Below are positions 1 through 64,000 of a stretch of DNA of 64,000 nucleotides, piece after piece. The stretch covers positions 16,334 to 80,333 of the forward strand of contig JAFUTO010000002.1 of assembly GCA_017484205.1 (NCBI GenBank), in the 5' to 3' direction. The stretch comes from Bacilli bacterium. Its GTDB lineage: Bacteria > Bacillota_I > Bacilli_A > RF39 > UBA660. The first letter of the stretch is position 1; each line of letters begins with the position of its first letter. Below the pieces are notes generated by a model. The model was not told where the DNA came from, made no database searches, and saw only the letters and a list, made by a program, of their open reading frames with translations. A program made the translations under genes and the position numbers.

Positions 1-21
1 AGAAAATAATTATTGAAATAG

Positions 22-52
22 TAGGCACTCTTTTTGAGTGTCTTTATTATTT
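22..52 (+). terminator. Imperfect hairpin (aggcactc-ttttt-gagtgtct) plus U-rich tail upstream of pnp; probable rpsO-pnp intergenic terminator/attenuator
   Basis: Inverted repeat with one G-U pair, followed by ttattatttg; the position immediately 5' of pnp matches the known rpsO-pnp leader arrangement. Confidence 0.35.
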
Positions 53-79
53 GAACTCAATCGAATAAGGAGGTAAGTT

Positions 80-2215
80 ATGAAAAAAATATTTGAAAGA
101 GAATTTAGAGGAAGAAAATTAATAGTTGAACAAGGAGAATATGCTAAGCAAGCAGATGGTGCTGTATTAGTTCGTTATGGTGATACTGTAGTATTATCAA
201 CTGTAGTAGTTAGTGACAATGCTAATATATTATCTGATTTCTTCCCATTAATGGTTTTATATCAAGAAAAACTATATTCAGTAGGTAAAATACCTGGTGG
301 ATTTATTAAAAGGGAAGGTAGACCTACAGATGCTGCTACATTAGCTGCTCGTATGATTGATAGACCTATGAGACCAATGTTCCCTGAAGACTTTAGAAAT
401 GAAGTACAAGTTGTTAATACAATATTATCAGTTGATCCTGATTATTCACCAGAATTAACTGCAATGTTTGGTTCAAGTTTATGTACTTGTATATCTAAAA
501 TACCATTTGATGGTCCAATTGCTGGTGTAAAAGTAGGTAGAGTAGATGGTAAATTTATCATTAATCCAACACCGGATGAGTTAGAAAAATCAGATATTGA
601 TTTAACAGTAGCTGGTACTAAGCATGCTATTAACATGGTTGAAGCAGGTAGTAAAGAAGTATCAGAAGATGATATGTTAGAAGCCTTAATGTTTGGTCAT
701 GAAGCAGTTAAAGAATTATGTGCATTCCAAGAAGAAATAATTGGTGAAGTTGGACTAGCTAAGATGGAATATGAACACTTAGATATTGAAGATAGTCTAA
801 AAGATGAAATTTATGCTTTAGCGCATGATAGAATGGACTCTGCATTAAGAATTAAGGAAAAATTAGAAAAATATGAAGCTATAGCTAATTTAAAAGAAGA
901 GATAGTTACTAAATATGAAGAAGATAATAAAGAGTTAGATAAAGAAGAATTAAATGTTTTATTAACTAAGGTTAAATTAGTGTTAGAATCAATTGAATAT
1001 GATATATTTAGATCTATTACAGTTAATGAAAAGACAAGATCTGATGGAAGAGCAATGAATGAAATTAGACCATTATCTGCTGAAATAGATATTTTACCTA
1101 GAACACATGGTTCAGCTGTATTTACTAGAGGTGAAACTCAAGCCTTAGCTACAGTAACATTAGGTGCTTTAAATGAATATCAAGTGTTAGATGGGCTTTC
1201 ATTAGAAGCTGAAAAACATTTTATGTTACATTATAACTTCCCTCAATTCTCAGTAGGTGAAACTGGTAGATATGGTGCGCCTGGCAGAAGAGAAATAGGT
1301 CACGGTGCATTAGGTGAAAGATGTTTAAAACAAGTTATGCCTTCTGAAGATGAATTCCCATATACTGTAAGAGTAGTATCAGAAATATTAGAATCAAATG
1401 GATCTAGTTCGCAAGCTACTATATGTGCTGGTTGTATGGCATTAATGGCAGCTGGTGTACCTATTAAAAAACCAGTAGCTGGTATTGCAATGGGATTAAT
1501 TACATCAAAAGATGAAAAAGATTATACAATATTAACAGATATTCAAGGCATGGAAGACCATTTAGGTGATATGGACTTTAAAGTTGGTGGAACAAGAGAT
1601 GGTATTTGTTCACTTCAAATGGATATCAAAATTAAAGGTATAACTAAAGAAATATTAAAAGAAGCTTTAGCTAGTGCTCATGAAGCTAGAATGAAAATAT
1701 TAGATGTTATGGAAGGTGTTATAGCTAAACCAAGAGAAGAAGTATCTAAGTATGCACCAAAAACAATGACATTTATGATTAATCCAGATAAGATTAAAGA
1801 AGTTATTGGTAGAGGTGGAGATATGATTACTAAGATTATCTTAGAATCATCTAATGTTGAATCAGTAAACGACCCTAACGCTGTTAAAGTAGACTTAATG
1901 GATGATGGTAAAGTTATCATTTATCATAGTGATAAAGAAGTTATTGAAAAAACAGCTAACTGGATTAAAGATATTGCTAGAGAAGTAGAAGAAGGCAAAG
2001 TTTATACTGGTAAAGTAGTTAAAGTTGAAGATTTTGGTTGCTTCGTTGAATTATGGCCTGGTTGTGAAGGCATGGTACATGTGTCTCAATTAGATGAAAA
2101 ACGTGTAGAAAAACCTTCAGATATGGTTAAAGAAGGCGATGAAATAGTTGTTAAAGCTTTAGGATATGATAAGAAAGGTAGATTAAATCTATCTAGAAAA
2201 GAAGCTTTAAAATAG
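80..2215 (+). CDS. pnp: Polyribonucleotide nucleotidyltransferase (PNPase)
   Basis: 711 aa; two RNase PH-like domains, KH and S1 domains (C-terminal GKVVKVEDFGCFVEL...GMVHVSQL); RBS aaggagg 8 nt upstream. Confidence 0.95.
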   Translation: MKKIFEREFRGRKLIVEQGEYAKQADGAVLVRYGDTVVLSTVVVSDNANILSDFFPLMVLYQEKLYSVGKIPGGFIKREGRPTDAATLAARMIDRPMRPMFPEDFRNEVQVVNTILSVDPDYSPELTAMFGSSLCTCISKIPFDGPIAGVKVGRVDGKFIINPTPDELEKSDIDLTVAGTKHAINMVEAGSKEVSEDDMLEALMFGHEAVKELCAFQEEIIGEVGLAKMEYEHLDIEDSLKDEIYALAHDRMDSALRIKEKLEKYEAIANLKEEIVTKYEEDNKELDKEELNVLLTKVKLVLESIEYDIFRSITVNEKTRSDGRAMNEIRPLSAEIDILPRTHGSAVFTRGETQALATVTLGALNEYQVLDGLSLEAEKHFMLHYNFPQFSVGETGRYGAPGRREIGHGALGERCLKQVMPSEDEFPYTVRVVSEILESNGSSSQATICAGCMALMAAGVPIKKPVAGIAMGLITSKDEKDYTILTDIQGMEDHLGDMDFKVGGTRDGICSLQMDIKIKGITKEILKEALASAHEARMKILDVMEGVIAKPREEVSKYAPKTMTFMINPDKIKEVIGRGGDMITKIILESSNVESVNDPNAVKVDLMDDGKVIIYHSDKEVIEKTANWIKDIAREVEEGKVYTGKVVKVEDFGCFVELWPGCEGMVHVSQLDEKRVEKPSDMVKEGDEIVVKALGYDKKGRLNLSRKEALK

Positions 2216-2269
2216 GAATATTTAATAATTAAATTAATATAATATAGTGTAGTATTAATTTAATACAAG

Positions 2270-2297
2270 AAAGGTCATAGTGTTATGACCTTTTTTA
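2270..2297 (+). terminator. Rho-independent terminator of pnp
   Basis: aaggtcatag-tgt-tatgacc hairpin followed by tttttt. Confidence 0.7.
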
Positions 2298-2321
2298 TTT
2301 ACATTAATATTTAACATTACC

Positions 2322-2350
2322 TATACAAATATCATTATTTTTGGTATAAT
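2322..2350 (+). promoter_or_regulatory. Sigma-A type promoter with extended -10 (TGgTATAAT)
   Basis: tggtataat at 2342-2350; weak -35 tataca 17 nt upstream; RBS aggagg at 2361-2366. Confidence 0.45.
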
Positions 2351-2373
2351 ATTTAAAGATAGGAGGCATATAA

Positions 2374-4740
2374 ATGAAGAAAAAATATATTATCTTTTTA
2401 TTAGTTCTTTTTATGCCTTTTATGGTACTTGCAGAGGAGCAAACTGGCACAGCTGATCATGTGACAGTAAGAAGTGCGGCGACATCAAAATCTACTTGTG
2501 TTGCGAGTACTAGAGGATGCGCCGAAATAAATGGTTCAATAACTATATTAAGTGATATTATAGAAACAACTGATTCTAATGATGGTTGTCCGTCTAAAAA
2601 GTGGTATAAAGTAAAAGGTAATGATAAAGAGGATGGTAAAGAGTACGAAGGATATGGATGTTCTTCATATATAACAATTAATACCAATGTAGAACCTAAA
2701 ACAGAAGAGGACATTAAAGTTATATCTGATACTGTAATTGCTTATGGTACTATTAATAATGGTTATGTTTATTCAGAACCTGATACTGCTTCCGCTTTGA
2801 GAAGCGATCCAACTACAGAAAAAATTGCTATATTAGGTGATGCAACTAATACTAATGCTAGTGGTTGCAAAGAGATGTATAAAATTTTATATAGTAACTT
2901 AATTTCATATGCTTGTAAGGGTAATTTTACAAATGTTACTAGTGTATCTGTCATGAACACTGCTAGCATTTCATATAATTATGAAACAGAGTTAGCAAAG
3001 TTTCCTGAAAGCTATAGAAGTTATTTAAATAATTTACATAAATTGCATCCTAATTGGAGATTTTATGCTATAGATACTAATTTAAATTTTAGCGATGTAG
3101 TAGCAAGCGAGCAAAAACAAAGTTATTTATCTGGTTCTACTGATTCTGGATATTTTGTAACATTAGAACCAAACTATTATAATTGGAAAACTAATACTTG
3201 GACATCTCAAGATTCAGGCAGTTGGTATGTTGCATCAAAAGAAGCGACGGAGTATTATGTTGACCCTAGAACTTATTTAGATGAAAAACAGGTATTTGTA
3301 TTTGAAGATTCTAGAGCTTATTCTTATCAAGTGGACGCTGCTTTACAAAAAATGATTAATTATGCAGGTGCTAGTAACTTGTCTATTTCATACGATGGTA
3401 AAACATATAGCTATTACGATGCATTTAAAGCATCAGCAGCTTTTTCTAAAGTAAGTGCGATGAGTATATTAGCTAGATCTAGAGTTGAAACAGGCAAGTT
3501 TACTTCTAATAGTGTTAGTGGAACTCGTGCATTTTCATATAATGGTAATACATATTCAGGATATTACAATTATTATAATATAGGTGCATGGGCACACAGT
3601 GGAAGAGATGCTATTACTAATGGATTAATATATGCATACAATGCAGGATGGAATAATAGATATAAGGCTATTATTGAAGGTGCTACATTTATAGCTACTA
3701 AATATGTTTATTCAGGACAAGAAACACAATATTTTCAAAAATTTAATGTAAATCCATCAACTATATATAGTATTTATGGACATCAATATCAAACTAACAT
3801 ACAAGCTCCTACTATAGAAGGAACTTATGTATACTGGGGATTCCAAGATTCAGGTAATATTAATCAACCCGTAGTGTTCCATATACCAGTATATAAAAAT
3901 ATGCCAAGTAAAGCTGCAATTCAACCTACTAGTGGAAATCCAAATAACTGGCTTACATCTATTTCTGTTGATGGCAAGTCATTAACTAATTATACTGATG
4001 CTTCTGGTAAAGAAATCTTTGATGGAGATGTTTATTATAGCTATGATAATAACTGGGATGGTGTTGCTGATGCTGTTTATTCTAATAGTGTAATTAAGTA
4101 TACTGTTTCATATGATACGACTAAAATTAATATAAAAACATCACAAGCTGTATCAACTTCTACTGTAAGTAACACAGGTGATATTGCAATAAAAGATAAA
4201 ACTACTACTATTGATATAGTTGTAACAGCAGCAAACAAAACTACTAAAACATATAGATTAATTGTAACTAGGGATGATAAACCAACAACTGATGAAAATG
4301 GAAATGTTATTTATGCAGATATTGCAAAGGTATTGAGTAGTGTTAGTGTTAAATATAATTCAACATACATGTATGGTCTTGCTTTGGGTACAAGTTATGA
4401 TACAATTAAAAATGCTATTAAAAAAGTAGATAATAGTGTTACTGTTACGATAACTAAAAATAGTAATAACAATACTGGTAATTTAGCTACAGGTGATAAA
4501 ATTAGTATAAATAATGGTAAGGAAACTAAAACATACACTTATGTATTGTATGGAGATTTAAATGGCGATGGTAAAATAAGTGTCCTTGATTTAATACATA
4601 TTAGAAATATTATTTTGGATTCATCTAATCTTACAGGTGCGTATAGAGAAGCAGGAGATATTAACCATGATGGGAAGTCTAATGTTCTTGATTTGATTTT
4701 AGTAAGAAATGATATATTAGGAGATTCTATATCTCAATAG
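2374..4740 (+). CDS. Secreted dockerin-containing putative peptidoglycan hydrolase (SH3b-like + GH73/glucosaminidase-like + cadherin-like beta-sandwich + type-I dockerin)
   Basis: 788 aa; signal peptide MKKKYIIFLLVLFMPFMVLA; SH3b-like segment; ILARSRVETGKF...YNYYNIGAW...YSGQETQYFQKFNV resembles a GH73 active-site region; C-terminal duplicated dockerin repeats GDLNGDGKISVLDL.../GDINHDGKSNVLDL... Confidence 0.6.
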   Translation: MKKKYIIFLLVLFMPFMVLAEEQTGTADHVTVRSAATSKSTCVASTRGCAEINGSITILSDIIETTDSNDGCPSKKWYKVKGNDKEDGKEYEGYGCSSYITINTNVEPKTEEDIKVISDTVIAYGTINNGYVYSEPDTASALRSDPTTEKIAILGDATNTNASGCKEMYKILYSNLISYACKGNFTNVTSVSVMNTASISYNYETELAKFPESYRSYLNNLHKLHPNWRFYAIDTNLNFSDVVASEQKQSYLSGSTDSGYFVTLEPNYYNWKTNTWTSQDSGSWYVASKEATEYYVDPRTYLDEKQVFVFEDSRAYSYQVDAALQKMINYAGASNLSISYDGKTYSYYDAFKASAAFSKVSAMSILARSRVETGKFTSNSVSGTRAFSYNGNTYSGYYNYYNIGAWAHSGRDAITNGLIYAYNAGWNNRYKAIIEGATFIATKYVYSGQETQYFQKFNVNPSTIYSIYGHQYQTNIQAPTIEGTYVYWGFQDSGNINQPVVFHIPVYKNMPSKAAIQPTSGNPNNWLTSISVDGKSLTNYTDASGKEIFDGDVYYSYDNNWDGVADAVYSNSVIKYTVSYDTTKINIKTSQAVSTSTVSNTGDIAIKDKTTTIDIVVTAANKTTKTYRLIVTRDDKPTTDENGNVIYADIAKVLSSVSVKYNSTYMYGLALGTSYDTIKNAIKKVDNSVTVTITKNSNNNTGNLATGDKISINNGKETKTYTYVLYGDLNGDGKISVLDLIHIRNIILDSSNLTGAYREAGDINHDGKSNVLDLILVRNDILGDSISQ

Positions 4741-4753
4741 AAAAGGTGAAAAT

Positions 4754-6160
4754 ATGAAAAAAATAAATATAATTTTAACAATATTTCTTTCATTTTTATT
4801 CGTAGGTAATGTTAAAGCAGCTAGTGCTAAAATAACTGTTAGTCCTGCATCAAAAACAATATTAGTTGGAAATACAATTACAGTTACTGTTACAACATCA
4901 TCTACATCTACTTTGGGAGCTGTTAGTTATACTGTTCAATATAATTCAAATATATTATCTTTGACTTCAACTACTTCTCCAACAGGTGGAGCTAGAACTG
5001 TAGGATATTTTAATTCTAAAGGAAACACAACAATTTCCTATACATATACATTCAAAGCTATTTCTTCTGGTAATGCTACAATATCCATAGTAGGTGCCGA
5101 AGCAGGGGATGATAATGGAACAGCGTTATCAGTAACATCTAGTTCTGCTTCAATCAAAGTAATGACCCAAGCACAGTTGCAAGCTACATATAGTGGAAAT
5201 AACTATTTATCTGGGTTATCTATTGAAGGATATGAATTAGATCCTGCATTCAATAGAGATACGTTAGAATATAATGTAACATTAAAGCCTGAAACAGAAA
5301 ATGTTATAATATCTGCTACAAAAGAAGATTCTACTGCTAGTATTACTGGTGCTGGTGAAATAGCAGTGTCAGAAGGAGCTAATACAATTAGTATTGATGT
5401 TGTTGCTCAAAATGGTAATGTTAGGACTTATGTTATTAATGCTGTAGTTGAAGAATATGATCCGATTAATGTTACAGTGGATGGCAAAAATTATACGATT
5501 GTTAGAAGTACTAAAACACTTGAGTTTAATAATAATTTGTTTACTGCAACAAAAGAAAACATTACAGGTGAGGAAGTACCAGCATTTTATAACGAAATAA
5601 CTGATACTACTTTAATTGCTTTAAAAGACGAAGAAGGCAAGGTAGAATATTTCATCTATAAAGATGATAATTATAAAAAATTTAATGAACTTAAATTAGG
5701 TAGTGTTGATTTGATGGTTCTATCTACAAATGATATTCCTACTGAATATAAAAACGCTACTATTACAGTTAATGAAAAAGAATATGGGGCATATAAATTA
5801 AGTGATACATCTAGATTTTCTTTAATATATGGTACTAATTTAACAAACAATAATACAGGCTTATATGTGTATGATAATTTAGAAAATACATTACAAAGAT
5901 ATGATGCTGATATGGTTAATAATATGACAGCTAAAATTGATAAATTAACTAAGACTAATTATATATTGATTTTTACAAGCGCAGGTTTATTAATTTTGCT
6001 TATTGTCGCTTTGATACCTAAAAAACCAAAATCAAAAAGTGTAGATGAACAATCTATAGAGGAAACACCTGTATTAGATATTGACCAGGCAAAAGAAGAA
6101 CCAAAACCTAAGAAAGAAAAGAAACAACAAGTTAAAAAACAAGATAAAAAGAAGAAGTAA
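4754..6160 (+). CDS. Membrane-anchored cohesin-domain protein (cohesin + cadherin-like domain + conserved juxtamembrane domain + TM helix + Lys-rich cytoplasmic tail)
   Basis: 468 aa; signal peptide; N-terminal ~140 aa with cohesin-like pattern (ITVSPASKTILVGNTITVTV...YTVQYNSNILSL...ISYTYTFKAISSGNATISI); NNYLSGLSIEGYELDPAFNRDTLEYNV cadherin-like domain; C-terminal hydrophobic helix ILIFTSAGLLILLIVALI followed by a K/E-rich tail; lies 14 nt downstream of the dockerin gene. Confidence 0.6.
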   Translation: MKKINIILTIFLSFLFVGNVKAASAKITVSPASKTILVGNTITVTVTTSSTSTLGAVSYTVQYNSNILSLTSTTSPTGGARTVGYFNSKGNTTISYTYTFKAISSGNATISIVGAEAGDDNGTALSVTSSSASIKVMTQAQLQATYSGNNYLSGLSIEGYELDPAFNRDTLEYNVTLKPETENVIISATKEDSTASITGAGEIAVSEGANTISIDVVAQNGNVRTYVINAVVEEYDPINVTVDGKNYTIVRSTKTLEFNNNLFTATKENITGEEVPAFYNEITDTTLIALKDEEGKVEYFIYKDDNYKKFNELKLGSVDLMVLSTNDIPTEYKNATITVNEKEYGAYKLSDTSRFSLIYGTNLTNNNTGLYVYDNLENTLQRYDADMVNNMTAKIDKLTKTNYILIFTSAGLLILLIVALIPKKPKSKSVDEQSIEETPVLDIDQAKEEPKPKKEKKQQVKKQDKKKK

Positions 6161-6174
6161 TTCTTCTTTTTTGT
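6148..6174 (+). terminator. Rho-independent terminator
   Basis: agaagaag-taa-ttcttctt hairpin overlapping the stop codon, followed by tttttt. Confidence 0.65.
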
Positions 6175-6202
6175 ATACTATATGTCTACTTTACATTTAT
6201 TT

Positions 6203-6244
6203 TTGACAAAAGCATTTACATAATTATTGCTGCTTTGGTATAAT
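6203..6244 (+). promoter_or_regulatory. Promoter region: perfect TTGACA (6203-6208) and extended -10 TGgTATAAT (6236-6244)
   Basis: Both hexamers are visible, but their spacing is non-canonical (27 nt), so there may be two overlapping promoters; RBS aggagg precedes the ATG at 6268. Confidence 0.4.
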
Positions 6245-6267
6245 TAAGAAAATAGGAGGTATGTATT

Positions 6268-8157
6268 ATGAGGAAGTTTTTATTTTTAATACTTACATTA
6301 TTATTTATTCCTTTGTGCGCGAGTGCTGCAGAATATGATATATACGAAGATACTATAAGATACTATGGTACTATTAATTATAGCTTTGTATATTCAGAAG
6401 CTAATACTAAGTCTGTACTTGCATCCAAAGGAAATATATATGAAAGGGTAGCTATATTAGGTAATGCAACAAATGCTGATGATTTAAATGATGACTGCAT
6501 TAATATGTATAGCATTATATATCAAGAAAAAGTAGCTTATGTTTGTGCTAATAATGTTATTAATATTGTTTCTGCTGAAATATTAGAAACAAGTAATATA
6601 ACTTATAATTATGATAGGGAATTATCTAAATTTCCAGAAAGTTATAGGAGTTATATTGATACGCTACATCAACAACATCCTAATTGGAGATTTTATGCTA
6701 TAAATACTTATTTGGAATATTCAGATGTAGTAAATTATGAAAAAAATGCTAACTATATAGATAGTACAACTAATAATGTGTCATATTTTGATACATTAGA
6801 AGCTATAAATTATAACTATCAAAATGAAACTTATGTGTACCACAAAGATGGTAAATGGGTTACACCAAGTACAGAAGCAACGGCATATTTTATAGATCCA
6901 AGAAACTATTTAACTGAGGAAAAAGTGTTTGTATTTGAAGATTCAAGAACATATTCATATCAAACTCCGGAACCAGTAAAACAAATATTAAAATATGTTG
7001 ATAATAATGAAATTGATTATGCTGATGTATATAAACATGCCTCAAACTTTTCGAAACTTAGTCCATTAACTTTAATTGCAAGAGCTAGATTGGAAAATAC
7101 AACATATACAGGAAATGTAAATGAACAAATAGTAGAAAAAGCTACATATTTAGCAACTAAATATACTTATAATGGACAAGAAACACAATACTTCCAAAAA
7201 TTCAACGTAAATCCAAATACGTTAAGTAATACATATGCTCATCAATATGAAACAAATATTGAAAATCCAATTGTTGAAGCTTCCTATATATATGAAGCAT
7301 ATAAAGAAGCAGATGCGTTAGAAAATTCAATAGTTTTCCATATACCTGTATATAATAATATGCCAGGTGAAAGTTCTATAAAACCTCTTGATGGAAATCC
7401 AAATAACTGGTTATCAACTATAACTATTAATGATGAGCCAATAGATAATTTTGATGGAGATAATTATTATAGTTATGATAATAACTGGGATGGCGAGGAA
7501 GACGCAGTTTATCCTGACCATGTTATTACATATAATGCAGAATGGGATGCTGAAAGTATTACTATAGATGCGTCTGCAATATCAGAAGAAGCTGGTATAT
7601 TAGGAACTGGTGAAATATCACTTCCTGATAAAGAAACAATCGTTGATTTAGTTGTTATGGCAGAAAATAATACAACTAAAACATATCGTGTAGTTATTGT
7701 AAAAAATGATCCTCCATATCCAGATATTGATTGGGTATTGAGTCAAATTGCTATTAAATACGATGACAAATATTTAAGTGGGTTATCAATTGGTAGTGAT
7801 TATAATGTACTAAAAGATGCTATTACAAATATAAGCGACTTAGTTACAACTGAAATAACTCCAAGAGAAGGTAATACAACAGGAACTTTTGCTACAGGGG
7901 ATATGATAACAGTAACTAGTGGTCCACAAGTTCGTAATTTTACATATGTATTATATGGTGACTTGAATGGTTCTGCAACAATTAGTATAATAGACTTAGT
8001 AGCAATTAGAAACATAATATTAGATGAATCTAATTTAGAGGGAGCATATAGAGAAGCAGGGGATGTAAATCGTGACGGAAAAGTTAGTATACTTGATCTA
8101 GTAGCTGTTAGGAACGATTTATTAGGTACTCATATTGTTCAATTGCCACAAGAATAG
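6268..8157 (+). CDS. Secreted dockerin-containing paralog of 2374..4740 (SH3b-like + truncated GH73-like region + cadherin-like + dockerin); possibly catalytically inactive
   Basis: 629 aa; signal peptide; shares the KFPESYRSY..LH..HPNWRFYAI and YxGQETQYFQKFNVNP blocks with 2374..4740 but lacks ~45 aa including the YNYYNIGAW block; C-terminal dockerin whose first repeat is degenerate (GDLNGSATISIIDL). Confidence 0.6.
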   Translation: MRKFLFLILTLLFIPLCASAAEYDIYEDTIRYYGTINYSFVYSEANTKSVLASKGNIYERVAILGNATNADDLNDDCINMYSIIYQEKVAYVCANNVINIVSAEILETSNITYNYDRELSKFPESYRSYIDTLHQQHPNWRFYAINTYLEYSDVVNYEKNANYIDSTTNNVSYFDTLEAINYNYQNETYVYHKDGKWVTPSTEATAYFIDPRNYLTEEKVFVFEDSRTYSYQTPEPVKQILKYVDNNEIDYADVYKHASNFSKLSPLTLIARARLENTTYTGNVNEQIVEKATYLATKYTYNGQETQYFQKFNVNPNTLSNTYAHQYETNIENPIVEASYIYEAYKEADALENSIVFHIPVYNNMPGESSIKPLDGNPNNWLSTITINDEPIDNFDGDNYYSYDNNWDGEEDAVYPDHVITYNAEWDAESITIDASAISEEAGILGTGEISLPDKETIVDLVVMAENNTTKTYRVVIVKNDPPYPDIDWVLSQIAIKYDDKYLSGLSIGSDYNVLKDAITNISDLVTTEITPREGNTTGTFATGDMITVTSGPQVRNFTYVLYGDLNGSATISIIDLVAIRNIILDESNLEGAYREAGDVNRDGKVSILDLVAVRNDLLGTHIVQLPQE

Positions 8158-8166
8158 GGTGATTAT

Positions 8167-9543
8167 ATGAAAAAAATATATACAATTATTACAATTGTTA
8201 TATCGTTATTATTTATAACTAATGTAAAAGCTGATGGTACAAGTGCTACACTAACACCATCGCCTTTATCTTGTTATGAAGGGGAAACATGTAGTATAAC
8301 TTTGAATCTTAATTCAAATATTGAAATAGGTGGTGTTAGTTATAAACTTTCATATGATACTTCAATGTTAGAATTTGTAGATGGTAAGAAGAATAAGATA
8401 GCGGATGGTATTATACAGGTTATTGATGAACCTCGTGCTACATCTGCTTCTTATACTTATAAATTTAAATCATTGAAAACAGGTGAAAGCACAGTTAAGA
8501 TAGTGAGTATGGAAGTTTCTGATGCAAATGAAGAAATGCCAAATGATATTACCCCAAGCACATTGCCTAGTGCCTCAGTATCGATGACAACTAGACCTGT
8601 AACAGCTCCTACGACACCAACTACAACAACTAAAAAAAGTAACAATGCTAATTTATCAAATTTGTCAATTGATGGTGTATCATTGACTCCTGCTTTTAAT
8701 TCCAGTACTACTACATATACAGCAAGTTTAAACCCTGATGCAACTAGTATAAATATAAGTGCATCAACTGAAAATAGTGGTGCTAAGGTATCAGGTGCAG
8801 GAACAATACCTGTATCAAAAGGTAATAATAATATAGAAATAAAAGTTACAGCAGAAGATGGCACAACTAAAACGTATACTATTACAGCAAATGTCCCTGA
8901 TTCAACAGTAGGAACTATAAATGATAAAAATATTGTTACAAAAAGTGATGATAATCCAATCAGTGATTCGTTTTCAGAAACAACTATTAATATTGATGGA
9001 CAAGATGTGCCTGCTTATTATAATGATGCTACAGGTACTACAATAGTAGCTGTTGATAATGGTAATGGTGAAGTAGAATATTATACTGTTGACGAAGATG
9101 GGAATTTAGGAAAATATGATGAAGTTGATTCAGATAAAATAGATTTAATGTCATTAGCAGTAGCTTTAGGTGATGTTCCTGAAGGATATGTTGAAACTAC
9201 AATTATTATTGATGGTAAAGAATATAAGGCATATAAAAAAGCTGATGACTCAAGATTCGTATTATTATATGGTACAAACTTAGCGACAGGTGATACAGGA
9301 TTCTTTGTTTATGATACAGTAGATAGAACAATTCAAAAATATGATGTTGATAGTTTTAATGATTTGTTAGAAAAAAATGCTAAATTATGGATACTATTAT
9401 GGATTTTAATATTTACATGTATAGGGTTATTAATTCTATTAATAATCGCGTTAATATTATTGAGTAAAAGAGATAAAGTTATAAAAAAATATAAAAATTA
9501 TATACAAGGTAAAAAAGAGGAGATAAATGAAGAAAGAAGTTAG
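8167..9543 (+). CDS. Membrane-anchored cohesin-domain protein, paralog of 4754..6160
   Basis: 458 aa; signal peptide; cohesin-like N-terminal domain (..SYKLSYDTSMLEF...ASYTYKFKSLKTGESTVKIV); T/P-rich linker; cadherin-like domain (NANLSNLSIDGVSLTPAFNSSTTTYTASL); juxtamembrane domain conserved with 4754..6160 (DVPAYYN...GEVEY...DLM...GKEYKAYK..DSRF.LLYGTNL..TG.FVYD); TM helix plus basic tail. Confidence 0.6.
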   Translation: MKKIYTIITIVISLLFITNVKADGTSATLTPSPLSCYEGETCSITLNLNSNIEIGGVSYKLSYDTSMLEFVDGKKNKIADGIIQVIDEPRATSASYTYKFKSLKTGESTVKIVSMEVSDANEEMPNDITPSTLPSASVSMTTRPVTAPTTPTTTTKKSNNANLSNLSIDGVSLTPAFNSSTTTYTASLNPDATSINISASTENSGAKVSGAGTIPVSKGNNNIEIKVTAEDGTTKTYTITANVPDSTVGTINDKNIVTKSDDNPISDSFSETTINIDGQDVPAYYNDATGTTIVAVDNGNGEVEYYTVDEDGNLGKYDEVDSDKIDLMSLAVALGDVPEGYVETTIIIDGKEYKAYKKADDSRFVLLYGTNLATGDTGFFVYDTVDRTIQKYDVDSFNDLLEKNAKLWILLWILIFTCIGLLILLIIALILLSKRDKVIKKYKNYIQGKKEEINEERS

Positions 9544-9561
9544 TTCTTTCTTCATTTATTA
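9529..9561 (+). terminator. Rho-independent terminator overlapping the 3' end of 8167..9543
   Basis: gaagaaagaa-gttag-ttctttcttc hairpin followed by atttatt. Confidence 0.55.
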
Positions 9562-9570
9562 TGGTATAAT
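9540..9570 (+). promoter_or_regulatory. Extended -10 promoter (TGgTATAAT at 9562-9570) for the glycosyltransferase gene
   Basis: tggtataat motif 17 nt upstream of RBS aggtgg and the ATG at 9587. Confidence 0.4.
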
Positions 9571-9586
9571 AAATATAGGTGGTAGT

Positions 9587-10666
9587 ATGAAAAAAATATT
9601 AATAACTTGTTTGGATTTACATTACAATAAAATTAATAATGCAATGTTAGAATTTATTAACTGTATCGATTTAACTAAAAATGAAGTCGATTTAATAGCT
9701 ATGGAAACAGGAGAACTGCTATTACAATTAGATAAGCGAATTAATGTTACGTACTATAGAGATTATATGTTAATGCCAAGTAAGTTTTTATATAATTTAA
9801 AAAAGAAATATATAGTTGATGATTTATATAATCAACAAAGATTTGCGTTTAAAAAAGAGTACGATATTGCTATCTCATACTATGGTCATAATAACTATGT
9901 TGATATGATATCTGCGTCAGTTAAAGCTAAGAAGAAAATAATATGGGTACATAATACTATAGGCGAGGTATCAAATTATTATAGAAAGAAACTAATTAAA
10001 AAATATAAATATTTTGATAATATAGTTTTTACTACTAAGAATAACATGAATATATTCAACAACGCATTACCTTGCTATAAAGACAAGACTATATGTATCA
10101 ATAATGTTATAGATGGTAATAAAGTAATTAATTCTTCTAAAGAGAATACTACAATTAAATTAAGTCAAGATTACAATATTATAAATATATCTAATTTGAA
10201 CAAAGAAAATAATATTGATAAATTAATAGATATTCAAAAATATTTATTTTCTAAAGGAAAGAATGTAAAAATATATGTAATTGGTGATGGAAGTTTATCA
10301 TATGAAATAGCTGAAAAAATGAGAAAAAATAATTTAACTGATTCATTTATAATGTTGGGAATGCAAAAAAATCCATATAATATATTAAAACAAGCTAATT
10401 TATATATAGATGTATCATCTTCTGATAAATTCAATATAACTTTATTAGAATCAGTCGTATTAGATGTTCCATTTATTGCTAATGAAACTGTTGTTAATAA
10501 AGAAATATTATCTATAATACCTAAGAATGGTGGTAAGGTATGCAATATAGAAAATATGGGGAATGAAATTATAAAGCAAATGAAAACATATCAAGATCAT
10601 ATCCCATTTGATTATAAAAAATATGAAGATGATATTATAGAAAAAATAAATAAATTATTAAAATAA
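9587..10666 (+). CDS. Glycosyltransferase, GT4/GT1-like
   Basis: C-terminal half matches the GT1/GT4 pattern (IYVIGDGSL...EIAEKMRK..L.D.FIMLGMQKNPYNILKQANLYIDVSSSDKFNITLLESVVLDVPFIANE); start chosen at MKKILIT (RBS aggtgg) rather than the ORF-track ATG at 9527, which overlaps the upstream gene. Confidence 0.55.
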   Translation: MKKILITCLDLHYNKINNAMLEFINCIDLTKNEVDLIAMETGELLLQLDKRINVTYYRDYMLMPSKFLYNLKKKYIVDDLYNQQRFAFKKEYDIAISYYGHNNYVDMISASVKAKKKIIWVHNTIGEVSNYYRKKLIKKYKYFDNIVFTTKNNMNIFNNALPCYKDKTICINNVIDGNKVINSSKENTTIKLSQDYNIINISNLNKENNIDKLIDIQKYLFSKGKNVKIYVIGDGSLSYEIAEKMRKNNLTDSFIMLGMQKNPYNILKQANLYIDVSSSDKFNITLLESVVLDVPFIANETVVNKEILSIIPKNGGKVCNIENMGNEIIKQMKTYQDHIPFDYKKYEDDIIEKINKLLK

Positions 10667-10695
10667 AACATATAATTTAATACCATTTACATAAT

Positions 10696-10723
10696 TTGAC
10701 AAATAAAATATAAATGGTATAAT
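10696..10723 (+). promoter_or_regulatory. Strong sigma-A promoter: TTGACA, 16-nt spacer, TGgTATAAT
   Basis: ttgaca at 10696-10701; extended -10 tggtataat at 10715-10723; fires into an ORF-free GC-enriched region. Confidence 0.55.
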
Positions 10724-11270
10724 TATATTATCAATTGATGGCACATTATTCTAGTCAATTGAATTTACTATGAAGGTGGAATTAAAAAGCCACTAAAGAG
10801 CACATCTGTGAAGCTTTTGGTGCTTGCTTCTTACGCCCAGTTTGGGGTGAGTGCTGGAAGAAAGAATGCCGGGCGTCCGTAATGGCATACGAAAACGACC
10901 CTTCATTCGTGGAGACCTATCTTTGTATAACACCTATACACGTAAGTTGATGGATGTCATACGAACTAGGATTAAACCTGCTATGTGGGGAAACTTGCGA
11001 GTAGCGTAGCTTGTCTTGAGTGGACAATGGGGATAATTACTTATTTATATTATTTCTAGCTAAAATAATATAAAGGCATTATAATTTGAAACATTGTTTG
11101 CAAAAAAGAATTAATAGTAAATGTTGATGAGGAAAACTCCTAGAGTGTTAAAAATATAGGATTGCAGTGTGTACTAAGTGGTAATCAAGCCATATAGACA
11201 GCTATATTATCTTCTATAAAGGGGAACCGCTATACTGGTAACGGTATAGTAGAAGATAGAGAAATTCTGC

Positions 11271-11299
11271 TTGACCTAAGACACAAAGTTTACTATATT
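11271..11299 (+). promoter_or_regulatory. Possible internal promoter TTGACC, 17-nt spacer, TATATT
   Basis: ttgacc at 11271-11276, tatatt at 11294-11299. Confidence 0.3.
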
Positions 11300-11327
11300 A
11301 AGCCAAATTGAGATTTTTTTTGAATAT

Positions 11328-11348
11328 TAAGAGCTTATGCTCTTTTTA
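11328..11348 (+). terminator. Intrinsic terminator/attenuator immediately upstream of the RBS of 11365..11943
   Basis: aagagc-ttat-gctctt hairpin followed by ttta; lies between the candidate promoters and the ATG at 11365. Confidence 0.5.
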
Positions 11349-11364
11349 CGTTGTAGGTGATAAT

Positions 11365-11943
11365 ATGAACGATAAGGAATTTATAAAAAAGATTAAAAAA
11401 GAAGAAAAAGAACATAAAAAGAAAACTAATAAAAAGTGGATTGTTTTTGTGACTATATTATCATTAGTAATATCTATATTGTTTTCGTTATTATGTGAAA
11501 TACTTATGCCTTCAGCTAATACAATAGTTGGAATTATAGTAATGTTTTTATTTATAGGTATAGGTATAGTTTTTGACATATTAGGTGTATCTGTTACAAG
11601 TGCGGATATAAAACCTTATCATAGTATGGCAGCTAAAAAGATTAAAGGTGCTAAAGTGGCAGTTAAATTGAAACAAAATACATCTAAAGTATCATCTGTT
11701 TTTTGTGATGTTATAGGAGATATTTGTGGAATTGTATCTGGTTCTGCAGGTGTATATATAGCTTCTAAATTAGCTATATCATTAAATATTAATCCTTTAA
11801 TATCATCACTATTAATAACAGGCATTATATCAAGTATTACGATAGGTGGTAAAGCAATAGGTAAAGGATATGCTATAAATAATAGTACAATGATACTATA
11901 TGATTTTTCTAAATTCCTATCAGTATTTTATAAAATTAAATAG
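11365..11943 (+). CDS. Hypothetical integral membrane protein
   Basis: 192 aa from MNDKEF (RBS aggtga); K/E-rich N-terminus then 3-4 predicted TM helices; the ORF-track start at 11308 lacks an RBS. Confidence 0.55.
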   Translation: MNDKEFIKKIKKEEKEHKKKTNKKWIVFVTILSLVISILFSLLCEILMPSANTIVGIIVMFLFIGIGIVFDILGVSVTSADIKPYHSMAAKKIKGAKVAVKLKQNTSKVSSVFCDVIGDICGIVSGSAGVYIASKLAISLNINPLISSLLITGIISSITIGGKAIGKGYAINNSTMILYDFSKFLSVFYKIK

Positions 11944-12037
11944 TTTATAATTAGTTTACACTTATAAACTATTTTTTTATTGCAAAAGTTGAAAGTGCAA
12001 TTCTCAATATGCTATAATGATATTGGTGATAATAGAA

Positions 12038-13252
12038 ATGGACAAGAGACTAAAAGCAGTATTAGATAAAGAACTATATAGAGAGCAACATAATATTGAG
12101 TTAATTGCTTCTGAGAATTTTGTTTCAAAAGATATTATGGAATTACAAGGTAGTATCCTTACAAATAAATATGCAGAAGGATATCCACATAAAAGGTATT
12201 ATGGTGGATGTGAAAATGTAGATGTAGCAGAGGAATTAGCTATAGAGTATGTATGCAAGCTATTTAATGCAAAATATGCGAATGTACAACCACATAGTGG
12301 TTCTAGCGCTAATATGGCAGTATATAAAGCATTATTAAATCCTGGTGATAAAATAATGGGTTTAGACTTAGATCAAGGTGGACATCTAACACATGGATAT
12401 AAAGTTAGTTTTAGTGGTAAAGATTATGTAAGTGTTAGTTATGGATTAAATAAGGATACAGAATTAATTGACTATGATGAAGTAGAAAGAATTGCTATAT
12501 TAGAAAAACCAAAACTAATTGTAGCAGGTGCTTCAGCATATTCAAGAATAATTGATTTTAAAAGATTTAGAAGTATTGCAGATAAAGTAGGGGCATATTT
12601 GATGGTTGATATGGCACATATTGCAGGGTTAGTAGCCACAGGACTTCATCCTTCTCCAGTAGAATATGCTGATGTTGTTACATCAACTACACATAAGACA
12701 TTAAGAGGCCCAAGAGGTGGATTTATCTTAACAAATGATGAAGATATAATTAAAAAAATAAATAAAACTGTATTCCCTGGTATACAAGGAGGACCTTTAA
12801 TGCATGTTATAGCTGCTAAGGCTGAATGTTTCTATGAGGCATTAGATCCAAATTTTAAAACATACGGAGAACAAGTTATTAAAAATATAAAAGCAATGTC
12901 TGATACTTTTATAGAAAATGGGTATCATGTAGTATCAAATGGTACAGATAATCATTTAATTTTACTAGATGTTAAATCTAAATTAAATATAAGTGGTGCA
13001 GAAGCAGAAGAAAAATTAGGTAGAATAAATATAACTGTTAATAAAAATAAGATTCCAAACGATACATTAGGTGCAAAAGATGCTTCTGGAATAAGAATTG
13101 GTAGTCCAGCAATGACTACAAGAGGTTTGAAAGAAAAAGATTTTATAGAAATAGCTAAAATAATTATTGATGCATTAGAAAATAATGAAAGTGAACAAAA
13201 ATTAATAGAAAGGGTAGAAAAAATAGTAATGGAATATCCATTATATGAGTAA
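12038..13252 (+). CDS. glyA: Serine hydroxymethyltransferase
   Basis: [41 protein letters not shown] (PLP-lysine region) motifs; start at MDKRLKAV with RBS ggtga. Confidence 0.93.
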
Positions 13253-13261
13253 AGTGGTGTT

Positions 13262-14107
13262 ATGGGAAAATTAATAGATGGTAAAGAGTTAAGTTCAAAA
13301 ATTAAAGAAGAAATTAAAAATGAAGTCAAAGGTTTTATGATTAAACCTTGCTTAGCAGTAATACAAATTGGCGATGATGAAGCAAGTAATGTATATGTAG
13401 GCGCTAAAGAAAAAGCATGTAATGAGGTAGGCATTTATTTTAAACATTTAAAATATGATGTTAATGTTTTAGAAAAAGAAATAATTAATAAAATAATAGA
13501 ATTAAATAATGATGAATATGTTAATGGTATATTATTACAATTACCTATACCTAGTAATTTAAATGAACAACGTATAATTAATCATATAACAAGTGGTAAA
13601 GATGTTGATGGATTAAATGATATTAATGTTGGTAGATTAAATAATAATAAAGAAGGTATGATTCCATGTACAGCAGCAGGTATAATTAGGCTATTAGAAG
13701 AATATGAAGTACCTATGGAAGGTAAAAATGTTGTAATAGTAGGTAGAAGTAAATTAGTAGGTAAACCATTAATAAGTTTATTTTTAAAGAAAGATGCGAC
13801 AGTTACAGTATGTCATTCTAAAACTGAAAATTTAAGTGATATAACAAAAACAGCAGATATTTTAGTAGTAGCTACTGGTAGTAAGTGGTTAATTGGCAAA
13901 AATGATATCAAAGAAGATGCTGTAGTTATTGATGTTGGAGTTAGTAGAGTGGATGGAAAAATATATGGTGATGTAAATACTGATGAAGTTAAAAAAGTTG
14001 CATCACTTATAACTCCTTCAGTAGGTGGAGTAGGACCAATGACAGTTGCAATGTTACTTTCTAATGTTATCAAAAGTTATCACAAGATGAATAAAACAAC
14101 TAATTAA
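13262..14107 (+). CDS. folD: Bifunctional methylenetetrahydrofolate dehydrogenase/cyclohydrolase
   Basis: 281 aa; typical FolD N-terminus (IDGK..S..IK) and NAD(P)-binding VVIVGRSKLVGKP motif; adjacent to glyA. Confidence 0.9.
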   Translation: MGKLIDGKELSSKIKEEIKNEVKGFMIKPCLAVIQIGDDEASNVYVGAKEKACNEVGIYFKHLKYDVNVLEKEIINKIIELNNDEYVNGILLQLPIPSNLNEQRIINHITSGKDVDGLNDINVGRLNNNKEGMIPCTAAGIIRLLEEYEVPMEGKNVVIVGRSKLVGKPLISLFLKKDATVTVCHSKTENLSDITKTADILVVATGSKWLIGKNDIKEDAVVIDVGVSRVDGKIYGDVNTDEVKKVASLITPSVGGVGPMTVAMLLSNVIKSYHKMNKTTN

Positions 14108-14198
14108 TTATAAAACAAATTATTAAATTTTGTTTTTAATGCTATTTAGGTATTGTCAAAAATGCATATTTATGATATTATTAATATGCATTTGAAAT

Positions 14199-14275
14199 GG
14201 CGAGATAGCTCAGTTGGCTAGAGCATCTGGTTCATACCCAGCAGGTCGGGAGTTCAAATCTCTCTCTCGCTACCA
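14199..14275 (+). tRNA. tRNA-Met (anticodon CAU)
   Basis: Hand-folded cloverleaf: acceptor GGCGAGA/TCTCGCT, D-arm GCTC..GAGC, anticodon loop TTCATAC, T-arm GGGAG-TTCAAAT-CTCTC, encoded CCA. Confidence 0.85.
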
Positions 14276-14311
14276 ATATGAAAATAACTCGAACTTAATT
14301 GTTCGAGTTTT
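14275..14311. repeat. 37-bp perfect direct repeat, copy A (aatatgaaaataactcgaacttaattgttcgagtttt), abutting the tRNA-Met 3' end; contains a bidirectional terminator hairpin
   Basis: Identical 37-mer recurs at 14952-14988; hairpin aactcgaac/gttcgagtt followed by a T-run. Confidence 0.8.
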
Positions 14312-14335
14312 ATTTTGTTAAAATTAATATTTTCT

Positions 14336-14785
14336 TTATTGTTTTAAAGACTTTCTCTTTATATTTACTTCTTGACTAGTTTTTAATTCTTCAAAACTAT
14401 CACCAAATATTGTATTTCCTATTACATTTCCTATTGGTTTTTGGTTTGATCTTAATTCTAAGAAAGCTATAAGTGATTCGTATTCATCAGCTTGATTAGA
14501 ATAATCAACTAAACAATCATGACAATTTGCAAAATTATGACATCTTTCATTAAAACCACTATCACCAGGTGCGCAAAGTCCAAAATCTTCCCATTCTTCT
14601 ACCATTTCTTGGGGCGTTATTTTACCTCTTTCATGAATATTATTTATTTGTTCTTTAGTTAGTGGCTTAAATTCAGGCTTAACATAATCTTCTTCATTAT
14701 AGTTTTTTTGATTCATTTCTTTTTTTAACCATTCTTTTAAAAAATCTTTTTCTTTAATTCTTTCCTCTGATTCTTTTAGTTCCAT
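14336..14785 (-). CDS. Hypothetical Cys/His-rich small protein (CAPGDSGFNERCHNFANCHDC motif)
   Basis: 149 aa; good RBS (ggagg) upstream on the minus strand; acidic, with C-x9-C-H-x4-C-H-x-C cluster. Confidence 0.5.
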   Translation of the reverse strand: MELKESEERIKEKDFLKEWLKKEMNQKNYNEEDYVKPEFKPLTKEQINNIHERGKITPQEMVEEWEDFGLCAPGDSGFNERCHNFANCHDCLVDYSNQADEYESLIAFLELRSNQKPIGNVIGNTIFGDSFEELKTSQEVNIKRKSLKQ

Positions 14786-14951
14786 AAATTATTTCCTCCA
14801 ATTTTCTCAAGTATACCATATGTAATATTCTTTTTCAATGAATTGGTATAAAAATATATTTATTTTTCTTTGTAAATATACAATTATTATTTTAGTAATC
14901 AGTTGTTTATTAACTATTCCTAAGGTTTCGGATATACTATTTATCCGTACT

Positions 14952-14988
14952 AATATGAAAATAACTCGAACTTAATTGTTCGAGTTTT
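14952..14988. repeat. 37-bp direct repeat, copy B; also the terminator for the minus-strand lipoprotein gene
   Basis: Identical to 14275-14311; hairpin 14963-14986 flanked by A/T runs on both sides. Confidence 0.8.
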
Positions 14989-14999
14989 TTACTAAAAAT

Positions 15000-15893
15000 T
15001 TATCTAGATAACTTCTTAACTTTTATAGTATCTATATTGTTAATCATATTATTATATAATTCCATATTACTGTTTTCTACTTCTATTAAATACTTATTCA
15101 ATAAATCATCTTGTTCTATTAAGAATGAATCTACATCGCTACAATATGAATCCATTAATTTAATTAGAGTAGCATTTTCATCATCGGTTAAAATCATTTT
15201 AGCTTCACCATATTCAGTAGATAATTCTAAATTATTATTAACATCTGTGTTTATAATAAAGTGTTTATCATAATCTATCCAATACACTAATCCTCTAGTT
15301 GATTCTTTATCTTTATAATAAGTTTTATAATATTTATAACCTTTTGAGTCTGGAAGATATCTTTGATAGCTAATATGTAAACTATCTCCAATTACATCAA
15401 CATTAAAATCAACATCATCATTATATTTTCCGTATATTGAAAAAAGTTTACCATTTAACTTATAAAATAGATTTAAACTTTTATCATCTAAATTATATAG
15501 TTTTAAATGCTTGTATCCATCATTGTTGCTAAACACTGTTTCATCTGATACATATATATCATCGCCTAAATATTCGGTTATAGTATTAGATAAATAATTA
15601 GTATATGCTTTTTTATATGGTGTGAGTGTATTAATGTTAATTTCTTTACTAAATAATTCATCTATATTTACTTTATAGGCATCAATGTTTTGGTCATAAG
15701 TAGTAAAAGCATCTAATTTATTTTCTACTTTTTCTTCCGAATTATCTTCTTCTTGATTATAGATGGATATTTTAATATCTCTATTATCTTGTCCATTTCC
15801 GTCAAAAAAATTACTACCACAACCAGTTAAATAACTAGCAAGTAATATTGCAGAAGAAGATTTATATAATTTTCTTTTTAGTTCGTTGTTCAT
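15000..15893 (-). CDS. Hypothetical lipoprotein
   Basis: Lipobox LTGC after a hydrophobic signal region; start chosen at MNNELK (RBS aaggtgg). Confidence 0.55.
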   Translation of the reverse strand: MNNELKRKLYKSSSAILLASYLTGCGSNFFDGNGQDNRDIKISIYNQEEDNSEEKVENKLDAFTTYDQNIDAYKVNIDELFSKEININTLTPYKKAYTNYLSNTITEYLGDDIYVSDETVFSNNDGYKHLKLYNLDDKSLNLFYKLNGKLFSIYGKYNDDVDFNVDVIGDSLHISYQRYLPDSKGYKYYKTYYKDKESTRGLVYWIDYDKHFIINTDVNNNLELSTEYGEAKMILTDDENATLIKLMDSYCSDVDSFLIEQDDLLNKYLIEVENSNMELYNNMINNIDTIKVKKLSR

Positions 15894-16052
15894 AATAATA
15901 CCACCTTTTTTGAATAATACGTATTCTAACATTGAATATATGAAAAGTCAAGAAATACTATTTGTATTAATCGCTTTTTATTTACTTTTATATAGAAATA
16001 ATATATAATTAAGTATGAAAAGTATAATTTGTTATACTTTAAGGAGGTAAAA

Positions 16053-16253
16053 ATGAAAAATAAGTATGTAGGAATTGCTAAAGTAGGTGAAAAAGGTCAA
16101 ATAGTGATTCCTAAAGAAGCTAGGGATATGTTTGATATAAAACCAGGTGATTCTGTAGTAATTTTATGTGATAAAAAGAAAGGAATGGCTATTGTTAAAT
16201 CAGAAATAATCGAAGATACTATGAGTAAGATAATGCCTAAAGGTGATGAATAA
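16053..16253 (+). CDS. AbrB/MazE/SpoVT-family DNA-binding protein
   Basis: 66 aa; VGEKGQIVIPKEARDMFDIKPGDSV swapped-hairpin motif; RBS ggaggt. Confidence 0.6.
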   Translation: MKNKYVGIAKVGEKGQIVIPKEARDMFDIKPGDSVVILCDKKKGMAIVKSEIIEDTMSKIMPKGDE

Positions 16254-16975
16254 TGAACGCAATTGAGGTAAATAAATTAACAAAAAAATATAAAGATAAA
16301 ATCGCAGTAAATGGTATAGATTTACAAATAAAGCAAGGTGAATTATTTGCTTTGCTTGGTACTAATGGTGCAGGTAAAACAACAACAATCAAAATGTTAT
16401 CAGGGTTAATATTGCCTACATCTGGTGATATTATGATCAATAAAATGGATATGAAAAAAGATACTTTTAAGATTAAAGAAATTTTAAATGTATCGCCACA
16501 AGAAACAGCAATCGCACCTAATTTAACTGTCAAAGAAAATTTGGAGTTTATGGCAGGAGTATATCAAATAGAAAATAAAAACAAAAAGATAGATGAATTA
16601 ATTAAACTATTCAAATTGGAAGAGGTAATAAACAAAAAAACTAAAACATTATCAGGTGGATGGCAAAGAAAAGTATCAATCGCGGCAAGTTTAATTAATG
16701 ATCCTAAGATATTATTTTTAGATGAGCCAACATTAGGACTGGATGTAATTGCAAGAAAAGAACTTTGGAAAGTAATTGAAGGGTTAAAGGGTAAAATAAC
16801 TATTATATTAACTACTCATTATATGGAAGAAGCAGAAAGCTTATCCGATAGAATAGGTATTATGGTTAATGGTAATTTAGTAGATATTGGTACATCTAAA
16901 GAACTAATAAAGAAAACAAAAGCTAAAAATTTTGAAGATGCCTTTGTTAATATTGCTACTGGGGGTGAACTATAA
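16253..16975 (+). CDS. ABC transporter ATP-binding protein
   Basis: Walker A GTNGAGKTT, signature LSGGWQRK, Walker B ILFLDEPT; start overlaps the upstream stop (TAATG). Confidence 0.85.
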   Translation: MNAIEVNKLTKKYKDKIAVNGIDLQIKQGELFALLGTNGAGKTTTIKMLSGLILPTSGDIMINKMDMKKDTFKIKEILNVSPQETAIAPNLTVKENLEFMAGVYQIENKNKKIDELIKLFKLEEVINKKTKTLSGGWQRKVSIAASLINDPKILFLDEPTLGLDVIARKELWKVIEGLKGKITIILTTHYMEEAESLSDRIGIMVNGNLVDIGTSKELIKKTKAKNFEDAFVNIATGGEL

Positions 16976-17709
16976 TGAGAATGTTAAATTTTGCAAAAAG
17001 AAATTTTAAAGAATTAATAAGGGATCCGCTTAGTTTAGTATTTGAAATAGTATTGCCATTATTTTTACTATTCATATTCAAGCAAATAAATATACCAGGT
17101 GATACATATAAACTAGAAAACTTTACTCCAGGTATAATTATTTTTGGATTTTCATTTATTACTTTATTTACTGCAACATTAATAGCTAAAGATAGAAGTT
17201 CATCTCTACTTATAAGACTAGGGACATCACCAATGAAATCATCTGATTATATACTTGGTTATATATTATCTTTAATGCCGATTATTATTATTCAAGATAT
17301 ATTATTTTTTGTAGTTGCCATATTACTTGGATTAAGTTTTAGTGTTAATATTGTATATACTATTTTAATATCACTAATTATATCAATATTATTTATAGGA
17401 CTAGGTATTTTAATCGGTAGTTTAGTAAGTGAAAAAGCAACTGGTGGTATCGGTAGTATTATAGTTCAACTTGTTTGTTTTACAAGTGGTATGTATTTTT
17501 CAAAAGATTTAATTGGTAAAGGTTTTGCAAAAGTATGTGAATTTTTACCATTTGAAAGCTCATTAAATATAATTAAAGGTATATTAAATAATAATTTTGA
17601 TATTATAAGCACGAGAAATATTGTTGTCTTTTCAATATATACAGTATTAGTACTAATAATTTCAGTTATAGTATTTAAGAAAAAAATGGTAAGTGATAAT
17701 AAAAATTAA
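16975..17709 (+). CDS. ABC-2 family transporter permease
   Basis: 244 aa, six predicted TM helices; translationally coupled (TAATG) to the ATPase gene. Confidence 0.7.
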   Translation: MRMLNFAKRNFKELIRDPLSLVFEIVLPLFLLFIFKQINIPGDTYKLENFTPGIIIFGFSFITLFTATLIAKDRSSSLLIRLGTSPMKSSDYILGYILSLMPIIIIQDILFFVVAILLGLSFSVNIVYTILISLIISILFIGLGILIGSLVSEKATGGIGSIIVQLVCFTSGMYFSKDLIGKGFAKVCEFLPFESSLNIIKGILNNNFDIISTRNIVVFSIYTVLVLIISVIVFKKKMVSDNKN

Positions 17710-17715
17710 AGTATG

Positions 17716-17745
17716 AAAACTCACTAAGTGAGTTTTTTATTATTT
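17716..17745 (+). terminator. Rho-independent terminator
   Basis: aaactcact-aa-gtgagttt hairpin followed by a T-run. Confidence 0.7.
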
Positions 17746-17786
17746 TTTAAACTATTTATGATATAATTTAAATAGGAAGTGGTCTT

Positions 17787-19289
17787 GTGAAATTGGGGTT
17801 TAGAAGATTAATTATTGTTATATTTAGTTTCTTATTACAAATATCTTTTTCACTATATATATATTTATATGTGGGTGAACATATGGAAATTATTAAAGCG
17901 TTATATATTACAATAAGTATCGTAATTGTTTTAGGTATAATTAAAAGAAGCAAAAATTTATCGTATCACCTACCTTGGATAATTCTTATAATGATATCAC
18001 CAATATTTGGAGGTTTATTATACATTACAATAGGTATTAACTTAAGAAGAAATAAGGCGTTTAGTAAGATTACTAAAAACACTATAAAGGAAAAGAAATA
18101 TTTAGTTCAAGATGAAAATATTGCTTTAGAAATAGAAAAAAGAAGAAAAAGTAAACTAAAATATTTATATGATTATTGTAAATATCTAGTAACTAAAAAT
18201 AATAATTTGAAATATTATGCTTCTGGTGAAGTAGCTTATGAAGATATACTTAAAGATTTAAAAAAAGCTAAAAAATATATTTTTATGGAATATTTTATTA
18301 TAAATGAAGGCATAATGTGGAATAGTATTTTAGAAATATTAGAAGAAAAAGCTAGTTCTGGTGTAGAAGTTAGAGTAATGTATGATGATATGGGTTGTAT
18401 TCATACATTACCTAATGATTATCCTAAAATATTAGGAGAAAAAGGAATTAAATGTGTCGCGTTTAATCCTGTAAAACCATTCTTAGGAATATTTATGAAT
18501 AATAGGGATCATAGAAAGATTTTAGTTATTGATGGTGAAATTGCTTATACAGGTGGTATTAATATATCTGATGAATATATAAATAAAGTTAAAAGATTTG
18601 GATATTGGAAAGATAATGCGATTAGAGTTATTGGAGATGCTGTGTGGAGTTACACTGTAATGTTTTTAACAATGTGGAATTCATATAGTAAAGATGATAA
18701 AGATTATACTATATATAAACACGAGTTTGATAACATTGAAGAAAATGGATATACAGTTCCATATGGAGATACGCCTTTAGATGATGAAGTAACTGGCGAA
18801 GATGTTTATTTAAATATAATTAATCAAGCAAAGAAATACATATATATTTATACTCCGTATTTAATAATTGATAATAATATGCAGAATGCTTTAACACTTG
18901 CGTCTAAAAGAGGTGTTGATATAAGAATAATAGTACCTGGTATACCAGATAAGAAAGTGATTTATTCACTTACACAATCTTATTTTGCTCCTTTAGCAGC
19001 AGCTGGAGTTAAAATATACAAATATACACCTGGTTTTGTACATTCTAAAGTATTTGTATCTGATGATAAAGTCGCAACAGTAGGAACAATTAATATGGAT
19101 TATAGAAGTCTATATCTTCATTTTGAATGTGGTTTATATATGGAAGAAGTAGATGTTATTAAATATATCAAAAAAGATTTATGTGATGCGATTGATAGAT
19201 CACATTTGTTAACTAAAAAGGAAGCTAATCCTAGTATTATAAAAGCAATATGGCAATCAATACTTAGATTATTTGCACCTTTATTATAA
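17787..19289 (+). CDS. cls: Cardiolipin synthase
   Basis: Two HKD motifs (HRKILVIDGEIAYTGGINISDEY; HSKVFVSDDKVATVGTINMDYRS) and N-terminal TM helices; a GTG start is assumed, and the alternative ATG (MEIIKALY) at 17883 is also possible. Confidence 0.8.
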   Translation: MKLGFRRLIIVIFSFLLQISFSLYIYLYVGEHMEIIKALYITISIVIVLGIIKRSKNLSYHLPWIILIMISPIFGGLLYITIGINLRRNKAFSKITKNTIKEKKYLVQDENIALEIEKRRKSKLKYLYDYCKYLVTKNNNLKYYASGEVAYEDILKDLKKAKKYIFMEYFIINEGIMWNSILEILEEKASSGVEVRVMYDDMGCIHTLPNDYPKILGEKGIKCVAFNPVKPFLGIFMNNRDHRKILVIDGEIAYTGGINISDEYINKVKRFGYWKDNAIRVIGDAVWSYTVMFLTMWNSYSKDDKDYTIYKHEFDNIEENGYTVPYGDTPLDDEVTGEDVYLNIINQAKKYIYIYTPYLIIDNNMQNALTLASKRGVDIRIIVPGIPDKKVIYSLTQSYFAPLAAAGVKIYKYTPGFVHSKVFVSDDKVATVGTINMDYRSLYLHFECGLYMEEVDVIKYIKKDLCDAIDRSHLLTKKEANPSIIKAIWQSILRLFAPLL

Positions 19290-19343
19290 TTTTACAATAT
19301 ATAAAAATATGATATAATATTCATTATTCAAGGGGGAATAAAT

Positions 19344-20102
19344 ATGAATATGGAGGATATAGTTCGTCAAATAAATGAAAAAATAAAGGACAATATGGTA
19401 AATATCTCGTTAGGAGAATTAATTGATGCAGAAGATTATCAAAATTACAATTTATTTGATTATTTAAATTTTTACAAAATAAAAAGAATGAGAGAAATGG
19501 GATATATTTCGCCATTCGATGAAAAAGATTTATATAGAGCATATAAAAAATTTAATACTAAATATTTAGAACTTAGAACTTACTATGGAAGAAACGAAGA
19601 TATACTTAGTGAATGCGATGCTGCTGAAGACTATTTAAAATCTTATTCAATAAATCCATTTAAAGGTGAGCCTATAATTAAATTAGAAGATATTGTTGAT
19701 ATGGATATCACACAAAATAGTTATAATCAAATTCCTATTAATGATAATTTTAGTATAGATAAAGGTTTTGCAGAAGAAATAAATAAAAAATTTACAGAAA
19801 TAATTATCCCAAAGGAATTAGGTAATACAACTTTTATAAAAATATATAATTTACTTAAATTAGAAATGCTTGGTGAGAAAAAATATATCGCGACTGATGA
19901 TGTTGCTAGAAGTCAGGATGCATATCTAGAATATATGAATTTAGATGATCGTGATAAAAATATTCGTGAAGAATTATCTATTGATCCATATAATTTAATA
20001 TTTGATGAATTAAATATTGATATTGTTAAATTAACTGATTATTTAATTGAAAGAGATTTTGTTGGTGAGGCAAGAAAGAAAAATCGTTTAGGTAATGTTT
20101 AA
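19344..20102 (+). CDS. Hypothetical protein
   Basis: 252 aa; RBS agggggaa; no recognisable motifs. Confidence 0.5.
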   Translation: MNMEDIVRQINEKIKDNMVNISLGELIDAEDYQNYNLFDYLNFYKIKRMREMGYISPFDEKDLYRAYKKFNTKYLELRTYYGRNEDILSECDAAEDYLKSYSINPFKGEPIIKLEDIVDMDITQNSYNQIPINDNFSIDKGFAEEINKKFTEIIIPKELGNTTFIKIYNLLKLEMLGEKKYIATDDVARSQDAYLEYMNLDDRDKNIREELSIDPYNLIFDELNIDIVKLTDYLIERDFVGEARKKNRLGNV

Positions 20103-20117
20103 GAATCGAGGGATATT

Positions 20118-20729
20118 ATGAAAGAGAATTATCAACTTAGATTAGATGAAATATTAAAAAACTTAGATGAACCTAAGAAATTACTTTTGCATTCTTGTTG
20201 TGCTCCTTGTAGTAGTTATGTAATAGAATATTTATCAAACTATTTTTATATAACGGTTTTATATTATAATCCTAATATAGAACCTATTGAGGAGTACGAA
20301 AAAAGAAAAGCAGAAGAAGTAAGATTTATAAAAGAATTTAAAACTAAATATCCTGTAAATATGATAGATTCAGATTATGATAATTCAAAATATCATGAAG
20401 TAATTAAAGGATTAGAGATGGAACCTGAAGGTGGAGCAAGATGTAGTAAGTGTTTTGTTCTTAGAATGGAAAAAGCTGCTCAAGTGGCAAAAGATAATGA
20501 TTATGACTATTTTGGAACTACATTAACTGTAAGCCCTTATAAAAATAGTCAGATCTTAAATAATATTGGTAAATCTCTAGAAGAAAAATATAATGTAAAA
20601 TATTTATATAGTGATTTTAAAAAAAGAGAAGGTTATAAAAGAAGTATCGAACTTTCAAAAATATACAATTTGTATAGACAACATTATTGTGGATGTTTAT
20701 ATAGCAAAGAAAATGAAGTTAGTGATTAA
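20118..20729 (+). CDS. queH: Epoxyqueuosine reductase QueH (DUF208)
   Basis: HSCCAPCS, CSKCF and CGC cysteine motifs characteristic of the QueH Fe-S enzyme. Confidence 0.75.
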   Translation: MKENYQLRLDEILKNLDEPKKLLLHSCCAPCSSYVIEYLSNYFYITVLYYNPNIEPIEEYEKRKAEEVRFIKEFKTKYPVNMIDSDYDNSKYHEVIKGLEMEPEGGARCSKCFVLRMEKAAQVAKDNDYDYFGTTLTVSPYKNSQILNNIGKSLEEKYNVKYLYSDFKKREGYKRSIELSKIYNLYRQHYCGCLYSKENEVSD

Positions 20730-20800
20730 CTTCTTTTATTTTTTCATATAATTTTCACAAAAATAGTTTAAAATAATGTATAATTGAATTAGGTGATAGT

Positions 20801-21463
20801 ATGAATATATTAGTTGTAGATGATGAAGAATTAATTAGAAGTGTTATAAAAGAATACCTTATTAATGAAAAATATAATGTAATAGAAGCATGTGATGGTG
20901 AAGATGCAATTACTAAAGCTTTAAATAATAATATAGATTTAATAATAATGGATATAATGATGCCTAAAATGGATGGATATAGTAGTATAAAAGAAATATT
21001 TAAAACTAAAAAGATACCAGTTATTATGTTATCTGCCAGAGGCGAAGAATATGACAAATTATTAGGTTTTGATTTAGGTATTGAAGATTATGTAACTAAA
21101 CCTTTTAGTCCAAAGGAATTGGTCGCGAGAGTTAAAGTTATCTTAAAAAGAAATAAGAAAGAAATGGATTTGTTTAAGTATAAGACATTAACAATTGACT
21201 TTAAAGCGCATCAAGTATTTATTAATGATAAAGAAGTTGGTTTAACTCCAAAAGAATATGAATTATTATTATATTTTATTGATAATAAAAATATTGCTTT
21301 ATCAAGAGAACAATTATTAAATAAAGTATGGGGATATGATTTCTTTGGTGATGATAGAACTATAGACACACATATTAAAATGCTTAGAAATAATTTAGGT
21401 GAATATCGCGATATGATAGTAACTGTAAGAGGGGTGGGATATAGATTTGAAATTGATGAATAA
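20801..21463 (+). CDS. OmpR-family response regulator
   Basis: Receiver domain (VVDDEE...D at phospho-acceptor position...IMDIMMP...K) and winged-helix trans_reg_C domain. Confidence 0.85.
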   Translation: MNILVVDDEELIRSVIKEYLINEKYNVIEACDGEDAITKALNNNIDLIIMDIMMPKMDGYSSIKEIFKTKKIPVIMLSARGEEYDKLLGFDLGIEDYVTKPFSPKELVARVKVILKRNKKEMDLFKYKTLTIDFKAHQVFINDKEVGLTPKEYELLLYFIDNKNIALSREQLLNKVWGYDFFGDDRTIDTHIKMLRNNLGEYRDMIVTVRGVGYRFEIDE

Positions 21464-22829
21464 AAATAGAAGTCTAACAGCTAATGTTTGGTCATATTTA
21501 ACTTTATTTTCAATAGCTATTTTAGGCTTTTTATGGCTGTTTCAAATAGTATTTTTGGATAAATATTATGAATATTATAAAACTAAGGATTTAATAAAAG
21601 CTGCTGAATATGTAAATAGTAATTATCAAAATAATGGAATTACTAATATGGATATAATATCTCATGATTATGGTGTATGTGTTGAAATATTTGATACAAA
21701 TAATATTATCTATTCATCTAATATGTTTAGTCGTGGATGCATGTTAGAGAATAGAAACTATATGGATGAATTTATAAATAGTGATTTATCAAGTAAAACA
21801 TATAAATTGGATAATTCTAGATTAGGTAATAAAACCCTTATATATGCGACTAATATAGATGGAGTATATACTTTTGTATCTGCATCACTTCAACCATTAG
21901 ATGCGACTACTAGTATTTTAAAAAGTCAATTTATCACAGTAACTATAATAGTTTTAATTTTATCATTTGTTATTGCGTATTTTATATCAAAAAGAATCGC
22001 GAATCCCATAGTTAAAATAAATGAAGAAGCAAGTAAAATGAGTAAAGGTGAATATGATATTAAATTTGATGAAAATAGTAGTATTGAAGAGATTAATGAA
22101 CTTGCTAGAACACTAAATCATACAAGTGAAGAACTAAATAAAATAGAAGAACTTAGAAGTGATTTGCTTGCTAATGTAAGTCATGATTTAAAGACCCCTT
22201 TAACAATGATAAAGGCTTATGCTGAGATGGTAAGAGATTTAACGTATAAAGATGATTTAAAAAGAACAGATAATTTAAATGTTATTATTGAAGAAAGTGA
22301 TAGATTAAATGTTTTAGTAAATGATATTTTAACTTTAACTAAATTAGAAAATACTGAAACTAAATTAGAAGTAGAAGAATTTGATCTAAATGAACTTATA
22401 AATAGTATTTTAAGAAGATATGATATTTTAGTAAATGAAGGTTATAATTTTGTATATAAGAATAAAAAATCAGTTATAATTAAAGCTGATAAGAAAAGAT
22501 TAGAACAAGTTATATATAATTTAATAAATAATGCGGTTAACTATACCGGAGAAGACAAAACTGTAACTATAAATATTAAGGATAATAAAAATAATTATAG
22601 GGTAGAGGTTATTGATACTGGTAATGGTATTGAAGAAAAAGACTTACCATATATTTGGGATAAATATTATCATTCTAAAAAGAAACATAAAAGAAATGTT
22701 ATAGGAACAGGTGTTGGTTTATCAATTGTTAAAAATATATTAAATAATCATAACTATAAATACGGAGTAGAAAGCAAACTAAATAAAGGATCAAATTTCT
22801 ATTTTGAAATACCAAAAGAGTTGAAATAA
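21447..22829 (+). CDS. Sensor histidine kinase
   Basis: Two TM helices, HisKA H-box SHDLKTPLT, HATPase_c N/G boxes (NLINNAVNYT, GTGVGLSIVK); overlaps the response-regulator gene; TTG versus ATG start is uncertain. Confidence 0.8.
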   Translation: MKLMNKNRSLTANVWSYLTLFSIAILGFLWLFQIVFLDKYYEYYKTKDLIKAAEYVNSNYQNNGITNMDIISHDYGVCVEIFDTNNIIYSSNMFSRGCMLENRNYMDEFINSDLSSKTYKLDNSRLGNKTLIYATNIDGVYTFVSASLQPLDATTSILKSQFITVTIIVLILSFVIAYFISKRIANPIVKINEEASKMSKGEYDIKFDENSSIEEINELARTLNHTSEELNKIEELRSDLLANVSHDLKTPLTMIKAYAEMVRDLTYKDDLKRTDNLNVIIEESDRLNVLVNDILTLTKLENTETKLEVEEFDLNELINSILRRYDILVNEGYNFVYKNKKSVIIKADKKRLEQVIYNLINNAVNYTGEDKTVTINIKDNKNNYRVEVIDTGNGIEEKDLPYIWDKYYHSKKKHKRNVIGTGVGLSIVKNILNNHNYKYGVESKLNKGSNFYFEIPKELK

Positions 22830-22840
22830 TACCTCTTTTT

Positions 22841-22912
22841 TTTGTCGAACTTTGTCGAACAATGTCTAGTTTTGTCGAAGTTATTGAAAAGATGTTGAAA
22901 TAGGTATATATT
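22841..22912 (+). promoter_or_regulatory. Triple direct repeat TTTGTCGAA(c/g) (22841, 22851, 22871) followed by promoter TTGAAA, 17-nt spacer, TATATT (22884-22912)
   Basis: Three 9-10 nt repeats 10 and 20 nt apart immediately upstream of the -35; candidate operator/activator sites for the dinD-like gene. Confidence 0.4.
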
Positions 22913-22938
22913 TGTGACGATAAAAAGGAGAAAAAAGA

Positions 22939-23778
22939 ATGCAAAATAATAAATTGGAAACAATAACAAATTTGTTTCAAGGAAGTGAAATTAGAAGTGT
23001 TTGGGATAGCGATAAAGAAGATTACTATTTTAGTGTAGTAGATGTTATAGGAGTTTTGACGAACGCTAATATACCAAGAAACTATTGGAGTGATTTAAAA
23101 CGAAAATTAAAGGAAGAAGGAAGCGAACTGCACGAAAATATCGTGCAGTTGAAAATGACATCTAGAGATGGCAAAATGAGAAATACAGATGTCTTAGATA
23201 CAGAAGGCATATTTAGGCTTATAGAATCAGTACCATCACCAAAAGCAGAACCATTCAAAGCATGGTTAGCTAAATTAGGTAAAGAAAAAGTAGATGAGGT
23301 GTTTGACCCATCAAAAGGAATAGACCAAATGATTGATTTTTACCTAATGAAAGGTTATGACTTAGATTGGATTAAAGAAAGAGTTAATGCAATTATAGAT
23401 AGGAAGATATTAACTGGTACTTGGAAAGAGTTAGGAATAAATGGAAACAAAGAATATGCTATATTAACAAATGAGATATATAAAGAATGGTCTGGTATGA
23501 CCGCGAAGGAATATAAAAAACATAAAGGGATAAGAAAAGAAAATTTGAGAGATAATATGTCTGACATAGAAATAGCTTTAACTACTTTAGGAGAGATAGC
23601 AACTAAAGAAATAGCTAAGGAACAAAAACCACAAGGATTAAAAGAAAATATGAATGTTGCTAGAAGAGGAGGTCATGCGGCTAAGGTAGCTAGAGAAGAT
23701 ATAGAAAAGAATTTAGGTAAATCTGTCATAACTAAAGATAATAATTTAAATTATCGATATGATGATTTAAAAAAATAA
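22939..23778 (+). CDS. DinD-family (DNA-damage-inducible protein D-like) protein with Bro-N-like N-terminal domain
   Basis: 279 aa; C-terminal KGIRKENLRDNMSDIEIALTTLGEIATKE...ARRGGHAAKVAREDIEKNLG aligns by eye with the E. coli DinD C-terminal region; N-terminus is Bro-N/antirepressor-like. Confidence 0.55.
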   Translation: MQNNKLETITNLFQGSEIRSVWDSDKEDYYFSVVDVIGVLTNANIPRNYWSDLKRKLKEEGSELHENIVQLKMTSRDGKMRNTDVLDTEGIFRLIESVPSPKAEPFKAWLAKLGKEKVDEVFDPSKGIDQMIDFYLMKGYDLDWIKERVNAIIDRKILTGTWKELGINGNKEYAILTNEIYKEWSGMTAKEYKKHKGIRKENLRDNMSDIEIALTTLGEIATKEIAKEQKPQGLKENMNVARRGGHAAKVAREDIEKNLGKSVITKDNNLNYRYDDLKK

Positions 23779-23862
23779 CTTTTAGTGATCAGTTAAAACA
23801 AACAACCTAAAGCAGATGAAAATCTATGCTTAATATGGTATAATTAGATAGGAGATGGTATT

Positions 23863-24789
23863 ATGTTATATTTACTTTATGGTGAGGCATATCAAATAAA
23901 AAAAGAAGTAGATAAAATAATAAAAGATAATAATATTTTAGATATCAACATAAGTAAATATGACTTAGATGCATATAATTATAAGGATGTTTTAGAAGAT
24001 TGCACATCTATTTCTTTGTTTGATGATAAAAAAGCAATTATAGTAAGTAACGCATCTATATTTACATCAGCTAAAACGGGAATAGATATAGAAAAATTTG
24101 AAGAATATATACCTAATTATAATCCTAATGCCATAGTTATCTTTACTTTAGAAGATAAATTGGATGAAAGAAAGAAAACAGTAAAATTAATAAGAAAACA
24201 TGGTGTAGTTAAAGAGTTTAATACTAGTGATAATCCAAATGATATAGTTAAAAGTATGCTAGATGATTATCAAATGGATTTAAAAACAATTAATAGATTT
24301 ATAGAATTGGTTGGAAATGATACTTATAATATCAGTAATGAGTTAGATAAGCTTAAATTATATAAAGGTGAAGATAAGAATATTACAATTGAAGATGTTA
24401 ATAATGTTACTACTAATAATATTGATATAGATTTATTTAAACTTATGGATGCGATTATGGAAAATAAAAAAGAAGATGCGATTGAAAGATACCATAATAT
24501 GCTTTTATATAACACAGAACCAATACAAATTATAATAGCTTTAGCTAACAAATATAGATTGATGTATCAAGTTAAGACTTTATTTAAATTAGGTTATACA
24601 GAAGGGGATATGGCTAAAGAATTAAAACAAAGCCCTAAATATATTTTTGTTTTAAATAAACTATCCAAATCTTATAGCGCATCTTATTTATTAAATGAAA
24701 TAAAAGAATTAGCAAAATTAGATTATGATATTAAAAGTGGAAATATGGAAGATGAATTAGCGTTAGAATTGTATATTTTAAAAAAATGA
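23863..24789 (+). CDS. holA: DNA polymerase III delta subunit
   Basis: 308 aa; typical N-terminus (LYLLYGEAY.I) and delta-subunit length; the call is by overall pattern only. Confidence 0.5.
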   Translation: MLYLLYGEAYQIKKEVDKIIKDNNILDINISKYDLDAYNYKDVLEDCTSISLFDDKKAIIVSNASIFTSAKTGIDIEKFEEYIPNYNPNAIVIFTLEDKLDERKKTVKLIRKHGVVKEFNTSDNPNDIVKSMLDDYQMDLKTINRFIELVGNDTYNISNELDKLKLYKGEDKNITIEDVNNVTTNNIDIDLFKLMDAIMENKKEDAIERYHNMLLYNTEPIQIIIALANKYRLMYQVKTLFKLGYTEGDMAKELKQSPKYIFVLNKLSKSYSASYLLNEIKELAKLDYDIKSGNMEDELALELYILKK

Positions 24790-24843
24790 TTTACAAATTT
24801 AAAAAAAGTATGTATAATTAGTATTATAGGAGTGTGAAGTGTG

Positions 24844-25290
24844 ATGGAAAAAGTAAAGAAATTTTTTACTAATAAGACAACTTTAATTATCTGTTGTGTA
24901 GTTGCTGCTGTTTTAATCGTTCTATTAATTGTTCTTTTAGCTTCAGGCGGACAAGAAAAGAAGTTAGAAAAAGAATTAAAAGAATTAGGAAAGGTATATT
25001 ATGAAGAAGTATACTATGGTTCTTGGGGTGATGATGTTGATGGAAGAACTGAGTTACTTGAAAAATTCGTAACTTTAGGAATTAAAAGCGATTTAAGTAA
25101 TTTAGTAAGAGCAGTAGCAGGTAAAAATGGTCTTGCAAGTGAGGAAGAAATACTAGCTGATTTTGTTAACAGTAAAACTGGTAAACAATGTAATAGAACA
25201 AATACAAAAGTAACTTTCTATCCAAGTGAACCATTTGAAAAAACAGATTATAAAATGGAAGTACAAATTGATTGTGGATTTGAAGAATAA
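24844..25290 (+). CDS. Hypothetical membrane-anchored protein
   Basis: N-terminal TM helix LIICCVVAAVLIVLLIVLLA; RBS aggagtg. Confidence 0.5.
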   Translation: MEKVKKFFTNKTTLIICCVVAAVLIVLLIVLLASGGQEKKLEKELKELGKVYYEEVYYGSWGDDVDGRTELLEKFVTLGIKSDLSNLVRAVAGKNGLASEEEILADFVNSKTGKQCNRTNTKVTFYPSEPFEKTDYKMEVQIDCGFEE

Positions 25291-25355
25291 CATTTAATTG
25301 TTATTCTTTTTATGTATATTAAATGCTAAAAAAACAATTAAAACATTTAAGAAAG

Positions 25356-25384
25356 AAACATGGCTAAAAAACATGTTTTTTTTG
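25356..25384 (+). terminator. Rho-independent terminator
   Basis: aaacatg-gctaaaaaa-catgttt hairpin followed by ttttttt. Confidence 0.5.
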
Positions 25385-25417
25385 TTTCAAAAAATAATAT
25401 TTTTTTAACATAAAATA

Positions 25418-25446
25418 TTGATTAAAAGAGGGAAAAATTGTATAAT
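25418..25446 (+). promoter_or_regulatory. Promoter TTGATT, 17-nt spacer, (tg)TATAAT for the giant gene
   Basis: ttgatt at 25418-25423, tataat at 25441-25446; RBS aggagag at 25464-25470. Confidence 0.45.
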
Positions 25447-25480
25447 GTTATTAGTAGAAAATTAGGAGAGTAGATGTAGT

Positions 25481-28400
25481 ATGAAGAAGTACCGCGGTTT
25501 TTTGTATGTTTTTTTACTATTAGCTATGTTAATGGTTCCTTTTAATGTGGCTGAATCTAACATTCAAAATAAAGTTTTAGCGGATGAAATCATTGACTCA
25601 TCAAAATTATCTAGTTTAGTTGTTACTGGATTTGAAAATAATTTAGATCCAGAATTTAATAGTGAAACAACAACTTATAATTTGTCTCTTCCTTCTAGTA
25701 TTATTGATTTAGATATTGAAACAGAAACTATCAGTAGCGGTGCGGAAGTTTCTGTAAGCGGGAATCTATATTTAAAAAATAATACAGGATCTATAACAAT
25801 TACTGTAACAAATCCAAATGCAACTGCTCCTACTACATATACTATAAACTATACTAAAGAATCTTCAAGTGATACAACAGAATATACATTTACATCTACT
25901 AAAGATGTACAAACATTTACTACTACTAAAACGGGATTATATAAATTTGAATTATGGGGTGCACAAGGTGGACACTTAAGAAATACATACAATAATGGTG
26001 GAGGCTATACTAAAGGTGAAATATACCTTTCTTCTGGCACTGAATTATATGTTTATGTCGGTGAAGCAGGCGCTATTTCAACAACAGGAACATTTAATGG
26101 TGGTGGAGCTGGTGGTATTGGTTCTACTAATGGTTTTTCTGGTGGTGGAGCTACTGATGTTCGTTTAATTAAAGGTACAAATTGGAATGATGCTGATTCT
26201 TTAGCGTCACGTATTATGGTTGCTGGTGGAGGCGGTGGAGCTTCTGGAAATAGTAACTATGATACAGCAGGTGGTAAATCAGCTGCTGGTGGTTTAATTA
26301 GTTATACTGGTGGTTATTATACTGAACATCAAAGTGAATATGTAGTTGATGATGTAACATATTACATATATGGTGGTGCAGCTAACCAAACAAGTGGCGG
26401 AGCTGGTGGTATTAACCATTATTCTGCTACAGGTGATAATGAATCAGGTTCATTTGGTATTGGTGGTAATTCTAACTCTACATCAGGTTCTCGTGGATCT
26501 GGCGGTGGTGGTGGAGGCTACTACGGTGGTGGTGCCGGTGGTGGTACTGGTGAATCAGGATATGGCCAAGGTGGTGGTGGAGGTACATCATATATCTCAG
26601 GTCATGCTGGTTCTATTGCTATTACTGCAGTAGATGATTTAACACCAAGAAATGATTCAAATAATAATATTTGTACTGATGGTACTACTGATGTTAAGTG
26701 TAGTTATCATTATTCAGGATATAAATTTACAAATACTGTTATGATAGATGGTAAAGGATATAACTGGACTACAGAAATAGGTGAACAAGTTGGTACACCT
26801 AAAACAACTGGTACTGGTACTTATAATGGTAATAGAGATGACGGATACGCGAAAATTACACTACTTTCTACAACATCTGATGATAATTATTTAACTAATA
26901 TAACTTCATCTGATGGTACATTTACTCAAACTTTTGATCCATTAACTAGTACATATACTCTTACTTTATCTGCTTATACAGCTAAATTTACATTAGATGG
27001 TACTACATCTGATCCTTATGCATCAGTTCAAGGATTTGGTGAATATAGTATCAATTTAGGAGAAACAAAAAGAATTGATATTCTTGTTACATCAACTTCA
27101 GGAAATACTAAAATATACAAGGTAATCGCTACTAGAAGTGAATCTGAATTAACTACATCTTCTACTAAATTAAAAAGTTTAACTTTTGGTGGTGGTACTT
27201 ATACTTTAGATTTTGAACCTTTAAAATATGAATATGAAATTGATGTTCCTTTAAATACTATTGATTTAAGTGTTGAAGCAGTTACATTTGATGAAGGTGC
27301 GAGTACAAAAGTATCTGGAAATGAATATATGAAAAACTCTACAGGTACTATTAAAGTTGTTGTATCTAAAGACGGTCTAGAAGATACTACGTATAAAATT
27401 AAATATAATAAAACATTACCAGATCCAGATTTAAGTGATTTAACTCAAACATTCTCATATACAGGTAATTATCAAACATTCACTGCACCTTATTCTACAG
27501 AATATAGGATTGAACTTTGGGGAGCTGAAGGTGGATGCTATGAAAATAATGGCTGTGGCCAAGAAGGTGCTTATGTAGCAGGTACTATAACATTATCTAG
27601 AGGAACTAGACTATATGTATATGTAGGTCAAGGTCTTGCTAGCATAAATAATGCTGCATTTAATGCTACAACATCATCAACAGGAGGTGGTAATCCTGGT
27701 GGTGGAGCTACTGACGTTCGTTTAATTCCAGGTACATGGAATGATACTTATTCATTAAATTCAAGAATTATGGTTGCTGGTGGTGGTGGTTCAGGCCAAG
27801 ATGGTGACTGGGGCGGTGCTGCCGGTGGTTTGATCGGATATTCAAGTTCGCGTTCAGGTTATACTAATACTGGTGGAACTCAAACAGGCCCAGGTGTTGG
27901 TCAAGAAAATCCTACTGGATGTGCAACTGGTTCATTTGGTATTGGTTCTACTTGTGGTGCCACTGGTGGTGGTGGCTACTACGGTGGTGGTGGAGCCTCA
28001 CATATTTATGGATCAGGTTCTGGTGGTTCATCATACATCTCAGGACATACTGGTGCCGTTGCGATAACTTCAGAAGTAGATAGAACTCCAAAGGATGGTT
28101 GTACAACAGGTACTACTGATATTGAATGTAGTTATCACTATTCAGGATATACATTCACTGATACTACTATGATAGATGGTCTAGGATATAATTGGACTAA
28201 TGAAGTAGGAGAATATGTAGGTATGCCTACATGGAATGGCGAAAGTACTATGACAGGTAATACTGGTCATGGTTACGCTAAAATAGCTGTAGTTTCATTA
28301 AGTGATGATAACTATTTAACTGATATTTCTACTAATATAGGTACTTGGGATAAAACATTTAACCCTACTACTTACGTATACAATATCAGTTTGGATAAAT

Positions 28401-31400
28401 ATGAACAAAAAGTAACTGTGTCAGGTGTTACATCTGATAAAAATGCAGTTATCTCTAATTTGGGCGAATATAAAATTAAAGCAGGAGAAACTAAAGTAGT
28501 TAATTTATTAGTTACTGCTCCATCTGGAAAAATTAAAACATATACTTTAAACATTACAAGAGAAGCTTTGGTAGAAGGAGAACACAACTCTAAATTAGCT
28601 GAATTAGAAATAGAAGGTATCAAATTAGATCCAATATTCACATCATTAACAACTGAATATAATATAATGTTTAGTAAAAATATTTATGATTTAAATATTA
28701 CAGCTACACCATATGATAGTGATGCAACTGTAACTATTACAGGAGATAAATATATAACTGATGATTATAATGCAATTACAATTAAAGTAGATGCTCCTTC
28801 AGTTGAATCTACAACATATAAAATTTACTATACAAAATTAGATTATGGCACTGTTATGTACGAATATGGTTATACTGGCGAATATGAAACTTTCGTTGCG
28901 CCTTATTATGCTAATTACAAAATTGAATTATGGGGTGCTAAAGGTTCTTATAGTAGTGGTAATAATGGTGCGTATACTTCTGGAAATATTTATTTAACTT
29001 CTGGTACAACCTTATATGTTTATGTCGGTAATAAAACTGATGGTATGGCAGGTGGTTGGAACGGTGGTGGTAACGCCATAAGAAGCGATGGTTTCGGTGG
29101 TGGTGGAGCTACTGACGTTCGTTTAACTCCAACATCAAGTTTAACTACATGGAATGAAATTAATTCATTAACAAGTCGTATCATGGTTGCTGCCGGTGGT
29201 GGTGGAGCCATATCATGGGCTGGCGGAGCACAAGGTGGCTACGGTGGTGCATTAGTTGGTGGAAGCGGAGCTAACCGTGTAAGTGGAGGTTCTGCTAATA
29301 CTCCTGCTACAGGTGGTACACAAACGACAGGTGGTACTACTGTAAGAAATGGTTCTGGCGCAATGTATTCTACATCCAATGTTGGTGGATTTGGATATGG
29401 TGCTTCTGTTACAAATGGTAGCGGTACTAACTACGGTGGTGGTGCCGGTGGTGGTGGCTACTGGGGTGGTGCATCAGGTAATGACTATAGTGGTTCATTA
29501 AACTCAGGTGCCGGTGGTTCTTCATATATTTCAGGTTACTTAGGTTCTGTAGCAGTAAAATCTAATACAAATTATTTGCCACGTCTAGATTCATTAGGTA
29601 ATATCTGTGCTAATGGAACTACTGATATAGTATGTTCATATCACTATTCAGGATATGTATTTACAGATGGTGAAATGATTGCTGGTAATGCCTTAATGCC
29701 AAATTATACTGGTACTGATAGAATGACAGGCAATGCTAGTAATGGTTTTGCTAAAATTAGCATTGTAGATGTTGAATCTCAAAATGACTATTTAGATGAT
29801 TTGATATTTAAAAAATTAGATTATAGTGATGATTATTTAGTTGATTTAGGATTTGAACCTACTAAAAATAATTACACTGTTACATTAGATGAATATACTA
29901 GAGCATTTGAATTATCTGGTGAATTAGGTGATGAAAATGCTAGAGTAACTGGACTTGGTACATATACAATTGAACCAGGTGAAAGTAAAGATATTAATAT
30001 TATTGTAACTGCCGTTGATGGAAATAGTAGAACATACAAAGTTACTGTTAATAGAAAAACTATGGAAGATCACACAGCGTTACTAAAGAATTTACAAGTT
30101 GATAAATATAATTTAAATGAAGCTTTCTATTCTAAAAAATATGACTATACTGTTAATATTTATGATGTAGAAATAGATTTAGTAATTAATGCGTCTACAT
30201 TTGATAGTGATGCTGTAGTAACTGTAAGTGGAAATACTTATATCAATTCTAATACAGGTGTTGTTACAGTTAGAGTAAAACATGTGGGATTAGAAGATGA
30301 AGTATATACTATTACATATACTAAAGTTACTCCTTCAATGGATAATGTAACGTTTAATTATACAGGTGAATACCAAACATGGACTGCGCCTTTCTCTGCA
30401 AAATATAAGATTGAGGCATGGGGTGCAGCAGGTGGTGGTGGAGCCATAAATAATCACACATCTGCATCTTCAGGTGGTCTTGGTGGTTATGCTGAAGCTA
30501 CATTCAAAATATTAGAAGGAACTAATTTATACATATATGCTGGTGGAAAAGGTAGTTATGGATCTGGTTCATCTTCTTATGGTGGTGCTGTAGGAGGATG
30601 GAACGGTGGTGGTAATGGTGGTAACTCTGGATCTGGTTCAGGTGGTGGAGCTACTGACGTTCGTATGACACCTACATCTGCTAAAAATGTATGGAATGAG
30701 TTAAATTCATTATATTCAAGAATTATTGTTGCAGGTGGTGCCGGTGGTACTGATGATTCAGGAGGTACTTATAATGGAAGCAACGATGGTTCAGGTGGAT
30801 CAGGTTCTGGATTAAATGGTATGGGTGCATGGATAGATGGTACATATTATGCTTCATATGGTGGTACTCAAAGTAATGGATATGCTCTAGGTGAAGGTGG
30901 TAGCGCCACAACTAACACAGATACTGGTGGAGCTGGTGGTGGTTACTACGGTGGTACTGTTACTAATCATAGTAATGGTGGAGCTGGTGCTGGTTCATCA
31001 TACATTAAAGGATATCCAGGTGCTGATACAACATATATAAGTTACCAAGATGGTGCTGAATATATGGAAGGATCATTTAAAGAAGCACAAAATAGTGGTA
31101 ATGGTTATGTAACAATATCAATGTTAGGTATTATTTCTGATAATATTTATTTAACTGACTTAACTGTTACAACTGATTTAATTACTGATAGTTTAATTGA
31201 AGAAACATTTGATCCACAAAGTGGTAAATATACTGCATATTTGGATAAATATTCTGAATTATTCTATGTAAAAGGTACGTTATCTGATTCAAACTCTAAG
31301 GTAACTGGACTTGGTGAATATAGAATTGAACCGGGTGAAACTAAAGATATAGAAGTTACTGTTACTGCTGAATCTGGTAAAACAAAAACATATACTATTA

Positions 31401-34400
31401 CTGTATCAAGAGATGATTTTGAAGATGGAGAACATTCTACTAAATTAAAGAGTTTATATGAAGAAACTTATAGTTTAAGAGAAAACTTCTATTCAGAAAA
31501 ATATGATTATAGAGTTAATGTATATGGAAATGAAATAGATACAGTATGGCATTATACTACTTATGATCCTGAAGCTCAAGTAACAATTGAAGGTGATAAG
31601 TATCTTAAAGGACATAATGTCATTACATTTACTGTTACGTTACCAGAAGAATATGGAGTAGATCCAACTGTTTATGAAGTTGTATTTACTAAAGTTGTTA
31701 CTACTGAACCATCTAAGAATGATTATCTAAAAGAACTTAAGAGTTCAGCTGGTACACTTTCTCCAGAATATGATGTTTTAAATCAAACATATAAAGTTAC
31801 ATTAAGTTCTACTGAAACTGGTACAAGATTAACTGGTAAACTTGATGAAGGTAATGCTTATGCGACTGGTTTAGACAAATTCTATACTGTTGAGCCAGGT
31901 CAAACTAGAAATGTAGAAATTATAGTTACATCTGATTATGGTACTACAAGGACATATACAGTGGAAATTGAAAGAGCTTCTTATGATGACAGTGTTGCTA
32001 GTACAAAACTAAAATCATTAGTTATTAGTGAATATGAAACTGATATTGATTTCCAATCAGAAGTATATGAATATGATATTGTTTTACCAAAAGGTGAAAT
32101 TGATTTAACAATAAACGCAATACCATATGATAGTGATGCGATTGTTGCCATTCAAAATGATAAACATTTAGTTGCTGATGAAGGAACTGTTACTATTACA
32201 GTTACGAAAGCAGGTGTAGAAGATACTGTATATAAAATCAACTATACAAAATATGATGAATATAGTGAAGATTTTGATTATACAGGTGAATATCAAACAT
32301 TTGTAGCGCCTTATACAGGTAAATATACATTTGAACTTTGGGGTGCCCAAGGTGGTACAGGTTATTATTCAACTCAACCAACACCAGGTTTAGGTGCATA
32401 TACTAAAGGTACTATCACATTAGAAAAAGGTACTACACTATATATCTATGTTGGTGGTAAAGGTGGCAATTCTGCTAATGGGTCATCCATACCAACTGGA
32501 GGATATAATGGTGGTGGTAATGGTACTACTGATGATAGCCGTGGAGATTCAGGTGGAGCCGGTGGTGGAGCATCTGATATAAGGTATTATATTAATACTA
32601 CAGGTGTTTGGAACAACAGTAAATCACTTGCAACTCGTATTATGGTAGCTGGTGGTGGTGGTGGATCACATTCTACTAACACTACTAATAATACAGAAGC
32701 TATGAATGCTGGTGCATTAGAAGTAACAGGACAAATTTCTACTTGGACTACTGGATGGACACCAATTGTTAACCAAACAACAGGTAATGCATTCGGTTAT
32801 GGTATAACTGGAGAAAGTTATATATATTGTCATGCGATGGCCGGTGGTGGTGGTGGTTACTACGGTGGTGTAAACTTTGTAGATAGTAGTAACTGCTCAG
32901 GTAGAGCTTCTGGTGGTTCATCATACATCTCAGGTTACTTAGGTTCTGTTGCTATTACTTCAATAAATGATACAACACCTAGACTTGACAGTAACGAAGA
33001 ACAATGTATTAGTGGAACTGAAGATATCGAGTGTTCTTATCATTATTCAGGTTATATATTTACTGATACAGTTATGAAATCTGGTAATGCAGAACAACCT
33101 ACTCATGATGGCACTTCTACTCAAACTGGTAATAGTGGAAATGGATACGCTAAAGTATCTATGGAACTTTCTCAAGATGCATATTTAAATAATTTAGAAA
33201 CTGATTATGGTGTATGGAATGTTAATTTTAACCCATTACAATTAGATTATGACTTACATTTATCAGAGTATGAGGCTTATGTTAATTTAACAGGTGAATT
33301 ATCTAATCCGAACGCAACTGTTACAGGTCTAGACCGTATGTATGAACTTGCGTTAGGTGAAACTAAGATTGTCCCTGTTGTTGTAACTGCGCCTAATGGT
33401 GATACTAAAACATATACTATAACAATGCATAGAGATGACTATACAGATGAACATTCTAGTAAATTAAGTTTATTAAATGTTATTAAATATGAAGAAGGAT
33501 ATTTAGATCCTAAATTTACTCCAATAAATAATAACTATACTATTTCAATAGATAGTTCTGAAGCTGAAATTTACATTGATTATGAAACATTTGATCCTAC
33601 AGCTACTGTTACTGTAACTGGTACTGGTAGAATTATAGGTGAAAGTGGTGTTATTAAAGTAAAAGTAAGTGCTTCTGGAGTAGAAGATACGACTTATACA
33701 ATAAGTTATGTATTAGAAAGTATACCTGAAGGAACTGAATTTACATTCCCATTCACTGGTGATGTACAAGAGTTTATTGTTCCTACAACAGGATACTATC
33801 AATTAGAAGTTTGGGGTGCTCAAGGTGGTGGACGCGATACTACTACATTTAACAATGGTCAATTAGGTTATGGTGGAGCTGGTGGATATTCAACAGGTAC
33901 TATAAAACTATATAAAGATCAAGTATTATATGTTTATGTAGGTGGTAGAGGTACTCCATCTAACTCTGGACTTGCAGCCGGTGGCTTTAACGGCGGTGGT
34001 TCTTCATGGGCTTCTGACTCTGGAGATCCAGCTGCTGGTGGTGGTGGAGCTACTGATATTAGAACTGGATTAAATGATTTATATACAAGATTCATCGTTG
34101 CCGGTGGTGGTGGCGGTGGAGGAGAAGATGCTGAAACTGGTGGTATTGGTGGAGGTATTAATGGCGGAAACGGTGGAAGTGACTGCTATGGTACTCAAAC
34201 TACTGGAAGATGCGGTGCTATTTTTGGAACTGGTGCTTCTACGCCTTATGATGGCGGTGGAGGTGGCGGCGGCTGGTACGGTGGTGGTACTGCCGGTGGT
34301 AGCCAAACTATCCCTACAGGAAATAGTGGTTCCGATACATCAGGTGGTTCAGGTGGTTCAGGCTTTGTCCTAACATCTGAAACAGTATCTAATACTCCAA

Positions 34401-37400
34401 ATGGATATAAATTAGGTGAAGAATGGTATTTAGAAGACGCTAAAACTGTTGCTGGTAATGGTGTTATGCCAACTACCGATCATTTTACTATTATGTATGG
34501 TAAAGGTGGCGATGGTTATGCAGTTATAACATTACTAGAAAAAGTATCAAGAGATAACTATTTAGTTGATCTAAAATCTGATTATGGTACTTTAACACCT
34601 ACTTTTGGTTCTGATATAGAAAACTACACATTATCATTAGACGCTTATACTCCTAATTTTACATTAAGTGGTAAAGCATCTAATGCAAAAGCTACAGTAA
34701 CTGGATTTGATACATATAGTATTGAACCAGGTGAGACTAAAGTTATTAATATAGTTGTAACATCAACATCAGGTGATACAAGAACATATAAAGTTACAGC
34801 TACAAGAGATAACTTTACTGATACACATTCATCATTACTTTCATCTTTAAAAATTAATGATGGATTAGAATATGAATTAAAACCAATATTTAATTCAAAA
34901 GTTTATGAATATAATATTAAAGTATATTATAATCTAGCTGATTTAGATATTGTTACTGATGTATATGATGATGATGCAAAAGTAACAATTACTGGAAATA
35001 AACATTTATCTGACTCTGGCGTTATAACAATTACTGTAAATTGTGAAGTAGCTGGAGAAACAGTATATAAAATCAATTACACAAGAGATAAATCGTTAGA
35101 AGGATACATTCCTACTGATAAAGATGTAGTTAATACATATGATTATACAGGTAATTACCAAACATTTATTGCTCCTGATAATGGCGATTATATAATCGAA
35201 CTTTGGGGTGCCCAAGGTAACTATGCAAATAGAGGACGTTCTTATGGTGGAGCCGGTGCATATACATATGGTATTATTAATCTTCAAAAAGACCAAAAAT
35301 TATATGTTTATGTAGGTGAAAATAGAACTGATAGAAATGCTTCTTGGAATGCAGGTACTACTGGTGGATCTGGTAATGATACTGCTAATGGTGGTTCTAC
35401 TAACGGCTACGGTGGTGGTGGAGCTACTGATATTCGTTTAACACCAGGTTCTTGGAATGATCTTGCTTCATTAAAATCAAGAATCATGGTTGCTGCCGGT
35501 GGAGGTGGCGGTTCTGATTATGCTTACCCTGCCAATGGTGGTGCAGCTGGTGCATTAGTTGGTTTTGATGGTGCTAATGGAAAATATCCAAATGTAGGTA
35601 TTCCTAATGTTCCTCCAACAGGAGCTACTCAAACTAGTGGTGGTAAAACTTCAGTTATAAGTGCTTCAGGTGGTACTGGTGCTAATGGTGGATTTGGTAC
35701 TGGCGGTAATGGTAATGGTGATTGGGGTTCCGGCGGTGGCGGAGGCTACTTTAATGGTGGTGGCGGTGGTTACACGTCTAACTCTGTTGACTCTGGTGCT
35801 GGTGGATCTTCATATATCTCTGGATATACTGGATCTATAGCAATAGCTTCTGCTGATGTAACAACACCAAGAAATGACCAAGCTGGTGCGTTATGTGCTA
35901 ATGGAACAACTGATATTACATGTTCTTACCATTATTCCGGAAAGATATTTACAAATACTGTTATGCTTTCTGGTGAAGATGTTATCCCAAGTAAAACTGG
36001 TACTGGTACAAGTGTTGGTAATACTGGTAGTGGTTATGCTAAGATTATTCAAATCTTAAAAGATGAAGATAATTACTTAGAAACATTAACTAGTACTTAT
36101 GGTACATTTGATAAGACATATGATCCTTTAGTTACTGAATATACATTAACTTTAGATCAATATGATACATCATTTACACTAGAAGGTACTTTATCTAATG
36201 ATGATGCAACTGTAACTGGTTTAGGATATTATGAAATTGAAGTTGGAGAAACTAAAGAAATTCAAATAGTTGTAACTGCTGAATCTGGTGATACTAAGAC
36301 ATATACAGTTACTGCTATTAGAAATCCATTTACTGATAGTCATTCAACTAAACTAAAATCATTAAGATTATTAGATAATGAAGGTATAGCAAGTCCTTAT
36401 GGGCTAAATGAAGAATTTAACTCATTAAAATATAACTATACTGCTAATTTATATTATAATGTTATCGATTTAACAGTAAATGCAGTTCCTTATGATCCTG
36501 CAGCTACTGTTGAGATATTAGATAATTTATATTTAATAGATGACGATGGTAGAATTACTGTTAAAGTAACTGCTCCTGACACTGATCCAACATATTATTA
36601 TATTGATTATCATAAAGATGAAGATGTTGATGTTGAAGATGAATATGATTATGATTATACTGGACAATATCAAACATTTATTGCTCCTTATACAGGTAAA
36701 TACCTTTTCCAAGCCTGGGGTGCTGAAGGTGGTACTAATGGTGGTAAAGGTGCATACACTGATGGTGTAATTGCTTTAGATCGTGATCAATTAATCTATA
36801 TATATGTAGGTGGTCGTGGGGCTACTGGTTGTATTACAGCTACTGGTGGTGGATGGAACGGTGGAGGTAATCCGAGTGCTACTGGATGTTCATCATCTGG
36901 TGGTGGAGCTACTGACTTCCGTTTAATAAAAGCTAGTGAAACTAAGACAGTTTGGAATGAAATTACTTCTTTAAGAAGCCGTATTATGGTAGCAGCTGGT
37001 GCTGGAGCTGGTGAAAGTTCTGTAGGTGGAGCTGGTGGTACTATTAATGGTACAACTGCTTATAATGGTACTTACGCAACTCAAACTAGTGGATCTGCCT
37101 TTGGTTACTGTCCACAACCAACATATGATGCATCTGCCGGTGGTGGTGGCTACTGGGGTGGTACATGGCCTGGTAGAGATGCTTATCACGGTGGTGGTGG
37201 ATCATCATACATTTCAGGTTACTTAGGTACAGTTGCTGTTATTAGTAAAGATGATACATCTCCAAGATTAGATAAAAATGGTAATGCATGTACTAACGAA
37301 TCAGCGTTAAATGATATTACATGTTCATACCATTACTCAGGATTAACATTTGAAAATTCTCAAATGATTGCTGGTAATGCTATAATGCCAACTATAGATG

Positions 37401-40400
37401 GCACTGATACTATGACTGGTAAATCAGGTAATGGTTATGCTAAGATTACGCCATTATTCTATAGTAGAGATTATTATTTAACTAATATAACTGCTACTTC
37501 TGAGCTAGGAAATACTATGTTCCCAGTATTTGATCCATTAACTGATACATATTCTGTTACAATTGATAAATATGACGAATGGGTAACTATTGATGCAGAA
37601 TTATCTGATCCGACTAATTCAGTAGTTGCGGGTACAGGTGAGTATAGATTAGAAAATCCAGGAGATGAGAAAACTGTTGAATTAGTTGTAACTGCTCAAT
37701 CTGGAGAAACTAAAACTTATACAGTTTATGTTCGTAGAAATGAATTTGATACTCATACTACTAAATTAAAAGATTTAGACATTATTGGTTCAGAGGATTT
37801 GATTGATCCAAGATTCCATTCGCTAAATTATGAGTATGATATTATATTATCTTCAGGAGTTATTGATGCTTCTATTGGATATGCTAAATATGATTCAGAA
37901 GCTATCGTGACAATTACTACTTTAGAAGAAAAGAATAAAGTAGTTGGTGATGATATTTATTACTTAAAAGATGATGAAGGAACAATTATTATAACTGTTA
38001 CTTTACCTGATGAATATGTCGATCCTAATAATGAAGATACCCAACCTACAACATATATTATTAGATATAATAAGAATTTAGCAACAGGAAATGATTATAG
38101 TTACACTGGTAAATATCAAACTTGGGTAGCGCCAACTACAGGTTATTATAAATTTGAACTTTGGGGTGCATCTGGTGGTTCTGCATTTGGTACATATGCA
38201 AGTTCAAACGTTAACTATGGTGGTTATACAAGTGGTACGATGAATTTACCAAGTGGTACAACATTATATGTATATGTAGGTTCAGCAGGACAAGGTGTAG
38301 GTTCTGGATACGCTTATGGTGGATGGAACGGTGGAGGTAACAACTACACGAGTTGTAATACATCTACAGCTGGTGGTGGAGCTTCCGATATTCGTGTAGT
38401 TAATACATCTGAATTAACTATATGGAACGAGTTTGATTCACTAAAATCAAGAATTATGGTAGCCGGTGCTGCTGGTGGTCGTGGTGGATTTGGTGTTGGA
38501 GGTTCAGCTGGTGGACTTGAAAGTTACTCAGGAACTTATAATTCAACAGGAAATGGACATAGACACAGTAATCAATCTGCTGCTACTCAAACATCAGGTG
38601 GTAAATCTGATAATCATTCTAATGCGTACGGTGAAGGATGGCCTATTAATACAGATGGTTCATTTGGCTATGGTGGTACAGGTTCCGGAGGAGGATGTAT
38701 GGGTTCCGGTGGTGGCGGTGGCTACTACGGAGGAGCTGGTGCATACAACTCAGGTGCTGGATCTGGTGGTTCATCATATATTTCAGGCCATAATGGTTCT
38801 AATTCAGTTGCTGAAGAATCAACTGTGGATAATATAATTCATACAGGTTCTTCTGAACATTATTCTGGTTATGTATTTACTGATACAGTCATGATAGATG
38901 GTCAAGGCTATAATTGGACAAATGTTAAAGAAGAACAAGTTGAAATGCCAAATCCATCTGGTGGTACTTATGCACTAGGTAGAGGACAAGATGGAAATGG
39001 TTATGCTAGAATTACTCCATTAGACGAAGACAATTATTTATTAAGCCTTACTGTTACAATCGACAAGAAATTTAAAACCGATGATTTTGATAATGTAGAA
39101 GGTGCTAAATTTACACCAACATTTGATAAATTTACTAATACTTATACATTAGAATTGCCTGATCATGTAACTGATTTAACTATAGGTGCAAGACCTTCTA
39201 GTGATACAGCTACAATTGAAGGTATAGGTAATCATGAAGTATTAGCAGGTGAAAATATCTATGAGGTAGTTGTAACTGCCGAATCTGGAGAAGAAAGAGT
39301 CTATACTATTAAAGTAACTAGACCTGCTTCTAAAGAATCAAGAGCTTTAGATATTTCAGTTACTGGTTTTGTTGAAACTTTATGTAAACCATTTGAATCA
39401 CAAGGATATTGTAAGTTAACACCTGCAAGTTATGATCCTGATAATACAGATTATTATTTAAAAGTTCCATCAGGTATTAGAGACCTAGAATGGACAGCAA
39501 CAAAGATGCATGAATATCAAAAAATAACAGGTGCTGGTATTACAAGATTAGGTCCATGGTTGAATTTAATTACAATCGAGGTTCAAGCTGAATCATGTGC
39601 TTATCTTTCTGAAGGTGAAACATGTGAAGACATAACAGATTATACATACCATGTAACTAGAGATATGACAGGAGATAACTATATTGATGAATTAATCATA
39701 TATGATCCTGATATTGATATTGGTTTTGACTATTTATTAAGTGAATATTCATTTAGAGTTGAAAATCAATATACAGAGTTAGGTATGACTGTTGTTTTAG
39801 ATGACCCTAACGCGTCATATGAAATAATAGGAAACGAAAACTTTGAGGTAGGTAGTAATATTGTAGAAATCATTGTAACTGCTGAAAATGGAGAGAAAAG
39901 AACATATGTCTTAAATGTGTATAGACTTGCTAATTCAAATAAATTATTAAGTGAATTACACGTTAAGAATAGTGGTAATGAATATACATTAACCCCCCCA
40001 TTTGAAGACATTATTACATCTTATGCTTTAGATGTACCAAATGAAATAGATAATATTGATATAACAGCTACAGCAGCTTATAACAAAACATCTATATCAG
40101 GTACAGGCAATCATACACTTAAAACAGGTTTAAATGAGATACATGTTGTAACTACTGCTGAAAATGGTGAAACTGAAACATATACAATTGTTGTTAATAG
40201 GGCTAAGTCTGATAATGCTTACTTAAAGAGCTTAAGTGCTGCTGAAGGTAACTTTAATGAAACTTATGTTAAAACAAATAACAATTATACAATGACAGTT
40301 AATCCATATGTTAAGAAGTTAGATATTACTGCTATAGTAGAAGAAGAAAACGCTACTTATAAAATAACAGGAAATGATAACTTCAAAATTGGACCAAATG

Positions 40401-43400
40401 TTGTAAATATAGTTGTTACAGCAGAAAATGGTAACAGAAATACTTATACTATTACTGTAACTAAAGAGGGTAGTGAAATTAATACACTTAAATCTTTAGA
40501 AACTAATAGAGGTGATTTAACACCTACATTTAATCCAAATACAAATAATTATACAATCACAGTACCAAATGATATTACTGATATTACTGTAGCAGGCGAA
40601 ATGACTGATATATTAAGTAAAGTAACAGGTTTTGGTACATATAGATTGACTACAGGAGAAAACATTATAGCTATAACAGTAACATCTGAAACAGGTGTTC
40701 CAAATACATATACTATAACTGTATTTAGAGAATATAATAGTAATCATTATTTAGCTAGTTTGACAGTTAATAATGGTACATTAACACCTGATTTTGATAA
40801 AGAAACATCTGAATATAGAGTTAATGTTTCTAATGATGTAGAAAATATCGTTATAACTGGTATTCCAGAAGTTTCTACTACTACCGTAACAGGTAATGGT
40901 ACAAAAACTTTAGTACCAGGTGAAAATGAATTTATAATAACAGCAACTGCTGAGGATGGTTCTTCTAAAGAATACAAAGTTATAGTTACAAGGGATAAGA
41001 GTAGTAATGCTAATCTAGATAGTTTAACTATCCAAGAATCAAGAATTAATCCTACATTTAATCCTATGATAACTTCATATACAGCAAAAGTATTATATGA
41101 TATTGAAGATGTTCATGTCATAGCAATACCATCAGATCCTGAGGCAACTGTAAGTGTAGTAGGAAACACTAACCTAAGTGTTGGTGACAACACAGTAACA
41201 GTTACAGTAACTGCGCCAGATGGTACTGAAAAAGAATATGAAATAACTGTAAAAAGATTATCAGAAGAAGAAAGTCCAGACTTATATTTAGCTAGTCTAA
41301 CTGTTTCTAGTTGTACAATAGATTTCAATAAAAAGACATATTATTATGAATGTGTTTTGAATAATGAAATTAGTGAAGTAGAAATTGAAGCTACTCCAGA
41401 AGATTTAGGTGATACTGTTTTAGGAACAGGTACACTTAACCTTTCTGTAGGTGATAATATAAGACAAGTAGTAGTTAAAAACGGCGGATTTGAAAGAGTT
41501 TATACAATCAAAGTTACAAGGTTAAAGAGTACTGAATCTAGACTTAAAGATTTGATTGTTAAAGATCATACATTAGATCCAGAGTTTAATTCAGATACTC
41601 TTACATATAACCTTACAACTAAAGAGTATGAACTAGAATTTGAATTCGTTAAATTACATGATGGTGAAACTATTGAAGTAATTGGTAATGATAATTTAGC
41701 ATTAGGAAATAATGTTATTACTATTAGAGTTACATCAGAAGATGGGGCACATCAAACAGAATATGTATTAAACGTAGAAAGAACTGTAAGAGATGATAAT
41801 TACTTATCTAATTTATGGGTAGAAGATGAGACTATTTCTCCTGAATTTAATAAGTTAGTTAATAATTATAAGGTATTTGTACCTTATGAAACAACTAGTG
41901 TTATCATAGGTGCAGAAGCAGAAGATAGAAATGCAACTGTAGAAGGAACTGGTATGAAAATGGTAATACCTGGTCCTAATACATTTACAGTTCGTGTAAA
42001 AGCTGAAGATAATTCAGTACGTGAATATCGTATTACTGTGACACGTGCAGCTTCTCCAAATAACTATTTAGAGTCATTAACAATTGATGGAGAGGTATAT
42101 ACTCCAGAATTCAATAGAGAAACCCTTACATATACATTAACAGTTCCATATGAGACTGATACATTAAATATTGAAGCAATTCCTGAAGATGAGGAAGCTA
42201 CTGTCTTAGGTGATGGAGTTGTATCATTAAAACAGGGTGTTAACAATATTGAAATATATGTTACTGCTCCTAATGGAAATGTTAGAACGTATGTGGTAAA
42301 AGTCACAAGAAAAGATCCAATTACTGCAAAATTATTAAATATTGAAGTTGAAAATTATACATTGGAACCTGAATTTAAACCAGATGATCAATTGTATCAA
42401 GTTACAGTCGATTATGAAACAACTAAGTTAAACTTCATAATTACTAAGATGGATCCATATTCAACTTACGAAATAGTTGGTAATAGAAACTTTAAAATTG
42501 GATTAAATGATGTATATATTAATGTTACGGCAAGTAACAGAGTAGATACATTCCAATACCATGTAGTTGTTAATAGACAAGCTTATTCAAATACATTCTT
42601 AAGTTATTTAACAGTAAATCAAGGTGAATTATCACCTGAGTTTGAAAAAACAACTCTTACTTATAATGTTGAGGTACCAAATAATGTTGCAAGTATTACA
42701 TTAGACGGTGCGCCTGATTACCCATTATCAACGGTAACAGGATTAGGGGACTATACACTTAATGTAGGTGTAAATACTATTAAAGTAGTTGTTACATCAC
42801 CATCTGGAATTAAACGTACTTATACAGTTAACGTTAATAGAAGAAAGAGTAGTAATGCTAATCTAGAATCTATTAAATCTAATATAGGTACATTAACTAA
42901 AGATGATGAGTATACATATACATTAGTAGTACCAAAATATACTACAAATATTGGTAGAGCTAATTTCACTGTGACAACTGAAGATCCACAAGCTACTGTA
43001 TCTATGCCAGTTACAATAGATTTAACTCAAACAACGGCATATCCTATTAGAGTTACTAGTCCAGACGGAACTAGAACTAAGGAATATACAGTAAATGTTG
43101 AATTTGATTTATCACATGATGCAACTTTAGCTTCATTAATACCAAGCGTTGGTGAATTAAATCCTAAATTTGATCCTAAAACTAATAATTATCGTATTGA
43201 TCTATTTGATGATGAAGAAGAAGAATACTTTGATTTATATCTAAATGAAGTAGAAGCTACATTATTAAATAGAAGTCTTACATATCAATTAACAGAATTA
43301 GAAACTACAGCTGAAATAATGATTCAAGCTGAAGATGGAACTATTAATACTTATACTATTTTGATTGCCAAATCAAAAACTAAGGAAAAATATTTAGATA

Positions 43401-46400
43401 ACATTGTAATAACAGGTGTTACTGAAGTTGATCCAAGTATTGTATTACCATCATTCAGATCAAAAACATTTGATTATACATTAGATGTTCCTTATGAAGT
43501 TGCTAAAATTGGATTTGATATTACTAAACGTCATCCATCTCAACAAATAAAGATTTACAATAATGATGTATTACAATCTGGTGATAGTTATGCTTTAACT
43601 GTTGGAGTTAATAACTTCAGAATTGAGGTAACTAATTCATTAGGTGAAGTAACTAACTATAATTATGTAATTACAAGAGCTACAAGTACAAATGCTAACT
43701 TGAAGGTATTAGGTTTAACTGATCCTGAGATAGTATTTGAAGGTTTCAATAAAGATCTTTTAGAGTATGATGCTCAAGTTCCATATGAGTATGAAAACGT
43801 TGTTATTAATGCGATTCCAGAAGAAGAAGGAGCTAGAGTTACTATTAATGGTGCAACTTACTTAGTTGCTGATGAAGAACGTACAGTAACTATTAAAGTA
43901 ACCGCACCTGATGGTAAGACAACAAAGACTTATAAGATCAATATTTTAAGAGAACCTGAAGTTAACAACTTACTTAAAACATTAACGTTATCTTCTGGTA
44001 GAATTCAAACATTAAATCCTAAATTTAGACCAGGTCATAATGACTATACATTAACTGTTTCTAGTACAACGGCAAATCTACAAGTAGATGCATTGCCTCA
44101 ACTTGAAACTACAGTGGTAACTGGTGATTTAGGACTTGTCCCAGTAGCAACAGGTGAAAATGTTATTAAGATATATTCAACTGCTACTTATGAAGGTAAA
44201 GAATATACTAGAACTTATACAATTAATGTTACTAGATCATCTGCTGATAATGCTTTATTAGAATCATTAGAAGTATTTAATGGTACAATGGTTGAACCTT
44301 TCGATAAGACTCGTGAAAACTATACTATTAATGTTGAAAATGATGTCACATCCCTAGATTTAAAATATAAACCTGAAGATGAAGCTGCAACTGTAACTAT
44401 TACAGGTAATGAAAATTTAGGATATGGTAATGAAAATTTAGTTACTATCAAAGTTAGATCTGCAAATGGTAATGTAGTTAAGAATTACTTCTTACATGTT
44501 GTTGTAAAAGGTGAATCTAACCCTTACTTAAAAGATTTACAAATAGATGGTGTTACCGTTGATAAATTTGATAAATATATTGAAGAATATAATATTACAG
44601 TTGAAAATGCTGTTAATGATATTGATGTTTTAGGTATTCCTGAAAGTGATAATTCAACAGTAATAAGTGGTAATGGTATGCATGCTCTTACTATTGGAGA
44701 AAATTCATTTGACATTACTGTTGAGGCTCAAGATGGTGAAACTAGAAAAACTTATACTATCAATGTAACAAGAGAAGAAAATGCTTATTTGATGGGTATT
44801 GTTACTGATAGGGGTGGAGCAATTACTGATTTTGATAAATCTACATATGAATATGAACTTACAGTAGAAAATGATATAGAAGATATTACTATTATAGGTT
44901 GGGCAAGTGATATGAACGCTGAAGTTACTGGTAATGGTAAATATTTACTAGATGTTGGTGACAATCCAATCTACTTAACAGTTAAAAATGGTACAACTAG
45001 AAAAGTTTATACTGTAAACGTAAAACGTAAAGGTTCATCAAATACTAATCTTCTATATTTAACAAGTACAGATGGTGACTTAGATCCGTTATTTAGTAAT
45101 GACATTGATAACTATGAGATGCATTTACCAAATTATAAGACTAAATTAGCTTTAGCTTATGCTCCTGAGCATAATGCAACTGTACAAGTAATAAATAATA
45201 ATTTAAGTGGCACAGAATCTACAGTACAATTATTAGTTACTGCAGAAGATGGAACTACAAGAACTATTAATATTAAAGTTTATTTAGAGGATGGTGGTTA
45301 CTTCAATAGTAGATTAGCATCATTATCAGTAGCGGAAGGAGCAATATCTCCAAAATTTGATCCGGACACTCATAGTTATACATTAACAGTTAATCAAGAT
45401 GTTGAAAAAATCCATATTACAGCAGTTCCTGAAGAAACAAATTCAGTAGTAACTGGTGATGGAGAAGTTGAAATTGAATTAGGTAGAAACGAACAACATG
45501 TTGTGGTTACTGCAGAAGACGGAACTACAACTACATACACATTAATAGTATTTAGAAAGGATATGGATAATGCTGATTTAACTGGACTTTATACTGATAT
45601 CGGTGAATTAAATCCAGAATTCAATCCTAAAATTTATGAATATGAGATTGATGTTCCTGAGGAAACAAGAAAAGTTCATTTAACAGCTGTTGCTTATTCT
45701 GAAAAAACTATTGAAGGTGATGGAGATGTGTACTTACAAAAAGGTACTACTATTAGAAATATTATTGTTACATCTGAATCTGGTATATCAAATACTTATG
45801 TAGTTAAGATTAATCGTGCTTTATCAACAAATCATGATATAATTAATATTACAGAAAGTACTGGCGAGATGTCACCTATATTTAATCAGTCTACATTAGA
45901 TTATGGTTTCAAAGTAGGGGATGTTAAACCTAACTTAGATAAAACTTATGTTGTTACAAATCATGTTGAATTTGATGTTACGACATATAGTGAGCTTGCT
46001 GAAGTTATATACGAAAAAGAAGTTACAAGTACAGATGAAGATGGTAATGAAGTAGTAGAGAGAGTTACATTACCTAACAACGATGTTAGTCTAGATTATG
46101 GTAATAATAAGATAATTATTTATGCTATGTCAGAAGATGGTAATACATCAGATGAATATGTATTTAATATTTATAGAATCCATGATTTAACTAATATTAC
46201 AGTACCTGGTGATGCAACTGGACCTAATATGGAAGATGGTTCACCTAACCATATAAGTGTTCAACCTGGTGGAACATTCGATTTGCTTGCTGAAATCGGA
46301 TATACTCCAGAAGATGCTGATTTTAAAGATTTAATCTTTAAATCAAATAATACATCATTTGTAACTGTAGATGCTAATGGTATTATTACAGCAGCTGATG

Positions 46401-46930
46401 TACTTGATAAATCTACGACAATAACTGTTACAAGTAAATATTATCCTAATATTGTTAAGACAGTTAATGTTACAGTAGAAATTACATTAATTACATCAGA
46501 AGTACACGATATTCAAAGAGAATCAACTAAATATGATCCATATATTACATTTATTGAATTAAAAACATCAATTCAAGATTTCTTAGATAACCTTGATAAT
46601 GATAATAGATTCTTACATGTATATGGATTAGATGGTGTTGAAATTAAAGATTATACTAAGTTCGTAGGAACTGGTATGAAGGTTACATTAGAAAATAATG
46701 GACACACTTATGATTCACTTGATATTGTTGTAAAAGGTGATATAGATGGCGATGGATATAGTATCGCAAATGATATAGCTAAAATTAAATCTCACATATT
46801 GAAAAAATCAACACTTGAAGGAGTTGAATTCCTTGCTGCTGATATAGATGATGATGGCTATGTTGTTGCGAATGACCAAGCAAAGGTTAAGAGCTATGTT
46901 TTAAAACGTATATCATCATATATAAATTAA
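25481..46930 (+). CDS. Giant (7149 aa) secreted dockerin-bearing surface protein: nine glycine-rich domains + >40 cadherin-like beta-sandwich domains + Big_2-like domain + C-terminal type-I dockerin
   Basis: Signal peptide; nine ~350-aa Gly-rich units (ELWGAxGG ... GGGATDVRL ... SRIMVAGGGGG ... GGGGGYYGG ... GGSSYISGY ... C..GTTDI.CSYHYSGY ... GNGYAKI), each followed by two cadherin-like domains (NxYL..L......L.P.F.....Y.V ...TYT(I/V).V.R); ~25 tandem cadherin-like domains at 39300-46200; Big_2-like (FVTVDANGIITAADV..KSTTITVTS); dockerin GDIDGDGYSIANDIAKIKSHIL.../ADIDDDGYVVANDQAKVKSYVL; one uninterrupted ORF. Confidence 0.8.
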   Translation: MKKYRGFLYVFLLLAMLMVPFNVAESNIQNKVLADEIIDSSKLSSLVVTGFENNLDPEFNSETTTYNLSLPSSIIDLDIETETISSGAEVSVSGNLYLKNNTGSITITVTNPNATAPTTYTINYTKESSSDTTEYTFTSTKDVQTFTTTKTGLYKFELWGAQGGHLRNTYNNGGGYTKGEIYLSSGTELYVYVGEAGAISTTGTFNGGGAGGIGSTNGFSGGGATDVRLIKGTNWNDADSLASRIMVAGGGGGASGNSNYDTAGGKSAAGGLISYTGGYYTEHQSEYVVDDVTYYIYGGAANQTSGGAGGINHYSATGDNESGSFGIGGNSNSTSGSRGSGGGGGGYYGGGAGGGTGESGYGQGGGGGTSYISGHAGSIAITAVDDLTPRNDSNNNICTDGTTDVKCSYHYSGYKFTNTVMIDGKGYNWTTEIGEQVGTPKTTGTGTYNGNRDDGYAKITLLSTTSDDNYLTNITSSDGTFTQTFDPLTSTYTLTLSAYTAKFTLDGTTSDPYASVQGFGEYSINLGETKRIDILVTSTSGNTKIYKVIATRSESELTTSSTKLKSLTFGGGTYTLDFEPLKYEYEIDVPLNTIDLSVEAVTFDEGASTKVSGNEYMKNSTGTIKVVVSKDGLEDTTYKIKYNKTLPDPDLSDLTQTFSYTGNYQTFTAPYSTEYRIELWGAEGGCYENNGCGQEGAYVAGTITLSRGTRLYVYVGQGLASINNAAFNATTSSTGGGNPGGGATDVRLIPGTWNDTYSLNSRIMVAGGGGSGQDGDWGGAAGGLIGYSSSRSGYTNTGGTQTGPGVGQENPTGCATGSFGIGSTCGATGGGGYYGGGGASHIYGSGSGGSSYISGHTGAVAITSEVDRTPKDGCTTGTTDIECSYHYSGYTFTDTTMIDGLGYNWTNEVGEYVGMPTWNGESTMTGNTGHGYAKIAVVSLSDDNYLTDISTNIGTWDKTFNPTTYVYNISLDKYEQKVTVSGVTSDKNAVISNLGEYKIKAGETKVVNLLVTAPSGKIKTYTLNITREALVEGEHNSKLAELEIEGIKLDPIFTSLTTEYNIMFSKNIYDLNITATPYDSDATVTITGDKYITDDYNAITIKVDAPSVESTTYKIYYTKLDYGTVMYEYGYTGEYETFVAPYYANYKIELWGAKGSYSSGNNGAYTSGNIYLTSGTTLYVYVGNKTDGMAGGWNGGGNAIRSDGFGGGGATDVRLTPTSSLTTWNEINSLTSRIMVAAGGGGAISWAGGAQGGYGGALVGGSGANRVSGGSANTPATGGTQTTGGTTVRNGSGAMYSTSNVGGFGYGASVTNGSGTNYGGGAGGGGYWGGASGNDYSGSLNSGAGGSSYISGYLGSVAVKSNTNYLPRLDSLGNICANGTTDIVCSYHYSGYVFTDGEMIAGNALMPNYTGTDRMTGNASNGFAKISIVDVESQNDYLDDLIFKKLDYSDDYLVDLGFEPTKNNYTVTLDEYTRAFELSGELGDENARVTGLGTYTIEPGESKDINIIVTAVDGNSRTYKVTVNRKTMEDHTALLKNLQVDKYNLNEAFYSKKYDYTVNIYDVEIDLVINASTFDSDAVVTVSGNTYINSNTGVVTVRVKHVGLEDEVYTITYTKVTPSMDNVTFNYTGEYQTWTAPFSAKYKIEAWGAAGGGGAINNHTSASSGGLGGYAEATFKILEGTNLYIYAGGKGSYGSGSSSYGGAVGGWNGGGNGGNSGSGSGGGATDVRMTPTSAKNVWNELNSLYSRIIVAGGAGGTDDSGGTYNGSNDGSGGSGSGLNGMGAWIDGTYYASYGGTQSNGYALGEGGSATTNTDTGGAGGGYYGGTVTNHSNGGAGAGSSYIKGYPGADTTYISYQDGAEYMEGSFKEAQNSGNGYVTISMLGIISDNIYLTDLTVTTDLITDSLIEETFDPQSGKYTAYLDKYSELFYVKGTLSDSNSKVTGLGEYRIEPGETKDIEVTVTAESGKTKTYTITVSRDDFEDGEHSTKLKSLYEETYSLRENFYSEKYDYRVNVYGNEIDTVWHYTTYDPEAQVTIEGDKYLKGHNVITFTVTLPEEYGVDPTVYEVVFTKVVTTEPSKNDYLKELKSSAGTLSPEYDVLNQTYKVTLSSTETGTRLTGKLDEGNAYATGLDKFYTVEPGQTRNVEIIVTSDYGTTRTYTVEIERASYDDSVASTKLKSLVISEYETDIDFQSEVYEYDIVLPKGEIDLTINAIPYDSDAIVAIQNDKHLVADEGTVTITVTKAGVEDTVYKINYTKYDEYSEDFDYTGEYQTFVAPYTGKYTFELWGAQGGTGYYSTQPTPGLGAYTKGTITLEKGTTLYIYVGGKGGNSANGSSIPTGGYNGGGNGTTDDSRGDSGGAGGGASDIRYYINTTGVWNNSKSLATRIMVAGGGGGSHSTNTTNNTEAMNAGALEVTGQISTWTTGWTPIVNQTTGNAFGYGITGESYIYCHAMAGGGGGYYGGVNFVDSSNCSGRASGGSSYISGYLGSVAITSINDTTPRLDSNEEQCISGTEDIECSYHYSGYIFTDTVMKSGNAEQPTHDGTSTQTGNSGNGYAKVSMELSQDAYLNNLETDYGVWNVNFNPLQLDYDLHLSEYEAYVNLTGELSNPNATVTGLDRMYELALGETKIVPVVVTAPNGDTKTYTITMHRDDYTDEHSSKLSLLNVIKYEEGYLDPKFTPINNNYTISIDSSEAEIYIDYETFDPTATVTVTGTGRIIGESGVIKVKVSASGVEDTTYTISYVLESIPEGTEFTFPFTGDVQEFIVPTTGYYQLEVWGAQGGGRDTTTFNNGQLGYGGAGGYSTGTIKLYKDQVLYVYVGGRGTPSNSGLAAGGFNGGGSSWASDSGDPAAGGGGATDIRTGLNDLYTRFIVAGGGGGGGEDAETGGIGGGINGGNGGSDCYGTQTTGRCGAIFGTGASTPYDGGGGGGGWYGGGTAGGSQTIPTGNSGSDTSGGSGGSGFVLTSETVSNTPNGYKLGEEWYLEDAKTVAGNGVMPTTDHFTIMYGKGGDGYAVITLLEKVSRDNYLVDLKSDYGTLTPTFGSDIENYTLSLDAYTPNFTLSGKASNAKATVTGFDTYSIEPGETKVINIVVTSTSGDTRTYKVTATRDNFTDTHSSLLSSLKINDGLEYELKPIFNSKVYEYNIKVYYNLADLDIVTDVYDDDAKVTITGNKHLSDSGVITITVNCEVAGETVYKINYTRDKSLEGYIPTDKDVVNTYDYTGNYQTFIAPDNGDYIIELWGAQGNYANRGRSYGGAGAYTYGIINLQKDQKLYVYVGENRTDRNASWNAGTTGGSGNDTANGGSTNGYGGGGATDIRLTPGSWNDLASLKSRIMVAAGGGGGSDYAYPANGGAAGALVGFDGANGKYPNVGIPNVPPTGATQTSGGKTSVISASGGTGANGGFGTGGNGNGDWGSGGGGGYFNGGGGGYTSNSVDSGAGGSSYISGYTGSIAIASADVTTPRNDQAGALCANGTTDITCSYHYSGKIFTNTVMLSGEDVIPSKTGTGTSVGNTGSGYAKIIQILKDEDNYLETLTSTYGTFDKTYDPLVTEYTLTLDQYDTSFTLEGTLSNDDATVTGLGYYEIEVGETKEIQIVVTAESGDTKTYTVTAIRNPFTDSHSTKLKSLRLLDNEGIASPYGLNEEFNSLKYNYTANLYYNVIDLTVNAVPYDPAATVEILDNLYLIDDDGRITVKVTAPDTDPTYYYIDYHKDEDVDVEDEYDYDYTGQYQTFIAPYTGKYLFQAWGAEGGTNGGKGAYTDGVIALDRDQLIYIYVGGRGATGCITATGGGWNGGGNPSATGCSSSGGGATDFRLIKASETKTVWNEITSLRSRIMVAAGAGAGESSVGGAGGTINGTTAYNGTYATQTSGSAFGYCPQPTYDASAGGGGYWGGTWPGRDAYHGGGGSSYISGYLGTVAVISKDDTSPRLDKNGNACTNESALNDITCSYHYSGLTFENSQMIAGNAIMPTIDGTDTMTGKSGNGYAKITPLFYSRDYYLTNITATSELGNTMFPVFDPLTDTYSVTIDKYDEWVTIDAELSDPTNSVVAGTGEYRLENPGDEKTVELVVTAQSGETKTYTVYVRRNEFDTHTTKLKDLDIIGSEDLIDPRFHSLNYEYDIILSSGVIDASIGYAKYDSEAIVTITTLEEKNKVVGDDIYYLKDDEGTIIITVTLPDEYVDPNNEDTQPTTYIIRYNKNLATGNDYSYTGKYQTWVAPTTGYYKFELWGASGGSAFGTYASSNVNYGGYTSGTMNLPSGTTLYVYVGSAGQGVGSGYAYGGWNGGGNNYTSCNTSTAGGGASDIRVVNTSELTIWNEFDSLKSRIMVAGAAGGRGGFGVGGSAGGLESYSGTYNSTGNGHRHSNQSAATQTSGGKSDNHSNAYGEGWPINTDGSFGYGGTGSGGGCMGSGGGGGYYGGAGAYNSGAGSGGSSYISGHNGSNSVAEESTVDNIIHTGSSEHYSGYVFTDTVMIDGQGYNWTNVKEEQVEMPNPSGGTYALGRGQDGNGYARITPLDEDNYLLSLTVTIDKKFKTDDFDNVEGAKFTPTFDKFTNTYTLELPDHVTDLTIGARPSSDTATIEGIGNHEVLAGENIYEVVVTAESGEERVYTIKVTRPASKESRALDISVTGFVETLCKPFESQGYCKLTPASYDPDNTDYYLKVPSGIRDLEWTATKMHEYQKITGAGITRLGPWLNLITIEVQAESCAYLSEGETCEDITDYTYHVTRDMTGDNYIDELIIYDPDIDIGFDYLLSEYSFRVENQYTELGMTVVLDDPNASYEIIGNENFEVGSNIVEIIVTAENGEKRTYVLNVYRLANSNKLLSELHVKNSGNEYTLTPPFEDIITSYALDVPNEIDNIDITATAAYNKTSISGTGNHTLKTGLNEIHVVTTAENGETETYTIVVNRAKSDNAYLKSLSAAEGNFNETYVKTNNNYTMTVNPYVKKLDITAIVEEENATYKITGNDNFKIGPNVVNIVVTAENGNRNTYTITVTKEGSEINTLKSLETNRGDLTPTFNPNTNNYTITVPNDITDITVAGEMTDILSKVTGFGTYRLTTGENIIAITVTSETGVPNTYTITVFREYNSNHYLASLTVNNGTLTPDFDKETSEYRVNVSNDVENIVITGIPEVSTTTVTGNGTKTLVPGENEFIITATAEDGSSKEYKVIVTRDKSSNANLDSLTIQESRINPTFNPMITSYTAKVLYDIEDVHVIAIPSDPEATVSVVGNTNLSVGDNTVTVTVTAPDGTEKEYEITVKRLSEEESPDLYLASLTVSSCTIDFNKKTYYYECVLNNEISEVEIEATPEDLGDTVLGTGTLNLSVGDNIRQVVVKNGGFERVYTIKVTRLKSTESRLKDLIVKDHTLDPEFNSDTLTYNLTTKEYELEFEFVKLHDGETIEVIGNDNLALGNNVITIRVTSEDGAHQTEYVLNVERTVRDDNYLSNLWVEDETISPEFNKLVNNYKVFVPYETTSVIIGAEAEDRNATVEGTGMKMVIPGPNTFTVRVKAEDNSVREYRITVTRAASPNNYLESLTIDGEVYTPEFNRETLTYTLTVPYETDTLNIEAIPEDEEATVLGDGVVSLKQGVNNIEIYVTAPNGNVRTYVVKVTRKDPITAKLLNIEVENYTLEPEFKPDDQLYQVTVDYETTKLNFIITKMDPYSTYEIVGNRNFKIGLNDVYINVTASNRVDTFQYHVVVNRQAYSNTFLSYLTVNQGELSPEFEKTTLTYNVEVPNNVASITLDGAPDYPLSTVTGLGDYTLNVGVNTIKVVVTSPSGIKRTYTVNVNRRKSSNANLESIKSNIGTLTKDDEYTYTLVVPKYTTNIGRANFTVTTEDPQATVSMPVTIDLTQTTAYPIRVTSPDGTRTKEYTVNVEFDLSHDATLASLIPSVGELNPKFDPKTNNYRIDLFDDEEEEYFDLYLNEVEATLLNRSLTYQLTELETTAEIMIQAEDGTINTYTILIAKSKTKEKYLDNIVITGVTEVDPSIVLPSFRSKTFDYTLDVPYEVAKIGFDITKRHPSQQIKIYNNDVLQSGDSYALTVGVNNFRIEVTNSLGEVTNYNYVITRATSTNANLKVLGLTDPEIVFEGFNKDLLEYDAQVPYEYENVVINAIPEEEGARVTINGATYLVADEERTVTIKVTAPDGKTTKTYKINILREPEVNNLLKTLTLSSGRIQTLNPKFRPGHNDYTLTVSSTTANLQVDALPQLETTVVTGDLGLVPVATGENVIKIYSTATYEGKEYTRTYTINVTRSSADNALLESLEVFNGTMVEPFDKTRENYTINVENDVTSLDLKYKPEDEAATVTITGNENLGYGNENLVTIKVRSANGNVVKNYFLHVVVKGESNPYLKDLQIDGVTVDKFDKYIEEYNITVENAVNDIDVLGIPESDNSTVISGNGMHALTIGENSFDITVEAQDGETRKTYTINVTREENAYLMGIVTDRGGAITDFDKSTYEYELTVENDIEDITIIGWASDMNAEVTGNGKYLLDVGDNPIYLTVKNGTTRKVYTVNVKRKGSSNTNLLYLTSTDGDLDPLFSNDIDNYEMHLPNYKTKLALAYAPEHNATVQVINNNLSGTESTVQLLVTAEDGTTRTINIKVYLEDGGYFNSRLASLSVAEGAISPKFDPDTHSYTLTVNQDVEKIHITAVPEETNSVVTGDGEVEIELGRNEQHVVVTAEDGTTTTYTLIVFRKDMDNADLTGLYTDIGELNPEFNPKIYEYEIDVPEETRKVHLTAVAYSEKTIEGDGDVYLQKGTTIRNIIVTSESGISNTYVVKINRALSTNHDIINITESTGEMSPIFNQSTLDYGFKVGDVKPNLDKTYVVTNHVEFDVTTYSELAEVIYEKEVTSTDEDGNEVVERVTLPNNDVSLDYGNNKIIIYAMSEDGNTSDEYVFNIYRIHDLTNITVPGDATGPNMEDGSPNHISVQPGGTFDLLAEIGYTPEDADFKDLIFKSNNTSFVTVDANGIITAADVLDKSTTITVTSKYYPNIVKTVNVTVEITLITSEVHDIQRESTKYDPYITFIELKTSIQDFLDNLDNDNRFLHVYGLDGVEIKDYTKFVGTGMKVTLENNGHTYDSLDIVVKGDIDGDGYSIANDIAKIKSHILKKSTLEGVEFLAADIDDDGYVVANDQAKVKSYVLKRISSYIN
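25900..46200 (+). repeat. Intragenic tandem domain repeats (nine ~1.4-1.9 kb Gly-rich units, then a ~265-bp-period cadherin-like array)
   Basis: Recurring nucleotide blocks such as ggtggagctactga(c/t)gttcgttta at 26145, 27702, 29103, 30645...; tggggtgc (ELWGA) at 25956, 27518, 28930, 30418, 32338, 33810, 35203, 36714, 38160. Confidence 0.8.
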
Positions 46931-46960
46931 GATATCACAAAAGTGATATCTTTTTTATTG
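46931..46960 (+). terminator. Rho-independent terminator of the giant gene
   Basis: gatatcac-aaaa-gtgatatc perfect hairpin followed by tttttt. Confidence 0.8.
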
Positions 46961-47023
46961 ATGCATAGCACAAAAAGTAAGGATTTGCAAGAAGAAAAAG
47001 TAAGATTTTTGACGAAAAATGTC

Positions 47024-47052
47024 TTGTAAATGTAAAGTGAATATGCTATAAT
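47024..47052 (+). promoter_or_regulatory. Promoter TTGTAA, 17-nt spacer, TGcTATAAT
   Basis: -35 at 47024-47029, extended -10 at 47044-47052; RBS gggagag upstream of the ATG at 47074. Confidence 0.5.
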
Positions 47053-47073
47053 TTATATAGTATGGGAGAGTAG

Positions 47074-50000
47074 ATGAAGATGCAAAGTAGTAAGTTTAAA
47101 GGAATTTTGTTATTTTTAGTAAGTTTTATGGTATTTACAATTGTACCAACGGTTGCTAAAGCTGCAACATACAATTTTAGTTTTAGCGCATACAATTGTG
47201 GTAATAGTACATATACAGAGGATGATATAATTGATAATTGTATTCTAGAATATTATGATGGCAATTTAGCAAAGCTAAATGATGGAGTCGTTGTAGATAC
47301 AGATAAATACATCATGCTAGTTTTGGAATACGAGTATACTAGCGGTACGGGTGCAGCAGTTTTATCAGTTGATACTTCATATGATAATACTTTTGTTGAA
47401 AATTTATCATTCACTCAAACAGCTATTGATGCGGATAACCCAATTTTTACAAGATCAATTGCTAGAAAATGGAATTCTTCAACAAGTGATACTGGTAGTT
47501 TAGTTGTATTAGCTTATGATTCAGACGATGAAACTTTGACTTATGATCCAGGTGCGATTGGATTTATGTTCTTCAAAGTAAAGGACACCGCACCAGCTGG
47601 TCAAACTTTTACGTTTGCTATATCTGATGATCCTGATGATACTCGTGTCAGTGATTCCACAGGTAATATACATATCGATTGGGCAGCTTCTCCAATATCT
47701 TTCAAGGTTGCTGGATCTGCAACTTCGACTGATACTTCTTTAAAAACTTTAAATGCTAAAGGAAGTAATGCAACTGATTATTCAATTTATATGGATAATG
47801 GTTATACAACTGAATTTAGTGCAGGAACATCAAATAGAACGTTCTATGCAGTAGTTCCATATGATGTTACTTCAATTACTTTAAATGGTGAAGTAACAGA
47901 TTCTGCTGCTCAATTTATTCCAGGAAATGGTACTACTTATAGTAGAAATCATAATTTAGATGTAGGAAATAATGAAATAACATTTAGAGTTACCGCACAA
48001 AGTGGTACTACTGAGGATTATTATATTAATGTCTATAGATTAAGTAATGATGCATCATTACAGACATTAACTACTTCAGGTAATGTTACATTGAATGGTT
48101 TTGCTTCAAATGTATATAGTTATGATATTTCAACTACTTATGCAACTGTTACAACAAATGTAACATCAAAACCTACTCATGAAAATGCTTTTGTTACAAA
48201 TAGTGAAGATGTATTATGGGATAAAAATACAAGTTCAGGTAGTTATACTCAAACTTTTGCTTTACCAGGTTTTGGTACTGATGTTAATACCAAAGTTGTC
48301 AAGGTACAAGCAGAAGATTGTTTAAGTGAATATGCAAGTGTTCCAGGTAATACTTGTCATACACAAGATTATACAATTAATGTTAGTAGATTAAATCCAT
48401 CTACAGATGCAACTTTAAAAGCATTAGCTGTTGATGGAACTTCAATATTTGTAGAAGGTACTACAGATTATGATCAAGGTTCACAACCATATTCTAAATC
48501 ATCAGCTGATATAACTGCTACAGCTAACGATTCAAAAGCTACAGTAGTTGCTTCAACTGTTGGAAATAAAACATTAAATGTTGGCGATAATACTATTACA
48601 GTTACGGTAGAAGCAGAGGATTGTAAGGTAATTACTGGTTCTAATCCAAGTGGTAGTTGTCATACACAAGATTATACAATTAAATTCTATAGAAGAAGTA
48701 ACAATGCTAATTTAAATACATTAGTTGTTACTGGAACAGGTGTATCTATGAATCCTGCATTTACGGATCATAGTTATGTTGGACCATATACTGTAAGTTA
48801 TCCATCAGGAGCAACATCTGTTAATGTCAAAGCAAGTGTTGAAGAAGAACATGCCACAATTAATATTACAGGTATCGAAGATGGTATTGACTATTCCAAT
48901 TTAAGTAATCAATTAAGCATAATTGTTACTGCAGAAGATGGTAATACTAAAACTTATGTATTAAGATTTAGTAAAGTATTATCTAGAGAGTCTAGACTTG
49001 ATAGTTTAACTGTTAGCGGTGTATCATTATCTCCATCACCATTTGATCCAGATACATATACATATTCTGGTAGTGTAGATGGTAATGTTGAAAAAGTAAC
49101 TATTGGTGCAACATTAAAAGATGCTGATAAATCAACATTTATGGAAGGCTATGGACCTAGAGAAGTTGAATTAAATTATGGTGATAATACATTCTATGTT
49201 AGAGTACAAGGTGAAGCAGATGATGCCACTAGTTCATATAATGTCACAATAACAAGAAATGAAAAAACAATTAAAACATTAAAAGAAATTTCAATTGATA
49301 GTGTACCTATTGATCCATTTGATCCAGACACAATTACTTATACTGTAGATCCAGTCGATTATTCAACAACTTCAGTTACAGTTAAAGCAGTTGTTACAGA
49401 AGGCAGTGATGCTACATATACAGTATTAAATCAATCAGGTGGTGTAGCCGTAGGTGGTGTTATTAACTTAAATACAGGTGATAATACTGTTACAATAAGA
49501 GTTAGAGCTCAAGATGGTTCTACTGGTGATTATACAGTAACTATACCAAGAGAAAAGAATAATGTTGCTACTGTAGATAGTGTAACCGTATTTGGTAATG
49601 CTGCTACATGTGATAACGATACAAGAAAATGTACTATTACAGTAACAAATGATCATTCATCAATCGCACCTACAGATGTGGTTGTAATTCCAACTGATTC
49701 TAGTGCTACAGTAACTAAACCTACAGATACAAGAAATTTAGTAGTATCTACTCCAAGTAATCCAAGAACTAATACTTATATCTTCAGTGTTAAAGCAGAA
49801 GATGGTGTTACTACAAAGGAATATGAATTAATTATTACAAGAGAAGCATCAGATGATGTATCTTTGAAAGAAGTATCAGTATTTACAAATGAAGGTCAAA
49901 CTTATAGATGTACAACATTTACTGGATTTGCATGTACAATTTCAGTACCAAGTACAACTACAGGTTATACACTTTCAGCTACACCTAATTCAGGCGCAGC

Positions 50001-53000
50001 AACTGTAGATGGTACAGGTTCATTTACTATGGATGGTGCATCTGATAGTAGTCAAATTAAGGTATTAACAGTAACAGCAGAAGATGAACATAGTCAAGTA
50101 TATCAAATTAAAATTGAAAGAAGTAAATCTACCAACGCTAATTTAAAGACTATTACTATTGATGGTGTAGAAATAGATGGCTTTGATGGAGTTAATAAAC
50201 AAAATTATACTGTTACTGTTCCTGGTACTACTGAAGCAATTACATTAGGCGCTGAAGTAGATGATACAGGAAAAGCAACTATCGAAAATAGTGATACTAT
50301 TTTAGGTAGAAAAGATCTTGTTTATGGATCAGAAGGAAATGTTTATACATTAAAAGTTATTGCTGAAGCTGGCGAAGGTTCTGTTAAAACATATACAGTT
50401 ACAGTAATAAGAAGTAATAATATAGATTCTACATTATCTATGATTCAAATAGGTGGTAGTAATTTAAATGGTTTTGCATCTAACACATATGCATATAACT
50501 ATAATGATACATATTATCAAGATTTAGGTAACGAAAACCAATTAGTAGTACCTTATAATAAAACTAGCATTACTTTGTTAGGTGTTCCTACAGATACCAC
50601 TTATGGAACAGTTAAATATAATGGTACTGCATCAACTGAAGCAACAACTATAAACTTAACAACAGGTGTTAATACTATTACTGTAACGGGTGTTGCGCAT
50701 GATACAAGTAAAACAACAGATTATGTATTAAAAGTATTTAGAACATTGAATTCAAATAATTCAATTACTAAATTAGAGGTTGCTGGTGTAGAAGCTACAT
50801 GGGATGATGAAAACAACAAATATACAGTTACTGTTCCAAATAGTGTTGATAGTGTTGGAACATTAAATGTTAATGTCACATTACCTGCAAAACAAGTAGC
50901 TACAGACCCTGATGCAACTGTAACGATACCAACTATGTCATTAACAACAGATAACGTTAATAATTATCAAATTATTGTTACATCAGAAGCTGGTGAAGCA
51001 AAAACATATCCAGTTGAAATAACAAGAGCAAAATCAACTGTAAAAACATTAACTGCATTAGCTGTAACAAATGGTGCGTTCAGTCCGTCATTTACTCCAA
51101 ACACTAATGAATATACAGTTATTGTACCTGCTTCAACTACTGAATTTACAGTAAGTTATACTAAAGCAGATCCTAAAGAAACTGTAACTGGTGCTAGAAG
51201 ATATGACATGACTTCAAGCAATATGGATGTTATAGTTGAAGTTCAAGCTGAAGATCCAGAAGAACCAGTTAATAGATATACATTACATATTGAAAGAACT
51301 GAGTCAGCAGTTAATACTTTAAGTAGTATTGTTGTTAATTCAGGAGAGACTATTTATGCTTTAAATCCATTATTTAGTCCAGATAAAACTTCATATGTAG
51401 TAGAAGTACCTGGTACTGTATCACAAGTTAATATTACAGCTACACCTACAGACAGTAGATCTACTGTAACAGGTGATGGTGTTAAAACAGTAAGTAGGGG
51501 TGATAATACATTTACTATTACATCTACTTCTGAAACAAATACATTTATTAATTATACTGTTAATGTTAAAGTATTAGATAAAACAATAAATACATTAAAT
51601 AATATAACAGTAACTTTGGATGATGGAACAGTTTTACCATTAAGTCCTAATTTTGCATCTGATATTCAAAATTATACAATTGCTGATCAACCATATAGTG
51701 TTACTACAGTAAATATCGGTGTAGAAAGAACTGATAGTGATTCAACAGTTAAAATTGGTAATGTTGATTATACAATGACTGATGAAACTAATGGTATTAC
51801 AGTACCACAAAGTCTAAACGCTGGTGCGAACACAATAAAAGTTGTTGTTACAGCACAGGATGGAACTTCTAGTACATATAATATCCGTATTAGAAGAGAA
51901 GAAAACGATGATGCTACTTTAAGGACATTAAATGTTTCAGGTGGATCTTTATCACCTACATTTGCTCCTGAAATTACATCATATTCAGTAGAATTAGATA
52001 GTGATGTAACTACATTATCTCCATCAGAAGTAACTGCAATAGCTACTGATTCAAATGCAACAGTAACAAAAGATCCAACAGTTACAATAAGTGATGATGG
52101 AACTACTATATATGATATCTTAGTAACAGCTCAAAATGGTACAACAAAAACATATTCAATAACTGTATCTAGAAAGAAAAGTGCTGATGCTAAGTTGAAG
52201 AGAGTAGATTTGACTGGCGCTTCTATTAGTCCATCATTTACTCCAAACAATGATCAATATACATTAAATATTTCTTCAACATCAACAGAGTTTACAATTC
52301 AAGGTATTCCTAATCATGATAATGCTACTGTGTCATATAATGGTGTAGGATCAACAGAAGGTATTACATATCCTGCTTCAACTGATACTGTTTCTATTAC
52401 AGTAACAGCAGAAGATGGAAGTACAACAAAGACGTATACATTTAATGTTGTAACTGCTACTGCAAGAGACGCTACATTAGCTGACTTGGAAGTATTAGGA
52501 TATACTTTAGATCCTGAATTTGATACAACTACTGTTGTATATGATATTGGTGAAGTTGAGTTTGGAACAGATAGTTTAACTATTATTGCGACTCCTACAA
52601 ATACTAATGCTACAGTTAATTATTATGTAGATGGTGTTAAGCAAGATGATAATGTCGTTGATTTACCACAAGCATTAGGTAGTAAGAGTATTACAATTGA
52701 AGTTGTACCTGCTACAGGTTCAAAAGCGCAAGCTAAGTATTATTCTGTTAATTATGACATGGTTACATCTAGAAATAATTATTTAGCTACATTAATACCA
52801 AGTAGTGGTACATTAAGCCCATCATTCTCAAAAGGTAGAACTGCTTATTCAATGACAGTACCTTATGATACTGAAAGCATATCATTCCAAGTAACTACTG
52901 ATAATAACCAATCATCAGTAAGTAATGATGGTACAACATTTATGTTTACAGATGCTGAACCAGCTACTTATGTATATAATGATTTGCGTGTAGGCACAAA

Positions 53001-54150
53001 TACAATGACATTTACGGTAAGAGCTGCTAATGGTGCATTAAGAGATTATGTTGTAACTGTTACAAAGACAGGTAGAACACCATCTTCAGATGTTTATTTA
53101 TCTAGTTTAAAAGTAGATAATTATGAGTTGACACCTAGTTTTGATAAAACCGAAGAGGTTTATTCAATAGGAAGTATCCCTTATAGTTTACAAACATTAA
53201 CAGTAAGGGCTACAGGTAATTATGCAGGTCAAACAATTACGTATAGTTTAAATGGAACTGATGTTACAGCAAATGATGATGGAAGTGCAACAATTAATGT
53301 TGCTGGAACTACAGGATCTAATTTGATAAATGTTCATGTTGTAGCTGAAAACGGAACATCTACAAAAAATTATCAAATATCTTATACTAAGACGCCATCA
53401 TCTAATGCTTACTTAGCTAGTATGATAGATGGATTACATAAGATTACAAATTTCAATAAAGAAACAAAAGATTATGAAATTAGTGTTGATAGTACAGTTG
53501 GTACATTAACATTAACATTAACTACTGAAGAAGAACATGCTACTATGACTATTAATGGTACTAAACGTACTCATCAATGGGCATATGAAGCTACGAACCT
53601 AAAAGGTGGAACTAATGTTGTTGTAATATTAGTAACAGCAGAAAATGGTGATACAGCAACTTATAAATTGACTATCAATAAAGAAGGTTCAAGTGAACTT
53701 ATAACTTCTGAAGAATTTGGACATATAATAGAAGATGGTTTCATAAAAACAGCAATATTAAATGAAACTATTGGTGATTTAATGTCTAATGAATTGGATA
53801 ATGATGTTGACATGTTACAAGTTTGGGATGCAGAAGAAACTGCTGAAATAAATGATACATCTACTAAAGTTGCTACTGGTCAAATAGTTAGACTAGTTGA
53901 TAGAACAACAGGTGCAGAATTGGATAGAAAAGTAGTAGTTGTTAGGGGAGATACTGATGGCAATGGTTCAATCAATGTATTAGACTCAATTCCAATTGTT
54001 AACCAATCATTAAGAAGATTAACATTAGTTGGTGCCTATGCTCAAGCAGCAGATGTTGATAAGAATGGTTCAATCAATGTATTAGACTCAATTCCAATTG
54101 TTAATCATTCATTAAGAAGAACATTTATAGATTATACTATAGGAAGTTAA
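47074..54150 (+). CDS. Putative adaptor scaffoldin (2358 aa): N-terminal cohesin-like module + ~24 cadherin-like beta-sandwich domains + C-terminal dockerin
   Basis: Signal peptide; N-terminal ~180 aa ending ...DPGAIGFMFFKVKDTAPAGQTFTFAIS, which resembles the cohesin C-terminal strands; repeated cadherin-like units; C-terminus GDTDGNGSINVLDSIPIVNQSLRR...ADVDKNGSINVLDSIPIVNHSLRR (dockerin duplicated segments). Confidence 0.7.
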   Translation: MKMQSSKFKGILLFLVSFMVFTIVPTVAKAATYNFSFSAYNCGNSTYTEDDIIDNCILEYYDGNLAKLNDGVVVDTDKYIMLVLEYEYTSGTGAAVLSVDTSYDNTFVENLSFTQTAIDADNPIFTRSIARKWNSSTSDTGSLVVLAYDSDDETLTYDPGAIGFMFFKVKDTAPAGQTFTFAISDDPDDTRVSDSTGNIHIDWAASPISFKVAGSATSTDTSLKTLNAKGSNATDYSIYMDNGYTTEFSAGTSNRTFYAVVPYDVTSITLNGEVTDSAAQFIPGNGTTYSRNHNLDVGNNEITFRVTAQSGTTEDYYINVYRLSNDASLQTLTTSGNVTLNGFASNVYSYDISTTYATVTTNVTSKPTHENAFVTNSEDVLWDKNTSSGSYTQTFALPGFGTDVNTKVVKVQAEDCLSEYASVPGNTCHTQDYTINVSRLNPSTDATLKALAVDGTSIFVEGTTDYDQGSQPYSKSSADITATANDSKATVVASTVGNKTLNVGDNTITVTVEAEDCKVITGSNPSGSCHTQDYTIKFYRRSNNANLNTLVVTGTGVSMNPAFTDHSYVGPYTVSYPSGATSVNVKASVEEEHATINITGIEDGIDYSNLSNQLSIIVTAEDGNTKTYVLRFSKVLSRESRLDSLTVSGVSLSPSPFDPDTYTYSGSVDGNVEKVTIGATLKDADKSTFMEGYGPREVELNYGDNTFYVRVQGEADDATSSYNVTITRNEKTIKTLKEISIDSVPIDPFDPDTITYTVDPVDYSTTSVTVKAVVTEGSDATYTVLNQSGGVAVGGVINLNTGDNTVTIRVRAQDGSTGDYTVTIPREKNNVATVDSVTVFGNAATCDNDTRKCTITVTNDHSSIAPTDVVVIPTDSSATVTKPTDTRNLVVSTPSNPRTNTYIFSVKAEDGVTTKEYELIITREASDDVSLKEVSVFTNEGQTYRCTTFTGFACTISVPSTTTGYTLSATPNSGAATVDGTGSFTMDGASDSSQIKVLTVTAEDEHSQVYQIKIERSKSTNANLKTITIDGVEIDGFDGVNKQNYTVTVPGTTEAITLGAEVDDTGKATIENSDTILGRKDLVYGSEGNVYTLKVIAEAGEGSVKTYTVTVIRSNNIDSTLSMIQIGGSNLNGFASNTYAYNYNDTYYQDLGNENQLVVPYNKTSITLLGVPTDTTYGTVKYNGTASTEATTINLTTGVNTITVTGVAHDTSKTTDYVLKVFRTLNSNNSITKLEVAGVEATWDDENNKYTVTVPNSVDSVGTLNVNVTLPAKQVATDPDATVTIPTMSLTTDNVNNYQIIVTSEAGEAKTYPVEITRAKSTVKTLTALAVTNGAFSPSFTPNTNEYTVIVPASTTEFTVSYTKADPKETVTGARRYDMTSSNMDVIVEVQAEDPEEPVNRYTLHIERTESAVNTLSSIVVNSGETIYALNPLFSPDKTSYVVEVPGTVSQVNITATPTDSRSTVTGDGVKTVSRGDNTFTITSTSETNTFINYTVNVKVLDKTINTLNNITVTLDDGTVLPLSPNFASDIQNYTIADQPYSVTTVNIGVERTDSDSTVKIGNVDYTMTDETNGITVPQSLNAGANTIKVVVTAQDGTSSTYNIRIRREENDDATLRTLNVSGGSLSPTFAPEITSYSVELDSDVTTLSPSEVTAIATDSNATVTKDPTVTISDDGTTIYDILVTAQNGTTKTYSITVSRKKSADAKLKRVDLTGASISPSFTPNNDQYTLNISSTSTEFTIQGIPNHDNATVSYNGVGSTEGITYPASTDTVSITVTAEDGSTTKTYTFNVVTATARDATLADLEVLGYTLDPEFDTTTVVYDIGEVEFGTDSLTIIATPTNTNATVNYYVDGVKQDDNVVDLPQALGSKSITIEVVPATGSKAQAKYYSVNYDMVTSRNNYLATLIPSSGTLSPSFSKGRTAYSMTVPYDTESISFQVTTDNNQSSVSNDGTTFMFTDAEPATYVYNDLRVGTNTMTFTVRAANGALRDYVVTVTKTGRTPSSDVYLSSLKVDNYELTPSFDKTEEVYSIGSIPYSLQTLTVRATGNYAGQTITYSLNGTDVTANDDGSATINVAGTTGSNLINVHVVAENGTSTKNYQISYTKTPSSNAYLASMIDGLHKITNFNKETKDYEISVDSTVGTLTLTLTTEEEHATMTINGTKRTHQWAYEATNLKGGTNVVVILVTAENGDTATYKLTINKEGSSELITSEEFGHIIEDGFIKTAILNETIGDLMSNELDNDVDMLQVWDAEETAEINDTSTKVATGQIVRLVDRTTGAELDRKVVVVRGDTDGNGSINVLDSIPIVNQSLRRLTLVGAYAQAADVDKNGSINVLDSIPIVNHSLRRTFIDYTIGS

Positions 54151-54166
54151 GGGGGCGAAACGAGGT

Positions 54167-56359
54167 ATGAAAAATATGAAAAAATTAAAATCATTGGTTG
54201 CCATAGTACTAGGATTTTTCCTAGTCTATGCAACTACTGTATTTGCAGCAGGATCTGTAACTGTAGGAATGGGTGGCAATTCATCAGTTGCTGTTGGTTC
54301 TACTATTGATGTTACAATTTACCTTGATAACGTTAATGCAAGTACAGAAGGTATAATTGCTTTTCAAGGTGATATTCATTTTGATACAAATTATTTAGAA
54401 TTAGTAACAGTAACTCCTGCAAGTAGTCCTTATTCATTTGATTATGAAGTAGGTGGAACTGATGTTGTATATTTAACTGGACTTGATACTTCATTTAGAA
54501 AAGGTATCAAATCCAATACAACAATTTATACTTTCACATTTAAAGCATTAAAAAATGGTACTACAACTGTAACATTAGAAAATGTTATAGCAGGTGATCC
54601 TAGTGGTGACGTAAGTGCAAATAACTCAAGTAAAGTAATTAATATTGGTGGTAGTTCAAGTACACCAACAGTTAAAAGTAGCGATGCTGATTTAAAATCA
54701 TTAAGTGTTTCTGGTTATAATATTAGTCCTGCTTTTGATGCAGCAACAACTACTTATACACTTACTGTACCAAGTGATGCAAGCAATGTTACTATTGCAG
54801 CATTACCTTCAAGTGGTAAAGCTTCTGTTAGTGGTGTAGGTTCTAAAACTTTATCAGATGGATTAAATTCAGTAGAAATTACAGTAACAGCAGAAGATGG
54901 TACTAAAAAGACATATACAGTTAATATTACAAAAGAAGCAAGTACAGTTCCAACAACTAAGAGTAGTGATGCTACACTAAAATCATTGGAATTGGCTGGT
55001 GGATATACTGTATCACCAACATTTACTTCTGATAAAACTACATATTCATTAACTGTTCCAAATAATGTTACTTCATTAGATGTTACAGCAATTGCAAATG
55101 ATGCAAATGCTAAAGTAGAAGTAACTGGTAATACAAACTGGAAAACAGGAGTTAACCCTGTTAAAGTTACAGTAACAGCAGAAGATGGTACAACTAAAGT
55201 ATATACAGTTAACGTAACAAGAAAAGATAATACTTCAGCTGTAAGTGGAGGTACTACTCCTACTAAGAGTTCTAATAATTATTTAAAAGAATTATCTACT
55301 AAAAATGGTGATATAAGTCCAGTATTTAGTAAAACAACAAGTAATTATAGTGTTACTGTTCCATATAATGTTTCTAGATTAGACTTAAATTATTTAGTGG
55401 AAGATGAAAAATCTTCAGTTAAAATCAATGGTAATAGTGATTTTAAAGTAGAATCAGTTAACACTGTTGAAGTTGTTGTAACAGCAGAAGATGGAAGTCA
55501 AAGAACTTATACAATTAATGTTACAAGATCTTCAAAAACAGGTGAAAACTTATTAGATGATATTATTATTGGTGGTGGAAGTACAAGTTTAAATCCAAAA
55601 TTTAAACCAACAACTTATGATTATGGTATTGAATTAGATCGTAATACAACTAGTATTGATATTACACCTATAACAAGTAATCCAAATGCTAAAGTGGAAG
55701 TAACAGGTAATGAAAATTTACAAGAAGGAAATAATACTATTTTGATTAAAGTTACTGATCAAGAAGGCTTTGTTCAATATTATAAAATTAACGCTTATAA
55801 GAAAGCTACAAATGGAATTGTTCTATTTGGTATAGATTTTCCCAGGTGGATGGTTTATACGGCTATTGCGTTGGTTCCTGCCTTATTAATCCTATTAGTA
55901 CTTGCTAAAAAGAAACAAGAAAATAAGGAATTAGCACCAGCAGCTTCAACAATTGAATTCAAGCCAGAATTTAATTTCTCATCTAAAAATGGTACGGATG
56001 ATGATTATGTTGAATCAGGTGGCGTATTAAACCAAGTAGTTAAAGAAAAAGAGGAATCTCTTGAAAAAACAGCTGTTGATATTAGAGATATTCCAACTAG
56101 TGCAGTTGGTATTACTGAAGGAATATCTACTGGATTAAATAAGAGTATGATGGAAGAATATCCAAGAAAGGTTATAGAAGAAGAGCCTGAGCAAATACCT
56201 TATGATCCATATGATGATAAAGTTACAAAAGAAGAACTTATCGATGCGATTAATGAAAAAAATCCAGAAAAGTTAAAAATACTATATCAACAAGAAATGT
56301 TAAATAGAGAAAAAGAAAGAGTAAAAGAAGCTGAATATCATGAAAGACATAGAAGATAA
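54167..56359 (+). CDS. Membrane-anchored cohesin-domain protein (cohesin + five cadherin-like domains + TM helix + ~170-aa acidic cytoplasmic tail)
   Basis: 730 aa; signal peptide; cohesin-like domain (GSVTVGMGGNSSVAVGSTIDVTIYLDNV...IHFDTNYLELVTV...TIYTFTFKALKNGTTTVTLENV); TM segment WMVYTAIALVPALLILLVLA followed by KKKQENKE...; lies 16 nt downstream of the adaptor gene. Confidence 0.7.
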   Translation: MKNMKKLKSLVAIVLGFFLVYATTVFAAGSVTVGMGGNSSVAVGSTIDVTIYLDNVNASTEGIIAFQGDIHFDTNYLELVTVTPASSPYSFDYEVGGTDVVYLTGLDTSFRKGIKSNTTIYTFTFKALKNGTTTVTLENVIAGDPSGDVSANNSSKVINIGGSSSTPTVKSSDADLKSLSVSGYNISPAFDAATTTYTLTVPSDASNVTIAALPSSGKASVSGVGSKTLSDGLNSVEITVTAEDGTKKTYTVNITKEASTVPTTKSSDATLKSLELAGGYTVSPTFTSDKTTYSLTVPNNVTSLDVTAIANDANAKVEVTGNTNWKTGVNPVKVTVTAEDGTTKVYTVNVTRKDNTSAVSGGTTPTKSSNNYLKELSTKNGDISPVFSKTTSNYSVTVPYNVSRLDLNYLVEDEKSSVKINGNSDFKVESVNTVEVVVTAEDGSQRTYTINVTRSSKTGENLLDDIIIGGGSTSLNPKFKPTTYDYGIELDRNTTSIDITPITSNPNAKVEVTGNENLQEGNNTILIKVTDQEGFVQYYKINAYKKATNGIVLFGIDFPRWMVYTAIALVPALLILLVLAKKKQENKELAPAASTIEFKPEFNFSSKNGTDDDYVESGGVLNQVVKEKEESLEKTAVDIRDIPTSAVGITEGISTGLNKSMMEEYPRKVIEEEPEQIPYDPYDDKVTKEELIDAINEKNPEKLKILYQQEMLNREKERVKEAEYHERHRR

Positions 56360-56412
56360 TCATCTTCTTTTTTCTTATTAAAATAAAATAGATGATTAAA
56401 TCATCTATTTTT
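56348..56412. terminator. Two back-to-back terminators for convergent genes (agaagat-aatc-atcttct + T-run; aatagatgatt-aaa-tcatctatt)
   Basis: Hairpins with flanking T/A runs located between the convergent 54167..56359 (+) and rarA (-) genes. Confidence 0.6.
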
Positions 56413-57625
56413 CATTGAACCATCTTTTTAATTCTTCGTATCTTTCTTTAAATTTCTTTTCTTGCAATGAACTTCCATTTAATTCTAAATATTCTTTGTT
56501 TCTAATTTTATCTGGCATATATTGTTGTTTTACAAAATTGTTTGGATAGTCATGTGGGTATAGATATGTAGTAGTATTAATCCTAATATTTTCAGGTATA
56601 TTACCAGAATTACCTTTTCTTATATCTTCTAGTGCTCTATCTAAAGCGACATGTGCTGAATTAGATTTAGGGGATAAAGCCATTTCAGTAACAATTAGTG
56701 ATAGTGGTATTCTTCCTTCCGGTAAACCAACTCTTTCACATGCGTTAATAGCAGCATCTATTTTAACTCCAATAGATGGATTAGCAAGACCTATATCTTC
56801 ATAACCTATGACAGTCATTCTTCTATATATAGAATCTAGATCACCTTCTTCAATTAATCTAGCTAAATAGTGTAGGGAGGCATTAACATCACTACCTCTA
56901 ATAGATTTTTGAAACGCTGATAATAAATCATAATGCCCATCTTCATTCGCATCACTAAACAAAGCGGGTTTATTATTAATTGTTTTTAACACATCTATTG
57001 TAACTTTAAAATCAGTAGTAGAGTAGTAAGCTATTTCAAGTAGGTTATAGGCAAATCTTAAATCTCCATTTGAAAGCCTTGTTATATATTTAATTGCTTT
57101 TTCATCTATTTTAATTTTAGGAAGTAATTTCTTTTTTATAACATCATGAATAGCTTTAGATACATCTTCATCATCCAAAGGTTTTAATTCAAATATTTGA
57201 CATCTAGATCTAATAGCTGGATTAATTGAATGATATGGATTAGAAGTAGTCATACCAATTAAAGTAACTAATCCGTTCTCCAAATATGGTAGTAATAAAT
57301 CTTGTTTATCCTTATTCATACGATGTATTTCGTCCATCACAATAACAATACCTTCATACATTTTTGCTTCTTCAATAACTACATCAAAATCTTGTTTATT
57401 ATTAATAACGGCATTTAGCATTCTATATCTTAGTCCAAGCTCATTTACAATAGCTAAAGCCAAAGTGGTTTTACCAATACCTGGTTTACCATATAAAATC
57501 ATAGAAAATATTTTTTTATTTTTGGTTATATTTCTTAATACTTTATTTTCTCCAATTAAATGTTTTTGACCATATACTTCATCAATAGTGTTAGGTCTAG
57601 CAGTAAAAGCTAATGGTTCTGCCAT
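56405..57625 (-). CDS. rarA: Replication-associated recombination protein A (AAA+ ATPase RarA/MgsA)
   Basis: Walker A GKPGIGKTTLA, Walker B VIVMDEIHR, sensor motifs; N-terminus LAFTARP.TIDEVYGQKHL; start chosen at MAEPLAF (RBS aggtga). Confidence 0.85.
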   Translation of the reverse strand: MAEPLAFTARPNTIDEVYGQKHLIGENKVLRNITKNKKIFSMILYGKPGIGKTTLALAIVNELGLRYRMLNAVINNKQDFDVVIEEAKMYEGIVIVMDEIHRMNKDKQDLLLPYLENGLVTLIGMTTSNPYHSINPAIRSRCQIFELKPLDDEDVSKAIHDVIKKKLLPKIKIDEKAIKYITRLSNGDLRFAYNLLEIAYYSTTDFKVTIDVLKTINNKPALFSDANEDGHYDLLSAFQKSIRGSDVNASLHYLARLIEEGDLDSIYRRMTVIGYEDIGLANPSIGVKIDAAINACERVGLPEGRIPLSLIVTEMALSPKSNSAHVALDRALEDIRKGNSGNIPENIRINTTTYLYPHDYPNNFVKQQYMPDKIRNKEYLELNGSSLQEKKFKERYEELKRWFNEK

Positions 57626-57698
57626 AATTATCACCTATATATATTTTACCATAAATATAGAGATATTATTTTAATATTTAATAAATAAATTATTTAAT

Positions 57699-58500
57699 AA
57701 CGATACAATAAGAACTATATGGGGTAAGGAAGAAGAAAAATACTTTATAAGTGTTGTTGACTTAGTTGGTGTTGTTTCAGAAAGTAAAGCTAAACAAGCA
57801 TATTGGAGAAAATTGAAACAACGTTTAAAAGAAGAAGGAAATGAAACCGTGACAAATTGTCACGCTTTGAAACTTAAAGCACAAGATGGTAAGTATCGTA
57901 TGACTGATGTTGTTGATATTGAAGGAATGTTTAGAATTATTGAATCAATTCCTAGTAAAAATGCAGATCCAATTAAACAATGGTTAGCAAAATTAGGAAG
58001 TGAGAGAATAGATGAAACATTTGATCCTTCATTAGCGGCACAAAGAGCGATAGACTTATATAGATCCAAAGGTTATGATGAAGAATGGATTAGTAAAAGA
58101 GTTAAGTCTTTACAAGAGAGAAAAGGGTTAACTGATTTGTGGAAAGATGCGGGCATTAATGATATTGAATATGCAATTCTAACAAATGAAATTTACAAAG
58201 AATGGTCTGGCATGACTGCAAAACAATATAAATCATTTAAAGGACTTAGGAAAGAATCATTAAGAGATAATTATGTCTGATGTTGAAGTCGCTTTAACTG
58301 AACTATCAGAAATAGCAACTAAAGAACTTGTAAAAACTCAGAAGCCAGTTGGGTTAAAAGAAAATGTTAGGGTGGCAAAAGTTGGTGGTCATACTGCGAA
58401 AGTAGCTCGTGACTATTTAGAAGAAAATATAGGCTCATCAGTCGTCACAAAAGATAATAAATTAAATTATAGATACAATGATACAAAAGAGTTAGAATAA
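57699..58500 (+). pseudogene. Degraded paralog of the dinD-like gene 22939..23778 (N-terminally truncated, +1 frameshift near 58271)
   Basis: In-frame homology begins without a start codon (NDTIRTIWGKEEEKYFISVVDLVGV versus the intact copy's SEIRSVWDSDKEDYYFSVVDVIGV); frame breaks at agagataaTtatgtctga versus the intact copy's agagataatatgtctga; the C-terminal 75-aa remainder is in the +1 frame. Confidence 0.65.
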
Positions 58501-58548
58501 ACTCTTTTTACTTGTATCAAAAAATGATATAATTAATATGGTGAGAAT

Positions 58549-59427
58549 ATGAATCCGATAGAAGAATTTAAAAAATACTTACTTATTGATCGACATTATA
58601 GTGATAATACTATATCTAGTTATATGAATGATTTAGATATATATTTTGAGTATCTAAGCAAAAAGAAATTAGATTATAAAAATATCAATACTAACGATAT
58701 AAGAGAGTATTTAAAATATATAAATAACAAAGACGAAAGAACAGTAGCTCACCAAATTTCTGTTTTAAGAGGATTTTATAAATACTTAATAATGGAAAAT
58801 ACTATAAAAATAAGCCCTATGGAAAATATTGATTTACCTAAATTATCAAAGAAATTACCCAATGTACTTAGTGTAGAAGAAGTAGATAAATTATTAGATA
58901 TTAATCTTAATACAATGTATGATTATAGAAATAAAGCGATGTTAGAATTAATGTATGCTACTGGTCTACGTGTATCAGAGTTAGTTAATTTAAAATTAGA
59001 AGATGTTGATTTAAATAACGCGATTGTAAGGACAATGGGCAAAGGATCTAAGGAACGTATTGTTCCATTTGGTGATTATGCTTTAAAGGCATTATATGTA
59101 TATATTAATGAATATAGAGGATTATTTTTTAAGAAAGAAGTATCTGAATATTTATTTTTAAATAATCATGGTAAACAAATGACTAGACAAGGTTTCTTTA
59201 AAATGCTTAAAGGTATTGCATTGGAAAAAGGAATAGATGTGGAATTATCACCACATACTTTAAGACATTCATTTGCAACTCATTTGCTTAATGGTGGAGC
59301 TGATTTAAGAAGTATACAAGAGATGTTAGGACATTCTAATCTATCAACTACTGAAATATATACTAATATAAGTAGAGAAGAAATTAAGAAAAAATATCAT
59401 GAAACACATCCACATGGAGGTAAATAA
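58549..59427 (+). CDS. Tyrosine recombinase XerC/XerD family
   Basis: Conserved R..HxxR..Y catalytic region (HTLRHSFATHLLNGGADLRSIQEMLGHSNLSTTEIYT); N-terminal SAM-like domain; XerD versus XerC not resolved. Confidence 0.8.
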   Translation: MNPIEEFKKYLLIDRHYSDNTISSYMNDLDIYFEYLSKKKLDYKNINTNDIREYLKYINNKDERTVAHQISVLRGFYKYLIMENTIKISPMENIDLPKLSKKLPNVLSVEEVDKLLDINLNTMYDYRNKAMLELMYATGLRVSELVNLKLEDVDLNNAIVRTMGKGSKERIVPFGDYALKALYVYINEYRGLFFKKEVSEYLFLNNHGKQMTRQGFFKMLKGIALEKGIDVELSPHTLRHSFATHLLNGGADLRSIQEMLGHSNLSTTEIYTNISREEIKKKYHETHPHGGK

Positions 59428-60086
59428 TGGACTTATTTCAATATCAAGATTTAAAATATAAAGAATTTAATGATAAAATCCAAAATCAGAGCGTTTATCC
59501 TACTATTGGTATAAGAATACCTATTTTGAGAAAAATAGCCAGGGAGGTATCTAAAAACGATTATTTGGACTATATTAATAATAGACATACATATTGGGAA
59601 GAATATTTAATACATGGACTTATTATTGGATATATTAAGATACCTTTTAAAGATAAATTAATCCTATTAGATAATTTTATACCATATATATATGATTGGG
59701 CATTAGTTGATACTACAGTATCTAATTTAAAAGACTTTAAAAATAATCAAAGTGATGGATATAAATATATATTAAAACTTATTAATGGCAATACCTTTAG
59801 TATTAGATTTGGTTTAGTTTTGTTATTAGACTATTATATTAATGATGAATATATAGATAAAATATTTGATATAGTTTTAAATATAAAAAATGATGATTAT
59901 TATGTTATGATGGCCAAGGCATGGTTGTTATCATATACATATATGAAATATAAAGAAAAGACTATTGTCATTTTAAAAGATAAAAGATTATCTAGAAATA
60001 CAGTAAATAAAACAATATCAAAAGTATGTGATTCATATAGAGTTAGTACTATAGATAAAGAAGAAATTAAAAGATTAAGAAGATAG
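59427..60086 (+). CDS. DNA alkylation repair protein (AlkD/AlkC-like HEAT-repeat family)
   Basis: 219 aa; helical-repeat pattern typical of DNA_alkylation (PF08713)-type proteins; call by resemblance only. Confidence 0.45.
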   Translation: MDLFQYQDLKYKEFNDKIQNQSVYPTIGIRIPILRKIAREVSKNDYLDYINNRHTYWEEYLIHGLIIGYIKIPFKDKLILLDNFIPYIYDWALVDTTVSNLKDFKNNQSDGYKYILKLINGNTFSIRFGLVLLLDYYINDEYIDKIFDIVLNIKNDDYYVMMAKAWLLSYTYMKYKEKTIVILKDKRLSRNTVNKTISKVCDSYRVSTIDKEEIKRLRR

Positions 60087-60094
60087 GTGATAGT

Positions 60095-61024
60095 GTGAAA
60101 GCATTAGATGGAATGCTGGGTTTCGCGATAGGGGACGCAATGGGTGTGCCTATTGAGTTTATGGATAGAGAAATATTACTCGCAAAACCAGTTACTAAAA
60201 TGTTAGGTTATGGAAATTATGAAATAGAAAAAGGCCATTGGTCAGATGATACATCAATGTCTTTAGCAACCATGGATTCTTTAACTAAATGTAAGAAACT
60301 TGATTTAAATGATATGATGAAAAGATTTTGCAAATGGGTTAATGATGGAGAATACTCATCTACTGGGTTTGCTTACGATATAGGTGTATGTACTAAAATG
60401 GCTTTGATAAGATATTATAATGATAAAATGGCACCTTTAAAGTGTGGAGGTAAAGGTATTTCTGAAAATGGTAATGGGTCTTTGATGAGAATGTTTCCAA
60501 TAGCTTATTTTGCGTATAAAAAAGGATTAACAAATGAACAAATTGAATATTTAGCAATTACTTCTTCTAGTATTACACACGCACATGAAATATCTACATT
60601 ATCATGTTATATCTATTTGATGTATATAAATTTTATATTAAATGGATATGATAAATACGATAGTTATAATAAATTAAAAGAAATAGATTATAGTATGTTT
60701 AAAAGAGAAACATTAAAACCATTTAAACGTATATTAGGTTCTGATATATCTAAATTAACTATAGATGATATAAAATCTACAGGATATGTATTATATACAT
60801 TAGAAGCAGTATTATGGGTTATTTTAAACACAAATAACTATGCTGAAGCAATTGTTGGTGCAATAAACCTCGGTGGTGATACTGATACTATAGGCGCGAT
60901 TACTGGTTCTATAGCTGGATTATTATATGGAACTAAATCAATACCTGAAAATTGGATTAATGATTTAAAAGAATATAATTATTTACAAAAGATGTGTTCT
61001 AAATTTGAAGCATCATTAAAATAA
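60095..61024 (+). CDS. ADP-ribosylglycohydrolase family protein (DraG-like)
   Basis: N-terminal GMLGFAIGDAMGVPIEF and C-terminal GGDTDTIGAITGSIAGLLYG metal-binding motifs; GTG start with RBS aggtga. Confidence 0.75.
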   Translation: MKALDGMLGFAIGDAMGVPIEFMDREILLAKPVTKMLGYGNYEIEKGHWSDDTSMSLATMDSLTKCKKLDLNDMMKRFCKWVNDGEYSSTGFAYDIGVCTKMALIRYYNDKMAPLKCGGKGISENGNGSLMRMFPIAYFAYKKGLTNEQIEYLAITSSSITHAHEISTLSCYIYLMYINFILNGYDKYDSYNKLKEIDYSMFKRETLKPFKRILGSDISKLTIDDIKSTGYVLYTLEAVLWVILNTNNYAEAIVGAINLGGDTDTIGAITGSIAGLLYGTKSIPENWINDLKEYNYLQKMCSKFEASLK

Positions 61025-61124
61025 AATGTTATATAAAATAACATTTTTTTCATTTATAATTCTTTTTTATTTCACAATCTTTTCACATAAAATATCTATA
61101 CTTATTAGTGAAGGGAGAAAGAAT

Positions 61125-61808
61125 ATGGAAGAATTTAGAAGAGTTGAAATTAAATATTTACTAGATGAGGATCAATATCAAAGTTTAAAGAAAGAATTAG
61201 ATACTTATATTAAGCCAGATATATATCCGAATTCAGTAATTTGTAATATATATTTTGATAATGATGATTATGAATTAATCAATAAGTCAATAGATAAACC
61301 AATATATAAAGAAAAGGTAAGACTTAGAAGTTATAATACGCCTAATCATGATAGTATGGTATTTTTAGAAATAAAGAAAAAATATGAAGGTGTTGTTGGT
61401 AAAAGAAGAATTGCAGCTAGATTAGATGATATGAATGATTATTTATATAATAATAAAGAATTAAAAGATTCAGTAAATTATAGAGAAATTGATAACGTAA
61501 TAAAAAGAAACAATCTAAAGCCAAAAGTATATGTTGCTTATAATAGAGAGGCGTATTTAGGTGTAGAAGATGAATCTTTGCGAATTACGTTTGATAGTAA
61601 CTTAAGAACTAGAACTCTAGATTTAGATTTAAGTATGGGAGATTCTGGAAAACTATATTTTGATAAACCTATGTATATAGTTGAAATCAAAACATTAGAT
61701 TCAGTACCACTATACTTATCAAATATACTAAGTAAATTAAAGATATATCCTACTTCATTTTCGAAGATAGGAGCTATATATGAGAAAGGGATGATTTATA
61801 ATGTTTAA
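61125..61808 (+). CDS. VTC-domain (polyphosphate-polymerase-like) protein
   Basis: Starts RRVEIKYLL; overall VTC/CYTH-like pattern; start chosen at MEEFRR (RBS agggagaaag), not the ORF-track 61026. Confidence 0.5.
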   Translation: MEEFRRVEIKYLLDEDQYQSLKKELDTYIKPDIYPNSVICNIYFDNDDYELINKSIDKPIYKEKVRLRSYNTPNHDSMVFLEIKKKYEGVVGKRRIAARLDDMNDYLYNNKELKDSVNYREIDNVIKRNNLKPKVYVAYNREAYLGVEDESLRITFDSNLRTRTLDLDLSMGDSGKLYFDKPMYIVEIKTLDSVPLYLSNILSKLKIYPTSFSKIGAIYEKGMIYNV

Positions 61809-62457
61809 TAGTATAATAGATGGAAGTATAAGTTTACAAAGTGCATTAATAATTTTTATTAGCGCTGTAATATTAGGTTTAATTATTTCAGTAATTCATA
61901 TGAAATCAGATAAATGTAGTAAGAATATGGCAATAACACTAGCTACATTACCATTTTTAGTATCAATTGTAATTATTATGGTAAATGGTAATTTAGGTAC
62001 AGGTATCGCAGCTGTAGGTGCATTTAGTCTAGTTAGATTTAGATCAATACCTGGTAATTCTAAAGATATAGCTATGATATTCTTTGCAATGGCTGTAGGT
62101 TTAGCTTTAGGTACAGGTTATGTTGGATATGCTGTTATTGTTACAATAATTGGTTCGATTTTGATATTTATATTATCAAATACTAAATATGGTGAAAGTA
62201 ATAATAGTAGAATTCTTAGATTAACAGTACCGGAGGATGTTGATTATACTAAAGAATTCAATAAAATATTTGAAAAATATACAACTAGACATAATTTAGT
62301 AAAAGTTAAAACAACTAATTTAGGAAGTTTATTTGAATTAGCGTATGAAATTGATTTAAAAGGTAATGAAAAAGAGTTTATAGATGAACTTAGAACTCGT
62401 AATGGTAATTTAAAAGTAGCAATAGAAAGGAATGGTTTAAATAATGAAGAACTATAA
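61801..62457 (+). CDS. DUF4956-family membrane protein
   Basis: LVRFRSIPGNSKDIAMIFFAMAVGLALGTG motif with four TM helices; overlaps the VTC gene by 8 nt. Confidence 0.5.
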   Translation: MFNSIIDGSISLQSALIIFISAVILGLIISVIHMKSDKCSKNMAITLATLPFLVSIVIIMVNGNLGTGIAAVGAFSLVRFRSIPGNSKDIAMIFFAMAVGLALGTGYVGYAVIVTIIGSILIFILSNTKYGESNNSRILRLTVPEDVDYTKEFNKIFEKYTTRHNLVKVKTTNLGSLFELAYEIDLKGNEKEFIDELRTRNGNLKVAIERNGLNNEEL

Positions 62458-63967
62458 AATTATTATAGTTGTCATTATATTATTATTAGCTGGTGGAGTA
62501 GGGTACTATTTTATAAGTAAATATGATAGTACCATACCTCAAAGTGCGGTTAAAAATGCAACTAAATATGATGGTAATAAAACTACTATTAATTTAGATG
62601 ATTTAACATATGATGGTACTGGATTATCAATTGAAAATAATACTATATATATTGTATATGGTGGCACATATGAATTATCTGGCACAACCGAAGCTAATAT
62701 AGTAATTGAAACTATAGATGAAGAAGATGTTTATTTAATATTCAATGGAGTTAGTATAACTTCAGAAGAAGCCCCTATTTATATTTCGCAAGGTGATGTA
62801 TATATAACATTAGAAGATGGAACTACTAATTATATTGAATATACAAAAAAATATAGCGAAACAGAAGAAATCGATGGAGCAATATATGCATCTGATGATT
62901 TAGTGATAGATGGTACTGGATCATTAGAGGTAAAATCTACATATGATGGTATTGTATCAAAAGATACATTAACAATAGAAAATGGTACTTATGTAATCAA
63001 TGCCTCTGATGATGGTATAAGAGGTAAAGATATCTTAACTATCAATAATGGTAATTTTGAAATTACATCAGGTGGAGATGCTTTAAAATCAACAAATGAC
63101 ACAGATGCAGAATTAGGCAATATTATAATAAATGGTGGTACTTTTGAAATAACTGCATCAGGTGATGGTATAGCTGCAAATACAAATGTTACTATAGTAG
63201 ATGGTACATTCAATATCAAAACAGGTAATGGATATACTGCAACATCAAAAGCTGGTGACTTTGGAATGTGGAATAATACAACTAATAAAGATTCGAATGA
63301 TGAAAGCATCAAAGGTATTAAGGCTGGTAATTTAATCACTATAAGTGGTGGCACATTTACTTTAAATACTGAAGATGATGGGATCCATTCTAATGGTAAT
63401 ATTACAATAAGTGGTGGTAAATTTACTATTTCAAGTACTGATGATGCTATTCATGCAGACGGATTAGTAGAAATTAATGGTGGCGAATTTACAATTACTG
63501 CAAGTGAAGGAATTGAAGCTACTTATGTAAAAATAAATGATGGTAATATTACTATTGATGCAACTGACGATGGTATAAATGCAGGAAATAAATCTAATAG
63601 TTATTCAACTACTGTAGAGATTAATGGTGGAAATGTTACTATAAAAATGGCCAGCGGTGATACTGATGGTATTGATTCTAATGGTAATTTATATATTAAT
63701 GGTGGTACAATTAATATCACTTGTAATTCTCCATTTGATTATGATGGTGAAGCTAAATATAACGGAGGAACACTTATTGTTAATGGTAGTCAAACAACAT
63801 CTATTACTAATCAAATGATGGGTGGCCAAATGGGTGGAATGCAAGGCAATATGAATATGGCTCCACAAGAAGGAACTCAAGATAACATGCCACAAGGTAA
63901 TATGAATCGTGGAATGCAAGAAAATGGTCAAAATAATATGCAACAAGGTAGGGGAGGAAGAAGATAA
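62444..63967 (+). CDS. Membrane-anchored extracellular parallel beta-helix repeat protein (carbohydrate-binding-like) with M/Q/G/N-rich C-terminal tail
   Basis: N-terminal TM anchor; ~10 repeats of the [ITxxGG.FTI...DDGI.(A/S)] type typical of right-handed beta-helix; tail GGQMGGMQGNMNMAPQEG...; overlaps the DUF4956 gene by 14 nt. Confidence 0.55.
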   Translation: MKNYKIIIVVIILLLAGGVGYYFISKYDSTIPQSAVKNATKYDGNKTTINLDDLTYDGTGLSIENNTIYIVYGGTYELSGTTEANIVIETIDEEDVYLIFNGVSITSEEAPIYISQGDVYITLEDGTTNYIEYTKKYSETEEIDGAIYASDDLVIDGTGSLEVKSTYDGIVSKDTLTIENGTYVINASDDGIRGKDILTINNGNFEITSGGDALKSTNDTDAELGNIIINGGTFEITASGDGIAANTNVTIVDGTFNIKTGNGYTATSKAGDFGMWNNTTNKDSNDESIKGIKAGNLITISGGTFTLNTEDDGIHSNGNITISGGKFTISSTDDAIHADGLVEINGGEFTITASEGIEATYVKINDGNITIDATDDGINAGNKSNSYSTTVEINGGNVTIKMASGDTDGIDSNGNLYINGGTINITCNSPFDYDGEAKYNGGTLIVNGSQTTSITNQMMGGQMGGMQGNMNMAPQEGTQDNMPQGNMNRGMQENGQNNMQQGRGGRR

Positions 63968-64000
63968 TTCTTCCTTTTCTTTTATGAAAATTATGTGAAA

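Follow-up and report, generated by a model that had tools for sequence, protein, structure and literature searches.

The gene at 47074..54150 of the window (by which we mean the whole 64-kb stretch of DNA that was analysed, 64,000 nucleotides) encodes a secreted protein of 2358 residues that joins a cohesin and a dockerin in one polypeptide, the cohesin being called from a moderately confident model, a family profile, and sub-threshold Pfam matches. The coordinates of this reading frame are exact, and it lies, like its modules, the genes on either side of it, and the sites in between, on the forward strand. From the N- to the C-terminus, the protein consists of a signal peptide (47074..47160; aa 1-29), a head module of ~190 residues (47161..47739; aa 30-222) that we describe as a divergent cohesin-fold domain, a stalk made of 20 cadherin-like beta-sandwich repeats in tandem (47755..53703; aa 228-2210), an X-like module (53704..53940; aa 2211-2289), and a C-terminal dockerin (53941..54123; aa 2290-2350). 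The signal peptide is typical, with cleavage predicted after AKA, between TVAKA and ATYNF, and the N-terminus is conserved in orthologues. The stalk was delimited with Pfam PF12733 (E 4e-129) and an iterated repeat HMM, and the X-like module was recognised by BLASTP, being homologous to the module that precedes the dockerin of the giant protein encoded upstream (E 2e-7). The secreted product is a fibre of ~2330 residues in which the stalk separates two interaction modules. The preliminary description had placed a dockerin at the C-terminus, and this holds: the match to Dockerin type I (PF00404) covers aa 2292-2338 with 25.7 bits against a cut-off of 22.9 (E 1.3e-5), and a local dockerin HMM also identifies the module. 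Its two Ca-binding repeats, DTDGNGSINVLD and DVDKNGSINVLD, are canonical, ~22 residues long each, and near-identical to one another (DTDGNGSINVLDSIPIVNQSL, DVDKNGSINVLDSIPIVNHSL). By these sequence features, it is a type I dockerin.

The head required more sensitive searches. It is strongly acidic, contains the stretch ...DPGAIGFMFFKVKDTAPAGQTFTFAISDDPDD that had first been taken as a cohesin hallmark, and has, between strands 1 and 2, an additional helix flanked by two conserved cysteines (C13 and C27 of the module). On its own, it matches nothing in Pfam, NCBIfam, or the PDB sequences; in Pfam, this remains so even at E-values up to 10, and the gathering score of the Cohesin family is 24.1 bits. 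When 1.84 billion representative proteins were searched with a single sequence, only three true homologues were returned besides the query, and the 14 members of the head family were collected via synteny. Three of these 14 orthologous modules have weak, colinear matches to Pfam Cohesin (E 0.013-0.04), e.g. one of 14.6 bits over positions 11-129 of the 139 of the model. When the profile of the 14 orthologues was compared with PDB sequences, 15 of the 16 matches were cohesins (best E 2.1e-4), colinear over profile positions 45-179. The profile of the accepted membrane cohesins of this locus performs comparably in the same comparison (best E 8.8e-5). At the profile level, the sequences of the head family thus resemble experimentally defined cohesins.

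A template-free AlphaFold2 model of the head, built from four orthologues, has a pLDDT of 70 and a pTM of 0.72. The head is predicted to adopt the nine-stranded jelly-roll beta-sandwich of cohesins, with low confidence at residues 88-128 (pLDDT <50), a region that should supply strands of the dockerin-binding face. A Foldseek search of the N-terminal module had been proposed as a check on its nature; with this model, the top 25 matches are all cohesins, with E-values down to 1.4e-6, and no carbohydrate-binding modules occur among the top fold matches. The model and the profile agree independently, and the likeness to cohesins is more than a chance motif. Since the structural search and the profile both retrieve cohesins, and the weak Pfam matches concur, we regard the head as a cohesin-type module, as had been suspected from its motif, and as one that is new, very divergent, and fast-evolving. 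The motifs that had been compared with it (YTFKAISSG, YKFKSLKTG, and FTFKALKNG) are indeed present in three membrane proteins, encoded from 4754, 8167, and 54167. The module of the last one matches Pfam Cohesin (E 1.4e-10), and BLASTP shows its homology to the modules of the first two (1e-9 and 2e-5). A direct alignment by hhalign of the head family with these local cohesins is weak, with 41 aligned columns (P 9.5e-4).

At the other end of the protein, the dockerin most likely binds the membrane cohesin encoded immediately downstream (54167..56359), to judge from gene order and sequence conservation. This 730-residue protein, whose gene begins 17 nt after the stop codon, was characterised by its Pfam match, repeats, conserved tail, and synteny. 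It has an N-terminal cohesin after the signal peptide (54248-54658), four cadherin-like repeats (54692-55816), a transmembrane helix (55832-55915), and a conserved cytoplasmic tail (55916-56356). The pairing of the two genes is kept in 11 of the 11 related loci that hold both, and the membrane cohesin gene directly follows in the window, L003-L009, L011, L013, and L014. When the window is compared with L004, which is its closest relative, the dockerin is 77% identical and the anchor cohesin 63-78%. It is because the gene pairing is conserved, and the conservation of the two modules matched, that we favour this anchoring step, which had already been proposed from the gene order. The X-like module and dockerin would plug non-covalently into the N-terminal cohesin of this type I membrane anchor, and its four repeats, transmembrane helix, and cytoplasmic tail would fix the fibre to the cell.

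The gene directly upstream (25481..46930) encodes a giant surface protein of 7149 residues, recognised from its translation, Pfam matches (PF12810, PF12733, PF02368, PF00404), and repeat count. It comprises ~9 ALK/LTK-type glycine-rich domains, 45 cadherin-like repeats, Big_2, an X-like module, and a C-terminal dockerin (46736..46909; aa 7086-7143) identified by Pfam and the local HMM. The recognition helices of this dockerin, SIANDIAKIKSHIL and VVANDQAKVKSYVL, are unlike their counterparts in the dockerin of the 2358-residue protein. It is ~50% identical to its L004 orthologue, while its flanks are 83-92% identical, and the dockerin of the L004 giant resembles the glucosaminidase-type dockerins of the window. 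Between the two genes lie a terminator-like hairpin with a T-run, just past the stop codon of the giant (46929..46952), and a strong promoter-like site (47024..47052; TTGTAA, 17-nt spacer, TGnTATAAT). The window encodes four dockerin proteins, including SagB-like glucosaminidases, and each of their genes directly precedes a gene whose product starts with a cohesin or a cohesin-like module. The two glucosaminidase dockerins each adjoin their own membrane cohesin gene.

These arrangements suggest a role for the head. Like other cohesins, it most likely would capture a dockerin, and the best candidate partner in the genome is the divergent dockerin of the giant directly upstream. The 2358-residue protein would then act as a one-cohesin adaptor in a chain from anchor to stalk to giant, of which the last step is inferred, and the order of the genes would, as had been proposed, reflect that of assembly. 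Such a capture is plausible, the partner being proposed from gene order. We give somewhat less than an even chance to the complete arrangement, in which the dockerin anchors the stalk to the membrane and the head captures the dockerin of the giant. Several observations bear on it. Among the 10 loci with a readable upstream flank, six have a dockerin-bearing gene directly upstream (the window, L004, L005, L006/7, L008, and L011), whereas in L003, L017, L013, and L014 no dockerin protein is found upstream of the head-bearing protein. In favour of capture, the window locus has one membrane cohesin plus the head for two different types of dockerin. The head (25-45% identity between the window and L004) and the dockerin of the giant are the fastest-diverging parts of their respective proteins. 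A small adaptor with a cohesin and a dockerin is found in the relatives L006 and L007, which also counts for it. Against it count the terminator-like and promoter-like sites that separate the two genes, and the likeness of the L004 giant's dockerin to the glucosaminidase type.

Instead of capturing a dockerin, the head might be the tip of an independent fibrillar adhesin that is anchored by its dockerin and binds another kind of target, such as a surface molecule of the host, of food particles, or of other cells, with the giant forming a separate fibre docked to another membrane cohesin. We take this to be a real possibility, if not the expected one. Fibrillar adhesins classically consist of a head, a repeat stalk, and an anchor, and the protein shares this layout, with a stalk of 20 repeats and an unconventional anchor, a dockerin rather than an LPXTG motif. 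Across species, a hypervariable head (11-41% identity) is combined with a better-conserved stalk, as expected if the tip were under diversifying selection; yet the dockerin of the giant diverges as fast as the head. Four related loci lack the upstream giant, and the genes of the 2358-residue protein and its anchor have their own promoter-like site. Most relatives have a second membrane cohesin just behind the anchor, and the giant could dock to this one instead; in L004, L005, L008, L013, and L014, there are two membrane cohesins for two dockerin proteins, one to one, and the head is therefore not required there as a receptor. The window locus lacks this second membrane cohesin, which would leave the distinct dockerin of the giant without a local partner if the head were simply an adhesive tip. 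The best structural and sequence matches of the head also speak against such a tip, since all are genuine dockerin-binding cohesins and carbohydrate-binding modules are not among them.

If the head is a functional cohesin, its partner could also be an unlinked dockerin protein, e.g. a secreted enzyme or the product of a gene elsewhere in the genome. The organism has many dockerin proteins, four of them in the window alone, the head-bearing protein has no giant next to it in L003, L013, L014, and L017, and the numbers of cohesins and dockerins per locus are not one to one in L003 and L009. However, no candidate can be named, both glucosaminidase dockerins already adjoin a membrane cohesin, and we consider this explanation improbable. 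The presence of a cohesin and a dockerin with near-identical repeats in one polypeptide would also allow the head to bind the dockerin of another copy, giving head-to-tail polymers. This we judge very improbable: the dockerin co-varies with the cohesin of the anchor instead of the head, as between the window and L004 the dockerin retains 77% identity and the head 25-45%, and the head and its own dockerin therefore do not co-vary.

The preferred reading, capture of the giant by the head, can be extended into a picture that we put forward tentatively and would not yet bet on. These uncultured Bacilli of gut and rumen might build surface fibres several hundred nm long out of three proteins that are secreted separately and held together only by cohesin-dockerin contacts. 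Such a fibre would run from the transmembrane anchor through the 20-repeat stalk with its hypervariable tip cohesin to the dockerin of the glycine-rich giant adhesin. The tip cohesin may co-evolve with its partner in what would be a non-cellulosomal 'adhesin-some', whose specificity-determining joint would be a previously unrecognised cohesin subfamily. More generally, it seems that these low-GC Bacilli use cohesin-dockerin pairing to arrange giant adhesin-like proteins at their membrane. If the head does bind the dockerin of the giant, very long surface fibres could be built in a modular, non-covalent manner, and new orthogonal cohesin-dockerin pairs would become available for protein engineering. 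If it is a plain adhesive tip, the cohesin fold would have been recruited for another ligand. The head belongs to a cohesin-type family that goes undetected by Pfam and NCBIfam, and censuses of cohesins in non-cellulolytic bacteria may therefore be undercounts.

Cohesin-dockerin pairing is best known from cellulosomes. Pfam searches identified no GH or CBM in the 2358-residue protein, in its anchor, or in the two scanned ends of the giant (aa 1-1500 and 5174-7149), which contain glycine-rich, cadherin-like, Big_2, and dockerin domains; the protein and its anchor have cadherin-like repeats, cohesin, and dockerin modules only. The interpretation first offered for the protein is partly supported, and we describe it as an adaptor or a tip module that uses cohesin and dockerin outside a cellulosome. 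Antigen I/II C-terminal domains and Gram-positive pilin domains rank below all top cohesins in the fold search, are not matched by the head profile in the PDB, and differ in being covalently anchored by sortase, often with isopeptide bonds. NagJ, NagH, and NanJ of Clostridium perfringens also use cohesin-dockerin pairing outside cellulose degradation, in large secreted proteins, and cohesins of this species (PDB 2vo8, 2w1n, 2jh2, 2o4e) are among the fold matches of the head. However, their pairs join secreted glycosidase toxins to one another and build no fibre anchored in the membrane, and Pfam does recognise their modules. The best matches of the head profile are the cohesins of Acetivibrio cellulolyticus ScaA and ScaB (PDB 3l8q and 5nrk; E 2.1e-4 and 4.6e-3). 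These belong to multi-tier cohesin-dockerin systems, as proposed here, but are multi-cohesin cellulosomal scaffoldins; the head shares 13-19% identity with them and has the additional N-terminal helix with its pair of cysteines. CttA of Ruminococcus flavefaciens is a non-enzymatic substrate-binding protein held by a C-terminal X-module-dockerin on the cell-bound cohesin ScaE (PDB 2zf9), which is among the fold matches of the head, and an X-like module precedes the dockerins here as it does in CttA. Yet CttA has neither a cohesin of its own nor a repeat stalk of this length, and ScaE is anchored by sortase rather than by a transmembrane helix. Among the closest known systems are the one-cohesin adaptor scaffoldins of R. 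flavefaciens, ScaC and ScaH-like proteins. ScaC is a small cellulosomal protein that recruits enzymes, whereas here the two modules lie 20 cadherin-like repeats apart, the head does not reach the Pfam Cohesin threshold, the putative cargo is giant and adhesin-like, and the anchor is a transmembrane protein, not a scaffoldin attached by sortase or SLH.

The ORF at 47074..54150 (+) was confirmed, and its 2358-aa product (hereafter the target) starts with a signal peptide (predicted cleavage after AKA), followed by a module of ~190 aa (the head, aa 30-222) that contains the quoted stretch GFMFFKVKDTAPAGQTFTF. Then come 20 cadherin-like repeats (aa 228-2210 by an iterated repeat HMM; PF12733, E 4e-129 in Pfam). 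The C-terminal dockerin proposed in the preliminary description is indeed present (PF00404, 25.7 bits for a curated cut-off of 22.9). It is preceded by a ~75-aa module (53704..53940) homologous to the one preceding the dockerin of the upstream giant surface protein (46490..46735; BLASTP E 2e-7). This module, in both proteins, resembles the X-dockerin dyads of cellulosomal cell-surface anchoring.

When searched alone, the head had no counterpart in Pfam, NCBIfam, or the PDB sequences. No homologues came from word-indexed searches either, whether the query was the head or its 4-sequence alignment, and a third such search, with the cohesin of the downstream membrane protein (the anchor), gave one match. 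The head alignment had no matches in GTDB genomes. Compared with the three local cohesins, the head was not significant by BLASTP, its profile did not detect them significantly, and the hhalign match spans 41 columns only. In a full phmmer search of 1.84 billion representative proteins, only three true homologues emerged apart from the query, and each is the N-terminal module of a protein built like the target. The single-sequence AF2 model was unusable (pLDDT 35.6), and a template-free model using the 4-sequence alignment reached a pLDDT of 70 and a pTM of 0.72. When this model was searched with Foldseek, cohesins made up all of the top 25 matches (E from 1.4e-6, probability 1.00). We then used an alignment of 14 orthologous head modules, gathered through synteny searches, whose profile was compared with PDB sequences (E up to 10): 15 of the 16 matches are cohesins, the best being 3l8q (E 2.1e-4; the colinear match spans profile positions ~45-179). 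Against PDB, the profile of the accepted membrane cohesins from the same loci performs no better than that of the head (best E 8.8e-5). Weak and colinear matches to Pfam Cohesin occur in 3 of the 14 modules (E 0.013-0.04). The head falls below the Pfam Cohesin threshold, and strict family membership therefore rests on fold and profile evidence. We conclude from the predicted model and the profiles that the head is a highly divergent cohesin-type domain, which bears out the earlier suggestion that it is cohesin-like. It has an extra helix after strand 1, flanked by a conserved Cys pair, and its residues 88-128 are poorly modelled. Head orthologues are 11-41% identical to the module of the window, yet all are strongly acidic in every species (net charge -17 to -26 in 47161..47739 and its orthologues). 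In terms of charge complementarity, this uniform acidity does not discriminate between partners.

The source of the window is an uncultured Bacillota member of low GC content (25-37%), and the related loci (given L numbers) are from MAGs of the gut and rumen that carry the labels Bacilli, Tenericutes, or Erysipelotrichaceae. The window encodes four dockerin proteins: two SagB-like glucosaminidases, the giant, and the target. Each glucosaminidase gene directly precedes the gene of a TM-anchored cohesin protein, forming paralogous pairs at 2374..6160 and 6268..9543; these cohesin proteins consist of a cohesin, one cadherin-like repeat, an unknown domain, and a TM helix. The motifs quoted for the three membrane proteins are all present, and their N-termini agree with the description as cohesins: that of 54167..56359 matches Pfam Cohesin (E 1.4e-10), and the other two, in 4754.. 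and 8167.., show homology to it by BLASTP (1e-9 and 2e-5). The two paralogous gene pairs suggest that wall-active enzymes are tethered to the membrane through cohesin-dockerin pairing. For all four dockerin genes of the window, the next gene encodes a protein with a cohesin or cohesin-like module at its start. The short contigs reached by walking along the contig had no further cohesin or dockerin genes.

The anchor gene (54167..56359, +) starts 17 nt after the target and encodes a 730-aa type I membrane protein, in which a cohesin and 4 cadherin-like repeats are followed by a TM helix and a cytoplasmic tail that is highly conserved. The two genes are also paired in L003-L009, L011, L013, and L014. 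Between the window and L004, its closest relative, the target dockerin is 77% identical and the anchor cohesin 63-78%. Hence, the dockerin of the target is likely tethered by the anchor cohesin. In the cytoplasmic tail (55916..56356), the motif PYDPYD..VTKDELIDAINEKNPEKLKILYQQEMLNREKE is nearly invariant among distant relatives, which hints at an intracellular partner.

As to the head, the most likely mechanism, which we put at slightly under an even chance, is that the target would act as a stalk anchored by its dockerin, with a distal cohesin that captures a dockerin (that of the giant being the most plausible), making the target a non-cellulosomal one-cohesin adaptor. The giant (25481..46930, +) is a secreted protein of 7149 aa in which ALK/LTK-type glycine-rich domains (PF12810, about 9 from translation reading and a motif count) alternate with a total of 45 cadherin-like repeats, followed by Big_2, an X-like module, and the dockerin. 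In favor of its capture, the gene immediately upstream codes for a dockerin-bearing cadherin-like protein in the window, L004, L005, L006/7, L008, and L011, the locus of the window has one membrane cohesin only, and the dockerin helices of the giant (SIANDIAKIKSHIL) are unlike those of the target (INVLDSIPIVNQSL). When the window is compared with L004, no part of the target diverges more than the head (25-45% identity vs 55-80%), and the dockerin of the giant is ~50% identical within flanks at 83-92%. Finally, L006 (11660..12547) and L007 (11663..12550) encode, directly after the anchor gene, a compact 295-aa adaptor in which a signal peptide and a cohesin precede a region that is Big_2-like (judged by sequence only) and a dockerin.

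Other observations speak against capture of the giant. The main rival, to which we give a substantial but clearly minority probability, is that the target works by itself as a fibrillar adhesin, its cohesin-fold head binding a ligand other than a dockerin. Head-bearing proteins occur without an upstream dockerin gene in L003, L017, L013, and L014. Most related loci encode, after the anchor, a second membrane cohesin protein (~510-560 aa), namely L003 (15535..17070), L004 (14565..15770), L005 (12078..13631), L008 (9022..10650), L013 (12204..13889), L014 (12217..13902), L009, and L012, so that in several of them the anchors and the dockerin proteins number two each; in the window it is absent and a convergent MgsA-like AAA gene lies there instead. 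L013 (1148..21007) and L014 (1150..21047) carry two head-bearing stalk proteins (2913 and 2363 aa) flanking two membrane cohesin genes, with near-identical dockerins and very different heads. Between the giant and target genes lie a hairpin resembling a terminator (46929-46952) and a strong promoter-like site (47024-47052). A mirror-tree of module identities in 5 species was uninformative, the giant dockerin having equal correlations to the head (0.68) and to the anchor cohesin (0.75). Head-to-tail self-polymerisation of the target is unlikely because the head and its own dockerin do not co-vary. Near the anchors, some relatives encode small secreted proteins of ~240 aa that have one cohesin of the Pfam type, a low-complexity tail, and no TM helix (L003 17239..17973, L009 12630..13340, L015 2648..3415).

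Searches of the literature yielded no account of this cohesin-dockerin system. In function, its closest counterparts are one-cohesin adaptors, among them R. flavefaciens ScaC, and the X-dockerin-anchored CttA with ScaE, and cohesins of these systems are among the fold matches of the head. The cohesin-dockerin pairs of C. perfringens provide non-cellulosomal precedents (PDB 2vo8, 2w1n, and 2jh2 are also among the fold matches). In contrast to all these systems, no GH or CBM domains were found in the target, the anchor, or the two scanned ends of the giant, and the head belongs to a family undetected by Pfam. The system differs further in having a TM anchor, a stalk of 20 repeats, and a candidate giant cargo.

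Follow-up and report, generated by a model that had tools for sequence, protein, structure and literature searches.

The internal symmetry of dockerins and their dual-binding mode are well documented. In the window analysed here (64,000 nt of contig JAFUTO010000002.1 from a Bacilli bacterium), one dockerin displays an internal symmetry that far exceeds that of the other dockerins and reaches down to the DNA. This raises the question of what the two matching segments are for, and whether they owe their identity to a recent event (an intragenic duplication or conversion, as put forward in a first-pass annotation) or to selection.

The dockerin lies at the C-terminus of the product of gene H, in which a signal peptide is followed by an N-terminal cohesin-fold domain, 17 cadherin-like repeats, a pre-dockerin domain and the dockerin itself. 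The relevant features are:

47074..54150, + strand: gene H (MBR1376282.1, 'MAG: Bacilli bacterium'), an open reading frame of 2358 aa encoding a predicted secreted adaptor
47161..47745, + strand: N-terminal cohesin-fold domain of H, residues 30-224 (AlphaFold and Foldseek)
53698..53940, + strand: small beta/alpha domain preceding the dockerin, residues 2209-2289 (alignment and model)
53947..54123, + strand: H dockerin, two calcium-loop-plus-helix segments and a linker (Pfam, AlphaFold and Foldseek)
53950..54018, + strand: dockerin segment 1, DTDGNGSINVLDSIPIVNQSLRR, with calcium ligands D1, D3, N5, N9 and D12
54019..54051, + strand: linker LTLVGAYAQAA, 11 residues including a short helix (translation and model)
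54052..54120, + strand: dockerin segment 2, DVDKNGSINVLDSIPIVNHSLRR, with the same calcium ligands as segment 1 (D1, D3, N5, N9, D12)

The H protein has an exact match in public data, and an identical protein is encoded on three contigs, which may share source data; only one genome carries this allele, and its 90% cluster (P0001) is a singleton. The repeats were matched by Pfam Cadherin-like in 17 stretches (E 4e-129). The N-terminal domain had no Pfam match and was recognised via structure prediction (pLDDT 79.8, pTM 0.79): in a Foldseek search of the PDB, all of its top 50 matches (50/50) were cohesins, the best being 6kgf_C (E 3.5e-8), with target TM-scores up to ~0.75 among the best matches.

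The identity of the C-terminal module as a dockerin, proposed in the first-pass annotation, was borne out by several lines of evidence. Pfam PF00404 (Dockerin_1) matched residues 2292-2338 with 25.7 bits (cutoff 22.9), the calcium ligands are canonical, and the AlphaFold model (pLDDT 87.7) adopts the three-helix fold, with helices at 94-104, 112-118 and 128-138 of the last 150 residues. The top 21 PDB matches returned by Foldseek were all dockerins, mostly with an rmsd of 1.2-2.6 Å to single dockerin modules over ~51-67 columns. The H dockerin is an ordinary member of a known family. Its two segments are identical at positions 5-18 and 20-23, leaving Q/H at position 19 as the sole difference within the helix, and the putative contact residues are V10 L11 / V17 N18 / R22, with a proline at helix position 15.

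How old this symmetry is was addressed in 20 aligned relatives, 20-69% identical to H over the C-terminal 150 residues. These were found with the full-length query; a word-index search with the C-terminal 153 aa returned none, not even H itself. All 20 possess two dockerin segments, nearly always 34 residues apart, with insertions in a few. Loop positions 1-7 are segment-specific across species (GDTDGNG-like vs. ADVDKN-like), segment 1 being identical to segment 1 of other proteins at 3.86 of 7 positions and to their segment 2 at 2.05 of 7. At positions 8-23, 12.2 of 16 residues are identical within a protein compared to 6.0-6.2 between proteins, and the nucleotide p-distance between segments is 0.15 within a gene vs. 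0.42-0.44 between genes. Summed over seven orthologue pairs, 25 amino-acid differences were concerted and nine non-concerted. Because the repeated sequence differs between lineages, the two segments co-evolve rather than being statically conserved. More broadly, the best internal window reached at least 13 of 16 identical residues in 64 of 150 proteins, mostly 50%-cluster representatives. As judged from these alignments, protein-level segment symmetry is the norm in this family, old and apparently held by selection. For instance, the segments of the orthologues at loci L008 and L022 are identical at 22 of 23 residues and carry segment-specific synonymous markers common to both genomes, their synonymous sites having diverged independently, so symmetry persists there with no sign of conversion, in line with purifying selection. 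Likewise, the L010 orthologue uses TCA in one segment and AGT in the other for serine at an equivalent position.

The genes surrounding H suggest what its dockerin and its cohesin-fold domain may bind:

25481..46930, + strand: gene G, 7149 aa, with glycine-rich (ALK_LTK_GRD) repeats, cadherin-like repeats and a diverged dockerin
54167..56359, + strand: gene I, a membrane-anchored cohesin protein of 730 aa with signal peptide, cohesin, four cadherin-like repeats and transmembrane helix
2374-4740, + strand: gene B, dockerin protein, paired with C
4754-6160, + strand: gene C, cohesin-like with transmembrane helix, paired with B
6268-8157, + strand: gene D, dockerin protein, paired with E
8167-9543, + strand: gene E, cohesin-like with transmembrane helix, paired with D

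The cohesin of I was detected by Pfam PF00963 (residues 33-159, nt 54263-54643; 41.6 bits, cutoff 24.1, E 1.8e-10), while a Pfam scan of the full-length protein did not list a Cohesin domain, and a sequence search against PDB chains gave one weak match (4dh2_A, E 0.11). The transmembrane helix of I (nt 55847-55906) is followed by a cytoplasmic tail of ~150 aa. The gene order G-H-I is conserved, with H-I adjacency also in L013-L015 and L022. In total, I follows the H orthologue in nine loci (L008-L015, L022), the L016 contig ending before the position of gene I, and the L014 orthologue of I has a precomputed Cohesin match. I is therefore most likely the partner of the H dockerin, a candidate assigned by gene adjacency alone. 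At the membrane, the dockerin of H would then engage the cohesin of I, and G would be received by the cohesin of H itself; the dockerin of G (segments starting at 46736 and 46838) is a candidate to bind this cohesin-fold domain. Neither enzymes nor carbohydrate-binding modules turned up in the locus.

Two further gene pairs, each of a dockerin protein and an anchor (B-C and D-E), lie within 2374..9543. Pfam Dockerin_1 scored 40.1 and 41.3 bits for the two dockerin proteins, and in BLASTP the N-terminus of C matched the cohesin of I (E 8e-8) and E matched C (2e-9).

Internal symmetry of dockerins is commonly interpreted as the hallmark of a dual-binding mode (PMC5429695, PMC5141474). The H dockerin exhibits the internal two-fold symmetry used as a criterion for this mode (PMC5429695), with matching contact positions in helix 1 and helix 3. 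As essentially the same residues occupy both segments from loop position 5 to the helix end, the module would be expected to bind a cohesin equally well through either of two faces that a 180-degree rotation interchanges, and by comparison with known symmetric dockerins a dual-binding mode is plausible for H.

The domain directly N-terminal to the dockerin occupies the position of an X-module and is conserved family-wide in the alignment. Its model (pLDDT 77-96) comprises E10-12, E15-17, H25-32, E40-43, E63-67 and E74-81, and its Foldseek matches to the X-Doc structures 4wkz and 4iu2 are weak and partial only. X-Doc modules of type II and type III can bind in a single mode, with one cohesin contacted by both helices; given this behaviour, the presence of a domain directly before the H dockerin counts against a dual mode. 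The symmetry might accordingly serve something other than alternative binding, either because the preceding domain acts like an X-module and both helices join in one contact, or because two cohesins are bound at once, e.g. that of I and the N-terminal one of another H molecule, resulting in bridging or head-to-tail polymerisation. H does combine a cohesin-fold domain with a dockerin, and single-binding-mode dockerins exist, but the published ones are devoid of internal symmetry (PMC5429695). Moreover, a pair of matching faces kept throughout the family is what a dual mode predicts, and the X-Doc matches are weak. We deem such other uses of the symmetry unlikely, albeit the strongest of the rival explanations.

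The top structural match of the H dockerin is the Acetivibrio cellulolyticus ScaB dockerin in complex with the ScaC cohesin (PDB 4UYP/4UYQ; 4uyq_B, E 1.4e-3, target TM-score 0.78, rmsd 1.5 Å), an anchoring dockerin with reported dual-binding mode. ScaB and H would share the role of a scaffoldin or adaptor attaching a large complex to a surface anchor, a role predicted for H from its gene neighbourhood. Cellulosomal anchors employ S-layer-homology or sortase anchoring; the anchor of the H locus, I, instead has a transmembrane helix and a cytoplasmic tail. Surface attachment in A. cellulolyticus proceeds via dual-mode dockerins (PMC5429695).

The type I enzyme-borne dockerins of Clostridium thermocellum Xyn10B (PDB 1OHZ/2CCL) and C. 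cellulolyticum (2VN6), both with a dual-binding mode, resemble H in their two loop-helix segments, D/N ligands at positions 1, 3, 5, 9 and 12, and internal two-fold symmetry; against 2ccl_B, Foldseek reported a target TM-score of 0.90, an rmsd of 1.2 Å and 40% identity over 62 columns. They differ in that the H dockerin resides on a non-enzymatic cadherin-like-repeat protein of 2358 aa instead of a glycoside hydrolase, and in its contact residues (V10 L11 / V17 N18 / R22, proline at helix position 15), the C. thermocellum dockerin using a Ser-Thr pair. The single-binding-mode dockerins of Ruminococcus flavefaciens groups 1, 3 and 6 share the fold (8ajy_B and 5lxv_B are among the H matches) and come from a habitat that, going by sample names, is probably similar to that of the H organism. 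They bind in one orientation because they have no internal symmetry (PMC5429695), and the H dockerin represents the opposite extreme. Finally, the cohesin-like module of Clostridium perfringens (PDB 2JH2, among the matches of the H N-terminal domain) exemplifies cohesin-dockerin pairs outside cellulose degradation, as in the H locus, which differs in being a three-gene set (anchor, adaptor and giant protein) built from cadherin-like repeats.

While symmetry at the protein level is shared by the family, that of the DNA sets H apart. Aligning the segments as the first-pass annotation proposed recovered the identical 41-nt cores and the repeated peptide, each present twice:

53962..54002, + strand: 41-nt exact core, copy 1, probable conversion acceptor (string match)
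54064..54104, + strand: 41-nt exact core, copy 2, probable donor (string match)

The core, AATGGTTCAATCAATGTATTAGACTCAATTCCAATTGTTAA, occurs exactly twice in the window, and no shuffled window had two matches to it. In a repeat search, the paired match reached 70 nt (90% identity), the copies lying 102 nt (34 codons) apart. Both copies are in frame in the ORF 47074-54150 and encode NGSINVLDSIPIVN(Q/H)SLRR. The repeat itself thus stands, but not all of its earlier coordinates: the 54-nt string (ggttc...aagaaga, with Y/W) is found at 53965-54018 and 54067-54120, not at 53960-54012. For codon-level comparison, 23-codon segments were counted from the G or A residue preceding the first Asp of each calcium loop. 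In H, these are identical at 61-62 of 69 nt and 19 of 23 aa, with the same codon at 18 of the 19 identical residues. As had been claimed, the other three dockerins are diverged, their segments sharing 43/69, 46/69 and 45/69 nt and 7/15, 6/12 and 7/15 identical codons.

Since codon bias in a genome of ~30% GC already predicts ~60% identical codons, chance expectation was conditioned on both protein segments and on H's own codon usage. The H segments share identical codons at 19 of 20 positions vs. 12.0 expected (P = 2e-4), and in 20000 simulations both the 62/69 nt identity and the 41-nt exact run had P = 0.0002. Both segments use ATC for Ile and GAC for Asp, codons that are less common. pS between the segments is 0.09 as compared to ~0.51 (saturated) between orthologous genes, and the exact run is bounded by diverged loop codons (GGC vs. 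AAG) and by a diverged linker and tail.

At the protein level, the pattern could be explained by selection alone. Whether it also accounts for the DNA is doubtful: a symmetric interface combined with the codon bias of an AT-rich genome, and no conversion, would suffice for seven of the 11 simulated orthologues, which show neither an identity excess nor a long exact run, and L008 and L022 stay symmetric without conversion. In addition, the 3′ part of the repeat, AATCATTCATTAAGAAGA, is common to H segment 2 and both L008 segments and consists of common codons. Yet, H departs from this null model in identity and run length alike, uses the two less common codons in both copies, and is joined by four of the 11 orthologues in having runs with P < 0.025, where ~0.3 would be expected. 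Together, this renders selection plus codon bias an improbable account, somewhat weaker than the other uses of symmetry considered above.

As the DNA identity of the H segments exceeds what protein conservation and codon bias deliver, it is best read as the outcome of recent homogenisation, with a recent conversion spanning at least 41 nt as the likely event. This agrees with the conversion variant of the first-pass annotation. Orthologues cut both ways with regard to recency: near-identity of the proteins is ancient and family-wide, which speaks against it, whereas the DNA-level excess is clear only in H, which speaks for it. Segment 2 was probably copied onto segment 1, given that the H tract, compared with L008/L022 (the nearest clade) on the codon table, has seven differences to segment 2 and 11-13 to segment 1, a count that involves a handful of sites in saturated sequence. 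Scans of genomes and metagenome contigs for close relatives of the H C-terminal region gave only 27-43% identity, and no pre-conversion allele was seen in scans of two contig collections.

That conversion events recur is suggested by four orthologues with weaker tracts, L009, L010, L014 and L016, whose longest exact runs measure 30, 33, 24 and 21 nt, respectively (P = 0.015-0.023 each). L009 and L010 further differ by four synonymous differences, each common to both segments. Summed over ten orthologues, however, 120 identical codons were observed vs. ~115 expected, i.e. no excess, which implies that conversion is at most episodic.

Two more sweeping readings were considered and set aside. The exact runs of 17-36 nt and 14-16 identical codons in the orthologues, which might be taken for strong conversion throughout, are mostly expected from codon bias, and a general homogenisation of repeats in G, H and I is at odds with cadherin-like and glycine-rich repeats whose DNA identity is no more than 60-82%.

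A metagenome assembler might also have collapsed or mis-joined reads, overwriting one segment, as the genome carrying H was assembled from a metagenome and the identical protein is encoded on three contigs that may share source data; with a short in-frame repeat that has two internal mismatches and distinct flanks, and with comparable tracts of 21-33 nt in independent assemblies of other species, we regard such an artefact as very improbable. The recent de novo duplication of one dockerin segment, the other event offered by the first-pass annotation, would yield near-identical in-frame direct repeats 102 nt apart but is the least credible of all, since in 20 of 20 relatives, down to 20% identity, both segments are present, nearly always at the 34-residue spacing, the linker and loop positions 1-7 show positional orthology, and identity stops at the loop start and helix end with flanks and linker unrepeated.

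Conversion in H would have moved at least 41 nt non-reciprocally, by intragenic gene conversion or template switching, across a distance of 102 nt, and a transfer from segment 2 onto segment 1 would have erased synonymous differences between them. Selection would hold the symmetry, both segments changing together between lineages, and conversion would offer a one-step route by which a change in one binding face reaches the other. It is conceivable, though we advance this only tentatively, that episodic conversion allows cohesin-dockerin specificity to drift between species while the two faces stay matched, H having been caught soon after such an event. To our knowledge, the matching of the two faces during specificity divergence between species has rarely been addressed, and searches of the open literature turned up nothing relevant on gene conversion or concerted evolution of dockerins. 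A set of 145 cluster representatives (E ≤ 1e-30) can serve for wider testing.

Overall, we favour with reasonable confidence the view of H as an adaptor in a non-enzymatic cohesin-dockerin surface assembly, whose dockerin is kept symmetric by selection and was recently converted. The understanding of how dockerins work is left unchanged by these findings; the H locus rather provides a clean example of DNA-level homogenisation atop family-wide selection for symmetry. In the literature searched, there was no description of a cadherin-like assembly of anchor, adaptor and giant protein such as G-H-I. If very large cadherin-like proteins and membrane-anchored cohesins build a multi-tier assembly in this uncultured gut bacterium, that would point to a wider non-cellulosomal use of cohesin-dockerin pairs.

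Within the C-terminal dockerin of the gene designated H, an exact 41-nt string occurs twice (53962-54002 and 54064-54104), and the repeat extends over 70 nt (90% identity) at a spacing of 102 nt.

47074-54150, + strand: gene H, a 7077-nt ORF encoding 2358 aa (MBR1376282.1, from a 'Bacilli bacterium' MAG), with the repeat region at its 3′ end

The two copies are in frame, both coding for NGSINVLDSIPIVN(Q/H)SLRR, and the opposite strand of this region holds no ORF of at least 80 aa. Comparison of the two calcium-loop-plus-helix segments (23 codons each; positions are numbered within the segment) revealed identity at 61-62 of 69 nt and 19 of 23 residues, with the same codon used at 18 of the 19 identical residues. 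The near-identity described in the first-pass annotation thus holds at the DNA level. Its 54-nt degenerate string aligns to 53965-54018 and 54067-54120, which puts the first range that it quoted ~5 bases off. Likewise confirmed was the divergence of the three remaining dockerins in the window (genes 2374-4740, 6268-8157 and 25481-46930), whose segments agree at 43-46 of 69 nt and in about half of their codons.

As the genome has a GC content of ~30%, codon bias must enter any test of chance. Based on the codon usage of H itself, one expects the same codon at ~60% of identical residues; H has it at 19 of 20 (12.0 expected, P = 2e-4), including an identical run of 13 codons (P = 1.8e-4). When both protein segments of H were held fixed in 20000 simulations, the 62/69-nt identity and the 41-nt exact run each had P = 0.0002. 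DNA identity in H therefore goes beyond protein conservation plus codon bias. pS between the segments was 0.09 (positions 8-23), and whole-gene pS between orthologues was ~0.51, i.e. saturated.

Two origins had been proposed for this identity, recent intragenic duplication or conversion. Relatives comprised full-length H orthologues at 52-59% identity plus remoter ones, and DNA was fetched for eleven. All eleven possess two segments, spaced by 34 residues in ten and by 41 in one. At loop positions 1-7, segment 1 matches segment 1 of other species at 3.86 of 7 residues, segment 2 of the same protein at 3.15, and segment 2 of another protein at 2.05, so that segment-specific identity persists across species. 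This old two-segment layout rules out a recent duplication of the dockerin segment and leaves local transfer between pre-existing segments.

At the protein level, the identity seen in H recurs in its orthologues. Over positions 8-23, segments share 12.2 of 16 residues within a protein vs. 6.0-6.2 between proteins, and nucleotide p-distance is 0.15 within vs. 0.42-0.44 between genes. A profile search across 1.84 billion representatives retrieved 145 family members at E <= 1e-30. Of 150 proteins examined from this and an earlier search, 64 have a best internal window that is at least 13/16 identical; H, at 15/16, is typical of the family. These alignments indicate that protein-level symmetry is a conserved family property, old and selected, which is in part the outcome that the annotation named as refuting a recent event. 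Static conservation, in contrast, does not describe it, since the repeated sequence is lineage-specific: INVLDSIPIVN in H, and ITLFDSVKIVNHYLDK, DLFDAVKILNHYLEK and KVNVTDKTKLTNFIIK at the relatives' loci L009, L011 and L017, respectively. Seven orthologue pairs show 25 amino-acid differences common to both segments and 9 that are not (our summation), pointing to co-evolving segments.

Many family members are symmetric save at helix positions 15-16, where a V/I (or K/M) difference between segments recurs and hints at a conserved slight asymmetry that frequent conversion would erase; H has isoleucine in both segments at the site of the V/I difference. Proline at helix position 15 of both H segments (SIPIVN; 53992-53994 and 54094-54096) is common only to the clade of loci L008 and L022, other relatives having lysine or other residues. 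MAGs labelled Burkholderiales and Bacteroidaceae (L002, L007) contain weak relatives of the pre-dockerin-plus-dockerin region, at 35-38% identity. These labels are unexpected for a module that elsewhere comes from Bacillota-type contigs; transfer, or contamination during binning, could account for them.

Most orthologues had no more identical codons than expected (P = 0.1-0.67 or higher). L008 and L022, 80% identical overall, have segment-specific synonymous markers in common (segment 1, ACA GTx AAC ... ATA CCx ATC; segment 2, ACT ATT AAT ... ATT CCA ATT), while their segments remain identical at 22 of 23 residues, which argues that purifying selection maintains symmetry there without conversion. 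At the calcium-ligand loop position 9, L010 (10117-10288) has serine in both segments, encoded by TCA and AGT; neither conversion nor one synonymous step can interconvert these codons, and the shared serine looks like a parallel substitution. In the sister genome L009, threonine (ACG/ACA) occupies this position in both segments. Exact runs of 30, 33, 24 and 21 nt in L009, L010, L014 and L016, respectively, were each improbable in simulation (P = 0.015-0.023); four of eleven orthologues fell below P = 0.025 vs. ~0.3 expected. Four synonymous differences separate L009 from L010, each common to both segments within a genome. Taken together, the comparisons indicate that selection and conversion both act in the family and that H, for which the proposed conversion is supported, represents its strongest and apparently most recent case. 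The H tract differs from the nearest clade at 7 positions in segment 2 and 11-13 in segment 1 (our codon-table count), and both H copies carry isoleucine at position 8, as does segment 2 of that clade, suggesting segment 2 as the donor.

Pfam assigns H 17 cadherin-like repeats and Dockerin_1 (25.7 bits; cutoff 22.9), and calcium ligands D1, D3, N5, N9 and D12 are canonical in both segments. An AlphaFold model of the final 150 residues, with a 20-sequence family alignment as input, reached pLDDT 87.7, with three helices in the dockerin part. All of its top 21 PDB matches were dockerins from solved cohesin-dockerin complexes (2ccl_B, target TM-score 0.90, rmsd 1.2 A; 4uyq_B, target TM-score 0.78). 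Residues 30-224 had no match in Pfam; the top 50 PDB matches to their modelled structure were all cohesins (best E 3.5e-8). This domain carries two conserved cysteines (C13 invariant, C27 nearly so), and its model a low-confidence insertion (model residues 92-103). Combining an N-terminal cohesin fold with a C-terminal dockerin, H is predicted to be an adaptor. H and its surroundings comprise:

47161-47745, + strand: cohesin-fold N-terminal domain of H, from the structure model, missed by Pfam
25481-46930, + strand: gene G, a single 7149-aa ORF whose glycine-rich and cadherin-like repeats are followed by a C-terminal dockerin
54167-56359, + strand: gene I, with signal peptide, Pfam cohesin (41.6 bits, detected only in a separate scan of the N-terminal 198 residues), four cadherin-like repeats, transmembrane helix and cytoplasmic tail
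2374-9543, + strand: two tandem paralogous gene pairs; in each, the gene for a secreted dockerin protein precedes that for a transmembrane-anchored protein with cohesin-like and cadherin-like parts
9527-10666: glycosyltransferase gene just downstream of these pairs
56405-60086: region downstream of the locus, with an MgsA-type AAA+ ATPase on the minus strand
57813-58280: short downstream ORF with a weak Bro-N match
58549-59427: downstream XerC/D-like tyrosine recombinase

The anchors of both upstream pairs have N-termini homologous to the I cohesin, and the window thus totals four dockerins and four cohesin or cohesin-like modules amid housekeeping genes (PNPase-like, SHMT, FolD, ABC transporter, cardiolipin synthase-like, QueH, MgsA). 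Cellulosomal anchors use S-layer-homology or sortase anchoring, whereas I has a transmembrane helix (nt 55847-55906) and a charged tail of ~150 residues. G comprises ~nine 1.4-1.5 kb repeats with glycine-rich ALK_LTK_GRD-type domains, then cadherin-like repeats, then the dockerin; its repeats are merely 60-82% identical in DNA and hence not undergoing homogenisation. The G dockerin is unlike that of H in sequence, and it shows the same symmetry tendency, more weakly. The order G-H-I is kept wherever both flanks were recovered, and in L013, L014, L015 and L022, too, the H orthologue is followed by an I orthologue. Gene adjacency suggests that the H dockerin pairs with the I cohesin, and the G dockerin with the H cohesin.

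Symmetric dockerin sequences are the accepted basis of dual binding, in which cohesin can be bound in two orientations that differ by 180 degrees, whereas dockerins without symmetry use a single orientation (PMC5429695, PMC5141474). As the H segments are identical at positions 5-18 and 20-23, two equivalent cohesin-binding faces are expected, making the proposed dual-binding mode plausible. A conserved small domain directly precedes the dockerin in the family alignment and the AlphaFold model; it might act as an X-module, and H might instead bind in a single mode or engage two partners.

As a dockerin, the H module is typical, and internal symmetry is already well known in dockerins. In the open-access literature, we found no paper tying dockerins to gene conversion or concerted evolution, and no description of such a cadherin-like cohesin-dockerin assembly. 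As direct repeats 102 nt apart, the 41-nt copies are a putative substrate for an in-frame 34-codon deletion. Less familiar are the DNA-level evidence for conversion in a dockerin, the apparent co-evolution of its two segments across a family, and a setting in which very large cadherin-like proteins would build a non-enzymatic, multi-tier assembly on cohesin proteins anchored in the membrane.

Follow-up and report, generated by a model that had tools for sequence, protein, structure and literature searches.

Within the 64,000-nucleotide stretch of DNA analysed here (the window), an operon of three overlapping genes encodes a soluble VTC-family triphosphate-tunnel (TTM) protein, a DUF4956 membrane protein and a membrane-anchored right-handed beta-helix protein of the Cthe_2159 family, and this operon could constitute a membrane-bound polyphosphate (polyP) polymerase system of the Vtc4 type whose output would be used outside the cytoplasmic membrane, a reading to which a probability of about 0.4 can be given. 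To our knowledge, textbooks derive bacterial polyP from PPK1 and PPK2 only and present VTC as a eukaryotic machine. The end product in common with PPK1 and PPK2 would be polyP made from a nucleoside triphosphate; however, these enzymes are cytoplasmic or peripheral, their folds and mechanisms are unrelated to VTC, and we know of no PPK that is coupled to extracytoplasmic partners.

The three-gene arrangement is far from chance, since in a sample of 80 species genomes (80 loci) anchored on DUF4956 the VTC gene was found directly upstream of DUF4956 in 79 and a Cthe_2159 homologue was present in the locus in 68, with 54 of the 80 having it immediately downstream, within 100 nt of the DUF4956 stop. 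Anchoring on the beta-helix gene instead gave co-occurrence in 4 of 4 cases. The first-pass annotation had described a cluster whose co-conservation in other genomes could be examined, and the triad was indeed recovered across Bacillota and Saccharibacteria. In more than 500 of the species genomes scanned, a Vtc4-like enzyme is linked with one protein in the membrane and another at the surface. Gut or rumen bacteria make up most of the hosts, among which Firmicutes, Enterococcus and the genome-reduced Saccharibacteria epibionts are frequent. In some genomes the operon carries inserts, either NAGPA or GT2-GtrA(-NAGPA), and the recurrent third partners are all extracytoplasmic, namely the anchored beta-helix, NAGPA or GT2-GtrA-NAGPA, and secreted CotH. 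The VTC-DUF4956 pair stands without a beta-helix gene, among unrelated neighbours, in 11 of the 80 loci, which implies that the pair can work alone, possibly inside the cell.

Two-component systems flank the cluster in 37 loci; their matches to PhoPR or any other equivalog lay far below the cutoffs and hence no link to phosphate sensing is claimed. No CAZyme gene recurs beside the cluster, and the ADP-ribosylglycohydrolase, DNA-alkylation-like and XerD-like genes upstream are not conserved neighbours. Past the downstream end of the window lie genes for a ZIP transporter and for a protein resembling thioredoxin. Three apparent VTC-DUF4956 fusions (P0429, P0438 and P0392) were considered as Rosetta-stone evidence and set aside, as each comprises truncated halves of both domains and are probably deletions or assembly artefacts. 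None of the three proteins had a match in NCBIfam, and none had a match in PADLOC, by which an anti-phage defence system was discarded.

The layout of the operon is given in Table 1. The three genes are coupled, as described at first pass, with overlaps of exactly 8 nt and 14 nt, and all lie on the + strand. The most likely start of gene 1 is ATG 61125, because it is preceded by the GGGAG Shine-Dalgarno element and because the 227-aa product appears in independent gene calls on two other contigs (L001, L002). A longer open reading frame from 61026 with a hydrophobic N-terminus was rejected, having no Shine-Dalgarno sequence and being unused by the gene callers; its extra codons are AT-rich and non-conserved. 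With mechanical ORF calls from the first start codon, the VTC/DUF4956 overlap of -8 is by far the commonest value; more than 35 of the other 79 loci have it, and it recurs from Lachnospiraceae to Saccharibacteria. By mechanical ORF calls, the DUF4956/beta-helix junctions range from -77 to +60 nt, mostly from -22 to +30. The hairpin and T-run at the distal end, detected at L001 6033-6060 and placed in the window by an offset of 57917, constitute the probable end of the operon. An Rfam search found no regulatory RNA near the operon, and scanning for promoters gave no useful signal against the AT-rich background (36 sites vs 41.5 expected).

Table 1. Features of the operon, with positions in the window.
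Feature	Position	Strand	Basis or remark
Shine-Dalgarno-like GGGAG, 7 nt 5' of ATG 61125	61113..61117	+	sequence reading
Gene 1, VTC/triphosphate-tunnel (TTM) protein, 227 aa, soluble	61125..61808	+	no TM segment
8-nt overlap ATGTTTAA, VTC stop/DUF4956 start, translational coupling	61801..61808	+	ORF calls
Gene 2, DUF4956 membrane protein, 218 aa	61801..62457	+	Pfam and AF2 model
DUF4956 membrane domain	61834..62181	+	helices aa 12-36, 41-60, 65-80, 87-104, 108-127
DUF4956 C-terminal ACT/ferredoxin-like domain, cytoplasmic	62206..62430	+	beta-alpha-beta-beta-alpha-beta, aa 136-210
14-nt overlap, DUF4956 stop/beta-helix start	62444..62457	+	ORF calls
Gene 3, Cthe_2159-family right-handed beta-helix protein, membrane-anchored, 507 aa	62444..63967	+	
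N-terminal signal-anchor helix, aa 4-26	62453..62521	+	hydropathy 2.73; AF2 helix 4-26
Beta-helix ectodomain, aa 47-451, pI about 4.05	62582..63796	+	
Disordered G/M/Q/N-rich C-terminal tail ending GRGGRR, aa 456-507	63809..63964	+	pLDDT <50, aa 461-507
Terminator-like hairpin and T-run across gene 3 stop codon	63950..63987	+	L001 match, window sequence

The product of gene 1 falls into the Pfam family VTC and not CYTH, and the VTC domain proposed for it at first pass was borne out by a PF09359 match above the gathering score (E 1.1e-44, 153 bits vs a cutoff of 23, profile positions 2-226 of 235). VTC is the only Pfam domain in this 227-aa protein, in which no SPX domain was found, and yeast Vtc4 was the top PDB match of its profile search (E 9e-14). 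Invariant in 26 homologues are R6, E8, K10, K62, E63, K64, R66, R68, E82, K84 and K86, and likewise K93, R94, R95, Y139, R141, R153, D157, E187, K189, S213 and K214. In Vtc4, the residues needed for polyP synthesis are K200, R264, R266, K281, Y359, R361, S457 and K458, with E426 holding the Mn ion and K458 being the single residue that tells active Vtc4 from inactive Vtc2 and Vtc3 (Liu 2023). In the profile alignment, K10, R66, R68, K84, Y139 and R141 align with Vtc4 K200, R264, R266, K281, Y359 and R361. The invariant E187-x-K189 and F-S213-K214 motifs follow the order and spacing of Vtc4 E426 and S457/K458, within a segment that HMMER left unaligned. Since neither phmmer with the fragment nor the profile (E up to 10) aligned the C-terminal third of the protein to Vtc4, we infer the equivalence of E187, S213 and K214 to E426, S457 and K458 from their order and spacing; by this mapping, the bacterial proteins keep a Lys at the K458-type position, which speaks for the polymerase model. 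Where the ExExK motif of CYTH proteins begins with Glu, the gene 1 product has R6, just as Vtc4 has R196. The acidic patch of hydrolytic TTMs is absent from Vtc4, whereas one Glu of this patch, E8, is kept in the gene 1 product where Vtc4 has T198. Retention of E8 makes a hydrolase possible and speaks against a polymerase. The same TTM tunnel supports many different activities, and in the literature we found no study assaying any bacterial VTC protein.

The eukaryotic VTC complex (Vtc4/Vtc3 or Vtc2/Vtc1) offers a close comparison, as both have a triphosphate-tunnel domain with common substrate-binding and catalytic residues and both tie a cytoplasmic enzyme obligatorily to a membrane component. 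However, the bacterial VTC is a separate protein without SPX and without a fused TM domain, with one added Glu (E8) in strand 1, and its activity and any export are putative. The yeast TTM domain works slowly when isolated; polyP synthesis goes together with membrane passage in that organism, and the product is delivered to the non-cytoplasmic side through a pore lined with K/R. DUF4956, with its five TM helices and ACT-like domain, is unrelated to the three-TM pore subunits and has no such lining: a three-TM VTC pore with a basic lining was found neither in the VTC protein, which lacks TM segments, nor in its DUF4956 partner. The bacterial VTC proteins have no TM segment and yet always come with a membrane partner, an observation in favour of a membrane-bound system.

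The second gene product matches DUF4956 (PF16316, E 9.9e-15, 55.1 bits vs a cutoff of 30.6), and so the family named for it earlier was retrieved above the gathering score; the family profile gathers 5868 representatives at E up to 1e-3. The first-pass annotation had counted four TM helices, of which the membrane location stood and the helix number did not, since the AF2 model (pLDDT 76) has five helices followed by an ACT-like domain, and it is this modelled architecture that is probably correct. The positive-inside count gives an N-out, C-in topology, with conserved loops N62-G-N64 outside and R79-F-R81-S-x-P-G-x-S-K on the cytoplasmic side. No conserved charge, and in particular no intramembrane K/R, was found inside the helices of DUF4956; helices without a conserved basic residue, as compared with the K/R-lined pore of yeast, speak against polymer passage through this protein. 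A layout of five N-terminal TM helices and a cytoplasmic ACT-like C-domain is held in common with MgtC/SapB/YhiD (PF02308). Homology to MgtC is not established, as no MgtC match emerged for the window protein in Pfam (E up to 1) and its hhalign comparison with E. coli YhiD is non-significant (E 0.12, probability <1%), though the alignment is co-linear; one distant DUF4956 homologue, P0462, has a sub-threshold MgtC match (20.5 bits vs a cutoff of 31.4). ACT domains are ligand-sensing regulators, and MgtC proteins affect ATP and phosphate balance.

The third gene encodes a Cthe_2159-family protein (PF14262, E 7.8e-92), for which both the HMM match and a right-handed parallel beta-helix like that of PDB 4PEU/4PHB, the solved structures of the family, were found. 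An anchored beta-helix of about ten repeats had been foreseen; the fold and the anchor held, while the rungs number more than ten and the family had been missed. An N-terminal hydrophobic segment is present in 60 of 68 homologues, across which the ectodomain pI is about 4.1, and tails resembling that of gene 3 are common. The ectodomain carries a conserved ladder (D152, D174, D196, N218, D241/K290, D312, D334, E355, D376, D408, D432, with H315, H337, N379 and D411 in addition), in which one conserved acidic residue recurs about every 22 residues, i.e., per beta-helix rung. Cthe_2159 of C. thermocellum, a polysaccharide-lyase-like protein, was found through its binding of cellulose and polygalacturonate, or acid sugars such as polygalacturonic acid. 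Such binding is reported for this founding member only, and its published summary gives no catalytic activity for Cthe_2159 itself. The gene 3 product differs in being about twice as long and membrane-anchored, in its low-complexity tail ending in RR, and in that its most conserved D/H ladder occupies rungs past the 4PEU-aligned region. The founding gene comes after a CotH gene and not after VTC-DUF4956. Since it pairs with this CotH kinase inside an EPS locus, and not with cellulosome genes, the context of the family suggests that these proteins act on the envelope of the cell that makes them and not as binders of plant fibre.

Under the polyphosphate polymerase model, the soluble VTC protein would in all likelihood be an active triphosphate-tunnel enzyme, as the conservation of tunnel residues suggests, and there is an even chance that it polymerises the gamma-phosphate of ATP into polyP like yeast Vtc4. 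It would very probably be made stoichiometrically with DUF4956 and dock there, the coupling of the two genes being observed, and the R-F-R-S-x-P-G-x-S-K loop with the ACT-like domain of DUF4956 would bind and regulate the enzyme. The weakest step is that a DUF4956 oligomer would pass the nascent polyanion across the membrane, which is doubtful; such an oligomer would match the eukaryotic VTC pore in function and not by homology. On the outer side, the acidic beta-helix is tentatively proposed to act, by capture or processing, on the polyanion or else on an anionic polymer of the wall or an exopolysaccharide that has been modified with this polyanion. Capture might proceed via cations on the Asp/His ladder, as with pectate-binding beta-helices and polygalacturonate, and, given the acidity of the beta-helix, cations would have to bridge it to polyP for any binding to occur. 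Other lineages have as their extracytoplasmic partner a secreted CotH kinase, an NAGPA phosphodiester glycosidase or a glycoside hydrolase, such that the VTC-DUF4956 pair would form the core engine, to which the third gene adds a surface module that can be exchanged.

Earlier work had noted the VTC-DUF4956 pair, together with CotH, next to the pel loci of Gram-positive bacteria and had given it no function (Whitfield 2020), and so the first-pass statement that the function of such clusters is unknown stands in part, missing that the pair was already in print. The accessory set there consists of CotH, a 'poly-phosphate polymerase' and DUF4956 (and DUF4832), as in SIR_1592-1594 of S. intermedius (mBio 2025) and in NELoc-2 of C. 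perfringens. In S. intermedius, deletion of the DUF4956 or the CotH homologue alters Pel level and aggregation, a surface phenotype, whereas deletion of the VTC gene SIR_1593 had no reported effect on aggregation or Pel level (mBio 2025). The lack of a reported phenotype of this VTC mutant speaks against the polymerase model. The accessory set resembles the present operon in its adjacent VTC and DUF4956 genes, next to a gene for a secreted third protein, and in its link to surface polysaccharide, and differs in that the third gene encodes CotH there and the Cthe_2159 beta-helix here. Its authors did not find the three-gene synteny outside pel loci (mBio 2025); however, the VTC-DUF4956 pair is very widespread in our sample. 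With one Acetivibrio CotH query, which a remote CotH could escape, tblastn and phmmer found no CotH in either the window or the set of 80 loci. No pel genes were found among the recurrent neighbour families scanned with Pfam, or among the annotated flanks, which span roughly 58.5-61 kb of the window and, on L001, some 3.7 kb past the operon. Our literature search found no description of a Cthe_2159-containing version of the VTC-DUF4956 module, and the triad is put forward as a new version of this known module. The role in surface-polymer export or modification put forward by the first-pass annotation is partly supported, in that it fits the genomic context of pel and EPS loci, CotH beside the founding Cthe_2159 gene, and NAGPA or GT2-GtrA inserts.

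The output of the pair might also stay inside the cell. The cytoplasmic VTC protein would then make or turn over polyP in the service of polyP or ATP/phosphate homeostasis, with DUF4956 only tethering it to the membrane and regulating it through the ACT-like domain, and the beta-helix being a biochemically unlinked adhesin or glycan binder. The loci that have the pair alone, the missing pore charges of DUF4956, the ligand-sensing and regulatory nature of ACT domains and the neighbouring two-component systems all fit this explanation, as does the MgtC-like layout with the sub-threshold match of one homologue, though at the sequence level the MgtC homology is non-significant (hhalign and Pfam). 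However, a conserved gene order in which, across phyla, 54 of the 80 loci have an overlapping or near-abutting junction to the gene of a protein outside the cytoplasm is hard to credit to co-expression alone, and the alternative partners CotH and NAGPA are likewise extracytoplasmic, which leaves homeostasis a rather unlikely account. Adjacency is given no mechanistic meaning at all if the beta-helix is a surface binder of dietary fibre, of cellulose or pectin, as proposed for Cthe_2159. The binding of cellulose and polygalacturonate by Cthe_2159 and the preponderance of gut or rumen hosts agree with this; we consider it very improbable in view of synteny with overlapping reading frames conserved in 54 to 68 of 80 genomes, Saccharibacteria epibionts included, the absence of recurrent CAZyme genes beside the cluster, and the pairing of the founding gene, within an EPS locus, with CotH and not with cellulosome genes.

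Of somewhat lower standing than homeostasis, and improbable as a whole, is that the TTM protein hydrolyses, or transfers from, a triphosphate other than that for polyP synthesis and, with DUF4956, energises or signals the modification of a surface glycopolymer by a lyase- or esterase-like beta-helix. Candidate substrates would be an NTP, tripolyphosphate, or a lipid-linked or sugar-linked pyrophosphate, and CotH or NAGPA would do the modifying step in other genomes. The versatility of the TTM tunnel leaves room for such chemistry, E8 is left over from the hydrolytic acidic patch, and a conserved D/H/E/N cluster on rungs 310-435 is a candidate metal or catalytic site; GT2-GtrA-NAGPA inserts suggest polyprenyl-phosphate sugar chemistry, and the module is tied to pel and EPS loci. 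However, among characterised TTMs the residue set is nearest to Vtc4, of the active type with a putative Lys counterpart of K458, the Pfam family is VTC rather than CYTH, and the published summary of Cthe_2159 reports no catalysis.

A bolder form of the polymerase model, which we regard as unlikely, is that of a third, PPK-independent polyP route, in which a Vtc4-type polymerase seated on an MgtC-like membrane protein would make polyP from ATP and extrude it straight onto the surface for exchangeable partners, which would be the acidic, cation-loaded Cthe_2159 beta-helix in this operon and, in other genomes, CotH kinases or NAGPA phosphodiester glycosidases. These partners would bind the surface polyP or use it, be it as a wall polymer of anionic nature or to donate phosphoryl groups outside the cell. 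If true, bacteria would have here their first dedicated system for polyP secretion, and the enigmatic MgtC-like fold would gain a function related to transport. The Cthe_2159 family is re-framed by the CotH/EPS context of its founding member. Judged from sequence, the operon may represent a previously unrecognised bacterial way to make polyP and use it at the cell surface, and if the enzyme is active, this would open the questions of the route by which polyP gets to the surfaces of bacteria and to their hosts, what the true roles of secreted CotH kinases and of the Cthe_2159 'carbohydrate-binding' proteins are, and what the MgtC-like fold does.

The genes for the VTC protein, the DUF4956 protein (218 aa) and the Cthe_2159-family beta-helix protein (507 aa) probably form one three-gene operon, since a terminator-like hairpin spans the last stop codon. 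Domain calls for the first two, proposed in the first-pass annotation, were borne out by Pfam (VTC, PF09359, E 1.1e-44; DUF4956, PF16316, E 9.9e-15 and 55 bits, cutoff 30.6), the third product matches Cthe_2159 (PF14262, E 7.8e-92), and none of the three proteins matches an NCBIfam model. The overlaps of 8 nt (genes 1/2) and 14 nt (genes 2/3) read earlier from the sequence are exact in the window ORFs. ATG 61125 is most likely the start of gene 1, as it follows a GGGAG Shine-Dalgarno sequence by 7 nt, the resulting 227-aa product was called on two independent metagenome contigs with an identical operon, and homologues show no conservation of what the longer ORF adds at the N-terminus.

The sequence comes from the MAG of an uncultured 'Bacilli bacterium' and has a GC content of about 28%. 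Just past the window end, contig L001, which shares the operon, encodes a secreted, C-terminally anchored thioredoxin-like protein (Thioredoxin_2, 26.7 bits, slightly under cutoff) and a ZIP metal transporter, both unconserved in other loci. Upstream of the operon, two small ORFs of no known family precede packed genes for a XerD-like tyrosine recombinase, a DNA-alkylation-repair-like HEAT protein (24 bits) and an ADP-ribosylglycohydrolase, none of them a conserved neighbour of the cluster. A few kb upstream lie three consecutive giant surface-protein genes, whose products carry five ALK/LTK glycine-rich domains and Cadherin-like domains (first 2500 aa of the 7149-aa protein) or ten and four Cadherin-like beta-sandwich repeats (2358-aa and 730-aa proteins), and GC of the 26-40 kb stretch (0.33-0.38) exceeds that of its surroundings. 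The window also holds a full-length OLE (Ornate Large Extremophilic) RNA, whose end is overlapped by a 211-aa ORF that has no Pfam match at E up to 1e-5 and may encode an OLE-associated protein.

Features of the window and of compared loci (L handles)
Feature	Location	Strand	Remark
OLE RNA RF01071	10722-11322	+	378 bits, E 1.6e-107
ORF at OLE RNA end	11308-11943		211 aa
Giant surface-protein gene	25481-46930	+	7149 aa
Giant surface-protein gene	47074-54150	+	2358 aa
Giant surface-protein gene	54167-56359	+	730 aa
Two small ORFs	57813-58500		155 and 75 aa
Packed genes	58549-61024		XerD-like, HEAT, ADP-ribosylglycohydrolase
Gene 1, VTC	61026/61125-61808	+	two alternative starts
Gene 2, DUF4956	61801-62457	+
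Gene 3, beta-helix	62444-63967	+
Anchor helix, N-terminal	gene 3, aa 4-26		AF2
Long right-handed beta-helix	gene 3, aa 47-451		AF2
Disordered loop	gene 3, aa 275-286		AF2
Disordered tail	gene 3, aa 461-507		AF2
Low-complexity C-terminal tail	63809-63964 (aa 456-507)		G/M/Q/N/P-rich, ends ...GRGGRR
Terminator-like hairpin	63950-63977
Thioredoxin-like protein	L001 6156-6872		238 aa, CSHC (CxxC) motif
ZIP metal transporter	L001 6908-7627
CotH then Cthe_2159	L083 5556-8861; L085 5553-8870; L086 4003-8870
Two-component pair, examples	L020 6296-8189; L082 6168-8059; L089 2602-4492
NAGPA insert	L007 9650-12074; L073 11435-13811; L020, L021, L026, L031, L040, L063, L069, L071
Extra ORF	L088 5238-6014		258 aa, rumen-type contig

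A DUF4956-homologue profile, scanned against 185,579 species with a single genome for each, yielded at least 589 confirmed loci, of which the best 80 were analysed by phmmer of the three window proteins against all their ORFs. The proposed co-conservation indeed held: DUF4956 directly follows a VTC gene in 79 of 80 loci, the sole exception being at a contig edge, and a Cthe_2159 homologue is present in 68 of 80 (54 immediately downstream, 11 downstream after an insert, 3 divergent upstream), a figure of 85% that describes this subfamily, as the loci are the query's closest relatives (44-60% identity) in a family with 5868 cluster representatives at E up to 1e-3. When four beta-helix homologues on long contigs served as anchors instead, for which gene calls were independent and Pfam was precomputed, the order VTC-DUF4956-Cthe_2159 was present in all four. 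The 8-nt VTC/DUF4956 overlap recurs in more than 35 of 79 loci (mechanical first-start-codon ORF calls), spanning Lachnospiraceae, Oscillospiraceae, Erysipelotrichaceae, Enterococcus and Saccharibacteria (Nanosyncoccus), and is a signature of translational coupling. Since 11 of the 80 loci carry the VTC-DUF4956 pair alone among unrelated neighbours, the pair makes up the core, to which the beta-helix is often added. Three metagenomic 'fusions' (proteins P0429, P0438 and P0392), in which a truncated VTC domain precedes a truncated DUF4956 domain, probably reflect deletion or misassembly at the overlapping junction, not genuine fusion.

Invariant charged residues alternate along the predicted strands of the VTC protein in a 26-sequence alignment, a pattern characteristic of a triphosphate tunnel (TTM). 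A PDB profile search with the family retrieved only yeast Vtc4, Vtc2 and Vtc3, Vtc4 being the best (E 9e-14), and K10, R66, R68, K84, Y139 and R141 align with Vtc4 K200, R264, R266, K281, Y359 and R361, all of which, together with S457 and K458, are required for polyphosphate (polyP) synthesis, while E426 binds a Mn ion and K458 is the sole difference that sets the inactive Vtc2 and Vtc3 apart from Vtc4 (Liu et al.). The invariant bacterial E187-x-K189 and F-S213-K214 correspond in order and spacing to Vtc4, and E187 and S213/K214 would be equivalent to E426 and S457/K458, an equivalence that we infer because HMMER left this segment unaligned to Vtc4. Hydrolytic TTMs have an acidic patch that Vtc4 lacks (Martinez et al.). 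The first bacterial strand, R6-x-E8-x-K10, is Vtc4-like at its first position (R196) but keeps a Glu, E8, where Vtc4 has T198, and hence the bacterial protein may possibly be a hydrolase.

In the AF2 model of the DUF4956 protein (pLDDT 76), five helices are followed by a beta-alpha-beta-beta-alpha-beta domain at the C-terminus. Counts by the positive-inside rule in 70 homologues put the N-terminus on the outer side, and loops 36-42 and 79-88 with the C-terminal domain on the inner side. No conserved charge occurs within the helices of these homologues; the conserved polar motifs are N62-G-N64 in an outer loop and R79-F-R81-S-x-P-G-x-S-K in a cytoplasmic loop. The overall layout is like that of MgtC/YhiD, but sequence homology to that family was not significant; one distant homologue has an MgtC match below threshold. 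The beta-helix protein (AF2, pLDDT 88) has a very acidic ectodomain (pI 4.05; median 4.1 over 68 homologues) with a ladder of conserved acidic residues every ~22 residues (D152, D174, D196, N218, D241, then D312, D334, E355, D376, D408, D432) and a second stack (H315, H337, N379, D411), its invariant positions clustering in the distal rungs. Low-complexity tails occur in 37 of 64 full-length homologues (L005-L082), 27 of the 64 having at least two R/K among the last six residues, and the tail matched no recognised sorting signal.

The VTC-DUF4956 pair is already noticed in print: the accessory genes that Whitfield et al. list beside Gram-positive pel operons include cotH, a 'poly-phosphate polymerase', DUF4956 and DUF4832. 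NELoc-2 of C. perfringens combines VTC, a 226-aa membrane protein and CotH, and the S. intermedius pel locus encodes SIR_1592 (four TM helices, MgtC-like, plus ACT), SIR_1593 (polyP polymerase domain) and secreted CotH SIR_1594; loss of SIR_1592 or SIR_1594 changed the Pel level and halved aggregation, whereas SIR_1593 deletion had no reported effect on either, and the authors of that study did not find such synteny outside pel loci. In the literature, no paper with an assay of a bacterial VTC protein and no mention of the VTC-DUF4956-Cthe_2159 cluster was found. A new link found here is the adjacency of CotH and Cthe_2159: both the founding gene (PDB 4PEU) and the Acetivibrio orthologues are preceded, at a distance of ~25-50 nt, by the gene of a large secreted CotH (~800 aa, LTD + Fn3_assoc + CHB_HEX_C_1 + CotH). 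These loci have neither VTC nor DUF4956 within 8 kb, and the one in A. clariflavus is part of an EPS locus. The CotH gene of one genome in this set is split by an IS element. Searching with a single Acetivibrio CotH query found no CotH gene in the window or the 80 loci.

Some ten loci carry, between the DUF4956 and beta-helix genes, a NAGPA phosphodiester glycosidase, alone (~325 aa) or fused as GT2 + GtrA_DPMS_TM + NAGPA (~670 aa), together with a conserved membrane protein of 137 aa that Pfam does not match; these inserts are a hint of chemistry on polyprenyl-phosphate sugars or sugar phosphodiesters. In 37 of 80 loci, though not in the window, the cluster adjoins a gene pair for an OmpR-type response regulator and a HisKA/HATPase kinase, which could not be assigned to a known equivalog (best NCBIfam matches PhoB/RppA and PnpS/RppB, far under cutoffs). 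In L088, an extra ORF without Pfam match lies between the DUF4956 and beta-helix genes and overlaps both. Given the shared neighbourhoods (pel, NELoc-2, the EPS locus, NAGPA inserts), VTC-DUF4956, CotH, Cthe_2159 and NAGPA form a guild of interchangeable neighbours tied to cell-surface polymers.

The operon is tentatively read, with a probability of roughly 0.4, as encoding a polyP polymerase complex of Vtc4 type that is bound to the membrane and makes a product that acts beyond it. The VTC protein would be the polymerase, may form a complex with DUF4956 and would export polyP through it, and the beta-helix could bind the product via bridging cations. Export is the weakest link, because the basic residues that line the yeast VTC channel have no counterpart in DUF4956 and some loci have the pair by itself. 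A module for polyP or ATP-phosphate homeostasis inside the cell, co-expressed with an unrelated adhesin, is unlikely and is to be weighed against the finding that every recurrent partner is extracytoplasmic. Slightly less likely still is a non-polyP TTM activity feeding a surface-glycan-modifying enzyme, a reading to be set beside both the kept E8 and the shared Vtc4 residues. Cthe_2159 has been described as a binder of cellulose and polygalacturonic acid resembling PL9 lyases; a plain dietary-fibre-binding protein, its adjacency to VTC-DUF4956 being meaningless, is very improbable beside a gene arrangement that is real and non-random. A role in defence was not supported.

The surface-polymer export or modification suggested by the first-pass annotation is thus a reasonable guess, albeit unproven. 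The operon represents a new, widespread form, with a Cthe_2159 partner and independent of pel, of a known uncharacterised module, and the finding would gain in significance if polyP is indeed synthesised and exported.
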